NCBI GenBank assembly: GCA_002104905.1
Contig: MCFE01000053.1
Span: 1 to 64,000 of the forward strand
DNA length: 64,000 nucleotides
Direction of reading: 5' to 3'
From: Basidiobolus meristosporus CBS 931.73
Lineage: Eukaryota > Fungi > Basidiobolomycota
Within the stretch, counting starts at the first letter, position 1, and each line of letters begins with the position of its first letter. Under the pieces are notes generated by a model. It saw only the letters and a list, made by a program, of their open reading frames with translations, did not search any database and was not told where the DNA came from. The position numbers and the translations under genes are program-made. Shown here one piece after another: positions 1 through 64,000 of the stretch.

Positions 1-1123
1 CTGCCATTTCGATTCGCTACCCGGCGGCAACACATAGGTTCTCTTCTCATCCATAACTCTTGTACTGTAGATTGATACCTTCTGTGCCCAACGCTCCATA
101 AGTAACAGGCACCAGAATAGTCTACGTCGCTCCTCTTTCTCTATAATACAAGTGGGATTGATAGATAATGTGTCCTGCTTTGCATCCTCTAAAGCCATAT
201 TCAACTCTTGAACAATCCTGAAGAGGTAATGTAGATAAAATTTAGTTGGTATTCGAATACCCAAATGGCTATCTCCTTACTTGGCAGCCATCACTGAAAA
301 TGTACGAGTGTGTTGTTAGCTAACAGAAGTAAATAGTGAACTATCAAACGATCCTACCAAGGCAAGTTGACGCCTGTGAATTTTCACCATCGTAGTACAA
401 CATTGTTGACAGGAAGGTCAAAGCAATAGCATTATAGGTATTTGGCTCCATAAATATTTGCTGCTGTGCCAGCATCAAGGAAGTTTCAGTGAAATTGGCA
501 TTCTTCACGATACTTAGCCACTCTTTTGGTGTGTTTTTATCTACAACGCCTAGTTCATGGTTTTTTATGAAGAATCTGCTCCCAATGGCGAACATCGTTT
601 GTAGTAAAAAATCAGGGAGAACCTGTTTATGTAGGCGGTAGAGGAAATAGTCGTGGTGAAGTATAGGCGCTGAAAAACTGAAATTGTTCCAGAATGTGAG
701 AATCAACTCTATTTGAAGCTTTACGGGAATTTTTGGGAGAGAGATGGAAGGATTTGAGAGAAGCCGCAAGCTATTAATGGATATTCCTTGATTAATCAAG
801 CGCTGCTCCGAGAAGTTAGTGTAAGTATGCTTATTCTTCTTTGATAATTGTTCCTGATCTACAAGAAATTTGGTGGATCTCAGGCCCGACATATATCCCT
901 TGGGAGGGCCTCGCTATTTTAGAGATTAGCGTGGCATTCTTTTGAATCATTTTAAGAGAGAACCTACTTTTCTAGGGTTTTTGTACACGCAATCCGTTGC
1001 ATATTTGACACAAGTTGAACATTTCGGCCTACTCTTGCAACATTTTCTTTTTCTTCGACGACACTCTTCACATGATTGCAACGGTGGTGGTTTGACTTCT
1101 GATCCTCTATCAAAACTGAACAT
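1..1123 (-). CDS. Zn(II)2Cys6 fungal transcription factor with Fungal_trans-like middle region (multi-exon, 3' part runs off the window start)
   Basis: Manual translation from ATG 1123: MFSFDRGSEVKPPPLQSCEECRRRKRKCCKSRPKCSTCVKYATDCVYKNPRK (six-Cys cluster). GT-AG intron 967-914 joins to RGPPKGY and then ORF 344-892 (LILTFWNNF...APILHHDYFL...LLQTMFAIGSRF). Confidence 0.9.
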
Positions 1124-2477
1124 GTCGTGGCTAGATTTGTCGAATTCACCATTTTTTTAATATTACTGGCGATTCTCCTTGATTGATCTTTTTTCATCGG
1201 CAAATACTCCCGTAGCCTTCATTACCTAGCCGTCCAGTTAATTTCTCACGAAATTTGGGGAAAGCACCTGGAGCGGATGAAGCTCACAAAAGGGACCATT
1301 TATACACGTGACACATCCAGGGTATTCGCATCACCATTATCAATAAACTAATCAAGCTAACCAAACCTGTAAATGTCGAATAGAAATAGGGAGAAAAATG
1401 CAGGTTTAGCCTGCGGAATAAAGGATGTGGAAGAACGATTTCTAGCCGATATTCCAAGGTTCAGGGAAATGGGCCGAGAGCCCAGTCATACAAAATAAAC
1501 AAACATAAATACATTGAGCGCCACCCAATCAACAATCTCGTCTAGGCCAGCCAAAGGGATAAGGGATGTAACATACCGTACCAATGTGACTATTTGTGTC
1601 AGACTGGCCCATAAATGGCACCGTCGAGTAGCATATCTGATCATGTCAATCGTGTACAGAAATATTATAGATACGCAGACACTAGCAAATGTTTCTCTCG
1701 GAACAAGTGTCGATCTTTAGCAAGCATCGTTAAACCGAGATGCTGCCCAAGAAACGTGTACATCACACCATTCTTCCTAGACTTCAATACGACCTCGTAG
1801 CCCTTCAACCAATCACACTTTCCACCGCCTCACCCATTATCCGTCCTTCTTTGACCATGCTAGCCACCATTCAGGTATTCACAAGGAAAGTCACGTGATC
1901 TCGCCAATGATATCGCTTCATGATCTGACGACTACCATTGCCATCCAAAACTAGTCATGGAATATATGCGCATTTTACCCGTCTCAAAGTTTCACTAAGT
2001 CTCTGGAACCATAAGGAAAATGCAAGATACGATTATTCATAGTCAATCTTGTATCTGCTCGATTGGTGATTGAATGATTCATATTCCTTGATATTTATCA
2101 GACGCACTCTTCTCGACATATGGATGATTTCTTTTTTTACTACCTTGAAATACGCAAGTCCGATTTCAGCGGAAAATTACATCACCCTGAATGGCGACCG
2201 TCACACCTGAAGGTATGCGATTCGACGCCCCTCCTTTTTCTTATATCAATCTCTTTGTTTTTAAGGCTGATTGATATTTAACGCTCTGAAGCATACCTTT
2301 CAATCGTTTACCTCTCTGTTTATAGTCGATATACATTTTTTGGTGTTGCTCACAATTAGCTTCTTTCTATTTCCCCTTCTTTACTATATCTTTACGAATA
2401 CACAACAGCCGTGAACTCAAAATATCTTCCAATTGCTTTTGTTCGTTTCTGTAGGAAAACGTATACTCCATACCCTT

Positions 2478-3998
2478 ATGGTTTCGCTCTATCCTATCCT
2501 TTCAGCGTGCACCCAACTATGGAACTCCACACTATTCTGGGTGGTTAATCCTCTGCTTAACATCTGCGAAGCTCTTTTAATTGGGGGGCTTCAAGAATCC
2601 GATTTCTTAGCGATATTGAACTTTGCCAACCAGTTGGAACCAGAATCAACGCAACATTTCCGACAAAAGAGATTGCGAAAACCACACTACAAAGCAACCC
2701 TCGTTTCAAGAACTTGTCTCCAGTTCAAAGAAAGTTGCTCCAACGTTGACAACGGGTCCCCACCCTCGCATCCTCAAGTTTCCTTCAGGGACTTGCCCTC
2801 AGAGATCTTGCTTCATATTTTTTCCATGGACGAAAGCCCGATCGTTTTGCGAAATTTAATGCTTGTGAACAAACATACCTATCAGCTCGTACTACCGCTC
2901 CTCTACAAAAATCCAAAGATATATTACAGCAATACACACAAAAGCCTCTTCTTGACACAGTCCGTCTGGAACACGCTTACTCGGCCTATCACATCTAGAT
3001 TCGATTCGAGAGGCCTACCTAAAAACTTCCCACTTGAAAGATACGGGTGGTTGATTCAAAGTATAAACCTGACCGATGGTCAGGAGCTTGTTACCGATGC
3101 CACCATAAAAGCGTTAGCTTGCAATTGCCCCAATCTAAAAAGGATAAATCTCAGCTCTTGCGGTAACATTACCGACGATTCCCTAACAAGCCTACTGGAA
3201 GCATGCTCCCATACTCTTGAATCAGTGAACTTCAACGGATGTAGCCGCATAACCGATTACGGAGTGTCTTTAATAGGCCTGAAGTGTCGCAAAGTCGAAA
3301 GCGTCAATCTTGCAGGATGTCAGGAAATTACCGACACCACCATTCATTCCATCTCTAGGGGCTGCCGTTTCTTAAAGCAACTTCGAATTTCCGACTGTAA
3401 TCTGGTTACCAGCGAATCCATTTATGCTTTGGTTCAGAAATGCCCTCAGCTTCAATGGTTGGACATTGCTCGTATCGGAACTTTGAACAACACGTGCGTC
3501 AGAGCAATTGCTGATACGTGCCACGAGCTTGAATGGATTAATCTTGCCAGGCCTTCCTTTTTTCAGTCACTCTTACCTAATCCAGCCAACAACGCCATTC
3601 TAGTGGAAGAGTCGGACATCAGCGATGACACAATCCATCGCTTGGTTACCAATTGCACACGCCTGCAACTACTTGACATAAGCTATGTGTCTTCCATTAC
3701 GAACTTATCCATCGAGTCGATATCGGATCACGCGTCACAGCTGGTATGTCTCACCATCATCGGATGTCGTCAAATCACCGCCGAAGCCCTAAGGAGTCTA
3801 GCCAAATTGCGTAAACGAACTGGCCGACTAGGGTGCATCACAATGGGCGACTCCCCGAATCTCAGCGAAGAAAACATAGAAGAGATCACCAACGAGCCTG
3901 AAGGGCTGTTAAGTGGATGGCAAAAGAGCGCAGTAGACGAAGGATCCCTCAAAGAGGTACTTGGCGGCATGTCCTGGGACGATGTTGGCTCATGGTAA
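2478..3998 (+). CDS. F-box / leucine-rich repeat (AMN1/FBXL-type) protein
   Basis: F-box FRDLPSEILLHIFS followed by many LxxLxLSxCxxITD repeats. The ORF is open from 2433; first ATG is 2478. Confidence 0.88.
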   Translation: MVSLYPILSACTQLWNSTLFWVVNPLLNICEALLIGGLQESDFLAILNFANQLEPESTQHFRQKRLRKPHYKATLVSRTCLQFKESCSNVDNGSPPSHPQVSFRDLPSEILLHIFSMDESPIVLRNLMLVNKHTYQLVLPLLYKNPKIYYSNTHKSLFLTQSVWNTLTRPITSRFDSRGLPKNFPLERYGWLIQSINLTDGQELVTDATIKALACNCPNLKRINLSSCGNITDDSLTSLLEACSHTLESVNFNGCSRITDYGVSLIGLKCRKVESVNLAGCQEITDTTIHSISRGCRFLKQLRISDCNLVTSESIYALVQKCPQLQWLDIARIGTLNNTCVRAIADTCHELEWINLARPSFFQSLLPNPANNAILVEESDISDDTIHRLVTNCTRLQLLDISYVSSITNLSIESISDHASQLVCLTIIGCRQITAEALRSLAKLRKRTGRLGCITMGDSPNLSEENIEEITNEPEGLLSGWQKSAVDEGSLKEVLGGMSWDDVGSW

Positions 3999-4757
3999 CC
4001 CGGAATCACCCCCCTCCCCAAGTGCAAGGTCACCGGAGTCGAAGATCGCCTCGACCCTACTATCGCATCGATTGTGAATTTCTGTTCCCGATATATATGT
4101 AAATGTGTGTTATTAATTCTCGTGCGTATTCGTACAACGTATATTTTTCTAATTTTCCCGGTCAGCCAACATTCTACGAGAGATACAACAGGAGACGGCT
4201 AGAGATCTCTCCATCACATGTTCCATGTAGCATCCACCTATCCCCTTTCTCCCAACCAGTCTCCGTGTACTTTCTTCCCAACAGACAATAATCTAACCAT
4301 CCACTATATGTATGTGATTCACGAGTGTCGAAACCCCCCCATCAAGCGTACAGGGTCCGCGCAGGATGATATCGACCGAATCCAAGGTTCCACCATCCAC
4401 CAGGGTGGGAATCCCATTCTTGTGCGCCCAAGTATTCCAACCGATTCTGATTAAAATTATTTTTCTACCTCGACCACGTTCTGACCAATGTCACCATCGC
4501 CCGCACCCATTACCTCCCACACAGAGGACCGGGTGGTGCGGTTCAAAGTGGGAGCCAATAAAAAAAATCGAGATTTACTCAGTATCTACTATCTTTTTTC
4601 CCAGTTATTCTCACCATGAGCGTTAGCTCAATACTGATGTCCCTAACTGAAGTAATCATCATAGTAAATTTCGATTGTGATGGCGGATTCGATCTCCGGA
4701 CTTTTAATCAACGGACGACCGCCTAAGACCGTGAAGACATCTACACGATCTACGAAT

Positions 4758-5067
4758 TGTTATGATTTAAATCCTAACTAGTCACTACCGATCACTTGAA
4801 CACTACTGATCGAACACCTGGAATTCCACACAGACGATCAATCGCACTCAGTGATACACACGTTATTTAATACATCTTGAACCCTCCTTTTGGAAGCTTG
4901 CCCTACGTTATCGGAAGCTCTCCCTCCGAGGCTATCTCTATATAAACTCCTTTGAACACTATCAATAAAGCATCAACCTTTTACCGGTTCATCAACTATT
5001 CAGATAACCTCTCTGATTCGTATTGGACATCCTCCGGTCCTCCTCCGCTTGCCCTCGATTCATAACA
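4758..5067 (+). repeat. 5' LTR of element 1
   Basis: Direct repeat of 9826-10135; contains TATATAAA and AATAAA. Confidence 0.97.
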
Positions 5068-5068
5068 T

Positions 5069-5079
5069 TGGTAGCAGCG
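5069..5079 (+). other. Primer binding site, probably initiator tRNA-Met
   Basis: TGGTAGCAGCG 1 nt after the LTR is complementary to a tRNA 3' end CGCUGCUACCA (A1:U72 pair and A73, typical of initiator tRNA-Met). Confidence 0.75.
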
Positions 5080-5120
5080 AACCTCCGATCTCCAAAAAAC
5101 AAAAACCTCCGTACCTCCCA

Positions 5121-5300
5121 GAAACTTTTCCAATCTCTCAGAAACTCTTCCGATCTCCCAGAAACTTTTCCAATCTCTCAGAAACTCTTCCGATCTCCCA
5201 GAAACTTTTCCAATCTCTCAGAAACTCTTCCGATCTCCCAGAAACTCTTCCGATCTCCCAGAAACTCTTCCGATCTCCCAGATATTCTTCCAATTGTCCA
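5121..5300 (+). repeat. 20-bp tandem array in the 5' leader of element 1
   Basis: A=GAAACTTTTCCAATCTCTCA and B=GAAACTCTTCCGATCTCCCA in the order ABABABBB, plus a degenerate ninth unit. Confidence 0.95.
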
Positions 5301-5465
5301 GAGATACCCTCCGTACCTGCCCGAGACCCTCCCAACCTCCCAGAGAAACCCTCCGTTTCACTCAAAAAAAAGAAAAAAAACAGTACCCAGTCAATTCTGC
5401 CAGAGAACCAGCCCCCTTGGTAAACACACCCGCCTACCGCAAATCAAACAATACCCAAAAACAAA

Positions 5466-6437
5466 ATGAGTGAAGAAAAGCCAAAATTTAGCTCTTCAGA
5501 AGAAATGTTGGCCTATATTGAGAGTCTTGAACAACAAGTTGCTGAGTTAGCCGGTCAAGGACAGTCCCACACAACTGAGCCTGCGGCCCTCCCTAGTCTG
5601 GACCCAAGAATGGGTAGGCAGACAGACTTGGACTCTTTACATTTTGTGAACACCCAGAGATCATGGTTTACTGGTCAAGGTATACAGAGAGAGGGTGAAG
5701 CCTCATCTGTAAGACCTGCGGTGCCTCCCAATTCCTTGAATCTTGGAGAAGATGGGCAAGGCTCTCTGGACTTCACAAAACAATATAGAGCAACAAATCT
5801 GAAACTTCAGAAACCCAACATCTTTGAAGGCAAAAGACACACTGCCACTCTAGAGACTTGGATATTTGAAGTAGAGCAGTACCTATACTTCTCAGATGAC
5901 TCTGAAGAAGTCAAAGTACATTATGCCTGTTCACTTTTCAGAAAGGAAGCAACCATGTGGTGGAAACTTCACATTCAAGGAATGAATAGGGGCATCTTTC
6001 CACCCATAGCCTCCTGGGCTGACTTTGTTAAAGCATTGAGAAAGAGGTTTACACCTATCAATGCTGATAGAATGGCAAGAGAAAAACTGTCCAAACTCTT
6101 TCAAGCCAAGTCTGTTCAAGAGTACAATGAGCAGTTTAACTTGCTTAGTATGGAAATTCAAAACATGCCTGATACTGAACTACTTGAGCAATACCTAAGA
6201 GGCCTGAAATCCAACACTAGATGGGAAATTGAATACAAAGACCCCAAAACCCTAGTAGAGGCTATGGAACTGGCAGAAAGATATGATGCCATACACTTCA
6301 GAAGGGCTGTCAACCACAGAATTGGTCACTCAAGAACTACTACAGGCCTCAAAGCCAATAACCACATACCTATTGGTAGTCAACCAATCACTGAACAAGG
6401 TGCACACTACCCCACACACTGGAGCCTATGGACCTAG
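5466..6437 (+). CDS. gag: Gag of element 1
   Basis: Retrotrans_gag-like: KPNIFEG...[11 protein letters not shown]...ATMWW...FVKALRKRF...[14 protein letters not shown]. Confidence 0.9.
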
Positions 6438-9400
6438 ATGTTATGCAGAGCACACCAAGACCTTCTAAAGAGGAATGCTTCAAGCTTGGACTATGCTTTT
6501 ACTGCAAGGAACAGGGTCATAAAGTCAATGAATGCCCAAAGAGGCCATTACAAAGAGTATTCCAACTCTCCACTAAGGAGGAGGAGCACACAATCAGCCT
6601 TGTTAAGGAGTATCAGAGGACTCAGAGCTTATATACTACCCCAAAGATGCTGAAACTCCCAGGGATTCTCAACAACAACCAATGTGTCTCTGTACTCATT
6701 GACAGTGGAGCAACTGATGTCTACATTTCAAAAGATGTAGCTGATCAGATGAAGCTACAAACAATCCCTTGCCCCCCAATTCACATCCTCTGTGCCACCA
6801 AGGAATCAATTATAGTGAACAGCAGGACTGAACCCTTGACTTTACAAATCAGGGACTTCCAAGACACCATTTCCCCAATTATCATACCCCAAGCCAACTT
6901 TGAAATCAATGTGGGACAAACTTGGCTAAGAAAGCACAATCCTGACATAAACTGGCAGACTCAGGAAGTTGTAATCAACAAGGATGATGCAAAATATCAT
7001 CTGTCACCCAAACCAACCCTGGACAAAGGCAATGCACCAGAACACACCATATCAAAGAAACAGTTTGCCCACTCTATCAGACAGAATCCCAAACTGTTGC
7101 ACATGATAGCCTTTGCCAAAATCCAAGAGACCACAGAAGTGACAAATGACAGGCTCAAGACCTTGTTAGCAGAGTTTCAAGAGGTTTTTCCCAAGGAAAT
7201 CCCTGCACTACCCCCAAGCAGAGAGATTGACCATGCCATAGAAGTAACAGATGATAAACCAAGAAACAGAGCCCCATATAAGTTCTCCCCAAAGGAAATG
7301 GAGACTTTGAAGGAAACATTGAAGGACTACCTGGCTAAAGGCTGGATAAAACCCAGTAAATCACCATGGGGAGCTCCAGTACTCTTTGCTCCAAAGAAGG
7401 ATGGGAAGCTACGGTTCTGTGTGGACTACAGGGCCCTAAATGCAATCACTGTCAGAAATTCCTACCCATTACCAAGAATTGATGCCCTCTTTGACCAACT
7501 GGGGAAGGCAAAGATATTCTCTAAAATAGACCTGGCATCTGGATATCACCAAATCAGAATTAAGCCTGAAGACACCTCTAAGACAGCATTCAACACAAGA
7601 TATGGTCATTATGAGTTTGTTGTGATGAGCTTTGGCCTGACTAATGCCCCAGCAACATTTCAGACACTCATGAATAGCATCCTGGAACCATATTTAGAGA
7701 AATTTGTCCTGGTCTACTTAGATGACATTCTGATCTATAGTACCAGCATGGATGACCACATGAAGCACTTGAAGACAGTACTGGCTATACTAAAAAAGCA
7801 CAAGCTATATGCACAACTTCCTAAGTGTGAATTCCTCACCAGATCAGTTGAATACCTTGGTCACATAATCTCAGATAAAGGACTACACATGGATCCAGCC
7901 AAGATAGATGCTATCCAGAAATGGGAAGCCCCAAAGTCACTCACTGAAATGAGATCCTTCCTGGGACTTGCATCATATTACAGAAGATTCATCAGGGACT
8001 TTGCAACTATTGCAGCCCCCCTTACAGACTTGACCAAAAAAGAGAAAGACTATATATGGACCCCAAACTGTGAGACAGCTTTCCTAACTCTGAAAGAAAA
8101 GCTATGCCAAACCCCTGTGCTTCAGTTGCCTGATTTCTCAGAACCTTTCTGTGTATACACTGATGCTTCAGATCTAGCTGTTGGAGGGGTACTGACTCAA
8201 AAAGAACACCCGGTTGCTTATGAGTCCAAAAAGCTATCAGTAACTGAACAAAACTACCCAGTCCATGAAAAAGAACTCTATGCCATACTACATTGTCTGA
8301 GAGTGTGGAGATGCTACTTGGAGGGCAAACACTTTGTGGTATATACAGATCATGCATCCCTAAGATACATTCACACCCAGAAGCTATTATCCAGAAGAAT
8401 AACTAGATGGATTGAAGAACTACAACAATTTGATTTTAAAATCCACTACCTCCCTGGGCCAAAGAATACAGTTGCTGATGCACTCTCAAGGCAACATATA
8501 TCAATGGTAGATCATGAGTTGGACTGGCCAGAATACATGCCAGAGTACTTGGCAAGTCAGACAATGCCAGAAGATTTATCACAGGAAGTAAGGGTCAAGA
8601 TTAAGAAAGAAGCAGAGAATTTCTCATATGGTGAAGACGAGGTACTTTACAGACACATGGAAGAAATAGGGCCTGTACCATATATTCCATTTGTATACAG
8701 AGGTGACATGATAATCAAGAATCATAAAGCCTTTGGACATCTGGGCATCCAAGGAACTTATGAAATAACTAAAAGGAGAGCCTGGTGGCCTAAACTCAAA
8801 CAATTTATAGCTGAGACCCTCAAGACCTGCCCTGAGTGCCAGCTGGCTAGACCATACAACAAGGAACATGCCCCATTAGAACCACTGACTCCAGTTCCAG
8901 CATTCTACAGATGGGGAATTGACTTCATTGGAATATTGCCTGAAACTTCAAGAGGGAACAAGTGGATCATAACTGCAATTGACCATACCACTAAGTGGTG
9001 TATAGCAAAAGCCATGCCAGCAGCTACTGCAAAAAATGTTGCAAAATTCCTTTACCTGGAAATCTTTATGCAGTTTGGATGCCCAGGTGAAATTCTGTCT
9101 GACAGAGGAGCAAACTTTTTGGAACAAACCTTGAAAGAATACCTTCAGATAATGGGGGTTAGACATTTGAAGACATCAGCATACCACCCTAGAACAAATG
9201 GGGTCACAGAGAGGTTCAATGGACTCTTTGGGAAGATGCTGACTACTTATGTCAAAGGAGCCAAACATAAGTGGGATGAATTTGTACATCAAGCACTCTT
9301 TGCCTGTCGTATTAGAGTCCATTCAGCAACACAAAAGTCCCCCTTCTACCTAGTGTATGGTACACATCCAAGAATCCCAGGTGATACCTTACCACCATAC

Positions 9401-9814
9401 ATCTGGGACTTAAAGAACCAAAAAGACTTGGCAGAATTCAGAACAAGGGAACTGGAAGAATTAGGACATGCAAGACATGATGCCATCAAGAATTTAAAAC
9501 GACAAGCAGAGAAGATGAAAGAACAGTACAACAAAACAGTGGTAACAAAACCCTTAACTTTGGGAAAACTTGTATTAGTCCGAAATGAAAGTAGGCTAAA
9601 ACTAGAACCACATTGGGTTGGACCCTTTATTATCACAAGAGAAATGCCCTTCAATACATTTCAACTCGCAGACATGTCAGGTAAAGTAAAGGAGGACCTA
9701 GTGCATAGAGACCGACTAAAGGAAGCACAGCTAAAAAACCCAATGACACCACCAACCAAATACTGGTATTACAAGTCCGATAGACAGGACTCTTCAGGAG
9801 AAGAACCTCTTTAA
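6428..9814 (+). CDS. pol: Pol of element 1 (CCHC knuckle, protease, RT, RNase H, integrase)
   Basis: [14 protein letters not shown]; LIDSGA; YLDD; TDAS...[10 protein letters not shown]; HKAFGH...CPEC; WGIDF; GPF. Uninterrupted 1128 codons. Confidence 0.96.
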
Positions 9815-9825
9815 GTGTGGGAGTA

Positions 9826-10135
9826 TGTTATGATTTAAATCCTAACTAGTCACTACCGATCACTTGAACACTACTGATCGAACACCTGGAATTCCACACA
9901 GACGATCAATCGCACTCAGTGATACACACGTTATTTAATACATCTTGAACCCTCCTTTTGGAAGCTTGCCCTACGTTATCGGAAGCTCTCCCTCCGAGGC
10001 TATCTCTATATAAACTCCTTTGAACACTATCAATAAAGCATCAACCTTTTACCGGTTCATCAACTATTCAGATAACCTCTCTGATTCGTATTGGACATCC
10101 TCCGGTCCTCCTCCGCTTGCCCTCGATTCATAACA
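9826..10135 (+). repeat. 3' LTR of element 1
   Basis: Matches 4758-5067; begins 12 nt after the pol stop. Confidence 0.97.
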
Positions 10136-10446
10136 GAATGGAAAGAAAAATGATTAAAATATTGGATTTGAAATCAAGCACGAATAAATTCAATGCCAGT
10201 GTCATGTCTTCTGGGAGCACTGTATGGAAAGTGTTGCAATGGAGATTTGGATACATACGCAGCAGATGCGGAGTATATTATGCGTGTTCAGATCTATGTG
10301 CGGCTTCATTTAGATTGGTCTTGACAAAGAATGTAGGTATTTACAAATTCAAGTCTAAGCGCACAGATAGTTCGAGTAAAAATACATCGGTAATCACCCA
10401 GGATTTGAAGTAGTAGAAATACACGAAAGTACAGTATCATTAGTGG

Positions 10447-11154
10447 TCAGAAATAGTCGGATAACTCGAGATCCCAATTGGATATAGATTCATCCCAGCA
10501 AGACGCCTGATTCTCAAAATCCAATGGTGTTAAAGGCAACTCCTCCAAAAGATTGGGTAACTGTGTATTTGTAGGGAAACACCAGGATTGGGCTCGAATC
10601 TTCTCCACGTGCGAAGTGAATTCTTCCAAGAAAAGCAACCATGTCTGATATTGCTCACAATTCAAAAACAAATCAAAATTGCTGCTTAGAAAGCGCATCT
10701 CTAACTGATTCAACTCCTCTACGGAAATCCCGCTGGCGGTGGACCATGATCGATTGTTGTATGCAACATCCTCGTGGAATTTCATGGCCAACATGAAGGC
10801 GACAGTGACCAGTTGGCATTCGTCGAATAAATCAGACTCTTCGGGATAGCCTTGGCGATAGCGATGAAGGTACATAAGACCAATGATGATGACGGACCAT
10901 GAGAGCTGTGTACGATGTAACAGGAATTGGCAAAATTGTTTGAAATAGAGTGGAGCGAAGCAAGTAAAAGGGACATCGTTCATGTGCCATATGGAATAGC
11001 ACAAGTCGGCAACCACATCAACCATCTCCGTGTAGTCCATGGTGTCATCCGGATTATTGGCGACCTTGATGGTGTTGGGCCATAGTTTGCAGAACGATAA
11101 ATCATCAACCAAGTGGTCAAATAGCGAATTCGGTAATGAGCCTAATGCATCCAT
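10447..11154 (-). CDS. PHO80/PCL-like cyclin
   Basis: Cyclin-box motifs LHRTQLSWSVIIIGLMYLHRY, AFMLAMKFHEDVAYNNRSWS, ELNQLEMRFL. Confidence 0.82.
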   Translation of the reverse strand: MDALGSLPNSLFDHLVDDLSFCKLWPNTIKVANNPDDTMDYTEMVDVVADLCYSIWHMNDVPFTCFAPLYFKQFCQFLLHRTQLSWSVIIIGLMYLHRYRQGYPEESDLFDECQLVTVAFMLAMKFHEDVAYNNRSWSTASGISVEELNQLEMRFLSSNFDLFLNCEQYQTWLLFLEEFTSHVEKIRAQSWCFPTNTQLPNLLEELPLTPLDFENQASCWDESISNWDLELSDYF

Positions 11155-13507
11155 AGTCTAGTGTAAATATGGGTTCATCGAAATGTGTGTGAATGTGTAG
11201 CAAGATTTGGGAATTTGGGTTGGCTTTTATACGATCCAGGACTGAATTGAATATATTTACAGAACGAGTTAAGGCACATCCACCCAGCCATCCTCCGGCT
11301 GTGTTACATGCTCTCCCCTCACCCTCAAACTCAATCAGTTCTAAAATAAGCCGATATAAAAAGCAACAGCATCCGCGCAGGATGATTGGTCGGAAGCAAT
11401 AATAACAAAAGAATTAAACTAAATTAGATTGCCATTCGCAGGCATTCACTGGCATTCACTGATTAGATACCAGCCATTCAACGAGCCATTCAACCAATTT
11501 TCAGATCCTTGTCCTCCTTAACCGGACAGGCATAGTCATGTATCGCTTCTATATGGGTCATAGAATACGAATCGATATCTAATGATATTCCATACGTGAA
11601 AGCCACCTAATCACACAAACCTCACCAAAACTGCCCACTTCGTTCCATGCACGAATCTGCAAGCGGATAATTATTTTCTACATTTGCGAAGCTTAGGGGT
11701 GGCCAAATCGAAAACGGAAGGCATCAGGTAAATCACAATGTAAAACGATCTCGATCCCGAGTCTCACCTGCCCAATAGGCTCCATGGATGAAACCAGAGG
11801 TGAGAGATGGGACTTTGGCTGAGTTTTGGCAAATGGAATCCCAGTGGGTGACTGGCCTAGAAGTCGTGGATATTCCACGAGGTCAGCCCTGGAAGATTTG
11901 GCGATGATATGAACTTTATTTATCGATGAATCATCACCAAACATCTCCATTAATTCTCACTCGCCAATTGATTAGAGTTTCAGCATGTATCCCCCTGATA
12001 CACGCGAGTTCTGGTGTGCGATGTTGTTATGCACCTTCCTAGTGAAAGGCCAAGCCCAACTCGTCAACCACCAAGTCGTATTTGGGTGGTGGCATCGCGA
12101 AAGGAATTCCCGAAATCATTGCGTTTAGTTTAATTGAATTCCTATTTCCTTAGGAAGGTGCATGATTGTCGTAGGCATTTCTGGAAATCCCGTTTCATCC
12201 TGATGTCAAACGTCCAGCAGATGTGGCATCTTGTATCATTTGCTAACCGTTTGATCACTTCCCTTTGTTCTCACTACCCTGTACGATCCGTTTGAAATGC
12301 TTGTCAATAAACATGCATCACGTTCAAGCAATATTTTATTCATGCTGAATACATGTTACACATGAACGAATCAGCTCACCATGTAGATTGCTCGATTCTC
12401 GGCCCTGCCCCCACACATTCATCATATGTTGGCACAGGTTTTTCTTTAGATGGGCTCGTGTGACCACTTTAGCTTAATGTAGCCATGTACCATGTAAAGC
12501 TCCCATTCACAAAGATCCCACAAGCATCTATATGGCCCCTTACACAATGCTTAAACTTGGGCCAATGTATGGCATGCTGCATACGTACTAATTCCATCAT
12601 TGACTTATATGAGGTAGCGCCGTATCTAGACATTTAGGAACAGAATCATGCCCTGAATTCTGCTAATCATCGCCACCACCCACTCATAGGATGCATAGAG
12701 GAAACAGGAGAGTGTTTAATGAGAGTGAGGCACTTATTGCATAATGGAATACGGGCGATGATGTGGGCGACGAGGCATCCTCAATAAACGATGTGATGAA
12801 GGATGACGGTTGTTGGGCTTTCGGGAGAGAATGCTCAATCGTTAGCACCTTGTCATGTCGGATATCAACATCATGGCCACATCTTTGATCGACTTTTACT
12901 ACAGCACCCGTAACTATAGTGGCTGAATAAACCCGCTGTTCTTTATGTATGAGTAGCGGAAGTAGAAATCCCCTGCAAGAGTGTCGCTAATATTCCCCTG
13001 TTTAGAGGGAAGCTTCTATGTTAGCTATCGAGGAGTTAAAGATACCACCGTTTTACCGGAAACGGGTTCAACATGGCGTCTCCGCACTCGATGTTCAGCT
13101 CTCTCACCCACAACAAGGCTCTCTTATCATCAGCGCTACCTGTCAACTCTTGGTGTTTTCACCTTAACAATCCAGTATCATGTCCTTATGTTTGCTTTGA
13201 ACTCAGATTGATGGAGAATCAACCCGCATTGCCTCCAACTCGTACCAGAGGGCAACATTGACTGAGTGTTCAACAATGTTTGCCACCTTGGATACGGTTA
13301 AATAGAGCACAATGAAGTATTCTCATTGCTTCGCTAGTAAACAATTTTCACTCAACCCTTGCCTATACAATCAACCCAATTTATACGTCAATTTGGTCGG
13401 ATTCACACATCAGACACAATAAAATAGGGCAAATCCATAGGAAATTCGCTTTTCATTTGACAATATTATGAGGCCAAAAAGCCGTCAAGGTTGTTAAATA
13501 CATGGGG

Positions 13508-15523
13508 TTAATATTTGTTGATTTTGATGGTGATCTCCTCGCCATTGGATTTTTGGTTGTAGCTCTGATGAGAGGCCTCAGAGGCATTGTAGCTGTAGGT
13601 TCTGCTTTGTTGCTGTTGTCCATAATTGTGACTATACTGGCTAGCATTGCTATTGAAACTTTGTGCGCAGTGGTTGTTGCTGCTGTTGTGGTTTTGGGTA
13701 TTGCTATTGCTGCTGCTAGCATAACGGCTTTCATTACTGCTGATGCTTTGGGCATCGCTACTGTTGCAGCTGTTAGCATATTGCTTCTCTAACTTTTGGG
13801 AGTCGCAGGAGTTTGAGTAAACAGATTGCCCATAGGAATGGCTGCTGCTAGTGTAAGCTTTCTGCTGATGACGTTGCTCGTTAGTGCTCACCTTTTGCGA
13901 ATAGTTTTGTCCAAATTGCGCTTCAGTAGCACCTGCACCCATAGCGGTGGTTGAAGAAATTCCTCCCGAGACGAGATTAATCAATCCATCATAATAATGG
14001 GCACCTGACCACTTTTGATGTTGAAGAGTATCCACGCTGTAGTTGCGCTCCTTGCGCTGGATGCCTTCAACGTAAGCCAACATTCCTCTGGAGGCAAAGT
14101 CACGTGAAAACAGGTCAATGCTCAATGCATCACAATGAAATCCAGCAACAGTGATAAACTGCCAACAGTAGCCACTACGACCCAGATCCCAAATGAATGA
14201 GCCAATCTCACTGTCCGACATTCCACAGGCGTCCCAATTGAAGGATGGTGAGAGGTTGTAGGCAAGCTTGGCATGAGGATACTTCTTATGAACTCCTTCA
14301 GCGAATTGCTTAGCCTCATGCAAGAGAGGTCTTGAAGTTTCCATCCACAAAAGATCGGAATAAGGCGAGTACGCAATTGCACGGGCAACACTACTCTTTA
14401 TGCCACCCAAGTACCTGTAGAAACCTTCGGCGGTACGAGGCTTCTCCCAATCAAACTCAATCTCGAAGCCAAGGGATTTGGCCAAGCGACGAGCATCGGT
14501 GTTGGAAAGGTTTTCCACTCCGCAATACCATTTAGTCAAGATCTTTTCCTTTTCGGCGTGGCAAGACTTCTGGATGGCCATTGCCACAGCTTCAATGTAA
14601 GTCTGAATGTTGGCATCTTCCAACCATTGAGCTTCCATGCGGTTGATTTCGATAGGGTTCATACCGGCAACTCGACACTCCTCCAACACCTCAGCCAATG
14701 GACGAAGATGCTTGCAAGTGGTACCAAGAATGAATGGATGGTCACGTTTGTCAATGGTACTGGTGATATAAGAAGCTGCCTCGGCATCGGTTCTCGAGAT
14801 AATTAGATTCTCGACTCCCATGATATCAAACTGGGCTCGGACAGCAACCAAACGGTTGATATGTTCCGAAACTGGAACCAGCACTTTCCCAGCCATATGG
14901 CCACATTTCTTAGTTCCAGGAGCCTGATCCTCCAGGTGGATACCTGCTGCTCCACGTTCCACAAACATCTTCGCCAGCTTCATGACCGCGGTGATTCCGC
15001 CATGACCCGCATCGGCGTCCGCGATGATTGGACGGAGATAGTCATACTCCTGGGTAGTGGCCCTTAACTTGGCATCCATGTTGATTCGATCCTCACGCTG
15101 CTTTCTATCGTGGAATTGTTGGGCAAGGAATAGCTGATGCACTTTGTTTGGAACAGTGTCCATTGGGTAGTCAGCAAGGTCTGGCCCGGGCTCGTTGGAG
15201 GTAGAAGCAGTGGAGGAGCTTTGCCATCCAGAGACATATACTGTCTCTAGGTATTTGGACATACAGGTCACCTGAACAGGATCCAGAGAGCCAAAGGTAT
15301 GGGATGCGGTGCCATTCTGGAAGTGCTGGTTCACAATCTTCCAAAGTTTTTTGGCCATGGTGTTCGAGGGATATTGGATGTTCAAGGTTCCCCGCTTGGA
15401 AACAATGGATTCAGCAGTGTACGGACGAGTGACATGGGTGAAGCGGGAGTTTCTCCACCAAGCACGCACCTGTTCGCACTCATCAGTGAAAAGCCCGGTT
15501 TCGTCGAAGTTACGAGTATGCAT
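13508..15523 (-). CDS. ICL1: Isocitrate lyase with 134-aa Q/N/S/Y-rich C-terminal extension
   Basis: Catalytic KKCGHM; [19 protein letters not shown]; QFITVAG (ICL-type F/T rather than methylisocitrate-lyase type). Single ORF. Confidence 0.96.
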
Positions 15524-16195
15524 GGTTTCTTACGGCACTCCACTGGCACTGTTATCTCAGAAGGAAAGTAAGGCAGAATAACTGTCTCCTGTACTGAGCC
15601 GATGCTGGCTTATTTATACTCTGAGATGAGAAGTTCATCCCGATAGTATACGTAAATGGCGCCTATAGAGTTACATTAGAAAATAAGGGACATCAGACCA
15701 TCATTAATGCATCCCCAAGGCATCCGGATTGGGCTGAGAAGAAAGATTTGACTTAATACGGTCGAGCACACTGGCGAATCCTAGTGGTGGTATTATGGAC
15801 TAGTGGACTAAGCCATCCACCATCCCCTTGGAAACCGGAGTGGATCGAGATCAATACTGTGAAACAGAGATCCAGTTTTCGAAGCCACCTACCAGACACG
15901 TGATCCATTGTTAAGGTGCTGATGTGCTGATGTGGCAAGTACAGATATGATATTTTCCTAACGGCTCAAGAGCATTTAAGCAGCTGAGGAACACGTCGAA
16001 ACCCTCCTGGAGCAGCATCCTCCATCATTTCGAATTATCACCTCATCGGACCCCTTTCAAGCGATCAACAGATATAAAGTGGGAATGACTCAGTCTGTGT
16101 TCTACACGATAATGGGAATAGCTGAACAATTTATGATCATTTGAATGCATTGTATACAGTGATAACAGTGATAAAGTAGATATCTCTATTGCAAA

Positions 16196-16897
16196 TTAAG
16201 AAGGGACCAGGAAGCCAACAAAACATTGGTCCAACAGGATATCAGTGCTAACCCACGAATGGACATTCACTATGAATATCCACGATATTAGTGAAATCTC
16301 GAGAATGACAAGAACCAGCACAATGAACACTTACTAAATAACTTTGTGGCATCTCTACCGGCCGCTCGCATCAGTTCCTTTTTCCCTACAATGGTCGGTT
16401 GTTGAGTTATCGGTATTTGGAGACACTTCTGTAACACCTACCTCCAGGATGAAAGTTTAGATATGCTGTCAAGTTGTACACCTTTCCTTGAATAGCGCAC
16501 CAGGCATCGGTCTCGCTTTTGTGTTTCTTTAGGTCTTCTAGTGTGTATTTTCCAATGCAAGGAACCCCCTATTCCAATCATCATCAGTACGCCATTATTG
16601 AAAAATCCCGATGGAATATTACTGTACTCTCAAGTCGGCACCCGAGTTTTTAAGTTTGGCCCAGTCCAAGGGTGAATGGCCTGGTTCCAGTGCAACTTTC
16701 ACACGTCTGGGTTTCTTTTTGGTCTGTAATGGAGCTACCATCTGGGGCCCATTGGGAAGGGGGAATATGGATGTATCCTTATCCTCTGCTTAACCGCAAT
16801 CAGTCGAGCGAACAGTAAGGCTTGGCGTATCAAAGTTACCTTCTTGTGTAGACAACGAAAACTTAATGCTAGGGGCAGCAAACTCCGAGGAATCCAT
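16196..16897 (-). CDS. IRC21/CYB5R4-N-like cytochrome b5 heme-binding domain protein (5 exons; absent from ORF track)
   Basis: Hand splicing through four GT-AG introns gives MDSSEF...KVALEPGHSPLDWAKLKNSGADLR|GVPCIGKYTLEDLKKH...AWCAIQGKVYNLTAYLNFHPG|GKKELMRAAGRDATKLF|MNVHSWVSTDILLDQCFVGFLVPS*. HPGG and the second heme His are present. Confidence 0.9.
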
Positions 16898-17328
16898 AAC
16901 TTCACCAACTCACTTCTGTAATACTATCTCTGGAAGTCCCAGCAACCAATATATAGAGGGGTATTCCAATTTATTACTAATCTTCCAGCCCTCCTTACAC
17001 AATGGAAGAGTCACATGAGCCAGGTCGATGTAATTTCTTGATTAGAACAGTAAACCAATCTACGTGACTTCGAACTTGGTCTTAGGAAAAAAAGAAAAAA
17101 ATTCCAAATTGGCGATCGGTCGAAATCTTTTTTTTTCAAATCGGACTTGTGGATTTCGTGCCAAGTGGTTAAAGACAAGAGTAACTGGGTAGTTCCGATT
17201 TGGAGTATCTTTCGAGGTTCCTTATACCTAACAACCTTCCTTTACGAACTTGACTGGAATATCTCCTCCCCATTCAGTACCTTATATCACCGCATAGTTC
17301 ATTTCTGTTTCTCTGATAATATAATAAG

Positions 17329-19901
17329 ATGGCTGCCGACTTTGTTATGACCATTGATGAGGAGGACGTCGTTCCTCTATTGGACGAAGAGGAGACAATG
17401 GAGACACAAGAAGTAACCCAATTCGTTCAGTACTTGCTTCCTGAAATAGATAAATAACCCATTCTGTGGTGAATATTAGACAACTAAAAAGAAGAATTAC
17501 AAGAAGAAACAAAAGAAAGATGAAGATGCCATTAACCCAGGATTCAGATTCGATTTGGCTGGTGATTCGGTCAACAGCATCATACATACCCTGGATTTTA
17601 CCGCTGCTAAAGCGGCTCTCAAAAAGAGAGACCACGTATGTCGCCTAGCTTCTCGATACTTCCTCTCTTCGTTCTCCAACTAACATATTTTCTCCATACA
17701 GACCGCTAGTTACACGAGTCTAGATGAAAAAATCGCAAACAAGCGTCTTCAAATGAAGAGCAAAAAGAAATCTGCAGAGGAAGCTGAGCCAGAAGGTAAC
17801 CGATATTACGATGATAGAAATAGCCCATCAGATATTAATATGTATTGGCTAAACCCAGATTCCGAAGACGATGGCTTGGATGCTGATAGTTCTTTCTTCA
17901 TGGATGAAGATGACGATGAAGAGGAGGAGGATGTGCAGGAAGAGGACGAGGAGGAGGTAGAAATGGACGAAGAGGAAGATGCCGAAGAAAGCAACGATGA
18001 TGAGGAAGATAGCGAGGAAGAGGAGGAGGAAGAGGAGATCGAAGAAGAGGAGGCTGATGACAGTGAAAGTGAAGACGAATATGAGAAGAGAGTAAGCCAG
18101 AACTATATAGCCTACACAAAGACGGACCTGAATGCTTAACACATTTTGATTAGCGTAAGGCAGCATACTTTGCCGCTCCTGAAGAGACCACAAGTGATGT
18201 GCCCGAATCCTTTGCCGGCATGAATCTATCGAGACCCATCATGAAGGGTCTCAGCAACATCGGGTTTGTCAAGCCCACACCCATCCAGGCAAAGACCATT
18301 CCAATTGCTTTGCTTGGCAAGGATATTTGTGGTGGTGCAGTTACTGGCTCAGGTTAGCAATCCAAGCAAGATCCTCCAATTGAAGGCCGACTAACTTGAA
18401 TTTAGGTAAAACCGGTGCTTTCATCGTCCCTATCCTCGAGCGTCTTCTCTACCGTCCTCGCCAAAATGCCGCCATTCGTGTGCTTATCCTCTGCCCTACT
18501 CGTGAGTTGGCCATCCAGTGTCACAGTGTTGGTACCAAACTCGCACAGTTCACCGATATCGATTTCTGCTTGTGCATTGGTGGGCTTTCGCTCAAAGTCC
18601 AAGAGATGGCCCTCAAGCAGCGCCCTGACGTTGTCATTGCCACTCCAGGTCGTTTGATTGATCACATCCACAACTCCCCCTCCTTTACCTTGGATCAGAT
18701 TGAAATTCTTATTATGGACGAAGCTGACAGAATGCTGGAAGATGGTTTCACAGCCGAATTGACTGAGATCGTCAAAAACTGTCCCAAGTCCAGACAGACC
18801 ATGCTCTTTTCCGCCACCATGACCGACAACGTCGATGAATTGATTAGATTGTCGCTCAACAAGCCAGTCAGATTGATGATTGATTCGCCCAAATCCACAG
18901 CCGATAACTTGATCCAAGAGTTTGTCAGAGTTAGACAGCATCGTGAGGCTGATCGCTCGGCCATGCTTGCATCTCTTTGTAAGAAATACTTCAAAAAGAA
19001 GTGCATCATCTTCTTCAGAAGCAAGGCTTCCGCTCATCAGATGAAGATCATTTTCGGTTTGCTCGGCCTCAGAGCAGCTGAGCTTCACGGTAACTTGACC
19101 CAGGAGCAACGTCTCGAGGCTTTGGAGCAATTCCGTGATGAGAAAGTAGATTACCTTCTGGCTACGGACTTGGCGTCCCGTGGTCTCGATATCAAAGGAA
19201 TCGAGACCGTCATCAATTTCAACATGCCTACCAGCTTTGCGCAATACCAGCATCGTGTTGGTCGTACTGCTCGTGCCGGGCGTAGCGGTAGATCGGTGAC
19301 TCTTGTTGGCGAGGCGGATCGTAAAATGCTTCGCTTGGCTATCAAGCACTCGTCCAAAGAGAAAATCAAGAACCGCGTGTTGGGTCAAGAGTTGGTTCAG
19401 AAGTACAAGGAGAAGATCGACGGCTTGACCGAACAGGTGAAGGAGATCATGAAGGAAGAGAAGGACGAGAAGATGTTCCGCCAAGCGGAAATGGAAGTCA
19501 CCAAAGCTCAAAACCTCATTGATCATGAGAAGGAGATTTACAGCCGCCCAGCAAGAACATGGTTCCAGTCGGAAAAGGAGCGTCAGAAGTCGAAGGATGT
19601 CGCTCTTGCTTCACATAATGCCAAATTCGAGCCCAAGAAGGTTCCCAACAGCAAGAAGAGACGTATGAAGTCTTCCGAAGACGTTCAGGTTGAAAATCAG
19701 CAAAAGAGATCGATCAGGGCAGCCAAGAAGGCGCTGCAACCCAAGAAGATCAACACTGTGATTGAGCGCAACGCCTCTGCAGCAGGCCCAGCAAAGAAGA
19801 AGCAGAAGAAGAACAGATCCTTTGCATCGGACTTGGCTGATGGCAGCAAGCGTAACGCTGGACCCAAACTCACCAGCAAGAACAAGAAAGGAAGAAAATG
19901 A
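17329..19901 (+). CDS. DRS1: DEAD-box rRNA helicase DRS1/DDX27 (multi-exon)
   Basis: MAADFVMTI start, D/E-rich N-terminus, Q motif PTPIQ, GSGKT across an intron, [33 protein letters not shown]. Confidence 0.93.
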
Positions 19902-20028
19902 ACGCTTGCGCATTAATCATTAATTCGAATCACCCACTTCCCATCCACTGTTTCTTTTACTTTTCTTAGATAGTGTTATATAGACTTGATACATAATTAT
20001 TAAAAATCAGGACATGATTCAAACATGG

Positions 20029-20926
20029 TTATACAGCAGTGTGATGGCTCCGGGTTAAGCCCTTAACAACCGTATTAGTATGACTGCTCTGTTGTGCCTC
20101 TGAAGCGAACTCTAACCTCTCCAACGCTTCCATTGCAATCAAGACGTCGTGCTTATTGCTGCTCACGATGTTCCCGTTGGCCATCATTTCATTCAGGATC
20201 ATATGGACCTTATCCAATTGGATCACTATGTAACCTGGTGTCAAGGAGGTGAAATATGCACGCTTGTTGAAAGGAAGAGGAAGAGTAAGGGCAAGGGCAG
20301 GAAAAAAGATATATCAAGTTCACGCTGGTTTTTCAAAGGCAAATCGCGTAAACATCAGTGGTCTTGTCGAAGTGAAATCCCCAGTGAACTCACCACTTTG
20401 TCAAAGTAGACATTCAAGATTTCTGTTGGACAGCAGGGCTCAGAAGTTGAATGCAGGGAGGAGATAAAGCAGAGGACCACATACCCACCCAGTTCTGCAC
20501 GAACTCTATCACCTCGAACTCGTTCTAAACGAAGCTAGTCAATATCAGCTGTCTTTCCGCAAAATACCAGGAATCGTAACCACATCTTCAGGCGATATCC
20601 CCAGGATGAAGAAAAGTCCAGCATATCTTCGATAGACTGCAGCAACATTTAGTTGGGCCACCGCGCACTCTGCATTTTACAACATCCTTTTACCAAATTT
20701 GTATTGTTCGTGAAATATGATGGAGCACTAGGGCGTAGATACTATCAGCAATTTGCTCCATAAGGAACGGTGAAGTACTAACTTGACTCTCAGTCCTTGG
20801 TATGATCTTTCGTGCCAACTCAGCCTCAAAAATCGACCGCTGCAAAGGTGACACCCCAATATCAGTGAAGTACTTGGAGAAGCGAGTCCTTCCTTGCTTG
20901 TTGATAATGAGTATAAAGTGTATCAT
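20029..20926 (-). CDS. AP4S1: Adaptor complex small (sigma) subunit, most like AP-4 sigma (multi-exon)
   Basis: MIHFILIINKQGRTRFSKYF...VYRRYAGLFFILG...NEFEVIEFVQN...LDKVHMILNEM. The NKQG and YRxYA pattern resembles AP-4 sigma more than AP-1/2/3 from memory; subtype needs a tree. Confidence 0.7.
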
Positions 20927-21467
20927 TCTGCGATAAATCCTTGGAAAGCAGCATGACCGTCCATTGATCCATAAATGATCAAGATTGGTGCTTAATCAAG
21001 CATAATTAGGTTTTGGTATACATTAGACCATACACGTGAGACGTCATTCCACTGGGTGTCAAATGGCCGTGATTGGAGCAGTGGTTGAATGTTGGGGCAG
21101 GGAATTCTGGGGTGAATAATCCATTCGGCTGGCATTGAGCTCGTTGGGCCCCACAGATTTGCCACACTGAATGTTGCTTAGTACCACGGTTAGCAAGGCA
21201 AGTAAATTCGGCTATGGCGGCGGCATTGGTCAAACATGAGATTTCGCCAAACGGGATAATATTCCAAAGTCGACAATTGAGAGGATAAGTTGGAAAATCA
21301 TCCTAATTCCGCGGGCACGAAGTTGGGGTTTCATTTCCAGGACATTCAATGATTCCTACCATACCCGAAAAAAAATTGGGAGGGGGAATGTGCTATCAAA
21401 TACTCTACCCCAACTTTCTTCCTCTTTAGACTCTGACACTTGGCTTGTTGTTTTGTACCGCATCGTC

Positions 21468-22402
21468 ATGGTTTCTGCTCTTTCGTCCAGACTTGCTTCG
21501 GCTCTTGCCAACCGCACCCCTATCACAGCTCCTTACGCTACTGCTGCCTTCAAGCAGCTCATTAACGCTACCTCCAGCAAGGGCAGTGATCACGTTTCTC
21601 CATCAAGCGAAATTGGCTCCAGCACCACCCGTCGCTCCGATGGTCAAACTTTCTCCAAAACTCCCATCACTGGTAAGTCCTTAGAATGACCCCACAGCCC
21701 ACAAAGAGTTCCGATTGAAACGGATATGCCTGCTTTGATAATTTCGAAAACCGCGGTTCAACTCAGCCTTCTAAATCCCGACTTTTCTTTCCTGTAGCTC
21801 GTTTGAGATTTGGTCAGCAACAACGCATGTCGTCCACATACTCCCGTAACTCCACCGTCATCCCTGACTTCTCTGCCTACAAGAAGGAGAACTCTGGCGA
21901 AGACGCTGGCCGTGCCTTCTCCTACTTCATGGTTGGCACCACCGGACTTGCCACCGCCGTTACCGCCAAGGCTACCGTATACGATTTCCTCACCAATCTT
22001 AGTGCCTCAGCCGATGTCTTGGCTTTGGCCAAGGTTGAGGTTGACTTGAGCAACATCCCTGAGGGTAAGAACGTTGTCGTCAAGTGGCGTGGAAAGCCTG
22101 TGTTCATTCGCCACAGAACCCCCGATGAGATCGCTGAGGCCAACTCCGTTAGCATCTCCGAGCTTAGAGATCCCCAAAACGACGCCGACCGTGTCAAGCA
22201 ACCCGAATGGATGATCATGTTGGGTATCTGCACTCACCTGGGATGTGTACCTATCGGTGAAGCTGGTGACTACGGAGGTTGGTACTGCCCCTGCCACGGT
22301 TCTCACTACGACATCTCCGGTCGTATCAGAAAGGGACCCGCCCCCCTTAACCTTGAGATCCCCGAATACACAATCGAAGGGGACAGCCTCGTCATTGGTT
22401 AA
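21468..22402 (+). CDS. RIP1: Rieske iron-sulfur subunit of cytochrome bc1 (intron 21673-21797)
   Basis: Presequence-like N-terminus; CTHLGC and CPCHGSHY [2Fe-2S] boxes; WRGKPVFIRHR; GPAPLNL. Confidence 0.97.
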
Positions 22403-22779
22403 AGCATGGATTTCCCATTCTCCATTAAACCTCACTCGCAAAATTCATCAATATCTTGACGCACCTTTTGTTAGACCCAACTCTCCACCTATCCTTGTAT
22501 TAGGGAGTTTATATCACTGAATCTTAATACATGCTAACTGTAAGAATTGGTTATTTAACACTTATCCCATCTCAATAAACCCCACTTCCATTAAAGTCCT
22601 ACTGCACACACGCCACATGTACATGTTTCCGCTCGGCCACCATTCGGTGCTGCGTTACAGGTGATAAGCATGTCTTTATTGGTGTCTTGATATATGGCGG
22701 GAGGTTTAGATGGCAATGCGAGTTACATATGTGAGTTTGCGTAGATGGGGTTTATTCAAGTGCGAATGATAGTTGAGCT

Positions 22780-23220
22780 TCAAGCGATGATGATGTTGGG
22801 GGCGATGTAGCGCTTTGTATGGTACACAGACTTTCCTACTTCCCAGCCGGGGACGTCCTTCATGATTGCCGCTTCACGCTCCAGGGCGGCGTTCTGGCGA
22901 CGATAGGCGTCACGATCGTACTCGGCTTGAAGCATGGGAAGCAGGTGTAGGCGGGACCAGATTTTCTCCCGTTTCAGCTCTCTGTAGTGGTGGTTGGTTG
23001 GGAGAGGTTAGTTGAATAGGGGGATAGAGGGGCAGGAAAACAGGCCCACGTACCTTCTCTCCTTGATCCCTTCAAAAACTTGGTAAAAACTGACGCCAGT
23101 GATCACGGCCAAACCTCCGAAGAGGGCCAACCCGGAGGGGCCCTTCTTGGGAATGTGTCGCTTGTATCTAATGGCGGCATAACCACCTTGGGGTGGGAGC
23201 TCTTGTCTGTATGTAGACAT
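22780..23220 (-). CDS. NDUFA13: Complex I accessory subunit NDUFA13/GRIM-19 (2 exons)
   Basis: MSTYRQELPPQGGY...GPSG...|RELKREKIWSRLHLLPMLQAEYDR...MKDVPGWEVGKSVYH. Confidence 0.93.
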
Positions 23221-23886
23221 GACTACGGGTTAGATAGTTGCGAATACGGGGGTTCGTAACCGAGGGGTATTCGTAAACAGCCGAACAAGCGCCCCGCTGC
23301 CAGGAGCTATGTTTCTTGAGGCACCCACGGGCTTCCACGTGATCCGTTCGCTCCCACTACCCCGCAGACCGAGCAAAAAACGATTACCCCCGCAGTAGAT
23401 TCGCTTCCCCTTTTCCCCAAATTGTTCCATTTCAAGATCACCTTCCAGCACCTCCAAACCCGCCGAACCAATTGACTAACTAAACGACTAAAGTTAGTCA
23501 AGAACTGTCAATCCCCGACGTGGATTCGGAATCAGCCTGATTCGTGGTCGAGCCAAAGAGGCGATATTCAAGTTCGATGATGGAACCTCACCTGTCCACC
23601 CGATTGTGATCCATTCAATATGACCATAATCCACCGCCCGCCCGCCGAAAAGGCAAAATTTTCCTTGATTTTTCGAAGGTCGCTTAGGGTTCAGCCATTG
23701 GTGAAGTAACTGGGTTAAAGCGGGATAAGCACCCAATAACCGCAAGGTTTGGATAAACCGATGAAAATTTTACTTAGCTCGACCCCAGTAACCTTCCGAG
23801 GTCACCTGATCCCGGAGGGTTCAAATACCAATTTTCTCCTGAGTAAAGGTAAGTTGCTCACTCCCTCTCAAGCATAATCACACACC

Positions 23887-24267
23887 ATGAACGCTCTTGC
23901 TGGCCTCACTAGAACTGCCTTCCCCGCCTTGAACCTTGTTCGCGCCTACGGTACCAAGACCTGCTACGTTGGCAACATCCCCTGGGGAACCAGCGAGGAA
24001 CAAATCCAAGACCTCTTCACCGAGTTCGGTCAGGTCGAGAGAGTCCGTCTTCCTCTTGACGACGCTGGTCGCATCAAGGGCTTCGGTTTCGTCGAGTTGG
24101 ATGAGGAGGCTGCTGCCAAGGCCATCGACTCCTTGAACGGATTCAGCTTCAACGGCCGTGACCTCCGTGTCAACGAGGCTCAAGAGCGTGCCCCCAGAAA
24201 CCGCACCTTCAACAACGGCCGTAGCTTCGGTGACCGCCCTAACTTCAACCGCAACCGTGATTTCTAA
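23887..24267 (+). CDS. Small single-RRM RNA-binding protein, probably mitochondrial
   Basis: Presequence-like MNALAGLTRTAFPALNLVRAY; RNP2 CYVGNI; RNP1 KGFGFVEL; GRDLRVNEA. Divergent from NDUFA13. Confidence 0.88.
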   Translation: MNALAGLTRTAFPALNLVRAYGTKTCYVGNIPWGTSEEQIQDLFTEFGQVERVRLPLDDAGRIKGFGFVELDEEAAAKAIDSLNGFSFNGRDLRVNEAQERAPRNRTFNNGRSFGDRPNFNRNRDF

Positions 24268-24825
24268 GCATCTCACTCTCCATCTACTCTATAGATCATT
24301 TTGCATTTAAGCGATGGCCTCGGCCGTCATTTGTATTGTAACTTTTTACCGATTTACACCAGTTCCTCACATCTATAAAGCTTCTATCATCCACTGTACC
24401 ATTGGAGATTAGTCAACACAATAAATCTGGGCAACCCGAAAACCAACCCTTTTGTGGCTTCTGTACGTCTGTTACCTCGAATGGTCATTGCCATATTCAG
24501 CCTCCTATTCGTATTCGTATTCATATCCATATTCATGTTCATATCCACCTCCACCTCCCCCCAATTTCAATCACCATTTAGAGTGGATTTGTGTAGCGGT
24601 GGGGGATGCACTGTCCCTCCTACGCTGTGCATTTGGTAACGGTATCACTGGTTGGGATTTCTTTTTGCGGCTTTTATTTATATTACCAACCTCGCGTTGC
24701 TAGGTTGGGTGTAGGCTTGTAGATTTGGCATCTAAATTTTGATACAGTGGACAGTTCATGGGGATGCGGTGCCGGCGGCGGGATCCTCGGTTAGGCCATC
24801 TAAAAAACCGTCATCAGTGGGCTGT

Positions 24826-27480
24826 TCATTCAGTTGACTTTCGGTCCGACTTACCATTCGACTGCTCGTTGGGTGTGTAGGGTGCCATGGGCGGTTGGTC
24901 CATGGGTGAGCGCTGTGGGACTATCATTGGTGGTCCGGCAACGTGTGGCATCATTTCAGTGGGATAACGGACCATCATGGGGCCCTGTGGTCCAGGATAG
25001 GCGTACATCTGTGGTGGCATGGCTGGAACCATCGGGCCTCTTCCCTGTGGGGGATAGTTGCCAGGTGGAGCGAAGTGTTGTCCCTCTGCAGGTGGGGCCT
25101 GCCCTTTTGGATACATCCTAGGAGCTGAGACTGGGGTCATTTGGGGACTGTAAACAGCAGAGGGTGGCCCAGCTGGATGTGGCATCGAGGCGGTAAATGG
25201 CATATTTGGTACAAATGGCGCGGGTGGCATATACGGCATAGGAGGCTGTTGCATTCCCATCGCTGGCATACCGGGGAATTGGGCAGGATATCTGTAAGCC
25301 ACATAGGGTAGGTACGCTTGGTTCATTCCATTTTGACCGTACATATCCTCATCGTAGATGACGGTGTGTGAAAACTGGTGGCGGAACGACTTCTGTCCGA
25401 ATGGCCAGGTGGGCGCGATTGTCGAAGGGTCCTCGGACTTCTCTTCCGAGTCGGCTTTCTTTAGCATCCCTTTGACTGAGGCATGCCCCCTCTTCAGGTT
25501 CTTATTGGCGAAGAAAGGTGAGGAGGCTGCGTTCGCGGTGGCCTTTTTATCAGAATTTTGGTGGGATGCTGGTACGAAAGGCGCTGCAGAAGGGTTGGGC
25601 TTGAACTCGGTGGCCTTCACATTGAACTTGAATGTAGTGCTAGGTTTGGTTGGTGCAGTGGAGGCGGGAGTAGTGGCAGTAGCAGTAGCAGTGGTAGAGG
25701 CTGGCTCGGTTGCTTGTTTGCTATTCTTATCACTAGGCTTCGTGTCGCCACTGGCAGCGGCAGGCTTTGGATTAGCCTCTTTCTCGGCAACAGGTTTTGA
25801 AGCAGGGGCGCTTTCGGGGGATTTTGTGGCACCTTTCTTAGGTTTCGCAACCTCCTTCTCCACTGCTTTGGGTTCGATCTCCGGGCTCGCCGGCTTCTCT
25901 TTCTCCTTCTCCTTGTCTTTGCCAAGGATAGGGATGAGGTCGGCTGGAACTGGTGTCTTCAGCTTGAAGCTCTGACTGAACTTGATCAACTCAGCAACGC
26001 GACCATCCTTTTCCATTTTCAAATAAGCCTGTCTTGTTTGTTGCAAACGCTCTTTCTCATGATTGACAAAGCTACGGAATGTACCCACAATTTCCGCTTC
26101 AATGGGCTTGGCAGCACCCGCCTCGCTGGAGGTTTTCTTGGAGGATTTTGAGTTAAGGAGGCTGGCAATAGGCTCGGCAATCTTGGTGGTCTGACTATTA
26201 GCTGCCTTGGTGCTATTAGCCGTTGGTGCAGTGGGTGTAGCACCGCCAGTTGCCGACTCTTTTGGAGCTTCCGCTTGCTTGACCTTGCTCTTCGGGTCGG
26301 TTTCAGCAGGTAAGCTTGGTTGCTTCGATTCCACATTGGCTGGTGCGTTCTCCGCGCTTTGGTTGGATGCAGTTCGAGGGCGCATCGCAGGTGGGGTGTA
26401 TTTTCCTTGACGGTCACCACCTCTCAAGCTACTGGTACGAACAACGGAGCTATACTTATCTTCCTCGTCCATTTGGCTATCGTCGATTGACTGGCCACGT
26501 TCTTCCGCAACATGTGGGTTCATGGATGACATCTAGAGGGGTGGGGTTAGCGACCTGGCTTTCGCAAATCATGCATGGTACATACCCTAGCAATTTCATT
26601 TGCGATTCGGATTGCTTGCTTTTCCCTCTCCTTAAAGTTGGCACTGTTACGGTCCAACTTGGTGGTGTAGATCTCCTCATCAAAGTCGGTTTTCAGGCCA
26701 AAGAGATGCTCATTTGCAGCAAATTGATCCCACTCAATATCCTCACCGGCCTCCAACTCTGTAAACGATGCATAGTCAAGGTACTGAACGACTGAAAGTA
26801 ACAATAAGATGTGGATCTAGAACCCGATCAAAAAGGATATTCTAAAGTATGGAAATCCCCGTGGTCGTCTGCGTTCCACTTGTGCAATTCACGCTCCCTG
26901 ACCGAGCCAGTGTGCCCACTAATGTTGGTATCGGTCTTGAATGCTGCGCAAGTCGACGAGATCAGTAACTGCTTCGGTATAAAAGAGATGTTCTTCAACC
27001 ATCTTACTATCTTTTTCGGGCCCTTTCTCGGAGATAGAGAAGTCGACCCCAACCGCATTCATTTCCACAAAGTCCTTGGCCAAGATGATGAGGGTAGGAA
27101 TGACTTCAGCAGATGCTTCAGTCTTCTCCTCGGAGGCTGCTTTGACGATACGCGCAAATTTCAAGACCACCCCTAATTCGCCTTCTGTGCAGGCGGCATG
27201 GAAAAGTCCCTCATACTTGGCACCGCTTTTGACGGTAACCTGAACATTCAATCCCTACAAGTTCGACCAAAAGGTTAGCAAGGCAGTGGATAAAATCGGG
27301 GGGACGTTTGAAGCGTACCACTAAGTGAATAAGGAGGTACAGCATACGATCATGCATATGTCTGGCAAAAGAATCGTTTTTCACTTCAACCGAAGGGGTC
27401 ATCGGTGCAGCAGCGGGTGCTGGTGCGTGAGAAGGGTTTTGATGTACACCCCATGGCTTTGGACCTCCACCACGAGGCAT
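24826..27480 (-). CDS. PBP1: Ataxin-2/Pbp1 (LSm, LsmAD, PAM2; multi-exon)
   Basis: VTVKSGAKYEGLF (LSm), WDQFAANEHLFGLKTDFDEEIYTTKLD (LsmAD), FNVKATEFKPNPSAAPFVP (PAM2), P/M/Q-rich tail. Confidence 0.92.
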
Positions 27481-28475
27481 AGTATTGGAATACTGACCCC
27501 ATTTGCCTCTACCACCCCTAAGCAGATGGGTTAATACCGGTTTGAAAAGGGATACGCAGCATCACGGATGGTTGAGTGCAATTACAAAAGTTTCGCCAAA
27601 ACAATACCTTTGAGCAGCTGGCTGGAAAGGGAAATCTTGTCTTCGGTTCTTCTGTTGTCTACCACTCACGGAGGACATGTTTCAAGGAAGGATATAAAAA
27701 CGCAAATAAGGTTACAAGGGAAGAGATAAAAAGTTACGGTTCCGAAATAAATGCTAGGTTCTCGTCAGTATTACACGAAGATCAGAACAACCAGGCAGTA
27801 AGAGGAGAAGTTATGTACTGTTGACTTAGAGGCGAATGGTCGGTTCAAGGAGGTACAAAGTAACAAAAGATAGGGTCACTTCAACAAAGATTCAACTCGT
27901 CGGATAATACCGTTGATGTGAAGGACGTTCAATAGAATATCGGATCGTAATTAATCCGTGTACCGCTACGTTAGCGAAATAGATATTTGCCTCAGGTTCA
28001 CCCTTAAAGGTATATGTTTGAAGGGAGATTGGTGTGGCACCTTTTAGAAAAATCGAATCAAGGAGGATTCCCAAATCTGACCCTGTTTTTGCAGCATTTC
28101 TGAAGTTTGCCCATAGTCCACGTCGCTCCATCTCGAGACAAATCCCGCATCGATTTAACGGACCTTCAATTCCCATCACTATATCTACACTCATTATTAT
28201 GTTCAATAGTTGTTCTTCTAGACCAACAAATAAACAAGTACCTAGGCGCTCTTGATTGGTCGATGGTGCTATCTACGTTATATAATTCGAATAACCTAAT
28301 TCTACCAATGGGATGCAAATTTCCTGTTTTATTTCATGATCAGCTACGATAACAACCGAGCGCTTCTGTTACCTGAACAGTGCCTGACCATGCTGAGGCA
28401 AGGATGCTGCTCCTTCAATCTTTCCCTTGACTCGCTCGCCTGGCCTCTGATGTGCTTTCATACATTTTACTGTGC

Positions 28476-30613
28476 TTACTCGTCATGCGCTAGCCCATTG
28501 ACGCTGGCTAGCCTTTCGCTAGCTCGGGATTCTTCTGCCAAAGAACGATTGATATTCCAGAGCCGTACTGTGCGATCGTCGGAGCAAGAAGCCAACTAGC
28601 ATACAAGCCAATCAAAATTAGTTCCTGTCATACTGATTCCATCGTTTGCCAAAGTCACTTTACATGCTCAATTGCGTTTTTGTACCATGCTACGCTGGTG
28701 ACTTCATTCTCATGGGCTTTCAATATCAGCGGTGGCTTCGTTGGCGAGTCTATCTCCCAAACATAGAGATTCTTGTCACTAGAGCCACTGGCCAAAAACT
28801 TGGCGTCTGGGCTTAATGCGATTTTGACGTAGAAGGTTGAGCACTTGTACGTTGGTGCGCTAAAGGTTAGCATAGGGCTGCCAAGGCTGGTGGTGGAGTA
28901 CATGGATATCCTGGGTTCAAGCTCATGATTAGTTTTCTGTATTGGAGATTGGATAGTTGACTGTAACCTACTGATTATTCGTGCTAGCAGCGAAGAGCCG
29001 ATTCCCTGAGGGGTCCAAAGCTAATGAGGAGATGCCTTGGATGGGAAGGCAGGGTTAATGGAGCCGATTGACGGTGAAGTAGGGAGGGGTGCTAACCATG
29101 GGCTCGCTTGGCGGGTCCTTTGTGGAGCGATGTCGCGATGGGGAGTGTGTACGGTTTCAAAGAATGTGATCCATGCTTACGGGTGTCCCATATCTTTACT
29201 AATCTATTTCGGGAATCAGGTCTGCGTTCATCATGGCGTAGTCCAAGAATTGTGCTTACCCATCAGCCGCGCCCGCGGAGCTTAGCAATGTTGGTGAATG
29301 AGTAAGAAATTGAACAGCAGTGACGCTGTGGGATACATCGCCCTAATCAAGTGTTGGTTAGCAAAATGAGGCTAGATCGTCAATGACCGAGACCCTGCGT
29401 ATTTCCGAAAAAGTAATACCGTTGTATTGGTTCCAGTCTTTCTGCGCTTCGGTGACGGTGGAACGAGATTTAAGGAGTGGGCATGCTTAATAATATCGGC
29501 TGGGCGGTGTCTGTACTCTATTAATAGAAATCAGCTAGCGTTGATATGGTTTTTTCTGGTTGCGCGACTTACCACCATTGTTCGAGAGAGAGCCTGAGCA
29601 TCGAGTATCCCATATCATGATGCTTCCGTCACGAGAGGCTGTCGCAAAGATGTCTGGCTTGATGATTAGGTGCTGTTTGCGGCAAAGTCTTTTGTCCAAA
29701 GGGTTCTTACGGTTGTCATATGGATAGATCGTTGCTGATTTTACACTACTTTTGTGCCCACAAAACTTCCCAATAGACTTGCGTGTCTCTACATCCCATA
29801 GACCAGCAGTCTGATCACCTGAAACAGTTATCTAGTGGTGGGTTAAGCAGGTGGGCTTGAATTATTTACCCCTATGTAACTTACCACTCGTTTATCATCA
29901 TGAGTCCATTGGACATCAAATACTGCATTGTTGTGAGCTTGCCAGCTGACCCTGGCGCTTTCTATCTAGACTCTTGAGCAAACATATCACTGATAATGTA
30001 TGGAATATAAACGCAATTACCGTTCTCAATGGAGCTATCTAAAGAGGTATCCAGTATATTGACCCTCCCTTCTTCGTCAGCTACAGCGAGTAGTCGCCCG
30101 TTTGTTTCAACTAAGAAAACAGAGAAAGATTTGAATCGATGAAGTAAATAGATGAAGTAGCTCCGGAACATACGGTTGTTAAAACTGCATCCAAAAGGGG
30201 GCGCAGCACTGTTGTTGTCTGACATGAATCTATATACATCTTTCTCTGTGCTAACAAAATCTTTGATATAAAAGCGCTGCGACACTAGAGATTTTGACTT
30301 AGTCGACAGATTGTATATATCAGAAGGTGCAGTGGAGTGTACCCTGTGGCATGTGATCGAAAGAGCGTCCCAGTATTTGTCTATGAAATAACGCGGAAGT
30401 GGGAGCCATGATCGACCTTGGCGTGTATTTAGGTTTGATGCGTGTATCTATAAGGGGTGTCAGGGAAAAGGAGGAATCGGACGAGGTGGAGGAGCTTGAA
30501 GATAAACAAGAGGAGGGTCGCTTATTAGAGGAATGAGAGAAAGTAAAGGGGCTCGTTAGACACGAGCGAATTTGTATCGGTTGACGAGACTTTCTCTTTC
30601 TTGGAAGCGACAT
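28476..30613 (-). CDS. CDT2: WD40 protein DTL/Cdt2 (multi-exon; both ends approximate)
   Basis: PPFGCSF, LAVADEEGRVNILDT, AHNNAVFDVQW, SGDQTAGLWDV, ASRDGSIMIWD, TFYVKIALSPDAKFLASGSSD, LASCSDDRTVRLW. Confidence 0.85.
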
Positions 30614-30878
30614 TTCCAAGTTACAATAAACGGAAGAATCAACTACCAGAGTAAACAATAATTCGGTTGCTCTACTAATACAATACAAGAGCCACAAATG
30701 AATACACCATTGATTGGTCTTGAGCTTGGGATCCATATTCCTGGAGTATGGACCAATCACATAAGCTCAATGTTGTTTGGTTTACACATCAAAATCAACA
30801 CTTGGCAGTTATCCTCAGAAATAGATGATAATAAAGATATGCATGGTTTATATAAATAAATCAAATACAATCAGTTGC

Positions 30879-31429
30879 CTATATGCTAGTCAGGACTGCA
30901 TCTGTGAAGTAGTAATATTGGATGTACCGGAAGCCTTGGATCAATTGTGCAATCTCATTGGTCATGTGACAGGCAAACAAGAGATAGTTAATGGGCCTTA
31001 CTGCCAAGGCAAACCTCATGAACAGAAGCGAATAAAGACACAAAGCTGACAAATATCTGAGTGCACTGTGCATGTGTCCATGTATGGGAGCAGGACTTAC
31101 CAAACGTCATTTTTCCTGATATCAGGTCTGGTGCTTTTCCGATGTCTATGATTCCTGAGATAGGAATCAGCCAGTTGGCTGCAGGACCCCAAAAATGCTA
31201 AGAACGAAAGCGTCTTATTAGAGGTGATGCAAGGCAAGAGAACAAGAGCTATGTTCTTACGGTGCTATATGTGTTGGGTTGGGTTCAAATAAGAGAAGGC
31301 AAACAAACGTCAAGAAGGGAAGTCAACACTACATTCTCGTGAACATGAGGCTTGCCTGCAAAGGTATTTTCGGAATTCCCGACTCCGAATGCGTTGCAGT
31401 AGAGATTGCTCTTCAAATGGGTTGTTCAT
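30879..31429 (-). CDS. MPC1: Mitochondrial pyruvate carrier subunit 1 (4 exons including a 4-nt micro-exon)
   Basis: Exons 31429-31356, 31264-31261, 31197-31101, 31045-30879 give [18 protein letters not shown]...[48 protein letters not shown]. Confidence 0.93.
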
Positions 31430-31547
31430 GAGTTTACAGAAGAAAGACGAGCAATAATGTTCCGCCCCAATAGATGAGATTATATATCATGATTAGAATC
31501 GGTGTTTGACAGTAACTAAAACATAGTTACGGGCGGTTTATTAACAA

Positions 31548-32606
31548 TCATTGATCATCAGGCATGGGTTCTGCATCCTCCTTCTGACACATATATTTGT
31601 AGCGAATGAGGGCTTGGACATTACTTCTGGTCGTCAATTCTCGTGATATTTGTGTCCAGTTGTTGCCATACTTTTTCACCAATTTCAATAATTGCTCATT
31701 CTCTTCACGAGTCCAGCGGCCTTTGTTGATCTTCCGGCCTAAATGCGAATCGTATCTTAATTGCAGCTGTACAGTTGTTCTTCCGGGGATCGACTCGGCA
31801 ATCTTTGTCCAATTTCTTCCATATTCCTCGCATCCTTTCATTAGCAATTCATCTTCCTTGGCTGTCCATACATCCCGTTTGATTTTTGGCGCCAAAAATT
31901 TATCATAACGAAGCAATGCATGTTTGCTGGATCTTCCTGGGATATTTTGGACAATTCTTGACCAGTCGCGCCCATATTCTTCCACTCCCTGGATTAATGC
32001 AAGATCCTCCTCCTCTGTCCATCGACCAGTTTTCACGTCAGGTTTGAATCTGGCTTGCCAGCGAGAGTAACAACTAGAAGAAGACCGATGGAGAATCTCT
32101 GAAATGACCTTCCATCTGCCGCTGTAGTGTTCTGTTGCGGTCAATAGTCTCAAGCTCTCGTCCTCTTCCCGCGTCCACGGGCCCCGTTTGAAATTCCCCG
32201 TTAAATTTAAATACATTTGATAGCAAGCATTTGGGCTTCTATCAGGGAAATGTTTGGAAGCGATCTGACTCCAGCATCGTCTGTACTTTTTTGCCGCCTC
32301 TAAAAGCACTTCATGCTCCTCTTCGGTCCACTTGTGAAGAACACGTTTCTCTTGAGAGTGATTGTTTCTACGAACACGCGCTCCCTCAAGGTTTCGTGTG
32401 GCTCCTTGAGTAGCTCGGTGCACCCCACTTCCAGAGTAACGTTTCTGGCAACTGAGGGTGGCTTTTAAACAATGGAAGTGAATTCTAATAAAGAAAGGTT
32501 CTACATATGTCAGAAGGAAAAATTTCAGCCGACTTCGCAACCTAGTCAAGTATATATAGTGAATTCCCAAGAAGCAACTTACGCGTGGTGAAAACAGCTT
32601 TAACAT
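31548..32606 (-). CDS. Protein with five tandem Myb/SANT repeats
   Basis: Five WT-x2-E(E/D/N)-...-W-x2-I(A/S/V)-...-R units (KWTEEE, PWTREED, RWTEEED, VWTAKED, RWTREEN). True start uncertain. Confidence 0.88.
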   Translation of the reverse strand: MLKLFSPRVSCFLGIHYIYLTRLRSRLKFFLLTYVEPFFIRIHFHCLKATLSCQKRYSGSGVHRATQGATRNLEGARVRRNNHSQEKRVLHKWTEEEHEVLLEAAKKYRRCWSQIASKHFPDRSPNACYQMYLNLTGNFKRGPWTREEDESLRLLTATEHYSGRWKVISEILHRSSSSCYSRWQARFKPDVKTGRWTEEEDLALIQGVEEYGRDWSRIVQNIPGRSSKHALLRYDKFLAPKIKRDVWTAKEDELLMKGCEEYGRNWTKIAESIPGRTTVQLQLRYDSHLGRKINKGRWTREENEQLLKLVKKYGNNWTQISRELTTRSNVQALIRYKYMCQKEDAEPMPDDQ

Positions 32607-32742
32607 AACAAAAAGTCTGGTTCAGTTTTAGCACGGCAATAATATAAAGGAAAATAGAGCATGTTTGATTGGTCAGATGCTTTTGACCATGGAAAATATT
32701 TATGATTCAATAGTTTATGGGGAGTGCACATGTCAAGCTGAT

Positions 32743-33000
32743 TCAGTTGAGGCGTTCGATGCCATTTCGAACATTGTTGGGTCGGGATGCTCCACCCTGA
32801 TCGGTTCGCTCGGCAGTCGTGAAACTTCCGTTACCTTGGCCACCACCGCCGTTGGTGGGCTGTTGTGCACCAAAGTTGAAAGCGTCTGGACTAGATCGCT
32901 TCATTGGAAGTGGTGCAGCATGAATCATGAAGACTTCGATGAGTGTGGTCATAAGAAAGAGGTTCATAGTCAGGTTGCGAATGAGGCGTGAGAAATTCAT
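32743..33000 (-). CDS. Small putative secreted protein with dibasic site
   Basis: Hydrophobic MNLFLMTTLIEVFMIHA (second ATG ~32967), APLPMKR, then a 50-aa G/N/S-rich segment. No homology recognised. Confidence 0.55.
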   Translation of the reverse strand: MNFSRLIRNLTMNLFLMTTLIEVFMIHAAPLPMKRSSPDAFNFGAQQPTNGGGGQGNGSFTTAERTDQGGASRPNNVRNGIERLN

Positions 33001-33354
33001 TTCAGAAGACAGACGGCAAATACCAGTTCAGGCTCTTTCCCCGTTTTTAAGGCAATGTCCACTCTGTAGGCAGAAGCGATGATTTAGGGATTGACTGCAA
33101 CAGACTGCAGTGTACATTTTCTCTATCGCCCATGAAAAGGCCGCTACGGCTTCAGATCCAGCATGTTTGGCTATATATGGATAGACCCCTGAAGAATGGG
33201 GTTAGATCAACACGTTCAGCGAGGAGGGGCGGCGAATGCAGTAAGTTTAATAATAAAGTATAATATAAAACTCTACGGATTCAATAATTAAGCAAGAACT
33301 TAGGGGTATATGGGTGCAGGTGAAGCTATTCGAAGAATGTTGTTCAGAGAACAT

Positions 33355-34352
33355 TTAAAATAATGTAAATACGTGACTAAACGTTTGTGCTTGGCTCGAA
33401 GGAGAAAGTACTGAGCGATTAGACCAGGTGGTAGGCTTGGGTTCGACAGGGGCCTTGTGCTCGATCACTTCAATGCTTTCTTCGGTGTAGTGGACGTCTC
33501 CCTCTGTCTCTTTACCCAGCTTGGCCCGAAGTTCATGTAGGTAATATATGACAATGTAGATAATCAGAAATATCGCCAAGACCAAAGAATATCTTACTAC
33601 GAGTGTGTTGTATTCACTGACGGTCATATATGTTGAAAGACCGGTTCTAAAAGTAAAATTCAAATTAGCCATTGACGCACATCAAATCCAAGATAACCTT
33701 GCTTACGAAGCATAATACACCCAGGCCAAGCAAAAATACAGCACCACGATAAGTATGAAAAAGGGAAGGTGAACCCAGTTCAAGCGCATTTTGTTGAGAC
33801 TTAATTCGGTAAGTGTTAGGGCAGCATTCCCACCATGAAGAGATACGTCCAGCCAGAGCTGATAGGTGCCTGCATACTCAAAATCCGATCGCAAAGCATC
33901 TGTCCAGTAGATAATAGGAATCACAACGTGGAAGACTTGTGTTGTGGTGTACAGAAAAGCATAGCTAAACCGGGCACTTGAAGATTCTTCCAATAAGGAG
34001 TTGTGGAATTGGTCGCTCTGATTCTTCACATGCTGGTATGATAGACCAAAGGAAATCTACGAAAAGGATGCTCAGCAACGGTAATACACGATCTGAAGCG
34101 CAAATTTCTCATTACCATCTGGTAGGTCATGAGCCCAATGTATGCCAGGCAGGTGAATTGCGTGAAGAACTGAAGTAAGGCATCACGGTAGCTGATCATG
34201 TTACACAAATACACAACTAGAGTATATACCATGGCAAATCCACGAAAAAAGGCCAACACTTTGGGTGATACGAAGTACGAAGTCACCAGATTAGATAAAT
34301 CCAATCGCTGTCCAACCGAGGCAACTGGCTCAATATTTGTGTTTATGTTCAT
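33355..34352 (-). CDS. Multi-pass membrane protein, FAR-17a/AIG1-like (3 exons)
   Basis: Three ORF pieces with TM segments and motifs QFFTQFTCLAY, VIPIIYW, SLHGGNAALTLTE, joined by GT-AG introns. Confidence 0.65.
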
Positions 34353-34821
34353 TGGAAGATTAGACGTGCAACTATATCATTAACACGAAGGAGCCTGCGC
34401 TTTATAAATCGAGTGGAGGCTCTCCAAGCGACATAAACCTCCGAGAACACATGGTTCTGGAAACAATAGGGAGTGCAAGATAATGGTATTCAGCAATTGC
34501 ATGTCGAAAAAGGGGTAGAGTGAATACAACAAGAATTAGAGTTTACAATGGATAACTTTACTGCCTCTCTACAGACATCCATAATCGATTTTATTCTCGG
34601 GTTGCAGGCTTTGCTGATCTTTGTCTAGGAGGGCACATTGGCGATCCTACAGGTTATCAATAATCATAATTAGGTGATGGTGGCTTCTGATTTAATAGTT
34701 AGGGTTAGGTTAGTGATCAGCTTACTATGGCAGTGTGGGAAAGCGTATTATCGTCATCAAGACTCGTGACGTTTTGCAAGTGGTATATCAAGTAGCCTCG
34801 GCCGTGCATTGCAAGGCAAAC

Positions 34822-36032
34822 ATGGTTGAAGACACTTTTGCGTTAGTTATTCATGGCGGCGCGGGCACTATACTGAGGGAACACCTCACCCCGGAGATGT
34901 ACGAAAAGTACATTGCCGGTTTGAAAGACTCCTTGTTAAGAGGATACGAAATATTAAAAGCCGGCGGCAGTGCTTTAGATGCTGTTGAGGCGGCAGTCAA
35001 TTCAATGGAAGGTACGACTTGGGCAATTTTTGTAAGCTTTACACTGATTACTTGTCATTCATTCTCTTGCCAGACAACTATCTGTTTAATGCAGGAAAGG
35101 GAGCAGTTTTTACCAAGGGAGGAAAGGTACATAGAGATAGAACACTTTCTATCAAGTTTTTAAAGTAACAGCTACATAGAACGAGCTTGAAGCCTCGATT
35201 ATGGATGGGTCTAGTTTGAAGGCCGGGGCATGTACACTGTTGAAAACTGTCAAAAATCCCATTAGCCTGGCACGCCAAGTAATGATACAATCACCGCATA
35301 ATTTCATCGGTGGGGAAGAAGCCGAGAAACTCGCTCAAAGGAGTGGCCTCGAGATAGTTGATCCAAAGTATTTCTTCACTGAACACAGATGGAGACAACA
35401 CTTGAGTGGTTTGCAGTCCCCAGGTACTGAGAAACTTTATCTGAGTGAGATGATCCTACTTATCACAGATGTATGTGTGGATATTTACAGGAAACGAACC
35501 CCCAGCGCCAGCACCTAAAGGGACTGTGGGAGCAGTGGCCCTAGACAAGTCCGGCAACATTGCAACAGCAACCTCAACCGGTGGAAAGACCAACAAGTGG
35601 GACGGGCGTATAGGTGATACACCAATGATTGGGGCAGGTACCTACGCTGATAACGAAACATGCGGTGTCAGCGGAACAGGTGATGGAGAGGTAAATGCCC
35701 CGTAAATTGGGATGTCTTCTAAGCGCTCATACTGTTTCAGTATTTCATTCGTCACTCGGTAGCCTACAATGTTTGTGCAAGGATGAAGCACCTAGGAGAG
35801 CCTGTTGACACAGCCGCTCAGAACGTGGTTGAAGAACTGAGAAAAGTGAAAGGATCAGGCGGAGTTGTCGCCCTAGATAGCAAGGGAAACGGTGAGTATG
35901 TCTATGTGACATTCTTCCAATGCAACCCCCTAATGGATCTATTTAGTTGCCATGCCCTTCAATAGTAGTGGGATGTATAGAGGTTACATCAAGAGCGATG
36001 GTGTTGCACACACCTTTATCTTTAACGAATAA
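34822..36032 (+). CDS. Isoaspartyl peptidase / L-asparaginase (Ntn hydrolase, 6 exons)
   Basis: [44 protein letters not shown], nucleophile [48 protein letters not shown]. Confidence 0.94.
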
Positions 36033-36217
36033 ATAAACTCTCCGTTCATGCTATCTACGTTATCATTCGCGTTGACTGCTCAATCTTGACCCTTAATTGT
36101 CGATCGTCCAATTGGAAATCCAAGCGATTTGGCTCTTCCGCATAATTGAAAACAAATTCTTTTGCTTGGCCGTAGGCTGACTCCTGAATACTCCTTCCCC
36201 ATCTTTCCGCGAGAGTG

Positions 36218-37742
36218 ATGACAGAAAACAAAACTACCTCAGCTCCACTAAAGGATACTCCTTCAACAGTAGGAAACTTGCCGCTAGAAGCCCAGCACTT
36301 TTCTGCAACAAACGCTTCCGATAAAAGCAACGCGGGAACCGAGGAATTAGCCAGCGCTCTAAGCAAGACCACCTTGAACGACCAAAGCAGCAATGTCGTT
36401 CAACAGGTTAGTATGAATTGAATAAGCTGCACATCCCATCCGTTTCAGTAACAGTATATTAACTTAGGCCGAAACTGCGTCTAAAGTGGAGTCAAGTAAC
36501 AGACCCTTGGAGGCCCCAGGATATTCTAATTCACCCGGAATCTACCTCCCTGGAGAGAATGCCGAATTCAAATATCCAGAGGGCAACAGACCCTTGGAAA
36601 ATGTACCTGCTAGTATGATTCATCCTTCGGAGACGCCCTACGTTCCGAGCATTTATCGTGCAAATACACCCTGGATGCCTGGAGAGCAAGAGGAACTCCA
36701 AAAGCAGAAGAGTGAGGAGCCCACCAAAACACAGCATGAATATTGGAATCGCCTCGACCACTTTTCGCAGGTATTCCCTATCATATCCCAAGCCCGCTCT
36801 CTGATGCAATTGGCAGTTGGTGATACCCAAGGGGCCAAGCAAACACAAAGCAACTTCATCAACCGATTCCTAGAGGGAGTTGCTGGCAAGCTTCCCGAAG
36901 CCCCTGATCTTACGAATCGCTCAAAGTGGATGGAGGAAACTGCCACTTGTGTCCCGGAATTTGGAAATAAAAAGCTCTACGAAATCTCAATCCCTGCCAC
37001 ACACAACTCGGCAACATACATCACCATTCAAGCAGGCTCGCCTTGGGTTGTGTGTCAACGTCACTCCATCTACAATCAACTCCGTGGTGGAATTCGCTCC
37101 TTGGATTTCCGTGTTTGTGATGATTCAGGGGATGGGAATCTCTGGGTCAGCCACGGCTCACTGTGTAGTCATTTGATCAACCACCTGGAAGAAATCAAAC
37201 AATTCCTACACGAGAACCCCAAAGAGATAGTGCTGTTGCTGATGAAGAAAGATTGGGACAGGAAGCTATCCACCGACGGCCTCGCTACTCTCAAGCGGAT
37301 CATTCTAAACTTCTTCGGAACCAAACTGATCACCAAAAAAGAGATGCTGGAGTCGAGTGTCTCGGAATTGATGAGCCAAGGGAAACAGCTCGGATTCTAC
37401 CATGAGAGTTTGAAGTTTGGCGAGCCAATCGAGCTCTTACCTACCAATTGGTCCTGGGACAAAACCCACTATGACGTCGTAGAGCCATTGTTCGAGGAGC
37501 TTATCAAATGGGGAGAAGAACAGAAATACGAAAACAAGCAGTTCACCGCGTTGGAATGCATCCTGACCCCATCGGTTCACTCGGTTGTCACCACGTTGCG
37601 TCCGCTTAGCGAGGTGACCAAGCCAGTCCATGAAAAACTGCTGGAATTGCTTAGAAGCAACTGGACTGCCCAAACCAACGTGATCACTTTCGACTATTGC
37701 CCCGATGCGATTATCGAAGAGGTGATCAAGAGAAATTTCTAA
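36218..37742 (+). CDS. PI-PLC X-domain phosphodiesterase with long N-terminal extension (intron 36407-36467)
   Basis: ISIPATHNSATY, QLRGGIRSLDFRV, WVSHG (both catalytic His motifs), FLHENPKEIVLL. No signal peptide. Confidence 0.85.
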
Positions 37743-37932
37743 TGTGAGCGACCCAGCAGCTACCTGAACTTTATCCACCTTCCCTACTAGGTAGAGGCGA
37801 TATTACGTGAGATCTCCCCGATCAGCTCTGCTTTGCTTCACTGAGTTTATTTGTTCTTAAACAAGAAGGAGATGTATACGTATAACCTCTATTCCCTTGT
37901 AGAAATAAATTTCAAGATATGCATAAATCACT

Positions 37933-40008
37933 TTAGTAGACCTTGGTTGGTGTAGGGGATGCGTATCCCGGCGACGATGATGTTGTTGGTTGACTACCGT
38001 AATCGCCTGACGGTTGTTTGGGCTTTCCTCCGCTGCCAGAAGGCTTCTTTGAATCGCTATAACCGCTAGATGGTTGCTTAGGCGACCCACCACCGCCAGA
38101 AGGCTTCTTTGAATTACCGTAATTCCCGGGTGACTGTTTGGGTGATCCGCTACCAACGGACGGCTCCTTTGGCTTTCCTTCACCGGCCGAGGGTTTCTTC
38201 GAATCACCATAGCCGCTAGATGGATACTTGGGCGATCCACCACCACCAGAAGGCTTCTTTGAACTTCCGTAATCGCTGGATGGTTTTGGTGACCCGCTGC
38301 CACCGGCAGGCTTCTTGGGTTTTCCTCCACTGTCTGAGGGTTTCTTTGAATCACCATAACCGCTAGATGGTTGCTTGGGCGATCCACTACCACCAGAAGG
38401 CTTCTTTGAATTACCGTAATTGCCGGGTGGCTGTTTGGGTGATCCGCCACCAGCGGACGGTTCCTTTGGCTTTCCTTCACCGGCCGAGGGTTTCTTCGAA
38501 TCACCATAGCCGTTAGATGGATGCTTGGGCGATCCGCCACCATCAGAAGGCTTCTTTGGGTTACCGTAATTGCTGGATGGTTGTTTGGGTGATCCGCTAC
38601 CACCGGACGGTTGCTCAGTCTTTCCTCCACCGCCTGAAGGTTTCTTTGAATCACCATAACCGCTAGATGGTTGCTTGGGCGATCCACCACCACCGGAAGG
38701 CTTCTTTGAACTTCCGTAATCGCTGGATGGTTTTGGTGACCCGCTGCCGCCAGCAGGCTTCTTGGGTTTTCCTCCACTGCCCGAGGGTTCCTCTGATGAT
38801 TTTGGTGATCCGCTACCGCCAGAGGGCTTCTTGGTCTTTTCTCCATTACTTTTGGGTTTTGGGGAACCACCGTAGGCCCCAGACGGCTGCTTCGGCGACC
38901 CGCCACCACCAGAGGGGTTTGGGGCGCTTCCATAATCTCCAGTAGGCTGCTTTGAATTGCCATAGTCTCCGGCAGGTTGCTTTGGTGACCCGCTGCCGCT
39001 TGAACTACCATATTCCCCACCAGCTGTAGGTTGCTTCGGGTTTCCGTAGGCACCAGAGGACGGTGTAGGCATTGCACTATTGCTGGAAGGATATTTTCCA
39101 CCTCCGGATCCGTTGATACTATATGGATTAGCACGTTTGTATACTCCGTAACCTCCGCCAGAACTTTTTGGAGTGGGTGTAGTGGAATGTGTACCAATAG
39201 TGGTGGAATCACAGCTCGTAGTGCCGGTACCAGGAACTGAAGGGGTAGGTGATCCTTTGCCACTTCCTCCTTTCGATTGGGACTTTGAGATGTGACTCTC
39301 TTTGGAAGTAGGGTAACTACCATTACCGGTAGTTGTACTACAATCTTGGCTATTAGAGGCCGATGTCCCTCCATTTGATGTAGGATAACCAGTGTTTTGG
39401 CTATTTGGGGCCGATGTCCCTCCATTTGATGTAGGATAACCAGTGTTTTTCGCTGGGATAAATTTTACTCTACCTTTCCCTGAAGCCTTTTTGGAACTAA
39501 CCCCAGCGGTAGTACTACAGTCTTTGGCGGCTTTGCTAGGCTTCCTGGCGCCCCCTTCTCCCTTATGGCCACCAGATCTGGCCTTGCTGATCTTGGAGTG
39601 TAACCCGAAATCAAATGAGCTGTCCGTAGAAGAATCGCCATTTGGTGGATGGGTTGGTTTGGTAGATTGTGTTGCACTCTTGGTAGTGCAGTCACTTTTT
39701 GGCTTCTTGCTATGCATTTTACCACTTGCGGTCATCTGACTTGTAGGCTCAACATAGGATTGGCAATTACAAGTGGGTGTCGCGGAGGAGTGCGGGACTG
39801 ATTTACTTTTTGTAACCCCACCTCCGTAAGCCATCGATCCGGTGTTATAGGCCATAATTCCGGAAGTTGGGGTTGAAGCGGTTGAGGTTTCACAGGTTGT
39901 CTGACTATCACCACCATTTCCAGTATGGTAGGGACTGTTTTTATGAACAGTAGGCATTGGCACTGCCGCTACCATGGTGCAGAAAAGAAAGCCTGCCAGA
40001 AGTCTCAT
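37933..40008 (-). CDS. Secreted G/S/P/K/Y-rich repeat protein (resilin/extensin-like)
   Basis: Signal peptide MRLLAGFLFCTMVAA; internal VYKR site; C-terminal tandem units such as KKPSGGGGSPKQPSSGYGDS. 691-codon ORF without stops. Confidence 0.88.
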   Translation of the reverse strand: MRLLAGFLFCTMVAAVPMPTVHKNSPYHTGNGGDSQTTCETSTASTPTSGIMAYNTGSMAYGGGVTKSKSVPHSSATPTCNCQSYVEPTSQMTASGKMHSKKPKSDCTTKSATQSTKPTHPPNGDSSTDSSFDFGLHSKISKARSGGHKGEGGARKPSKAAKDCSTTAGVSSKKASGKGRVKFIPAKNTGYPTSNGGTSAPNSQNTGYPTSNGGTSASNSQDCSTTTGNGSYPTSKESHISKSQSKGGSGKGSPTPSVPGTGTTSCDSTTIGTHSTTPTPKSSGGGYGVYKRANPYSINGSGGGKYPSSNSAMPTPSSGAYGNPKQPTAGGEYGSSSGSGSPKQPAGDYGNSKQPTGDYGSAPNPSGGGGSPKQPSGAYGGSPKPKSNGEKTKKPSGGSGSPKSSEEPSGSGGKPKKPAGGSGSPKPSSDYGSSKKPSGGGGSPKQPSSGYGDSKKPSGGGGKTEQPSGGSGSPKQPSSNYGNPKKPSDGGGSPKHPSNGYGDSKKPSAGEGKPKEPSAGGGSPKQPPGNYGNSKKPSGGSGSPKQPSSGYGDSKKPSDSGGKPKKPAGGSGSPKPSSDYGSSKKPSGGGGSPKYPSSGYGDSKKPSAGEGKPKEPSVGSGSPKQSPGNYGNSKKPSGGGGSPKQPSSGYSDSKKPSGSGGKPKQPSGDYGSQPTTSSSPGYASPTPTKVY

Positions 40009-40842
40009 GTTGTAGTTGAAATGGGATGGGTCAATGTCAAATTGACTTCGTGTTGATGCTCTGTGGACACATCGTCGTCGCCTCTTATACCTCCACTGAA
40101 TGCCCAGGGGACCCGGATGAGGCCTTTAATTAATTTTGCTAGGGGCCTAGGGCTGGCCTCTTGAATCAACAACATGTAGAGTCCGAGAAGTGCTCCTCGC
40201 GACGTCGGTGAGATGTTTGAATCAATGTTTGTAGCCGAAGACATCTGTTCCTTAAATTATATCATTAATTTGGAACCTGGGTGTGGTGAAGATGCAACTA
40301 GGACCCGATCTATTGTATAAGCACGTTTAAAGGAGGCTTATGCTAGGGTCACCCAACACTTCCACGATTGCGGTAATAACCAACTTCCAATACCGATTTC
40401 AATCATGGACATGTGGTAGCTAGCCGAATTCGGATATTTTTGCAAACAGATCCCTGCTATTGGCGGAAATGCCTTTGATTGTTCTATTCTACCTGACATC
40501 CAGAATCTACCAATAGTGAGGACCAAGGATGGGATACAAGGGAAAATAGGGAAAATAGGGAAATTAAGAGTACGGTAAGTACACCAACACCTATTGGGTA
40601 TATATATATAGTAAACGGTATCAATATTGTAATAAATTGGGAAATTTAAGTTATCCTAATTCAGGTTGGCGACTCCGAGTTGTGTCAAACTATGGGGCTA
40701 ATGGAAAATACCAAAAATCTCCTCAAACTCCTTTACCTCCCTTTCGCCTCTTTACCCTGATTTTTGTCTACCATTTGCTACTTTACCTTCACCCACTTTG
40801 GTGTTCTACCGGTATAGTGTCCCTATCTATAACTATCTCAAA

Positions 40843-41677
40843 ATGACCAACAAATGCAAATCAGTTTGGCAATACTTTGAACGTCTTGAACCTAAAACTA
40901 AGGGCTCTCAGCATCGTGCCAAATGCCGGTATTGCCCACATGAGTTCAATGGCCAACCTGCCCGTATGATAAAGCATCTGCAAAGCCGCTGTTCAGGTTG
41001 TCCCATTGAGGTACGAGAAGCCCTTGCTGCCCAGGAAGATTACTCTACCCCTACAAAGAAGCCTTGCCTCGAATCCGTTCTCCAGCTCACTAATTCTGGT
41101 TCACATCCTCATACACCCATCCTCCAGCAAATTCCTCATTTGGATTCAACTCCGTCCTCCATCGTCTCAGCACCCCTTACTATAAGTACGCCTTCCAACA
41201 TGGCAACCCTACAGACGATGGCAACTGAAAGCAAACACATGAATGCACCGACTATGCATATGTCAAGCTTGAAAAGCAGCAACGACACGTCCATGAACCT
41301 CCATAATCAGATCCATGATCAATTCCATACGCAGATTCGAAGCCAGGATAGCCCCACTGTGAACGAAATAAACGTGTCTCAAGATCGAATCGAAAAGGAG
41401 CTTGTCGACGCTACTATTGCCAGAACCTTTTACACCACAGGAATCCCATTCTCGGTGATAGAAAATCCGGCATTCATGGAGCTACTGCATACTCTGCGGC
41501 CAGACTACACCCCGCCTTCGCGCAAAGAGTTGGCGGCTATATTCGTAGAGCAAGATTTGTGGCTTTGCAAGGAGACCCCAGCAAAGTAAGTGACGCATTT
41601 CAATGCAGGCTGATGGCGATATTAACCATGCGTTTCCTCACCATAGTAGATTGAATAGCAACATGACTCGTAGGTAG
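40843..41677 (+). CDS. BED zinc-finger protein derived from a hAT transposase N-terminus
   Basis: SVWQYF...KCRYC...MIKHLQSRC (BED) and IARTFYTTGIPFSVIENPAFMELLHTLRPDYTPPSRKEL. Predicted intron 41586-41646; the unspliced ORF ends at 41589. Confidence 0.8.
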
Positions 41678-41831
41678 AAAATAAGCATCGCAATCTACCA
41701 AATGTATATTTTCCGGATTTCTTTGGTTTTGTTTATATACCCATTAAACAGATATGGAGGTTATCAAATCAATCTTTATTAGTTTCGTAAAAATATCCTT
41801 ATGTACATGAAATAGTCAACGTCGATGTGAA

Positions 41832-42254
<423 letters not shown>

Positions 42255-42326
42255 TCAGAATAGCGAAGTAGAGGGAAGGGAGCACCCTTTTTATATTCTG
42301 CTCATTTGATGAAAATCGAAATCAAG

Positions 42327-42379
42327 ACGCGACTATCTATCACGCAAAGCGCGTCAATCACTTTCGCGGAGACACGCGA
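42327..42379. promoter_or_regulatory. Cluster of four CGCG cores (MCB/E2F-like) in the H3-SET bidirectional promoter
   Basis: ACGCGA (42327), GCGCGT (42349), TTTCGCGG (42362) and ACGCGA (42374) within 53 bp; function is inferred. Confidence 0.5.
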
Positions 42380-42559
42380 TCCCGTACAATTACCTAGCGC
42401 AACATGCTTCAGTAAAAATAACCCCAATCAATCAAAATTGATCGAATACGTTGTTGGGATATTTACCCAACACACCAAGTCCAGTTTGACTGTTTCATAC
42501 ACACGTGACCCGCCCTATGAATATGTAGAATTGGAAAATGACGAACGAATATTGCTTTC

Positions 42560-43069
42560 ATGGTCGACACAAAGCGTAAGTCACATTTGCAATAATAAAG
42601 ATATATTGGCCACTGAAATATTTGAACCCAAGCACCCTTCAAGGTATCCCAAAGTGACAAGAATATTGCTCGTTCTCTTCGGCTGGTTGCCACTCGAGAA
42701 TTCAAAGAAGGGGACATCATCAGCAAGATTGAGGGAAAGCCCGCTTCTGACATATGTTACCATACTGTCCAAGTTGACGAGGACAAACATATTGAATTGA
42801 CCAATGATTTGACATATTGTAACCATAGCTGCGAACCCACCACTATTCTAGACACCACCCGCATGGTTGTTGTAGCCCTGAAGGATTTGAAGGAGGGAGA
42901 CGAGCTTACATTTTTCTACCCTTCCAGTGAGTGGGATATGGCCGAGTCATTCAACTGTGCCTGTGGCTCCAGTCAATGTATTCATGTGGTGAAGGGGGCC
43001 AAATACACAGCACCAGAGGTGTTGTCAAGATACTTCATCAATGAGCATATTCGAAAGCAGCTTGAATAA
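42560..43069 (+). CDS. Small stand-alone SET-domain protein with post-SET zinc motif (intron 42576-42632)
   Basis: Spliced: MVDTKP PFKVSQ...RLVATREFKEGDII...TYCNHSCEP...ALKDLKEGDELTFFYPSSEW...FNCACGSSQC; about 150 aa. Confidence 0.87.
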
Positions 43070-43490
43070 ATATTTTCATAAATTGGCTTAATCCAGAGGA
43101 CAAGCCCCCACACAGGAAATTCTGCTAGGAATTGTGGGGCCCAATGGTGCGGCCATACGGGGCGAAGGCTTTGGGTGAGTGGAGCAAATGGTGTGGATGA
43201 TATTAATAGTGCTAATGCTGACCAATTTAAGAATGGTGGTCACTAATTTGGTTTTGACATTTGACATTGAAGGCCTGAAATTTTTGATTCCGCTATATCC
43301 CCGCAGTTCTATGCTCCCCCAAAAAAGAAATTTTGGACTCTGGTCAAAAAATTTTGTCACTTTACGCGATAAAGTAGAGGCTTTGTTCACCAGGCCATCT
43401 TGTCCTATACCCCTTTCTCAGGCTCCAGACTCACAGTAACTTGGCTACAGTTTACTGTGTTTGTTTTACTTTTCTCAACTTCTAGTAACC

Positions 43491-45822
43491 ATGGCCACTT
43501 TCTTGCGTTCGTTCTTGCGCGGTGGTAACACCGCTCTCGGTGGGTTTGCTCGCGCCTCCCCCATTTTGAAAGCCGAGGGCCATAACATTATGCGCGCTTC
43601 GGCCTTCAAGTTCCAGACCCGTTGGGCCTCCGACGAAGCCAACTGCCCCAACCCTTCCGAGCTACAGAAGCTCAAGAAAATGAGAAACATTGGTATTTCC
43701 GCCCATATTGATTCCGGAAAGACCACCCTTTCAGAACGTATTCTCTACTATACCGGCCGTATCAAGGACGTCCACGAAGTCCGAGGCAGAGACAACGTTG
43801 GTGCTACCATGGACTGGATGGAGTTGGAGAGAGAGAAGGGTATTACTATCCAATCTGCTGCTACCCATTGCCAGTGGGGAGACAACCAAATCAATATCAT
43901 TGATACCCCTGGTACGTTTTGTGAAGGCTCATGCTCTTTTCCAACACACCTGTTTACCTGTTTCCCTTTTATTAGGTCACGTTGACTTTACTATTGAGGT
44001 CGAGCGTGCTTTGAGAGTTCTCGATGGTGCTGTCCTTGTGCTTTGCGCCGTTAGTGGTGTCCAGAGTCAAACCATCACTGTGGATCGTCAGATGAAGAGA
44101 TACAATGTTCCCCGTATTTCCTTCGTTAACAAGATGGACAGACCAGGCGCAAACCCATTCAGAATCATCGATCAAATCAGAACCAAGCTCAAGCTTCACT
44201 CCGCCGCCCTTCAAATCCCCATCGGTAGCGAGGACTCCTTCTCGGGAGTTGTCGATTTGATCCGCATGAAGGCCATCTATAATGAGGGCGAGAGAGGTGT
44301 CAATGTCGTGGAGAAGGAAATCCCCGAGAATCTCGTGGAGTTGGCTCAGGATAAGCACAACGAGCTTGTTGAATGCTTAGCTGATGTCGATGACGAGATT
44401 GCCGACATCTTCCTGAACGAGGAGAAGCCTACTGCCGAACAACTTACCGATGCTGTTCGTAGAGCCACTATCGCCAGAAAGTTCACCCCCGTCTTGATGG
44501 GTTCTGCCATCAAGAACACTAGTGTGCAAGCTCTTCTTGATGCCGTTTGCGCGTATCTTCCCAACCCTACCGAGGTAGAGAATTATGCCTTGGATCTTCA
44601 CAAGGGTGAGGAGAAGGTTGCTTTGATTCCTTACTCCAACCAGCCATTTGTTGGCCTCGCTTTCAAGCTCGAAGAAGGCAAGTACGGACAGTTGACCTAC
44701 CTCAGAGTCTACCAAGGTTGCTTGAAGAAGGGTGCCTTCTTGACTCACGCCAAGACTGGCAAGAAGATCAAGATGCCTAGATTGGTAAGAATGCACTCCA
44801 ACGAGATGGAGGACGTTGACTACGTCGGCGCTGGTGATATCTGTGCCATGTTTGGTATTGACTGTGCCTCCGGTGATACCTTTACTGATGGTCAATTGGC
44901 TTACTCCATGACCTCCATGTTCGTCCCCGAGCCAGTCATTTCCCTTTCCCTGACCCCCAAGTCCAAGGATACCGCCAACTTCTCCAAGGCTTTGAACCGT
45001 TTCCAGAAGGAAGATCCCACATTCAGAGTCCACGTCGACTCGGAAAGTAAGGAGACCATCATCTCCGGAATGGGCGAGCTCCATCTTGATATTTACGTTG
45101 AGCGTATGAAGCGCGAATACAACGTTGACTGCGTTACCGGCAAACCACGTGTCGCCTTCAGAGAGACCATTACTCAGGCTGCCGACTTCAACTACACCCA
45201 CAAGAAGCAATCTGGAGGTGCTGGTCAGTTCGGTAGAGTTATCGGTCGCATTGAGCCTATGGAGGCCAATGAGGAAGGAGAGAGTGTCGAATTCGTCAAC
45301 GAAGTCGTCGGTGGCAACATTCCATCCAACTTCATCCCTGCCTGCGAAAGAGGATTCAAGGAGGGATTGGAAAAGGGTTTCCTTATTGGTCACCCCGTCA
45401 CTGGTACCAAGATGATCTTGAAGGATGGTCTTGCTCACGCTGTTGATTCCAGTGAATTGGCCTTCAAACTGGCCACTTTCTATGCCTTCCGTGAGGTTTA
45501 CAAGCAAGCCAAGCCCGTTATCATGGAGCCAGTCATGAATGTTGGAATCACCGCACCTGTTGAATTCCAGGGTGCTGTACTTGGCTCCGTTAACAAGCGC
45601 AAGGGAACCATTGTCGATACCGAAGTCCAAGAGGACTACTTCAGTGCCACCTGCGAAGTCTCCCTCAACAACATGTTTGGTTATGCGACCGAGCTTCGCT
45701 CCGCCACCCAAGGCAAGGGTGAGTTCACCATGGAGTACAAGACCCACGCTCCAGTCCTACCCTACGTGCAGGAGGAACTTATTGAGGAATATAGAAAGAA
45801 GAGAGAGGCCGAAAACAAATAG
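43491..45822 (+). CDS. MEF1: Mitochondrial elongation factor G1 (intron 43912-43975)
   Basis: Presequence; [20 protein letters not shown]|[40 protein letters not shown]. Confidence 0.96.
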
Positions 45823-46518
45823 ATTACTCTCGCTCCCCATCCCCATCCCCAATCATAACATCTTTTTCATCGTTTACATCACATACTCAATCTTTATATC
45901 CAAGTTGATGGTCATGGTATTTTCATGTTGCATTTCGGGCGTTCTTAACTTTGTAGCTTTGGTACCTTCGTTTATATTCACGGCTTGCGCATCCATTCAA
46001 TGTATTCATAGAAATAATCATTTTCAAATAAACATCCATTGCGGCAGCCATAACCAATCCTTCCATAGGAACCGAGTGTCTACTTAAGCTTATCATCGTG
46101 GATGCTTGCGTTCTCTTATCAGGCTTGAAATAGGTTCGCGCTGGAAGAGGATTTATTTCAGGAACCCTCTATCATGTCAAGCACAGCCAGTGAGTGTGGT
46201 TGGGCTAATGGATTCTCCGGACTGGAAGGGCCTTTTTTTCGGGTCCTTTCGGATCCAATCGTTTTGGAAGACTGATCATAGGTTAGAATTGCCATAAATG
46301 GTCTTTATCCCGGCGATTGGCTGGTAACTGGTCAAGGCGATGTATAAAAAGGTACTAGTGGAAAGAGGAGAATTCAATGCTGTCATTTGTAAAATCCCTT
46401 CAGGTTCATAGAGTATAATCGTTTCCCTGTCATTCCCTAGAATTTGTCACCTTTCAGTTGGACATATTCTACCCCTTTTTCCTTTCTCTTTTCCGATTTA
46501 TGGTGTGTTAGAGTAATA

Positions 46519-47929
46519 ATGGATGGATACTACCGATCCAATAGTTCATCGACCGTAGGTAGTCAGTTGGAGCATGTGTTGTATTTAAGCGGAGATACGT
46601 CGAACTACCCTTCCCAAGGGTATCCGCAAGAGATCTGTCTGTCTAACGAGTGCGAGCTCGTTCAGAGGCAGGATATCTGCTTTCCAATTGTAGAGCCGAA
46701 AGAGAATAGTCGATTTGATGCCGGAGCGCTAGAAGAATACCTTGGCGCGGGAAAAAAGGCTCACAAGCATGCTAGCATGAACATGAAAGGCTTCTCAATA
46801 CACGAGGCCGAGCCTAATAGCGGATGCCAAGTCACATATTTTTCCCCCAACACGGGAAGTATCAAGGCCAGCACCCTCGCCTCTTTGACCGCGGAGAAGT
46901 TGGGGGTGAAGGAGCTGTTGAACCTCGACCTCTACTGGATCGACTTTCTCAATCCTAGCTATTCGGAATTGAAGTGGATCGGAAAGGTCTTTCACATCCA
47001 TCCGCTCACCATCGAGGACATCCAGGGGGCGGAGAGCCGCGAGAAATACGAATCTTTCCGCAACTACTACTTCGTGAGTTTACAGACGTTCAGCCCCAAC
47101 GGGTACTCCGAGGACGGCTACACCAATTTGGACCACCCAATCAGTGTCTACAACATCGTGATGAAACACTGCATCCTCACCTTCCACTTCGCGCCCATCC
47201 GGCACACCGAGAAAGTGCTGACCAGATATTCCCACCTCAAGGACTACCTGGTTCTTTCCCCGGATTGGATCAACTACGCGCTGATGGATTCCGTGGTGGA
47301 TGATTTCATCCCCATCGCGGAGAACTTGGAGCTCGAGGCGGATTCGATCGACGAGCTGGTCTTCATTCTCAAAGAATCGGAGCAGGCCGATATGCTGCGT
47401 AGGATTGGCAAAGCAAGAAAATCCCTATCCGGACTGCTTGGCATCTTGAAACCCAAGGCGGAAGTGGTCAAGACCGTCATCAAACGTATCGACGCGTTGA
47501 AGTCTGAGGCGAAAAGTGATATCAAGCTGTACCTCGGCGACGTTCAAGGTATTTCCATCCAACTTTGATGCCCCCCAACTTCGGTGTGTTAACCGTCTTC
47601 TCTTACGTAATATAGACCACATCTTGACCATGATTCAAAGTGCTGGGCATTTTGAAACCATCCTGTCACGTGCCCACTCCAATTACTTGGCCCAGATCTC
47701 CATCGAGATCACCCAAGGAAGCAATGCCATGAACGATGTGCTTGGGAAGTTGAGTATCTTGGCTACAGTCTTGGTTCCGATGAGTCTTATCACTGGTATA
47801 TGGGGGATGAACGTACCAGTTCCAGGGGAGAGCTCAACGGGCCTCGGATGGTTTTTCGGGATCGTGGGTTTCATGGTCTTTGGGCTCATCGTTAGTATCT
47901 GCTATTTTGTGAAAGCAAAGGTGATTTGA
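46519..47929 (+). CDS. CorA-family Mg2+ transporter, ALR1/MNR2 type (intron 47549-47615)
   Basis: YWIDF...FHIHPLTIED...REK, WINYALMDSVVD, MLRRIG, two C-terminal TM helices with signature GIWGMN. Confidence 0.92.
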
Positions 47930-48299
47930 TCCGTGCCAAATAATATACAACGCCATATGTATTCACAAACCTCACTCATGTACAGTCCCCGTTGTGTTGG
48001 GATGAACTAGACCAGGAATTCTCCAATAGCTTTGTAATAAACCACTTTAATGCTTCAAATTAGCTTGTTTATTTCTAAGGCAAAGCAACAATGAGCGCTA
48101 CCGTGTTGTAACGATAAGCATAGGGTTGAGATGATTTGAAATGGGTTGATGCACGGAATGGTTTCGTTCCTTGGTGACTTGAGGAGGGGGGGGGGTGTAG
48201 TAGGTGGCTGAACATCCGAAAGACTTTACATCAAAATGTGAAATATACGTGGAAATACTAGCAAACTATATGCAATGATTGGATTGGGCGGGGTGGGTA

Positions 48300-50540
48300 T
48301 TAGTTCCCGTGGGTGTTGAGGTTTTCTTCGATCTTCTTGACTACCTCCCGCGCGGAGTAGGGGATCTTGGTTCCAGGGCCGAAGATGCAGCCCACACCAG
48401 CGTTGTACAGGAAGTCGTAGTCTTGGGTAGGGATGACTCCGCCGCAGAACACAAGCACGTCATTGGCTCCTTGCTTCTTGAGTTCGGCAATCAACTCGGG
48501 AACCAACGTCTTGTGTCCTGCTGCCAGGGAGGATACGCCAACAGCATGAACATCCGAATCAATGGCCTGTCGGGCTACCTCGGCTGGGGTTTGGAACAAT
48601 GGTCCAACGTCAACATCAAATCCGAGATCCGCAAATCCAGATGCGACCACCTTGGCGCCACGGTCATGGCCGTCCTGTCCCATCTTGGCTACAAGGATAC
48701 GGGGGCGACGTCCGTGGTTTTCGCTGAAATGGTCGATCAAGCTGAGAATGCTGGAGACCTCCTCGTGATCTTTATATTCGGATTTGTAAGCGCCAGAAAC
48801 GACTCGAGTGGCTGGCAAATGGCGGCCCCAGATCTTCTCCAAAGCGTCCGAGATTTCGCCTACGGTACATCTGGCACGGGAAGCCTCGATGGAAAGCTCC
48901 AAAAGGTTGCCTTGGCCGGTCTTGGCGCATTCGGTCAAAGCATCAAGACACTGTTGTGCCTTGACTGGGTCTCTGGTGGCCTTCATCTTGTTGATTCTGT
49001 CGATCTGCTTTTGTCTGACCACGGTGTTATCGATGGCCAATACATCGACTGGGTCTTCCTTCTCTAGGCGATACTTGTTGACACCAACGATGGTTTCAAC
49101 CCCAGAGTCGATACGAGCTTGTCTCTTAGCAGCACTTTCTTCGATTCTAAGCTTAGGCATACCAGAGTCGACCGCCTTGGCCATACCACCGAGGCTTTCG
49201 ACTTCATTGATAACCTTCAATGCCTCTTCATAGATTTCATTGGTCAAGCTTTCCATCATGTAAGAGCCGGCCCAAGGATCGGCAACCTTTGGAATACAGG
49301 CTTCCTCTTGGAGAATCAGCTGGGTGTTTCTTGCAATACGTGCACTGAACTCAGTAGGCAGTCCGATGGCCTCATCGAGAGCGTTGGTATGAAGGGATTG
49401 GGTACCACCGAGGGTAGCAGCCATGGCCTCAACCGTGGTACGAATGATGTTGTTGTAAGGATCTTGCTCGGTTAGAGACCAACCAGAGGTCTGACAATGG
49501 GTTCTCAACAGGAGGGATTTGGGGTTGGTGGGGTTGAACTTCTCCTTGAGAAGATTGGCCCACAACCGTCTAGCAGCTCTCATCTTGGCCACCTCCATGT
49601 AGAAGTTCATACCGATCGCCCAGAAGAAGGAAAGTCTGGGGGCGAATTGATCGACCGTCATGCCGGCCTTGATACCAGTTCGGATATACTCAATACCATC
49701 AGCGATGGTGAACGCCAGCTCGAGCACGTTGTTCGCGCCTGCTTCCTGCATATGGTAACCAGAGATGGAAATGGAATTCCATTTGGGCATGTTCTTGGCA
49801 GTGTGGGAGAAGATATCCGCGATGATTTTCATCGACGGCTCAGGTGGGTAGATGAAGGTGTTTCTCACCATGAACTCCTTCAAGATGTCGTTCTGGATGG
49901 TTCCGGCAAGGTCCTTTTGGGTTGCTCCTTGCTCTTCAGCTGCAACCACGTACATACCAAGGATAGGCAATACGGCGCCGTTCATGGTCATGGAGACGGA
50001 CATCTTGTTCAAGGGGATGCCGTCGAATAGAATCTTCATGTCTTCCACACTGTCGATAGCTACGCCGGCCATACCCACGTCACCCGTGACTCTAGGATGG
50101 TCCGAGTCGTAGCCTCTATGGGTGGCCAAATCAAAGGCGACACTAAGACCCTGTTGACCAGCGGCCAAATTTTTACGGTAGAAACGGTTACTTTCTTCGA
50201 CCGTACTGAACCCGGCGTACTGACGAATGGTCCAAGGACGAGCGGTGTACATGGTGGCGTATGGGCCGCGGGTGTAGGGGAACTTCCCCGGAAGCTCATC
50301 TGGAAGGTTTGGTACGTCCGCCTTTGTGTAGACGGGTTTGACGTCGATCCCTTCCGCGGTTTTCCACTTCAGGGCCTCCGCGGGGTCCTTGCCTTTCAGC
50401 TCTTTGGTGGCAAGTTTCACCCAATCCTCAGGGAGTGGGTGCTTGAAAGTTCTGGCTTTGGTCCCAGAGAAGCTTCTTATCGAGCCGAGTATAGGAAGAG
50501 GTCTTTTGATTGCGCTTCTTAGAGCAAAAGTGTAAGTCAT
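48300..50540 (-). CDS. MUT: Adenosylcobalamin-dependent methylmalonyl-CoA mutase, mitochondrial, intronless
   Basis: Presequence; [45 protein letters not shown]12-binding DGHDRG. Confidence 0.97.
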
Positions 50541-51974
50541 TTATGGGGAAACCGGTAGGCTAGTAAAGGTTTGGGAGAAAGAGGGAGTCAAGTGTGGGGT
50601 AATACGTAGGGAACACCTCACTGCAGTGGTGTGGGGATATATATTTATGTGCAAAGCGCGGAGAAGGTTTAGGCAAGTGATACGAAGCTGGGCCAGCTGG
50701 TGGATAGGAATTTAAATAGGGAATGCTAAACTACAGGGAGTGGCTGAATGACCGATGATTTTAATCATCACTAATCCATCCGGTCGCCGCCTGCTTTTGA
50801 AAAGCACGGATTTCGGGCTCGTTGAAATGAATGGGTTTTGCGAATCCACCGATAACGCCATCCAGAAAGGGGCCGATCTGGATAGACTCTGGACTCCAGC
50901 AAGTGAAACTTTTGCCGACTGTTGATTAATGTTGCCATAGTGTGGGTCCGATTGATTCCTCCTTATTAGGCAGGCGAAATGTGGCTTAGGGAGGTTGGTT
51001 GCGACGTCAAGAAGCGAAGGTTGTCTCTAGCGAAGTGGTCTTTGAGGAGCTGATCCGACGGTTCTTGCTCCACCAGATGGATTCCCAAGGCCGTGTGAGT
51101 GTGGGAAAGCTGTTCGGTTGAAATTCACGTCATCCGCCTTCCCTTGCCGCCCTTACCCCCGACCATGAAAATCGCCGCTGACAACTACCCCGGCATCTTC
51201 ATGTTACACAAGGCAGTAGAACATACGCGTGAGAAAAACCGCCGACCTTCAATCAAGCACATATACAATGGCTCATTCTTAAGCTCACATACAATGGCCC
51301 ATTCTAGAGTCGAGATCTGGCCATGGAGCTAAATGTCTCAGACGACCGTTGGTTTCCCGTAAAGTTAATCCGTTGATTCATTAGATAAGGCTTAGGCATT
51401 CGAAGTCTCCGTCAAGCACCTATTGGGCACTAGGTCCTGACTTTTAATTCAAATTCCGATCGACTTCAACTGCCAGTTCGGTTTGTAATACCACCTGTGT
51501 TCAATGACGGGCGGGAGAGTGATTGGTGTGTATGCAGCGTTCAACGGAAAATTGGATTTCGGTGGGAGTTTTCTGTTGAATAGGCCTGCACGGAAGCTTA
51601 GGTGGTTTGGCGAACGTACTTGATATCTAGTGGTTTTTTCCTTGCTGAATGCCATAGCATCGTTCCAGGTGACTGCAAAACATTCGTATCACTTTTGATT
51701 GTTCACATCCTCCGATGTCTTACCTATGATCTATCTGTTGGAAACTAACTCGATCTATGGATTGGCTCTGGATTTCCTTGATTTGATACTTAAATAGCTG
51801 ATTACCACAAAATCGATGATTCCTTGTCACCCAAAACATTCCATATTTTGTGCATTAATCTTGACTGGCCTTGCCCAGCTCATTGCATTGTTCAGGCATT
51901 GAAAGGCAAGTCCAAGGATCTCATCACCTGCAATGAGCTACAGTGTAAAGGTTGGATAAAAGCACTTTAAGAAC

Positions 51975-52193
51975 ATGGCAGAAACAAAAACTGGACACAA
52001 ACTGAAAGGACTACAAAGTGACAATCAAGGGGAGTACTGTTCTAAAGTGTTTGCTAAGTACTGCTCAACCACTGGCATACTGCTACAGACAACTGTTCCT
52101 CATACACCAAAGCAAAATCCTATTCAAAATAATTGTCATGATCCCATCAAAAGGCTGTCACAAATGCCAGTTCTCTCACTTTCCAATCCCTGA
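51975..52193 (+). pseudogene. Ty1/Copia integrase relic
   Basis: LKGLQSDNQGEYCSKVFAKYCSTTGILLQTTVPHTPKQN resembles the SDNGGEY...GI...TPQQN core, then breaks off. Confidence 0.75.
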
Positions 52194-52690
52194 CACTGAA
52201 TCATCTCCTACATTTGGGTACATTGATTGGCTATTGCCTCCTTTTCACCCTCCTCACTTTCTGACTCAACCAATGCTTATACTTCTCATGCATATAAATT
52301 GCTTATTTCTGTTTAATCATCAGTTATAGCTCAATTGTAGACTGTACTGACCTATGCAAGTCCCTTTACCTAACAATAACATTAAGCCTAACCTCACACT
52401 CAACAAGTAACTCCATTAGCATCCACCATTGAAAAAGTGTCTCTGTTGTAATGGTGTTTGCCCATGACTTTGGCAGGAACCTTACCCTATGAAAAATAAT
52501 TTGGTCCAGCAGGTGGATCCAATCTGGATCAGCTGTCATGATTCTGTTTGGAGACTGTCATAATACTAGCAGCTTGGAATCAGTGACCCTCTTGACAATC
52601 TTATGATGGGATCACAACAGTGTTTTGCTAATTTTACTGCCAAATAAAGTTATAAAACTTGACAGGGTTTAATTAGTGCTGTGACAATAA

Positions 52691-52900
52691 TTGGATGGCA
52701 TTGTTGTGGTCTTAATGTGCTCTACAACTATTTTAAATGGATCTAACCGGCCAGTACATCCAATTGCCTTATATGGCAAAAAACTTAACAGTGTTTTGAC
52801 AGCCTCTCAGCAAGTCTCTGATGGCATTATTACTGCAGTATGGCAGCCTACAGCTAGTTCTGTACAATATCACTGTACCAATTTACCAAATGGTATTTCC
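52691..52900 (+). pseudogene. Probable Gypsy RNase H relic
   Basis: GIVVVL...PVHPIALYGKKL resembles the G-A-VL...HPIAFxSKKL motif; surrounding frame is decayed. Confidence 0.45.
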
Positions 52901-54866
52901 TCTTTCTACCTCTCCTTGTGCAATTCATATATTCCATTGTGGAATCACCCCTCTTTATTTGCTCACTCACTACTACCTTTGGTATTCCACATATAGTTCA
53001 AATCAAAAAATACTATGGCCTCCTGCATACTAACCTCTACAAACACACACACCTGCTGTTGTAAAAATTCAAAATTCCACCTAAATATTCACCTAACTTA
53101 GTCACTTAGATCATTGCCTTCAAATCCTAGAGAATACTGACCAAATTCCTTGTTGGGATTTACTTAGAATATTTACCCAGAACATGAAAATTAGATAAGT
53201 CATCCAAACAGCCCCAAACTTTGCACACATGCTCTTGGGAGCTTCCTTAGCCTATTCTACATGTTTGTAATGCTAAGACCATGTAAAAGTATAAATACTA
53301 CTTTTACATCTAATAAATCATCAAGTGAGAACCACATAGTATACTTGTTCTCCCAATCACTTCCAATATCTCCAAGACTCTTACAACACCTGCAGCAATT
53401 GACATACTTCTCTCATCTCAAATTTATGGCTTTATAGTGTGATACTTGCAAAGTTGCCATATGCCTTGTACTGCTGGTAGAATATACATCTTGCAAACAT
53501 AAGCTTGGTTGCCACCACTTCTGCCATTAATACTTCCTGAATATCCACAAAGAACCTTTTGGTATTTAGCCAATATATTAGTTCATGCATTGGTAAAATA
53601 ATAACACATGTAAGTTGATATTTAGCCTGAATTTAGATTTAAAGAATATTTAAAGCAAAACTTTTGTTGAATATTTGTTTTTCATGACAAAAAGAGCTTT
53701 ATGAAATAAAACCTGGATAAAACTAATATCACATCTACAATATGCTTAAAATAAACTAAACTTTTGTCAAATAATCTTTATCTTGTGCAAAAAAGTGTCA
53801 AAAACAAGTCGTCAAAGCAACTTTTGGATAATGGATAAAGCTAATATTACATTTACAATTTTATTTAAAACAAATTAAACTTTTGTCAAATATTAATTGG
53901 CTAGAATTGCAGCTTTTTTCTTGCCCTTCCCTGTCTCAGGCTTGGGTAGACTTTTTTCCCTTTACCATTCTCTTTATTGTTGCCAGGACTTCACTGCTAC
54001 TTTGTCTGAGTGCCTCTTGTATTGAACTACATTTTCTCCTTGATAGATGCTGCTCTGATGCATCTGTTTTGGCCTTCTTGTCCCTTGCTGGCACTCAACT
54101 GGTAATCTGATGCTTTTTCCCCCGCTTATTTTGAGATCTCAGCCCATACTGTGACAGGCTCCTGAGGTAGCCATAGGCTTTTATCACTGCCCTTCACTAC
54201 TACTCTGACTGAGTGCTTTTTAAGTGGAACTACACTTTTCCTTGATATATGTTATGCTAGTGCATCTGTGTCTGCTTGCTTTGTCCTTATTGGGACTCTT
54301 CCAGCTACCTGATGTCTCTTTGATGCTTGTTTGGAGCTTTTGGCCCTGCTTGTAATGAGCTTTTGAAGAAGCTACTGGTTCTTAGCCATTGTACCCTTAT
54401 TCTTCTGCCATTGATAGTTTCTGCTATACTAAAGATGATTTCTTAGCAAACCAAAGCTGGCTCAAAATCTGTTTGCTTGTTTGAATCCCAGATGATGATC
54501 ATGGCACAAGTCAAGCACATTCTGCTTGGCCTTGAGTTCCTGATGTTCCTATCATATGCCAGCCTTAAGGTGTTGGTGTGCTAGATTTCTAACAGCCTCT
54601 TGAATATTGGCCCACTCTTCATCATAGCACTGAACAGCTTCACCTATCTTCAATATGTTTTGATTTTTGGGATTTGGTATAGTTGCTACATTTTCTCCCT
54701 CACATGCTGTGATAGGTTTCTTTGTGGGCTTTATCTTTGAACACTATTGTTATGCTTCAAAGACTGTACAGTGTTCCTCTTCTGTTACACCAGGAAATGG
54801 CTCAATTCTTGGCTGTGACATTTAGCTACTTAAGTTCCTTCTTTGCTGCAAAGATACTGCTTTGTC

Positions 54867-55387
54867 TGTCATGATCACATGACAGCCATGAACACCCATG
54901 CCAAGTTTTGGCTTCCTAGCTCAATTTCTAAGAGATTCCTTCTGGAACCTTCTACCACCTTCCAAAAAGTTCCTGACCATTCCAAACCATTGTTACACAA
55001 TGGAACATTCCATGGAAGCTTTCCATTGTATTTTTCATAGTCCAGTACCATATATGGAAATACCAGGTCACATGACTTAGTCACATGATCAGGTGACCCA
55101 ATCCATTTCCCCATCCTGTCTCAGTGCCGTGTCATCTATGTCATTATCCCCAGCACCATTGCTGTGCCTCACCCCACAACCCCATTAGTATTAGCTAATA
55201 TCTCTTGGCATCAGTATAGCCAAAAAGTATATATAGTCCTATCCCCCCTTAAGTATTCCTCAGTCTGATAAACACAGGTCTTGAATAAACAGCCTTGCCT
55301 TGAATCCTGCCTTGCCTTGATGGTCCACACCTAAGTCCTTTCCTGCTGTGCCTAGCTTTTCCTCCTGCCTTGTGTCTATTCATAACA
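54867..55387 (+). repeat. 5' LTR of element 2
   Basis: Direct repeat of 60248-60768; TATATATA at 55228-55235. Confidence 0.97.
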
Positions 55388-55793
55388 GTTTTATCAGACT
55401 CCCCTGACTTACCTGTGGATCCCTGCCTTCTGCCCAAAGTTTGAAGAAAACTTGTAAAAGGAATACTCACCGTAAGTATCACCCATCATCTTTCCCTAGT
55501 CTTGTCCTATAAAGGCAAAGATACTTTATCTTTGTAAAACTATTGGTCAAAGCTGCATTCACTTTATTACCCTGCTGGTGGAGTTTACAGTTGTTACAGT
55601 ATTGGAAGCTTTAGTACAATACTCTATCAAAGGACGTTGAAACCAGTACCTTCTGAAGTGACGCTAACTTATTTAAGTTGGGGATTGTGGCTCAATAGTT
55701 GTATTCTTGACATACTAGTGGCTTTACAAACCCACAACCTAGTTTAGTATATTCCGGTATTCCTTGCAAGTTCACCCGCCTTCCTCTGCTACC

Positions 55794-56726
55794 ATGTCCA
55801 ACCTAGAGCTGAACTTTGCCCAGCTCATGGCTGCCTTTACCCAACTGCAGCAAGACCATGCAGACCTCAGAAACACTCTTGCTCAGTTCCAGAACCAAAG
55901 TGTCCAGCAAACTAGCCATGTCCCAGTCTACCAAGAACCCAAGTATACTCCTGCTACCAAGTTCAATGGCTCTCAGAATGAATTCCGTGGCTTCATCAAC
56001 ATGGTGAAGAACAACCTTGCACTCCAGCCCAACCGGTACCCCACTGACCAGGCCAAAGTTGGTTTCATCTCCAACCTGCTTACTGGTACAGCTCTCAAGT
56101 GGTTCTCCCCATTAGTGGAGACCAACTCTCCCCTACTCAGAGACTACCAAGCTTTTCTCACAGAAATGGAGCTAACGTTTGGTAATCTTGACCAAGCCAG
56201 AACTGCTGCCAACAAGATCAAGACCCTCAAGCAAGGGAACAAACCAGCATCAGTATATGCCTCAGAATTCCGACAACTCTCCAGTGACCTCAGCTCCTGG
56301 GGTCAAGCAGCCTTGATAAGCCAATTCCAAGATGGCCTCAATGATGAAGTTTGTGATCTGCTACTCACACTCCCAGATCCAGATACATTGGTTGAAGCTA
56401 TGCACCAAGCAATCCGGTGTGATAACAGACTATTCCAGAAGAAGCAAAAGAACCATCAAAGACACATTCCTGTTGCAGTCCCAGCCCCTCCTGCTCCCCA
56501 AGTCACTCCAGAAGATCCTATGCAGATTGATAGTGCCAAATACAAGAAACTATCAAAGAGTGAAAAGTCCAGACGTCAACAAGCCAACCTCTGTCTATAC
56601 TGCGGCCAACCAGGTCACTTTGCCAAGTCCTGCCCCAACAAGAAGTCCAGCTTCAAGCTGATGCAGTCCTCCAGCAACCAACCTGATCCAGATCTGTCGG
56701 GAAACTCCAATGTCCAGTTGCACTGA
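55794..56726 (+). CDS. gag: Gag of element 2 (PEG10/RTL1-like capsid, CCHC knuckle)
   Basis: [13 protein letters not shown]...[55 protein letters not shown]. Confidence 0.93.
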
Positions 56727-56819
56727 CAGGCTTGCAACTGGACCCACCCATGAAAATCCAGCATATCCAAGCATCTTCCTTTGCCACAAAATCTATCCAG
56801 TCCTTGAGAATGCCTGTCA
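56699..56819 (+). other. -1 ribosomal frameshift signal (slippery heptamer plus stem-loop/pseudoknot)
   Basis: G GGA AAC in gag frame at 56699-56705, 6-nt spacer, perfect 11-bp stem (56712-56722/56733-56743). Pol frame is -1 and open from 56687. Confidence 0.88.
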
Positions 56820-59800
56820 AAATCCAGATCCCTGACTCCAGTCCTGTCCCAGCCCTAGCCCTGATTGATTCCGGTGCTTCATCCTGTTTCATTGACCAAG
56901 CCTTTGTCCAGAAGCACTCTATTCCTGTTACCTTAAAATCCTGTCCAGTCCAAGTAGAAGTTATTGATGGAAGATCACTCTCCTCTGGTGCCATTACCCA
57001 TGAAACATGCTTACTCCAGCTGTCCAGTACTGCCCACCAAGAAAGAATCGCCTTCAACATCATCAACTCACCACACTATCCTATTGTGCTTGGAAGCTCA
57101 TGGTTGAGCTACCACAATCCAAGTATTGATTGGAAATCCAAGATCCTGTCATTCACCAGATCCCACCAAGTCAACTCCATGAAATCTCCAGACCCAGATA
57201 ACCGTGAAAAGACGGTTGCCAACAGTTCAACAGCCCAAGATACCTTACCAGCTGAAGGAGCCCCCTCAGCAACTATACCAGCCAAGTACCAAGAGTTTGC
57301 CCATGTCTTTGACAAGAAGAAAGCAGAACTCCTCCCTGACCATCGGCCTTATGACTGCCCTATTGACCTTGAAGATGGAAAAGTCCCTCCATTTGGCCCA
57401 ATATATAACCTCTCCCAGCCGGAGTTGAAAGAACTTCAAGGTTATATTCAAGAAAACCTCCAGAAGGGTTTTATTCAGCACTCCAAATCACCTGCTGGAG
57501 CCCCAATCCTCTTTGTCAAGAAGAAGGATGGCACCCTCAGAATGTGTGTGGACTACCGTGCTTTGAATAAGATCACAGTCAAGAACCGCTACCCCCTGCC
57601 CCTGATCAACACACTGTTGGATCAGCTATCTGCTGCCCAAGTCTTCACCAAGATAGACTTGAGAGGAGCTTACAATCTTGTCAGAATCAAGCCTGGTGAT
57701 GAATGGAAAACTGCCTTTTGCACAAGATATGGTCACTTTGAGTACAAAGTAATGCCATTTGGCCTCACCAATGCCCCTGCTGTGTTTCAACACCTCATGA
57801 ATGACATATTCCGTGAATACCTTGACCATTTTGTGGTAATCTACCTTGATGATATTCTCATATACTCCAAGAGCCAAGATGAACATGATGAACATGTCAA
57901 GAAAGTATTGAGAAAACTAGACTCTGCCGGTCTCTATGCCAAGCTAGAGAAGTGTGAATTTGACCAGAGAGAAGTGGAATTTCTTGGTTATCTCATCAGC
58001 CCTGAGGGAACAAGAATGGACCCAAAGAAAGTTGACTCAGTCCAATCCTGGAAAACTCCAAGCTCAGTCAAGGAAGTACAATCCTTCCTGGGATTTGCCA
58101 ACTTCTATTGCAGGTTCATAGCCAACTACTCCAAGATAGTCACCCCTCTGACAAAGCTTACCCAGAAGAACACACCTTTTGCCTGGAATGAGGAGCAATC
58201 CAGCTCATTCAACCAACTCAAGAAATCTTTCCTGAAGGCCCCCCTGCTTGCCCACCCTGACCTTGAGAAGCAATTCATAGTGGAGACTGATGCTTCTGAT
58301 TTTGCCCTTGGTGCCATACTCTCCCAGTATGATGGGGACAATGTGTTGCACCCCATTGCATTCTACTCTTGGAAGTTTTCCCCTGCAGAGATCAACTATG
58401 ATATCTATGATAAGGAGTTGCTTGCAATCATTGTAGCCTTTGAGCAATGGAGACACTACCTGGACGGTGCAAAACACAAAATCAAAGTCTTCTGTGACCA
58501 TAAGAACCTTGAGTACTTTGCAACTTCCAAAGTACTAAACCGGAGACAAGCCAGATGGTCACTCTTCCTGTCCAGCTTTGACTTTACTATCACCTATAGA
58601 CCTGGTGCAAAACAAGGAAAGCCTGATGCCCTGTCCAGAAAAAAGGAATATGCCCTGGAAGAGGGAGATGATGCCTGTTGGCAAATGGAACACCCATTCC
58701 TGAGCAAGAAACATTTTGAGATTCTTGCCACCCAGTCCTCAAGTCTTGTCATCCCTTCATTCCTAGTAAGGATATCAGAAGCCCAAGCCTCTGATATGAC
58801 TTCCAACACCGTGAAGAAATATCTGGAATCCCCAGTTGGGCCCCCTCCCAAGTTCCCAAACATCCAGAACCTGCATTTGGTAAACAACCTCATCTACCAC
58901 AAGCAGCAGCTCTATGTCCCAGACCTTGCCACCCAGCTAGACATCATTAAGTCTCGGCATGATTCAATGGCTGCAGGCCACTTTGGTACTGCCAAAACCT
59001 TAAATGCTATCAAAAGAGATTTCTGGTGGCCTAGAATGATAACTCTTATCAAAGAGTACATTCTGACTTGTGATATTTGCAACCGTGCAAAACCAGCCAG
59101 ACACCAGCTCTATGGACTTCTTCAGCCCTTGCCTATCCCAGAACACCAATGGAGATCTATATCTATGGACTTCATTACTGACCTCCCTGAGTCATGTGGC
59201 TTCAATGCTATACTTGTAGTGGCTGACCGGCTGACCAAGATGGCTCACTTTATCCCTTGCTGTAAGAACACTGATGCAAAAGAAACTGCTGCTTTAGTCC
59301 TGAAGAATATTTTCCGCCTTCATGGTATCCCCAGTGATATTGTGTCAGATAGAGGCCCACAGTTTGTGTCCAAGTTTTGGAAACACTTCATGAAATACTT
59401 TGGTGTTCAAGTCAAGCTCTCTACTGCTTTCCATCCACAGTCTGATGGCCAGACTGAAAGAATCAACCAGATTCTAGAGCAATACCTCCGGTGCTATATC
59501 AATTACCAGCAAGACAATTGGGTTGATCTACTCCCTGTTGCTGAGTTTGCCTACAACAACTCAAGCCATAGTGCAACCGGTTTTACACCATTCTATGCAA
59601 ACTATGGATTCCACCCTCAGTTTGATATCCAGATTCCAACAAACCCAATGAGCCCACATGCGGCTGAACATGCCCAAGCAATCCAGGACATCCAGAATAC
59701 CCTCAAGGAAGAACTATCCTTAGCTCAGGAAAGCTACAAGAAATTTGCCAATCTAAAACAGCATCCCAGCCCTGATCTTAATGAAGGAGATTTTGTATGG

Positions 59801-60247
59801 CTGCTCAGAAGAAACATCAGCACCAACCGCCCTTGTGACAAATTGGATTTCAAGAAACTTGGTCCTTTCAAGATCAAGAAGAAGCTTAGCCCTATAGTAT
59901 ATCAGCTACAGTTACCAGCAAGTATGAAAATCCATGATACTTTCCATGTGTTCCTCCTGGAGCCGTATTGTAGGAACACCTTGCCAAACCGGCAAGAAGC
60001 AAAGCCCCAAGCTATCCAGGTTGACCAACATCAAGAATTTGAAGTTAAACAGATTCTAGACTCCAAGTATATCCGGTCAAAGCTGTACTACTTAGTAGAC
60101 TGGATTGGTTATGGCCCAAGTGACCAAACATGGGAACCAGCTACACATCTCACTAATTGTCAAGAACTAGTTACCCAGTTCCACCAACAATATCCTGCAA
60201 AACCTGCCCCAAAGGGAAACAGAGCTTTGCCTGGAAGAGGAGAATAG
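56732..60247 (+). CDS. pol: Pol of element 2 (protease, RT, RNase H, integrase, chromodomain); expressed by frameshift
   Basis: [23 protein letters not shown]...CDIC, SMDFI, GPF; chromodomain EFEVKQILD...[17 protein letters not shown]. Confidence 0.96.
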
Positions 60248-60768
60248 TGTCATGATCACATGACAGCCATGAACACCCATGCCAAGTTTTGGCTTCCTAG
60301 CTCAATTTCTAAGAGATTCCTTCTGGAACCTTCTACCACCTTCCAGAAAGTTCCTGACCATTCCAAACCATTGTTACACAATGGAACATTCCATGGAAGC
60401 TTTCCATCGTATTTTTCATAGTCCAGTACCATATATGGAAATACCAGGTCACATGACTTAGTCACATGATCAGGTGACCCAATCCATTTCCCCATCCTGT
60501 CTCAGTGCTGTGTCATCTATGTCATTATCCCCAGCACCATTGCTGTGCCTCACCCCACAACCCCATTAGTATTAGCTAATATCTCTTGGCATCAGTATAG
60601 CCAAAAAGTATATATAGTCCTATCCCCCCTTAAGTATTCCTCAGTCTGATAAACACTGGTCTTGAATAAACAGCCTTGCCTTGAATCCTGCCTTGCCTTG
60701 ATGGTCCACACCTAAGTCCTTTCCTGCCGTGCCTAGCTTTTCCTCCTGCCTTGTGTCTATTCATAACA
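60248..60768 (+). repeat. 3' LTR of element 2
   Basis: Matches the 5' LTR at a constant 5381-bp offset. Confidence 0.97.
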
Positions 60769-61699
60769 TTGTCTACCTATGATGTTGATTGCTCTATACC
60801 ATTAATCTGCTCATCCTGTTTCTGGACTATCTCCCAATGTCTCTGGGCAATTGCATCTATCCTATCAGCCACTGCACCTAGTTGCCTCCTTAATGCTTTG
60901 GTATAAGCTGACAACAACTCGATAATATGGGTGGTGGTCTTCAACTGAAGGTACTTGTTTTGCTACATTCTCATCTGCCTTGGCATTGTGGTCAGCTTGC
61001 AGCTCCACAGAGACTCCCAATTACCTACCTGACTGAGAGCCTGAGGTGTCTGCATTATTACCCTCAGTGGGCACACTGTCCACAAGGCCTTTTTTGGTTC
61101 TAGCCCTGCTTGTTGCACTAAATGGCAAAGCAAGCTGTGGTCCAACCATTTGTCTGCTGCTGTCAGTAGGGGGATTTGCTTGGGAATCAGACAACTTTGC
61201 TTTATTTTTTGGTGGCATATATATGAAAGTGAGACAAACCCAAGGAGAAATGGTGTGTCATACACATGTGTATTGGGTGTCACGACTTTATTTATAATGT
61301 TTACTATGGCAGGTCATCATTGAATCTTACATTTATGTAGGCACAATGTCTCAAGTACAAGGCTGTCTTAAATTCACATGAGTATTGACAGAAAAATGAT
61401 GTAATAGCATTATGTTGTGGAGTGTCAAACTGTTTGCCCCATGGACAAGACTACTTTGATGCAACATTGTAAGAGAAGAGAAAAAAGACCATGTGGCAAT
61501 TGTAATAAGCCTCTCAGCCATGAACCACATAGAAAGTAAAGGAAATATTACAAGCATCACACACAGCATTTTACCACACAAGTCATATTTGACCATTCAT
61601 CAGTTACTACTGTACCAACAGTATCTTGCAACACACTTGATACTTCTATAATAGCACCCAGCTGTACTTGTCATTTTGCTCAAGCTGAGTCAGGTGAGC

Positions 61700-63760
61700 T
61701 TTTGACAACTTTAGGCTCACACCAGCCATTGGAATATGGTATGCAAAGTGATAGCTATGAAGTAGCAGGCTTCCTGATGGATTGTGAGCCTATCTCTCCT
61801 TACAATAGTACCTTGCATAAGCATGGCAAAGTTGCATTATGCTTTGAGACAACACTGGTAGAAGTAAATGCCAAGAATACTTTATGGAGTCAAGTGAGCC
61901 CAGTAATCCATCTGCTGGTGAATGCTGTGATGTGGTGGCCAGAGAAGTGGCACATTTTGGCTAATATCAGTAATGGGGGCTTTGAGGATTTGCTACTGCT
62001 TCTTGCCTCAGTCATCCCAGGATGCAACTTACCATGTACATGGTATAAATAGACAACTGGCATGCAGCTGGCAACATATGACCCAGAGACCAACCTGATA
62101 CATGCATGTATTACAGTTGCATGACATTCTCATCAAAAAATACCACCATCTCAAGGTGTCCAATTTGTCAGGAATCCACTACCATTGGGGGAAAACAATG
62201 TTCACACTCTAGATATATTCTGGTAATACCCTGCATAAAGAGGCTTATCCAGTCCAATAAGTATTGTGAAGCTATAAAGTACTGCACTCAGTATCAAGCA
62301 AGTGCTAACACATCCCATATATTTGATTGCAAACATTACAAGCAGCTTACAAGCATTGGCTACTTTGAAGGTATGTATGACCTTGCCTTTGCCTTGGCAC
62401 TTGATAGATTCTCATCAAACAAGTTCTCTACCAGCAAATCCTGCTTGCCACTAGTTATCATCAACCTGAATCTGTCACCTATCTCAAGGTATCAGAGCAG
62501 AAATTTGATGGTAGTCTCACTGGTATCAGGACCTATATCACCATCCAACCTTGACAGCTACCTGTCTCCCTTGCCGGATGAAAGTTGCATACTTTTCAGC
62601 AGGATAACAGTAAGTGGCCATCATGTCAAAGCACATATTGTATCTGCATTGGAGATACCCCAGCCATTGGCAAGATAGCCAGCTTTGCTAGGCACAATGG
62701 AAAGTGTTGCTGTCAATATGTAAGATCAAGAAGACTTACTCCTCAACTCACACACATTATTATCACCCCAACACCAACACTAAGGTCATCATCTTCCTCC
62801 AGAGAGAACATACAGAAGTAAGCATGCAATTGCAGCAAAGTTGGCAAGCTTAAGCCATTGGCTGGAATATGGAATTAATCAGAGACCAGAGATACTTAAG
62901 ATTGAGGGTATCTGTTGGAGCAAAAGCTTTCCACTGGGAGCAATGCATTTGCTTTTCAACAATATCCCTATACTGATGACCAGGTTGTATATGAGGCATT
63001 CCAAGCTAAATGAGCCCTCTGAGATAGAGGAAAAAATTGAAAGAATTGGCAAGATATTACAGAGTATCTCCTACCATAAGTACTTCTCATAGGCTTCAAT
63101 CAACATTCATATGCATATGCTGCAGTACAAGTGGAAGGACCAGATGAACTGAATATGTACTTATGCAAGTGGCCTTCTGAAGCCATTTTTACCAAGGGTA
63201 TATTGGAAGCATTGGGAGTAATATGTGGACATTGTAGGAATATTTATCCAGAAGCTGATCACCAATGCAAACTTGCTGCTTCTACAGCGTTTGTGCAAAG
63301 AGTTTGTAATGAGATTTGAGCAGCTATACCACAAATATAAATCTGAAGACATAGATCTCTACCACTACTGTATCCATTTTCTACTCCATCTTACCTGGTG
63401 TGTGCAGAATATTAGGCATTGCTTCACCTTTTGGGGGTTTCCTATGGAGTGGATATGTGGGGATATAGGAAGACAAGTCAAGTTGCAGGTACTGCTCTAT
63501 CCTAGTCTCATTAGGTATAATACCTTCAAGTCCATCATGGATATGATGAGTTGGCACATGGATGACAGCAAGGAAGAGTTGGAAAAAACTGAAGTCAGAT
63601 GTGCACATAAAAACACCTATGCTGATGGCATTAAGAAGCTAAGCAGCCCCCATGCAAGGGTAATCAGTGTTGTGCATCAAAACCTAAAACTTAGCAAATT
63701 TCACTCCATTAGAAAATCTAGTACCCCAACTGCTTTTCCCAAGCCCACACATAAGTAATC
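61700..63760 (+). pseudogene. Transposase_21 (CACTA-type) pseudogene
   Basis: HIFDCKHY...DLAFALALD, IINLNLSPISRY, GPISPSNLDSYLSPL, GDTPAIGK...HNGKCCC, AMHLLFNN, HFLLHL...WGFPME, spread over frameshifts and stops. Confidence 0.8.
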
Positions 63761-64000
63761 CTTGTTATGGTCTATTTTATCACTTCTCAGAATATTTTTT
63801 TAGCTGTCACTCTTCATCAATATTTGTGTGGTGTCTATGTCCTCAACTGACCTGCTAAGCCTTTCCAAGTGATTAGACTTCTGAGATCTATCCTACCACT
63901 TTGCAGTTGCCAAGACATCAGCTGATTAATGACACTATGGTGGTGTATAGGTCCAAGGGAGAGATATGTCCAACACTTCTCAAGTGTTTTGTGTGTGGGG

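Follow-up and report, generated by a model that had tools for sequence, protein, structure and literature searches.

The gene at 37933..40008 (- strand) of the window, the 64,000-nt stretch of DNA that we analysed, encodes a conserved and selected polymer which is predicted to be exported and carries both the tyrosine motif of resilin and the lysine chemistry of marine glues. Its likeness to resilin and to mussel glue is convergent, and we regard the protein as a candidate for a glue or a wall-matrix component. We hold with moderate confidence that the product serves outside the cell as a cationic adhesive or matrix polymer, made as a secreted pro-protein and restricted to Basidiobolus. No paper was found on this gene, and literature searches on Basidiobolus adhesives or secretome and on fungal resilin-like proteins gave nothing specific. 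We also found no paper naming a protein of the spore glue, or of the wall that bursts at conidial launch, in Basidiobolus. The gene is a concrete candidate, and the host fungus is culturable.

Gene model, leader and N-terminal half

The gene is located in the genome of Basidiobolus meristosporus CBS 931.73. It is intronless, with a single exon of 691 codons plus stop, and the ORF list and the NCBI gene model (GCA_002104905.1, MCFE01000053.1) are identical. A second open frame, of 522 aa, was listed on the same strand as the gene. Across the whole 691-aa protein no Pfam family was matched at E<=1, and the NCBIfam scan was also empty.

A predicted signal peptide occupies aa 1-15 (39964..40008, -), with MR, a hydrophobic core and V-A-A ahead of VP. 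It was called by eye, from hydropathy and the -3/-1 rule: aa 3-16 is the sole hydrophobic stretch of the protein, and Val is at -3 and Ala at -1 before Val16-Pro17. The leader is also present in the aligned Basidiobolus ranarum orthologue. It is matched with the secretion leader claimed in an earlier sequence-only reading of this DNA. From one N-terminal hydrophobic segment and no others, the protein is predicted to be exported. The C-terminal tail, aa 674-691 with the stop codon (37933..37989, -), is short and hydrophilic, and hydropathy over the whole protein gave no hydrophobic window beyond aa 1-21 and no GPI-type hydrophobic tail. A GPI- or PIR-anchored wall protein was rejected, with no hydrophobic C-terminus and zero occurrences of Q[IV]xDGQ[IVP]Q.

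The N-terminal half, aa 16-290 (39139..39963, -), is basic and rich in Ser and Thr (together 32%), and has seven Cys, mostly in (D/E)DC(S/T)T contexts. The first reading had described it as S/T-rich and Cys-containing. The mature part carries seven Cys in both species. The longest invariant block of this half between the two species is the FDFGLHSK island, aa 132-139 (39592..39615, -). Tandem Repeats Finder (TRF) also identified a 51-nt (17-aa) tandem duplication, NTGYPTSNGGTSA.NSQ in two copies (39346..39449, -; 2.0 copies, 96%), which is described as young. Searching with aa 1-295 in a word-indexed protein search gave zero relatives, and this part had no Pfam match either. AlphaFold2 gave the N half a mean pLDDT of 42 and no fold, with a weak hairpin alone at aa 79-110. 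The Atlas model of the protein had a pLDDT of 0.39. ESM Atlas returned no usable feature match, and its structure rows had TM <= 0.28, which is meaningless for a disordered model. On these models, no fold is predicted anywhere in the protein and it is disordered.

The KR site

The sole dibasic [KR]R site is at aa 291-292, in the context GYGVY-KR-ANPYS, and is a candidate Kex2 site positioned at the boundary between the N half and the C half. Its coordinates, 39133..39138 (-), are exactly those given before. The B. ranarum orthologue has YKR-SIADY at the equivalent junction and a second KR, HKR-ANNYN, within its array, and the KRANxY context is common to both proteins. In both species, Arg beyond the N half is confined to KR sites. 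The number of KR sites is at the chance level expected from composition (P about 0.5); because the count alone is not significant, the argument rests on position and on conservation of the context. From these we infer Kex2 cleavage at this site.

Ustilago Rep1, one of the Kex2-processed repeat proteins (KEPs), and Candida Hwp1 are fungal proteins that have a signal peptide and a dibasic site for processing, and their repetitive secreted part comes to lie on the cell surface. KK-P bonds are poor Kex2 substrates. The present protein is like Hwp1 and the KEPs (e.g. Rep1) in its predicted signal peptide, dibasic site and repetitive part, but unlike them it has repeats without KR separators, no GPI signal and an unrelated composition. 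Assignment to the KEP class was rejected, because the 691 aa contain a single [KR]R site and the 27 counted decamers none.

The conserved KR context, the second KR in the B. ranarum array and the polycationic product raise the question whether the gene encodes a Kex2-released (KEP-like) product that is not a material at all: a precursor of secreted bioactive peptides, or a polycation with antimicrobial or host-directed action. No strain is known to have more Kex2-processed repeat proteins; 43 such precursors are reported, the top of 1461 fungal strains surveyed. However, a 400-aa product is not peptide-like, and the repeats are not bounded by dibasic sites, which defines KEPs. Because there is one KR in 691 aa, the 27 decamers would not be released individually. 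We consider this reading very unlikely.

The decamer array

The C half after the KR site is Cys-free and contains 399 residues: G 23%, S 23%, P 16%, K 14% and Y 5%. The first reading had put this part at about 370 aa made almost only of G, S, P and K; the length needs correction, and "almost only" therefore means 76%. It begins with an irregular Gly/Ser/Pro/Tyr lead-in, aa 293-393 (38830..39132, -), with YG at intervals of 10-20 residues. The regular decamer array follows at aa 394-673 (37990..38829, -), defined by TRF, motif counts and composition. We counted 27 decamers; 10 of them contain Tyr and follow the consensus PKQPSSGYGD, and the other 17 lack it (SKKPSGGGGS). They are grouped into higher-order units of about 50 aa and 99 aa. 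A Lys-X-Pro-Ser/Ala unit is present in each decamer, and the PSxxYG tyrosine in every second or third. The array composition is G 25%, S 24%, P 16%, K 16% and Y 4%; Arg, Cys, Phe and Trp are absent, Tyr is the sole aromatic residue and there are nearly no aliphatics.

Successive Tyr residues in the array are spaced by 20, 30, 20, 30, 20 and 29 residues. TRF showed a 150-nt unit repeated 5.3 times (80%) and a higher-order 297-nt unit repeated 2.4 times (88%) in 38009-38796. Both are in agreement with ten-residue modules that build super-repeats of about 50 aa, the architecture first proposed. The period-10 autocorrelation of P, K and G had z = 7.6-8.5. Motif K[KQE]P[SA] was observed 22 times against 0.42 in shuffles, and PS..YG nine times against 0.18, so the likeness to the resilin PSxxYG core is far above chance. 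All five reported tyrosine motifs (PSSGYG, PSSDYG, PSSNYG, PSGAYG and PTGDYG) are present; the approximate figure of 16 YG motifs lies between the 15 found after KR and the 17 in the whole protein.

The protein has a pI of 9.8 and a net charge of +52, and the C half has a pI of 9.9. The array contains 55 Lys and 0 Arg, and 21 of the 55 Lys directly precede Pro.

Orthologue, selection and distribution

The B. ranarum orthologue is syntenic with the B. meristosporus gene and shares the leader, seven Cys, FDFGLHSK, the KR context and K-rich PSxDYG decamers. Its ORF runs past the contig end and the last residues of its gene model are an artificial splice, so the unspliced genomic ORF was used instead. 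The two proteins show 46% identity, against 78-99% for the products of the flanking genes, and synonymous divergence between them is saturated (pS 0.69-0.76). Within the gene, repeat copies differ by dS 0.40-0.50 against dN 0.09, about four times more synonymous difference. The dN/dS among copies was 0.18-0.23, and 0.39 in a third pair. All synonymous codons are used in the repeats, unlike in a young microsatellite. Judged from these ratios, purifying selection acts on the repeats at the peptide level.

These results bear on whether the frame is a non-functional low-complexity ORF, which arose by repeat expansion and was annotated as a gene by the pipeline. Known domains are absent, and the 522-aa ORF in a second frame shows that repeats can mimic ORFs. 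Against this, the syntenic orthologue keeps the leader, Cys, motif islands and frame, dN/dS is about 0.2 between repeat copies at dS 0.4-0.5, and codon use is diverse. A chance frame is extremely unlikely, and we take the gene as real, selectively maintained and functional, from the conserved features of the syntenic orthologue and the low dN/dS among repeat copies.

In the word-indexed protein search, the whole protein had a single match, the B. ranarum orthologue. With phmmer over 1.84 billion representatives, 54 matches were obtained, all within the repeat region (aa 400-690). Except for P0001 they were rejected as homologues: they are unrelated and have in common only a Pro-containing period of about 10 residues. 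They include ZP-domain mucin-like, Brassica AP2 and bacterial repeat proteins. One match, P0008 (E 7e-10), is a resilin-type look-alike with KPSxEYGVPA repeats, and it has no non-repeat part in common with the query. Neither search found relatives outside Basidiobolus, and by these searches the gene is known from Basidiobolus only. The periodic look-alikes and the empty Pfam result agree with the first proposal that the likeness to resilin is convergence and not homology.

Comparison with resilin

The exon 1 repeat of Drosophila pro-resilin CG15920 is GGRPSDSYGAPGGGN, and the Anopheles repeat is AQTPSSQYGAP. Like insect pro-resilin, the fungal protein is predicted to be secreted and disordered, and it consists of a Gly/Pro/Ser matrix in which a lone Tyr sits in a Pro-Ser-x-x-Tyr-Gly core, at a similar Tyr density. 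Unlike resilin, it has YGAP zero times, its repeat frame is a Lys-rich decamer and not a 15-, 13- or 11-mer, and its array is polycationic, while resilin repeats are net-neutral. It also has no R&R (Rebers-Riddiford) chitin-binding domain. Because this domain and any homology are absent and the array is polycationic, the protein is not a resilin.

It might still function as a true resilin-type elastomer, in which di- and tri-tyrosine cross-links turn the array into a rubber that lies in the conidiophore vesicle wall, or in that of the conidial papilla, and stores energy for the "rocket" discharge. The nine PS..YG motifs match the resilin cores PSDSYG and PSSQYG, the Tyr density of 4-5% is near the 7-9% of resilin, and the protein is Gly/Pro-rich and disordered. 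The conidia of the host are launched by rupture of a pressurised wall, and P0008 was the only resilin-type look-alike among the representatives searched. However, the fungal protein has a net charge of +0.10 per residue compared with 0 for resilin repeats, YGAP, the chitin-binding domain and homology are all missing, and 2Pro+Gly is 0.56-0.57, under the 0.6 threshold (Rec1-resilin, 0.631). Discharge in Basidiobolus is described as turgor-driven, by circumscissile rupture, and does not require a protein rubber. An energy-storing rubber is therefore improbable. The sequence-only reading had left the choice between an elastic and an adhesive wall protein open; in our analysis an adhesive or matrix role seems to suit the composition better than an elastic one.

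Comparison with adhesive and wall proteins

The tandem decapeptide of mussel foot protein 1 (MFP-1) is AKPSYPPTYK, and the polycationic cement proteins of the sandcastle worm are Pc-1/-2/-4/-5. Proteins of both animals act by surface binding through Lys and Tyr/Dopa, coacervation and oxidative curing. The fungal protein is like MFP-1 and the sandcastle-worm cement in its tandem decapeptides with Lys-Pro-Ser and Tyr (period-10 z about 8), and like these glue proteins it uses Lys without Arg, has a pI of about 10, is predicted to be secreted and is disordered. Its lysine content is closer to the mussel and sandcastle-worm glue proteins than to resilin. But Tyr is 4.3% against 20% in MFP-1, and Gly and Ser are far higher in the fungal protein. 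Neither animal system has the N-terminal Cys/Ser/Thr half and KR site, and the resemblance is in kind, not by homology.

Extensins and the proline-rich and glycine-rich wall proteins of plants are basic, repetitive and secreted, become insoluble by cross-linking through Tyr and bind acidic wall polysaccharides. The fungal protein shares with them the general type, a basic, repetitive and putatively secreted polymer, and no homology. The extensin class was rejected, as SPPP, SPP and Y.Y each occur 0 times. Hyp-arabinosides are not known from fungi.

Proposed function

We propose that the signal peptide is removed and that a Kex2-type protease then cuts at the conserved KR site (given as Y-x-K-R) in the Golgi, which would part the Ser/Thr- and Cys-rich N half from the ~400-aa array. 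The abundance of Kex2-type precursors in this strain speaks for such a pro-protein. The N half is probably O-mannosylated and would be capable of forming disulfides. Outside the cell, the flexible polycation may attach to anionic partners or surfaces via its ~55 lysines. Cohesion would then come from tyrosine chemistry, through cation-pi contacts and possibly through oxidative cross-links of the Tyr-Tyr or quinone-Lys kind. The protein would most likely be a component of glue or of the wall matrix (cement), and rubber-like extensibility would be a by-product of the disordered cross-linked network, not its main task. It may act at the adhesive tip of the capilliconidia, in the wall of conidia or conidiophores, or on the surface of the hyphae. 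The first reading had considered the protein especially interesting if the species discharges spores ballistically or makes sticky conidia; both are true of Basidiobolus, which has pressure-driven conidial discharge and adhesive-tipped capilliconidia.

The low Tyr density of the array (4-5%, against 20% in MFP-1) stands against a glue. With 23% Ser in the array, heavy O-mannosylation could yield a stiff, hydrated, mucin-like coat. It is a minor but realistic possibility that the protein is such a wall mannoprotein, O-mannosylated in both halves and forming a hydrated, protease-resistant positive coat, which might serve for instance in the gut passage of herptiles, and having neither covalent Tyr cross-links nor a role as glue or spring. 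The 32% Ser+Thr of the N half fits this, as do the 21 of 55 Lys that precede Pro; Lys-Pro bonds are cut poorly by trypsin-like enzymes. The fast evolution, with the 46% identity beside much more conserved flanking genes, is typical for surface coat proteins. But a mannosylated coat leaves unexplained the strict 20/30 spacing, the conservation of the PSxxYG tyrosine across species and copies, and the exclusive use of Lys, and it needs wall anchoring without a GPI-type tail or PIR motif. If the protein is a mere mannosylated coat protein, this is an ordinary fast-evolving surface gene.

If it is a glue or matrix protein, as we prefer, it would be a case in which the Lys/Tyr decapeptide design arose independently outside animals, and a short, Cys-free, easily expressed sequence of biomaterials interest. 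Unmodified K/Y decapeptides self-coacervate through cation-pi contacts. A more specific and unlikely version is that the polycation supplies the cationic half of a complex-coacervate glue, condensing with co-secreted putative acidic Gly/Tyr repeat proteins and cured through Tyr/Lys at the capilliconidial tip, or as cement of the conidial wall. Such a glue would be the fungal equivalent, evolved independently, of the adhesives of sandcastle worms and mussels, and would carry a resilin-like tyrosine motif.

Genomic neighbourhood

No tyrosinase, peroxidase or other curing enzyme was identified within ~10 kb of the gene. A functional gene cluster was rejected, as the surroundings are housekeeping or unrelated genes, namely PI-PLC-X, asparaginase, a BED-finger gene, histone, SET and EF-G. 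The PI-PLC-X gene and the repeat-protein gene are convergent.

Gene structure and protein layout

The gene was found as a 691-codon ORF at 37933-40008 on the reverse strand, and the NCBI annotation (GCA_002104905.1, MCFE01000053.1) agrees with it as a single-exon gene; positions in the window and in the NCBI record are identical. The assembly is given as Basidiobolus meristosporus CBS 931.73 in a supplementary table of PMC7329392. Hydropathy analysis revealed one hydrophobic stretch in the whole protein, residues 3-16, with Val at -3 and Ala at -1 ahead of Val16-Pro17, and we take this leader as a predicted signal peptide. The N half (residues 16-290) is basic and contains 32% Ser/Thr, with seven Cys mostly within (D/E)DC(S/T)T contexts. 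It also carries a tandem duplication of 51 nt with 96% identity (39346-39449, reverse strand), giving two 17-residue copies of NTGYPTSNGGTSA.NSQ. In the MAFFT alignment, 12 columns of the second copy are gaps in Basidiobolus ranarum. Thus unit duplication shapes the evolution of the N half too. Mean pLDDT was 42 for the N half with AlphaFold2, and for the complete protein the model from ESM Atlas had a pLDDT of 0.39.

The C-terminal 399 residues are absent of Cys, Arg, Phe, Trp and Leu, and contain Gly 23%, Ser 23%, Pro 16%, Lys 14% and Tyr 5%. The sequence-only reading had described about 370 residues made almost only of Gly, Ser, Pro and Lys; the Cys-free repetitive half is present, but it is longer than this, and the four residues, though dominant, account for 76% of it. 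A second-frame ORF of 522 residues (37857-39425, reverse strand) spans the repeat array without leader or orthologue support, and is a by-product of periodic, stop-poor repeat DNA.

Repeat array

Residues 394-673 are in-register decamers. Tyr was present in 10 of the 27 counted decamers (consensus PKQPSSGYGD), and the other 17 had none (consensus SKKPSGGGGS). Tyr-to-Tyr spacing was 20, 30, 20, 30, 20 and 29 residues, which bears out the alternating 20-mers and 29/30-mers recognized before. Tandem Repeats Finder detected a 150-nt unit (5.3 copies, 80% identity) and a higher-order 297-nt unit (2.4 copies, 88% identity, 38009-38796). Compared with composition-preserving shuffles, PS..YG occurred 9 times against 0.18 expected and K[KQE]P[SA] 22 times against 0.42, and period-10 autocorrelation of Pro, Lys and Gly gave z of 7.6-8.5. 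The protein has a pI of 9.8 and a net charge of +52; for the array alone, which contains 55 Lys and no Arg, the net charge is +0.10 for each residue.

Orthologue and selection

The word-indexed protein search gave one relative, KAK9766318.1 of B. ranarum. Gene order is common to both species (CorA, EF-G, SET, histone, BED-finger gene and then the repeat-protein gene), and flanking proteins share 78-99% identity, whereas the repeat protein shares only 46% over alignable columns, with many indels. B. ranarum keeps the leader, has exactly seven Cys in the mature protein, and shares an invariant FDFGLHSK island and Lys-rich decamers with PSxDYG. The 588-residue model of KAK9766318.1 is incomplete and its annotated C-terminus is an artificial splice, and the unspliced genomic ORF was used for comparison. 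This ORF (locus L002:10001-11856, JASJQH010000166.1) adds more decamers and reaches the final contig base without a stop codon, so the assembly broke inside the repeat array.

Synonymous sites between the two species are saturated (pS 0.69-0.76, pN 0.36-0.40). Within the B. meristosporus gene, copies of the repeat at offsets of 99 and 149 residues showed dS of 0.40-0.50, dN of 0.09 and omega of 0.18-0.23, and a third pair at 100-residue offset had omega of 0.39. Every synonymous codon of Gly, Ser, Pro, Lys and Tyr is used in the gene. Because dS greatly exceeds dN between copies and all synonymous codons are used, the array is old, with its peptide sequence under purifying selection. A young microsatellite or chance ORF is ruled out by the orthologue, synteny, dN far below dS and diverse codons. 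Although an ORF without function could be imagined in repetitive DNA, it is extremely improbable given the B. ranarum orthologue, the synteny and the purifying selection on repeat copies.

Relatives and domains

Pfam and NCBIfam scans of the protein gave no match, and the N half alone gave no relative in the word-indexed protein search. Exhaustive phmmer against 1.84 billion representatives (E<=1e-3) gave 54 matches, each confined to residues 400-690. They were rejected as homologues, being unrelated proteins with Pro-containing repeats of about 10 residues, including a ZP-domain protein, a Brassica AP2 protein and bacterial surface proteins. The sole resilin-type repeat protein among them was P0008 (L003:1860-3011, Logan assembly SRR19201368), which is secreted-looking and 383 residues long. 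Eleven PS..YG motifs lie in its KPSxEYGVPA units, and it matches DUF4794 faintly. Beyond the repeat it has nothing in common with the Basidiobolus protein. Since all matches were repeat-only and unrelated, the family is known only from Basidiobolus and its resemblance to resilin is convergent, as had been proposed.

Possible processing at the KR site

Lys291-Arg292 (39133-39138, reverse strand), exactly where the sequence-only reading placed a KR site, is the sole [KR]R dipeptide past Arg2 of the leader. It is kept at the half junction in both species (GYGVY-KR-ANPYS in B. meristosporus, YGSHY-KR-SIADY in B. ranarum), and the B. ranarum array holds a second site (SYH-KR-ANNYN). One KR is not unexpected from composition (P about 0.5), and the case for processing comes from its position, the conserved KRANxY context and the many Kex2-type precursors of this strain, which makes unusually heavy use of them.

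Downstream of the N half, Arg occurs only inside KR sites in both species. A change from Lys to Arg needs just one transition and is in most cases tolerated, yet none of the 55 Lys positions holds Arg in repeats diverged to dS 0.4-0.5, which points to selection. Selection for lysine-specific chemistry and selection against accidental Kex2 sites in a Lys-rich polymer both fit, and either would be compatible with a product kept intact after a single junction cut. A precursor of a peptide or antimicrobial would also be cut by such processing, but we consider it quite improbable.

Comparison with resilin and glue proteins, and possible function

Resilin repeats include GGRPSDSYGAPGGGN, GYSGGRPGGQDLG and AQTPSSQYGAP, and the decapeptide of mussel foot protein 1 (MFP-1) is AKPSYPPTYK (review PMC9999432). 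The Basidiobolus core PS(S/G)xYG equals the resilin core, and Tyr density is comparable, at 4-5% against 7-9% in resilin. However, resilin repeats are net-neutral unlike the positively charged array, and the Basidiobolus protein has neither YGAP nor a chitin-binding domain by Pfam. Its 2Pro+Gly of 0.56-0.57 is slightly below the 0.6 quoted as threshold for elastomeric behaviour (Rec1-resilin, 0.631). A true energy-storing rubber of resilin type, though it would share the Tyr core, is therefore improbable. The array is close both to MFP-1 and to the Lys/Gly/Tyr polycations of sandcastle-worm cement in its lysine content, decapeptide frame and pI, but its Tyr is five-fold scarcer than that of MFP-1. 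The protein is thus in composition a hybrid of resilin-like Tyr modules in a mussel-like Lys frame.

MFP-1 and sandcastle-worm polycations adhere to surfaces, form coacervates either with polyanions or by themselves via Lys-Tyr cation-pi contacts, and then cure oxidatively. We consider it about an even chance that the Basidiobolus protein is exported as a disordered polycation, cut once at the KR site, and then acts as glue or wall-matrix polymer, in which lysines would bind and tyrosines may supply cohesion or curing. A polycation-polyanion pairing with acidic partner proteins, as in sandcastle-worm cement, is conceivable but improbable. A heavily O-mannosylated coat protein, in which the array tyrosines would form no cross-links, might also be considered for such a Ser/Thr-rich sequence, and is somewhat unlikely. 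Of the elastic or adhesive wall protein supposed before, the resilin-like Tyr motif and the conserved KR stand, but it is not a resilin, and elasticity is not indicated over adhesion.

The gene had been held especially interesting if the species discharges spores ballistically or makes sticky conidia. A "rocket" mechanism launches the conidia of Basidiobolus after the pressurised conidiophore swelling has undergone circumscissile rupture. Basidiobolaceae also form passively dispersed capilliconidia, which in the sister genus have an apical beak coated in adhesive material, so ballistic and sticky spores both belong to the biology of this host. Literature search found no protein named for the capilliconidial adhesive or the discharge wall.

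Other genes in the window

The convergent neighbour at 36486-37742 (forward strand) encodes a PI-PLC X-domain protein (Pfam E 4e-8), about 190 bp away tail-to-tail. PI-PLC family enzymes are able to release GPI-anchored surface proteins; no functional link with the repeat-protein gene is evident. At first sight the adjoining BED zinc-finger ORF (40798-41589, forward strand) could be taken for what is left of a hAT transposase. Its conservation at the syntenic position of B. ranarum, with 85-92% amino-acid identity, makes a host gene, either ordinary or domesticated, the likelier reading.

A full-length methylmalonyl-CoA mutase with B12-binding domain is located at 48300-50540 on the reverse strand (Pfam E 4e-238). 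Most fungi are not known to possess enzymes that depend on cobalamin, and the gene is of potential interest in an early-diverging fungal lineage. Two long, intact Ty3/gypsy-type pol ORFs (6428-9814 and 56732-60247, both forward strand) encode protease, RT, RNase H and integrase, and the latter has also a chromodomain.

Follow-up and report, generated by a model that had tools for sequence, protein, structure and literature searches.

Transposon-restricted CpG loss with relative sparing of CCG/CGG contexts in Basidiobolus meristosporus

Introduction

Within a 64,000-nucleotide stretch of the Basidiobolus meristosporus CBS 931.73 genome (contig MCFE01000053.1, positions 1 to 64,000; hereafter the window), CpG is common up to one position and then all but vanishes, and the few survivors tend to follow a C or precede a G. 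What removes CpG from this DNA, why does the loss begin so abruptly, and is the context of the survivors a property of the process or of the proteins that the DNA encodes?

Results

CpG loss and its border

In 2-kb bins, the observed/expected ratio (O/E) of CpG is 0.67-0.97 in host DNA and 0.02-0.16 across the bins from 52001 to 64000, where TpG (1.44-1.68) and CpA (1.15-1.47) are in reciprocal excess. Only 47 CpGs remain in the 12.2 kb from 51815 to 64000. The CpG at 51814 is the last with normal spacing and the next lies at 52748; successive 200-bp bins across 51814/51815 give O/E values of 0.93, 0.68, 0, 0, 0 and 0, a drop from 0.68-1.12 to 0 inside 200 bp. Depletion is confined to transposons and is common to unrelated types (two gypsy families, an rve fragment and a tnp2 remnant), and nearby genes retain CpG. 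The first-pass annotation had described just this pattern, with normal CpG to about 51814, near-absence over the following 12 kb, abundant TpG and CpA and restriction to transposons, and had placed it in an early-diverging fungus; all of this is borne out, the last point by the Basidiobolus source and by protein and synteny matches to B. ranarum. The features of the locus are as follows.

4758-10135, plus strand: element 1, a young Ty3/gypsy element without chromodomain (Pfam, LTR comparison)
48300-50540, minus strand: methylmalonyl-CoA mutase gene (ORF), with 50541-51814 upstream of it
50541-51814, no strand: host intergenic DNA, normal CpG to the border (O/E 0.68-1.12 in 200-bp bins)
51815-54861, plus strand: older decayed transposon DNA, 3 CpGs in 3 kb (CpG list)
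51975-52193, plus strand: truncated integrase-core (rve) fragment (Pfam E=1.3e-4, below the Pfam cut-off)
54862-54866, no strand: left target-site duplication (TSD) copy, TTGTC, 5 bp (flank comparison)
54867-60768, plus strand: element 2, a young, intact, very high-copy Ty3/gypsy chromovirus (LTRs, TSD, Pfam domain order)
54867-55387, plus strand: element 2 5' LTR, 521 bp, TG...CA, 1 CpG (LTR alignment)
55764-56726, plus strand: element 2 gag, intact ORF with Retrotrans_gag, Ty3_capsid and zf-CCHC (Pfam)
56732-60247, plus strand: element 2 pol, intact 1171-aa ORF, PR-RT-RNaseH-INT-chromodomain (Pfam)
60248-60768, plus strand: element 2 3' LTR, 2 CpGs (LTR alignment)
60769-60773, no strand: right TSD copy, TTGTC (flank comparison)
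60774-64000, plus strand: older CpG-poor transposon DNA continued, 4 CpGs in 3.2 kb, running past the window end (CpG list)
62106-62678, plus strand: broken tnp2-type transposase remnant, Transposase_21 (Pfam)

The CpG-poor block is thus a transposon nest in which a young, intact chromovirus lies within older remnants. Translation reveals in-frame stops upstream of the rve fragment, and it is a truncated retroelement remnant whose edge forms the border at 51815. The orthologous contig of B. ranarum (L001), which was used only for border placement, contains neither a transposon nest nor a CpG-poor stretch; its DNA synteny runs from 40733 to 50896 of the window and then ends, and the mutase ORF is 93% identical at the protein level.

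LTRs, TSD, gag, PR-RT-RH-INT and a C-terminal chromodomain identify element 2 as a Ty3/gypsy chromovirus. Its LTRs differ at 5/521 positions (~1% divergence), and 2267 of 4764 public sequencing contig pieces aligned to it do so at >=99% identity, indicating a very high copy number. As the near-identical LTRs, the TSD, the intact ORFs and the many near-identical copies mark it as young, element 2 arrived CpG-poor, and new copies that arrive in this state produce a step in CpG content where they insert. The sharp border of erasure proposed earlier is real as a step; it therefore marks where already CpG-poor DNA was inserted and not the limit of an erasure in place. We note that pol holds most of the surviving CpGs. 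A protein word search with this pol returned no relative above about 64% identity and none from Basidiobolus.

CpG decay in element 2 goes on after insertion. Three of the five LTR differences are CG/TG (55027, 55128 and 55347), so that all three LTR CpG positions differ between the LTRs versus 2/515 other positions (hypergeometric p ~4e-7); two of the three are in CCGT context. Among family copies in the public runs, 72 of 108 variable places are transitions, and the CpGs at 55635, 55662 and 56176, which have no C/G flank, are among the best-supported variable sites. No CCGG site occurs among the 40 of 238 variant rows listed, which is suggestive only.

Element 1 has identical 310-bp LTRs (4758-5067 and 9826-10135), a GAAT TSD and intact gag and pol. 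Its body (5720-9307) retains 3 CpGs (O/E 0.02); CpG is plentiful in the LTRs and leader, and in the LTR its flanks are distributed much as in host DNA (6/13). An exact protein look-up with its pol gave no match, and the word search found full-length identities of at most about 47%, none from Basidiobolus.

Flank bias of the surviving CpGs

A 5' C or 3' G flanks 39/50 transposon CpGs versus 865/1974 (44%) in host DNA (Fisher p=1.8e-6), and CCGG accounts for 15/50 survivors versus 4.6% in host, a 6.6-fold enrichment. With zero, one or two such flanks, CG/(CG+TG+CA) is 0.0075, 0.023 and 0.077 in transposons (odds ratio 3.1 for one flank versus none, and 11 for two, p=1.7e-8); the corresponding host values of 0.236, 0.235 and 0.194 reveal no flank effect and no CCGG excess. 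Relative to host, no-flank CpGs are depleted ~30-fold, one-flank CpGs ~10-fold and CCGG ~2.5-fold, so the sparing of CCG/CGG is relative, not absolute. Expressed as ln survival relative to host, CCGG, CCGH and DCGH score -0.71, -2.4 and -3.5; an additive per-strand model, with a midpoint prediction of -2.1 for CCGH, fits these values.

By preceding base, raw xCG/(xCG+xTG) in transposons is lowest for T (0.012), followed by G (0.022), A (0.036) and C (0.077). Duplex stability, whereby G:C neighbors would slow deamination, is rejected as the cause of the bias: a 5' G is not protective (0.057 relative to host, versus 0.18 for C), and GCGC is found at 0/50 survivors versus 4.5% in host. An extended motif, ACCGG/CCGGT, is tentatively seen in 13/15 surviving CCGG sites. 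In six related gypsy elements from other organisms, the coding sequences lack the flank effect, even though one of these elements (L003) is itself CpG-depleted (O/E 0.23).

The earlier counts were close. About 31 of about 34 element 2 CpGs had been reported as flanked, and we find 34/40, or 30/33 within ORFs; for element 1, the reported eight flanked CpGs stand, out of 12 in its ORFs rather than 11. The proposed (A/G/T)CG(A/C/T) specificity has the direction of the bias right. As an absolute rule it fails, given the ~2.5-fold depletion of CCGG, the decay of CCGT between the LTRs and the enrichment of CCGG alone outside ORFs.

Codon control

Such a bias could also arise from constraint on the proteins, from codon usage or by chance in a single element, and there are grounds for suspecting this. 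The ORFs of element 2 supply the bulk of the signal, holding 30/39 flanked survivors; C outnumbers G on the coding strand (GC skew about -0.2), with 67% of Y-ending codons ending in C; and in non-ORF transposon DNA the flanked fraction is host-like (7/14), single-flank protection being absent there (4/495 versus 7/765 without flanks). Even so, CCGG is enriched in non-ORF transposon DNA too (3/61 versus 7/765, p=0.03), and the foreign gypsy coding sequences lack the bias.

The bias is kept at strictly synonymous positions compared with matched T/A alternatives. In transposon ORFs, C occupies the third position of 11/361 (3%) NNY-G junctions, versus 66-68% before A, C or T and versus 46% at NNY-G junctions in host; at synonymous NNY-G junctions of the intact ORFs, the C/T odds are shifted 65-fold. 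C is carried by 6/61 NNY-GG versus 5/300 NNY-GH junctions (p=0.004), and the NCG-G comparison gives 7/89 versus 3/176 (p=0.03). The xxC-GA/GC/GT junctions, previously called essentially absent, are indeed rare, but five are present. Pooled silent-site CpG retention, based on small counts (21 CpGs altogether), rises from 4/333 (1.2%) with no flank to 11/244 (4.5%) with one and 6/49 (12%) with two (p=5e-4). By -1 base, silent sites do not differ among T (2/119), A (2/102) and G (1/42), and C is the outlier. At codon 3-1 junctions the 3' G effect is at least as large as that of 5' C, a result not predicted by a strict per-strand model.

Arginine codons behave similarly. Transposon ORFs contain 105 AGR and 24 CGN codons, and the 19 Arg CGN codons in the two ORFs of element 2 exceed the element's own third-base baselines at both silent flanks: a C precedes 16/19 (41% baseline, p=2e-4), and 9/19 are CGG (19% baseline, p=0.005). 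The first-pass annotation had named codon constraint as the check on its reading; with that control applied, the bias remains both at silent sites and where silent positions flank Arg CGN codons. We regard a coding by-product as highly doubtful.

Discussion

Probable methylation followed by flank-dependent decay

The loss has the footprint of CpG decay: it is CpG-specific with TpG/CpA excess, repeat-restricted and continuing after insertion. Its likeliest cause is transposon-directed CpG methylation with flank-dependent C-to-T decay, which we consider probable. A DNMT1/UHRF1-type system, perhaps joined by Dim2-like enzymes, would methylate transposon CpGs, and 5-methylcytosine would then decay to thymine, so that transposon families lose CpG over the long term by transitions to TpG or CpA. 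Active lineages must keep their proteins, and losses would therefore pile up at every silent position, with arginine recoded to AGR. Loss would be slowed several-fold at a cytosine preceded by C (CCG on either strand), and most of all at CCGG, where both strands are protected; the leftover CpGs would be mostly Arg CGN codons with silent C and G flanks, plus a few silent CCGG. The flank dependence may enter at methyl transfer, deamination or T:G repair. This reading needs an added assumption for the CpG-rich LTRs of element 1, namely selection or protection from methylation.

Candidate machinery has been listed for B. meristosporus (PMC10538959, Figure 1 source data): DNMT1 (ORX99839), two Dim2-like proteins (ORX98566 and ORX84408), UHRF1 (ORX90637) and HELLS. 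DNMT5, DNMT3 and DNMT4/RID are not listed, and the 5mC entry is blank. No CpG methyltransferase machinery genes lie within the 64-kb window. The searched literature yielded no Basidiobolus methylome or methylation data and no flank-specific CpG decay in early fungi; reviews attribute little 5mC and much 6mA to zoopagomycetes.

Alternative explanations

Active, RIP-like repeat hypermutation at DCG (non-CCG) sites, by a deaminase or a DNMT1/Dim2-type mutator rather than passive 5mC decay and akin to TpCpG hypermutation in Pucciniomycotina, strikes us as unlikely, although several observations favor it. The depletion goes far beyond that of vertebrate genomes, with silent-site CpG retention of 3% against 67% expected; all three LTR CpG positions are altered although the LTRs have diverged by only 1%; raw counts show the strongest depletion at TCG, recalling Horns et al. 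2012 (PMC3318451); and the survival order C>A>G, inverse to the mouse DNMT1 preference, would be in keeping with enzyme-induced deamination where the flank is kinetically poor. Against it, RID/DNMT4 is missing from the B. meristosporus list, the 2267 near-identical contig pieces and intact ORFs of element 2 speak against heavy mutation on duplication, and the silent-site equality of T, A and G at -1, with C as the outlier and a 3' effect, is unlike Pucciniomycotina.

The flank preferences of DNMT1-family enzymes, mentioned in the first-pass annotation, do not by themselves predict the CCG sparing. Mouse DNMT1 prefers CCG and disfavors GCG (PMC7381644), which, by analogy, would be the opposite of a simple scheme in which more methylation means more decay. 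The methyltransferase itself (DNMT1 or Dim2-like) might instead act as a transposon-directed, CpG-specific mutator whose mutation rate is inverse to its methylation efficiency at a given flank, a proposal to which we give little credence. CCG and CCGG, the best mammalian DNMT1 substrates, would be cleanly methylated and spared, and poor flanks such as GCG and TCG deaminated. If true, an early-diverging fungus would possess a RIP-like system that does not depend on RID, and its transposon families would have adapted to that system by purging CpG and keeping only CCG/CGG-flanked Arg codons.

Context-specific repair is quite improbable. Methylation and deamination would here be flank-neutral, and T:G mismatches better repaired in CCGG/CCG, for instance by a glycosylase of the MBD4/TDG type or an endonuclease resembling Vsr, leaving fewer mutations to be fixed at these sites. 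This explains a relative sparing that is strongest at the palindrome CCGG without an unusual methyltransferase, is compatible with the DNMT1 preference for CCG, and suits the tentative ACCGG/CCGGT motif, which resembles the mark of a sequence-specific protein more than a simple neighbor effect. However, no such eukaryotic repair was found in the searched literature, and the host has no CCGG excess (0.194 versus 0.236), though host CpGs may be unmethylated.

Finally, retroelement-specific causes (cDNA editing, RNA CpG sensing) are unlikely, as depletion is just as strong in the DNA-transposon remnant and in the decayed fragments and TpG, not CpA, is the main product; a horizontal origin of CpG-poor DNA is likewise unlikely, as unrelated transposon types are depleted and decay continues between the LTRs.

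Comparison with known systems

Methylation with flank-dependent decay predicts that 5mC level or C-to-T rate ranks DCGH > CCGH > CCGG. Were the flank dependence to hold genome-wide, the surviving-CpG spectrum would record, over evolutionary time, which sequences a fungal CpG methylation or mutation system prefers, and active transposon families would appear to adapt by purging silent-site CpG and keeping Arg CGN only in low-risk flanks. The activity of DNMT1, the maintenance CpG methyltransferase, varies up to about 100-fold among NNCGNN flanks, shaping genomic methylation (Adam et al. 2020, PMC7381644). For the mouse enzyme TCCGTA ranks 2/256 and GCG is disfavored (PMC7381644), the inverse of the Basidiobolus survival order if methylation drives decay.

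Neurospora-type RIP is likewise a repeat-associated C-to-T mutation in a fungus. It targets CpA, which is in excess here, only CpG being depleted; it inactivates duplicates, whereas the Basidiobolus copies are near-identical, with gag and pol intact in both elements; and its enzyme RID is not listed for this species (PMC10538959). The TpCpG hypermutation of Pucciniomycotina (Hood 2005; Horns et al. 2012, PMC3318451) similarly imposes a trinucleotide context on CpG-directed C-to-T change in fungal transposons. There, mutation is enhanced at T versus V at -1 (PMC3318451); here, sites with C at -1 (or G at +1, its equivalent on the dyad) are spared, most of all the palindrome CCGG. The low raw value of TCG in Basidiobolus recalls that preference, but T, A and G are equal at silent sites.

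The systems of Amselem et al. 2015 (PMC4352252; Tuber, Microbotryum and rusts, DNMT1/Masc2-type) share the transposon-restricted change of CpG to TpG with sparing of host genes, and DNMT1-class enzymes without RID are also what has been reported for B. meristosporus. Basidiobolus differs as a zoopagomycete for which we found no methylome or transposon mutation spectrum in the searched literature. Compared with those systems, it has lost far more of its transposon CpG (O/E 0.02-0.16), and the depletion is seen in elements that are intact, high-copy and still coding and depends on both flanks of the CpG.

CpG depletion and the transposon nest

CpG observed/expected (O/E) ratios in 2-kb bins are 0.67-0.97 in host DNA and fall to 0.02-0.16 at 52001-64000 and 0.01-0.18 at 6001-10000, with TpG and CpA elevated in the CpG-poor bins. 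Across 51815-64000 only 47 CpGs are present, in agreement with the first-pass annotation, which had noted a near absence of CpG beyond ~51814 with TpG and CpA retained. The sharp border that it described is also real, the ratio dropping from 0.93 and 0.68 to 0 in 200-bp bins at 51814/51815, but the step does not represent erasure in place: it is the margin of inserted transposon DNA that was CpG-poor beforehand. The block is a nest of transposons, in which a Ty3/gypsy chromovirus (element 2, 54867-60768) is set within older CpG-poor DNA. A second Ty3/gypsy element (element 1) lies at 4758-10135.

Features of the window
Element 1 LTRs: 310 bp, identical; target site duplication GAAT
5075-5322: 20-bp tandem repeat in the element 1 leader, TCCGAT in most units
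5720-9307: element 1 body, 3 CpGs
48300-50540, minus strand: methylmalonyl-CoA mutase ORF, intronless
51975-52193: integrase-core fragment, truncated, in the older DNA around element 2
54867-55387 and 60248-60768: element 2 LTRs, 521 bp each
Element 2 target duplication: 5 bp, TTGTC
62106-62678: tnp2-type transposase remnant, broken, in the older DNA around element 2

The gag and pol genes of element 2 are intact, and the domain order PR-RT-RNaseH-INT-chromodomain is that of a Ty3/gypsy chromovirus. Public runs of the same organism contain 4764 and 5370 matching contig pieces, roughly half with identity of ≥99%, which makes the family young and very abundant. Because the two LTRs differ at only 5/521 positions, yet the element is CpG-poor throughout and has perfect reading frames, its CpG poverty was inherited from the family and not made at this locus. 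CpG decay nevertheless goes on after insertion: all three LTR CpG positions differ as CG/TG between the LTRs, versus 2/515 other positions. Among family copies in public contig pieces, transitions account for 72 of the 108 variable places, and at 54909-54910 the window copy has TG where the others read CA, these being the alternative products of decay at a single CpG. Places with T in the window copy and C in other copies (25) exceed those with A versus G (8), a strand asymmetry, and C>T (19) and G>A (20) occur about equally often; the variant rows viewed individually were 40 of 238.

The mutase protein is 93% identical to that of Basidiobolus ranarum, with the next matches in other early-diverging fungi, and 40733-50896 is collinear with a B. 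ranarum contig (L001) at 73-83% DNA identity, similarity ending beyond. No CpG-poor stretch was found in L001. The window thus belongs to a Basidiobolus species distinct from the B. ranarum strain compared. The B. ranarum genes upstream of the mutase (L001 1772-3298 and 4524-6560) have no counterpart within the window, consistent with their separation by the transposon nest. Direct-repeat arrays in a 30-nt register are also observed at 37987-38937, within a long minus-strand ORF (37933-40008).

Element 1 adjoins a host cyclin-like gene and has intact ORFs, with no chromodomain. Its LTRs, leader and last ~500 bp of pol are CpG-rich (O/E 0.7-1.2). The element resembles a CpG island centred on the promoter and set on a coding body free of CpG.

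Codon-aware depletion

Four transposon ORFs were compared with host ORFs. In the transposon ORFs, 66-68% of pyrimidine-ending codons carry C at the third position when the next base is A, C or T, and 3% (11/361) when it is G, for which the host value is 46%. There are 10 NCG codons versus 255 NCA, and arginine is encoded by 105 AGR versus 24 CGN codons. CpG is gone at essentially every silent position, as expected if mutation pressure acted over a long time while selection preserved function.

Flanking bases of the surviving CpGs

The surviving CpGs of the nest and element 1 body (n = 50) were compared with those of host DNA (n = 1974). A 5' C or 3' G stands beside 39/50 transposon CpGs versus 865/1974 in the host (p = 1.8e-6), a signal derived mostly from element 2, and CCGG makes up 30% of CpGs versus 4.6%. 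The ratio CG/(CG+TG+CA) in transposons rises from 0.0075 to 0.023 and 0.077 with 0, 1 and 2 such flanks (two versus none, odds ratio 11, p = 1.7e-8); host DNA has no such bias (0.236, 0.235, 0.194). The bias persists under control for codon constraint, the check that the first-pass annotation had named as able to overturn it: retention at silent sites, where counts are small, is 4/333, 11/244 and 6/49 for 0, 1 and 2 flanks, and C is kept at 4/13 NCY|GGN junctions. In the selection-protected Arg CGN codons of element 2 (n = 19), around which both scored flanks are silent positions, C precedes 16 (baseline 41%, p = 2e-4) and nine are CGG (baseline G3 19%, p = 0.005).

Elsewhere the bias is absent. 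The CpG-rich LTR of element 1 is host-like, with 6/13 CpGs flanked, and no flank bias was found in six gypsy relatives from other organisms. One of the six, a metagenome element (L003, ENA ERZ27260071), 64% identical to element 2 in pol, is CpG-depleted at 1-3738 (O/E 0.23) and shows no CCG/CGG bias despite its own depletion (0.057/0.068/0.029).

The sparing of CCG/CGG is relative, not absolute. An (A/G/T)CG(A/C/T) specificity, as first proposed, is drawn too strictly: CCGG in transposons is still ~2.5-fold under the host level, and two of the three element 2 LTR CpGs that decayed lie in CCGT. Outside the ORFs, transposon DNA is enriched for CCGG alone (3/61 versus 7/765, p = 0.03), with no single-flank enrichment found. 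Viewed post hoc, 13/15 surviving transposon CCGG sites are ACCGG or CCGGT, and T follows CCGG in 9/15 survivors versus 22% in the host and in decayed forms; a longer spared motif beyond CCGG is a possible lead.

Mechanism and comparison with known systems

The ln survival relative to host is about -0.7 for CCGG, -2.4 for CCGH and -3.5 for DCGH (D = A/G/T, H = A/C/T), figures that a near-additive, per-strand reading fits. A published gene table lists DNMT1 (ORX99839), two Dim2-like enzymes, UHRF1 and HELLS for B. meristosporus, and no DNMT3, DNMT5 or DNMT4/RID; it does not give 5mC status (PMC10538959). Together with the raised CpA and the survival of thousands of intact, almost identical copies, this table favours CpG methylation with deamination as the probable process over classical RIP.

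For mouse DNMT1, CCG is a favoured context and GCG a disfavoured one (PMC7381644), the inverse of the survival order in Basidiobolus transposons. Possibly the fungal enzyme differs from mouse DNMT1; alternatively, the enzyme may induce mutation at poor flanks, or repair may vary with the flank. Simple duplex stability is ruled out as the cause of sparing, because a 5' G gives no protection.

In the literature searched, neither a Basidiobolus methylome nor a description of such a flank effect was found. A CpG signature of transposon decay is known in fungi with DNMT1-class enzymes (PMC4352252), and a TpCpG trinucleotide effect in Pucciniomycotina (PMC3318451). Unlike the latter, the pattern in these Basidiobolus transposons spares CpGs preceded by C or followed by G, and most of all CCGG.
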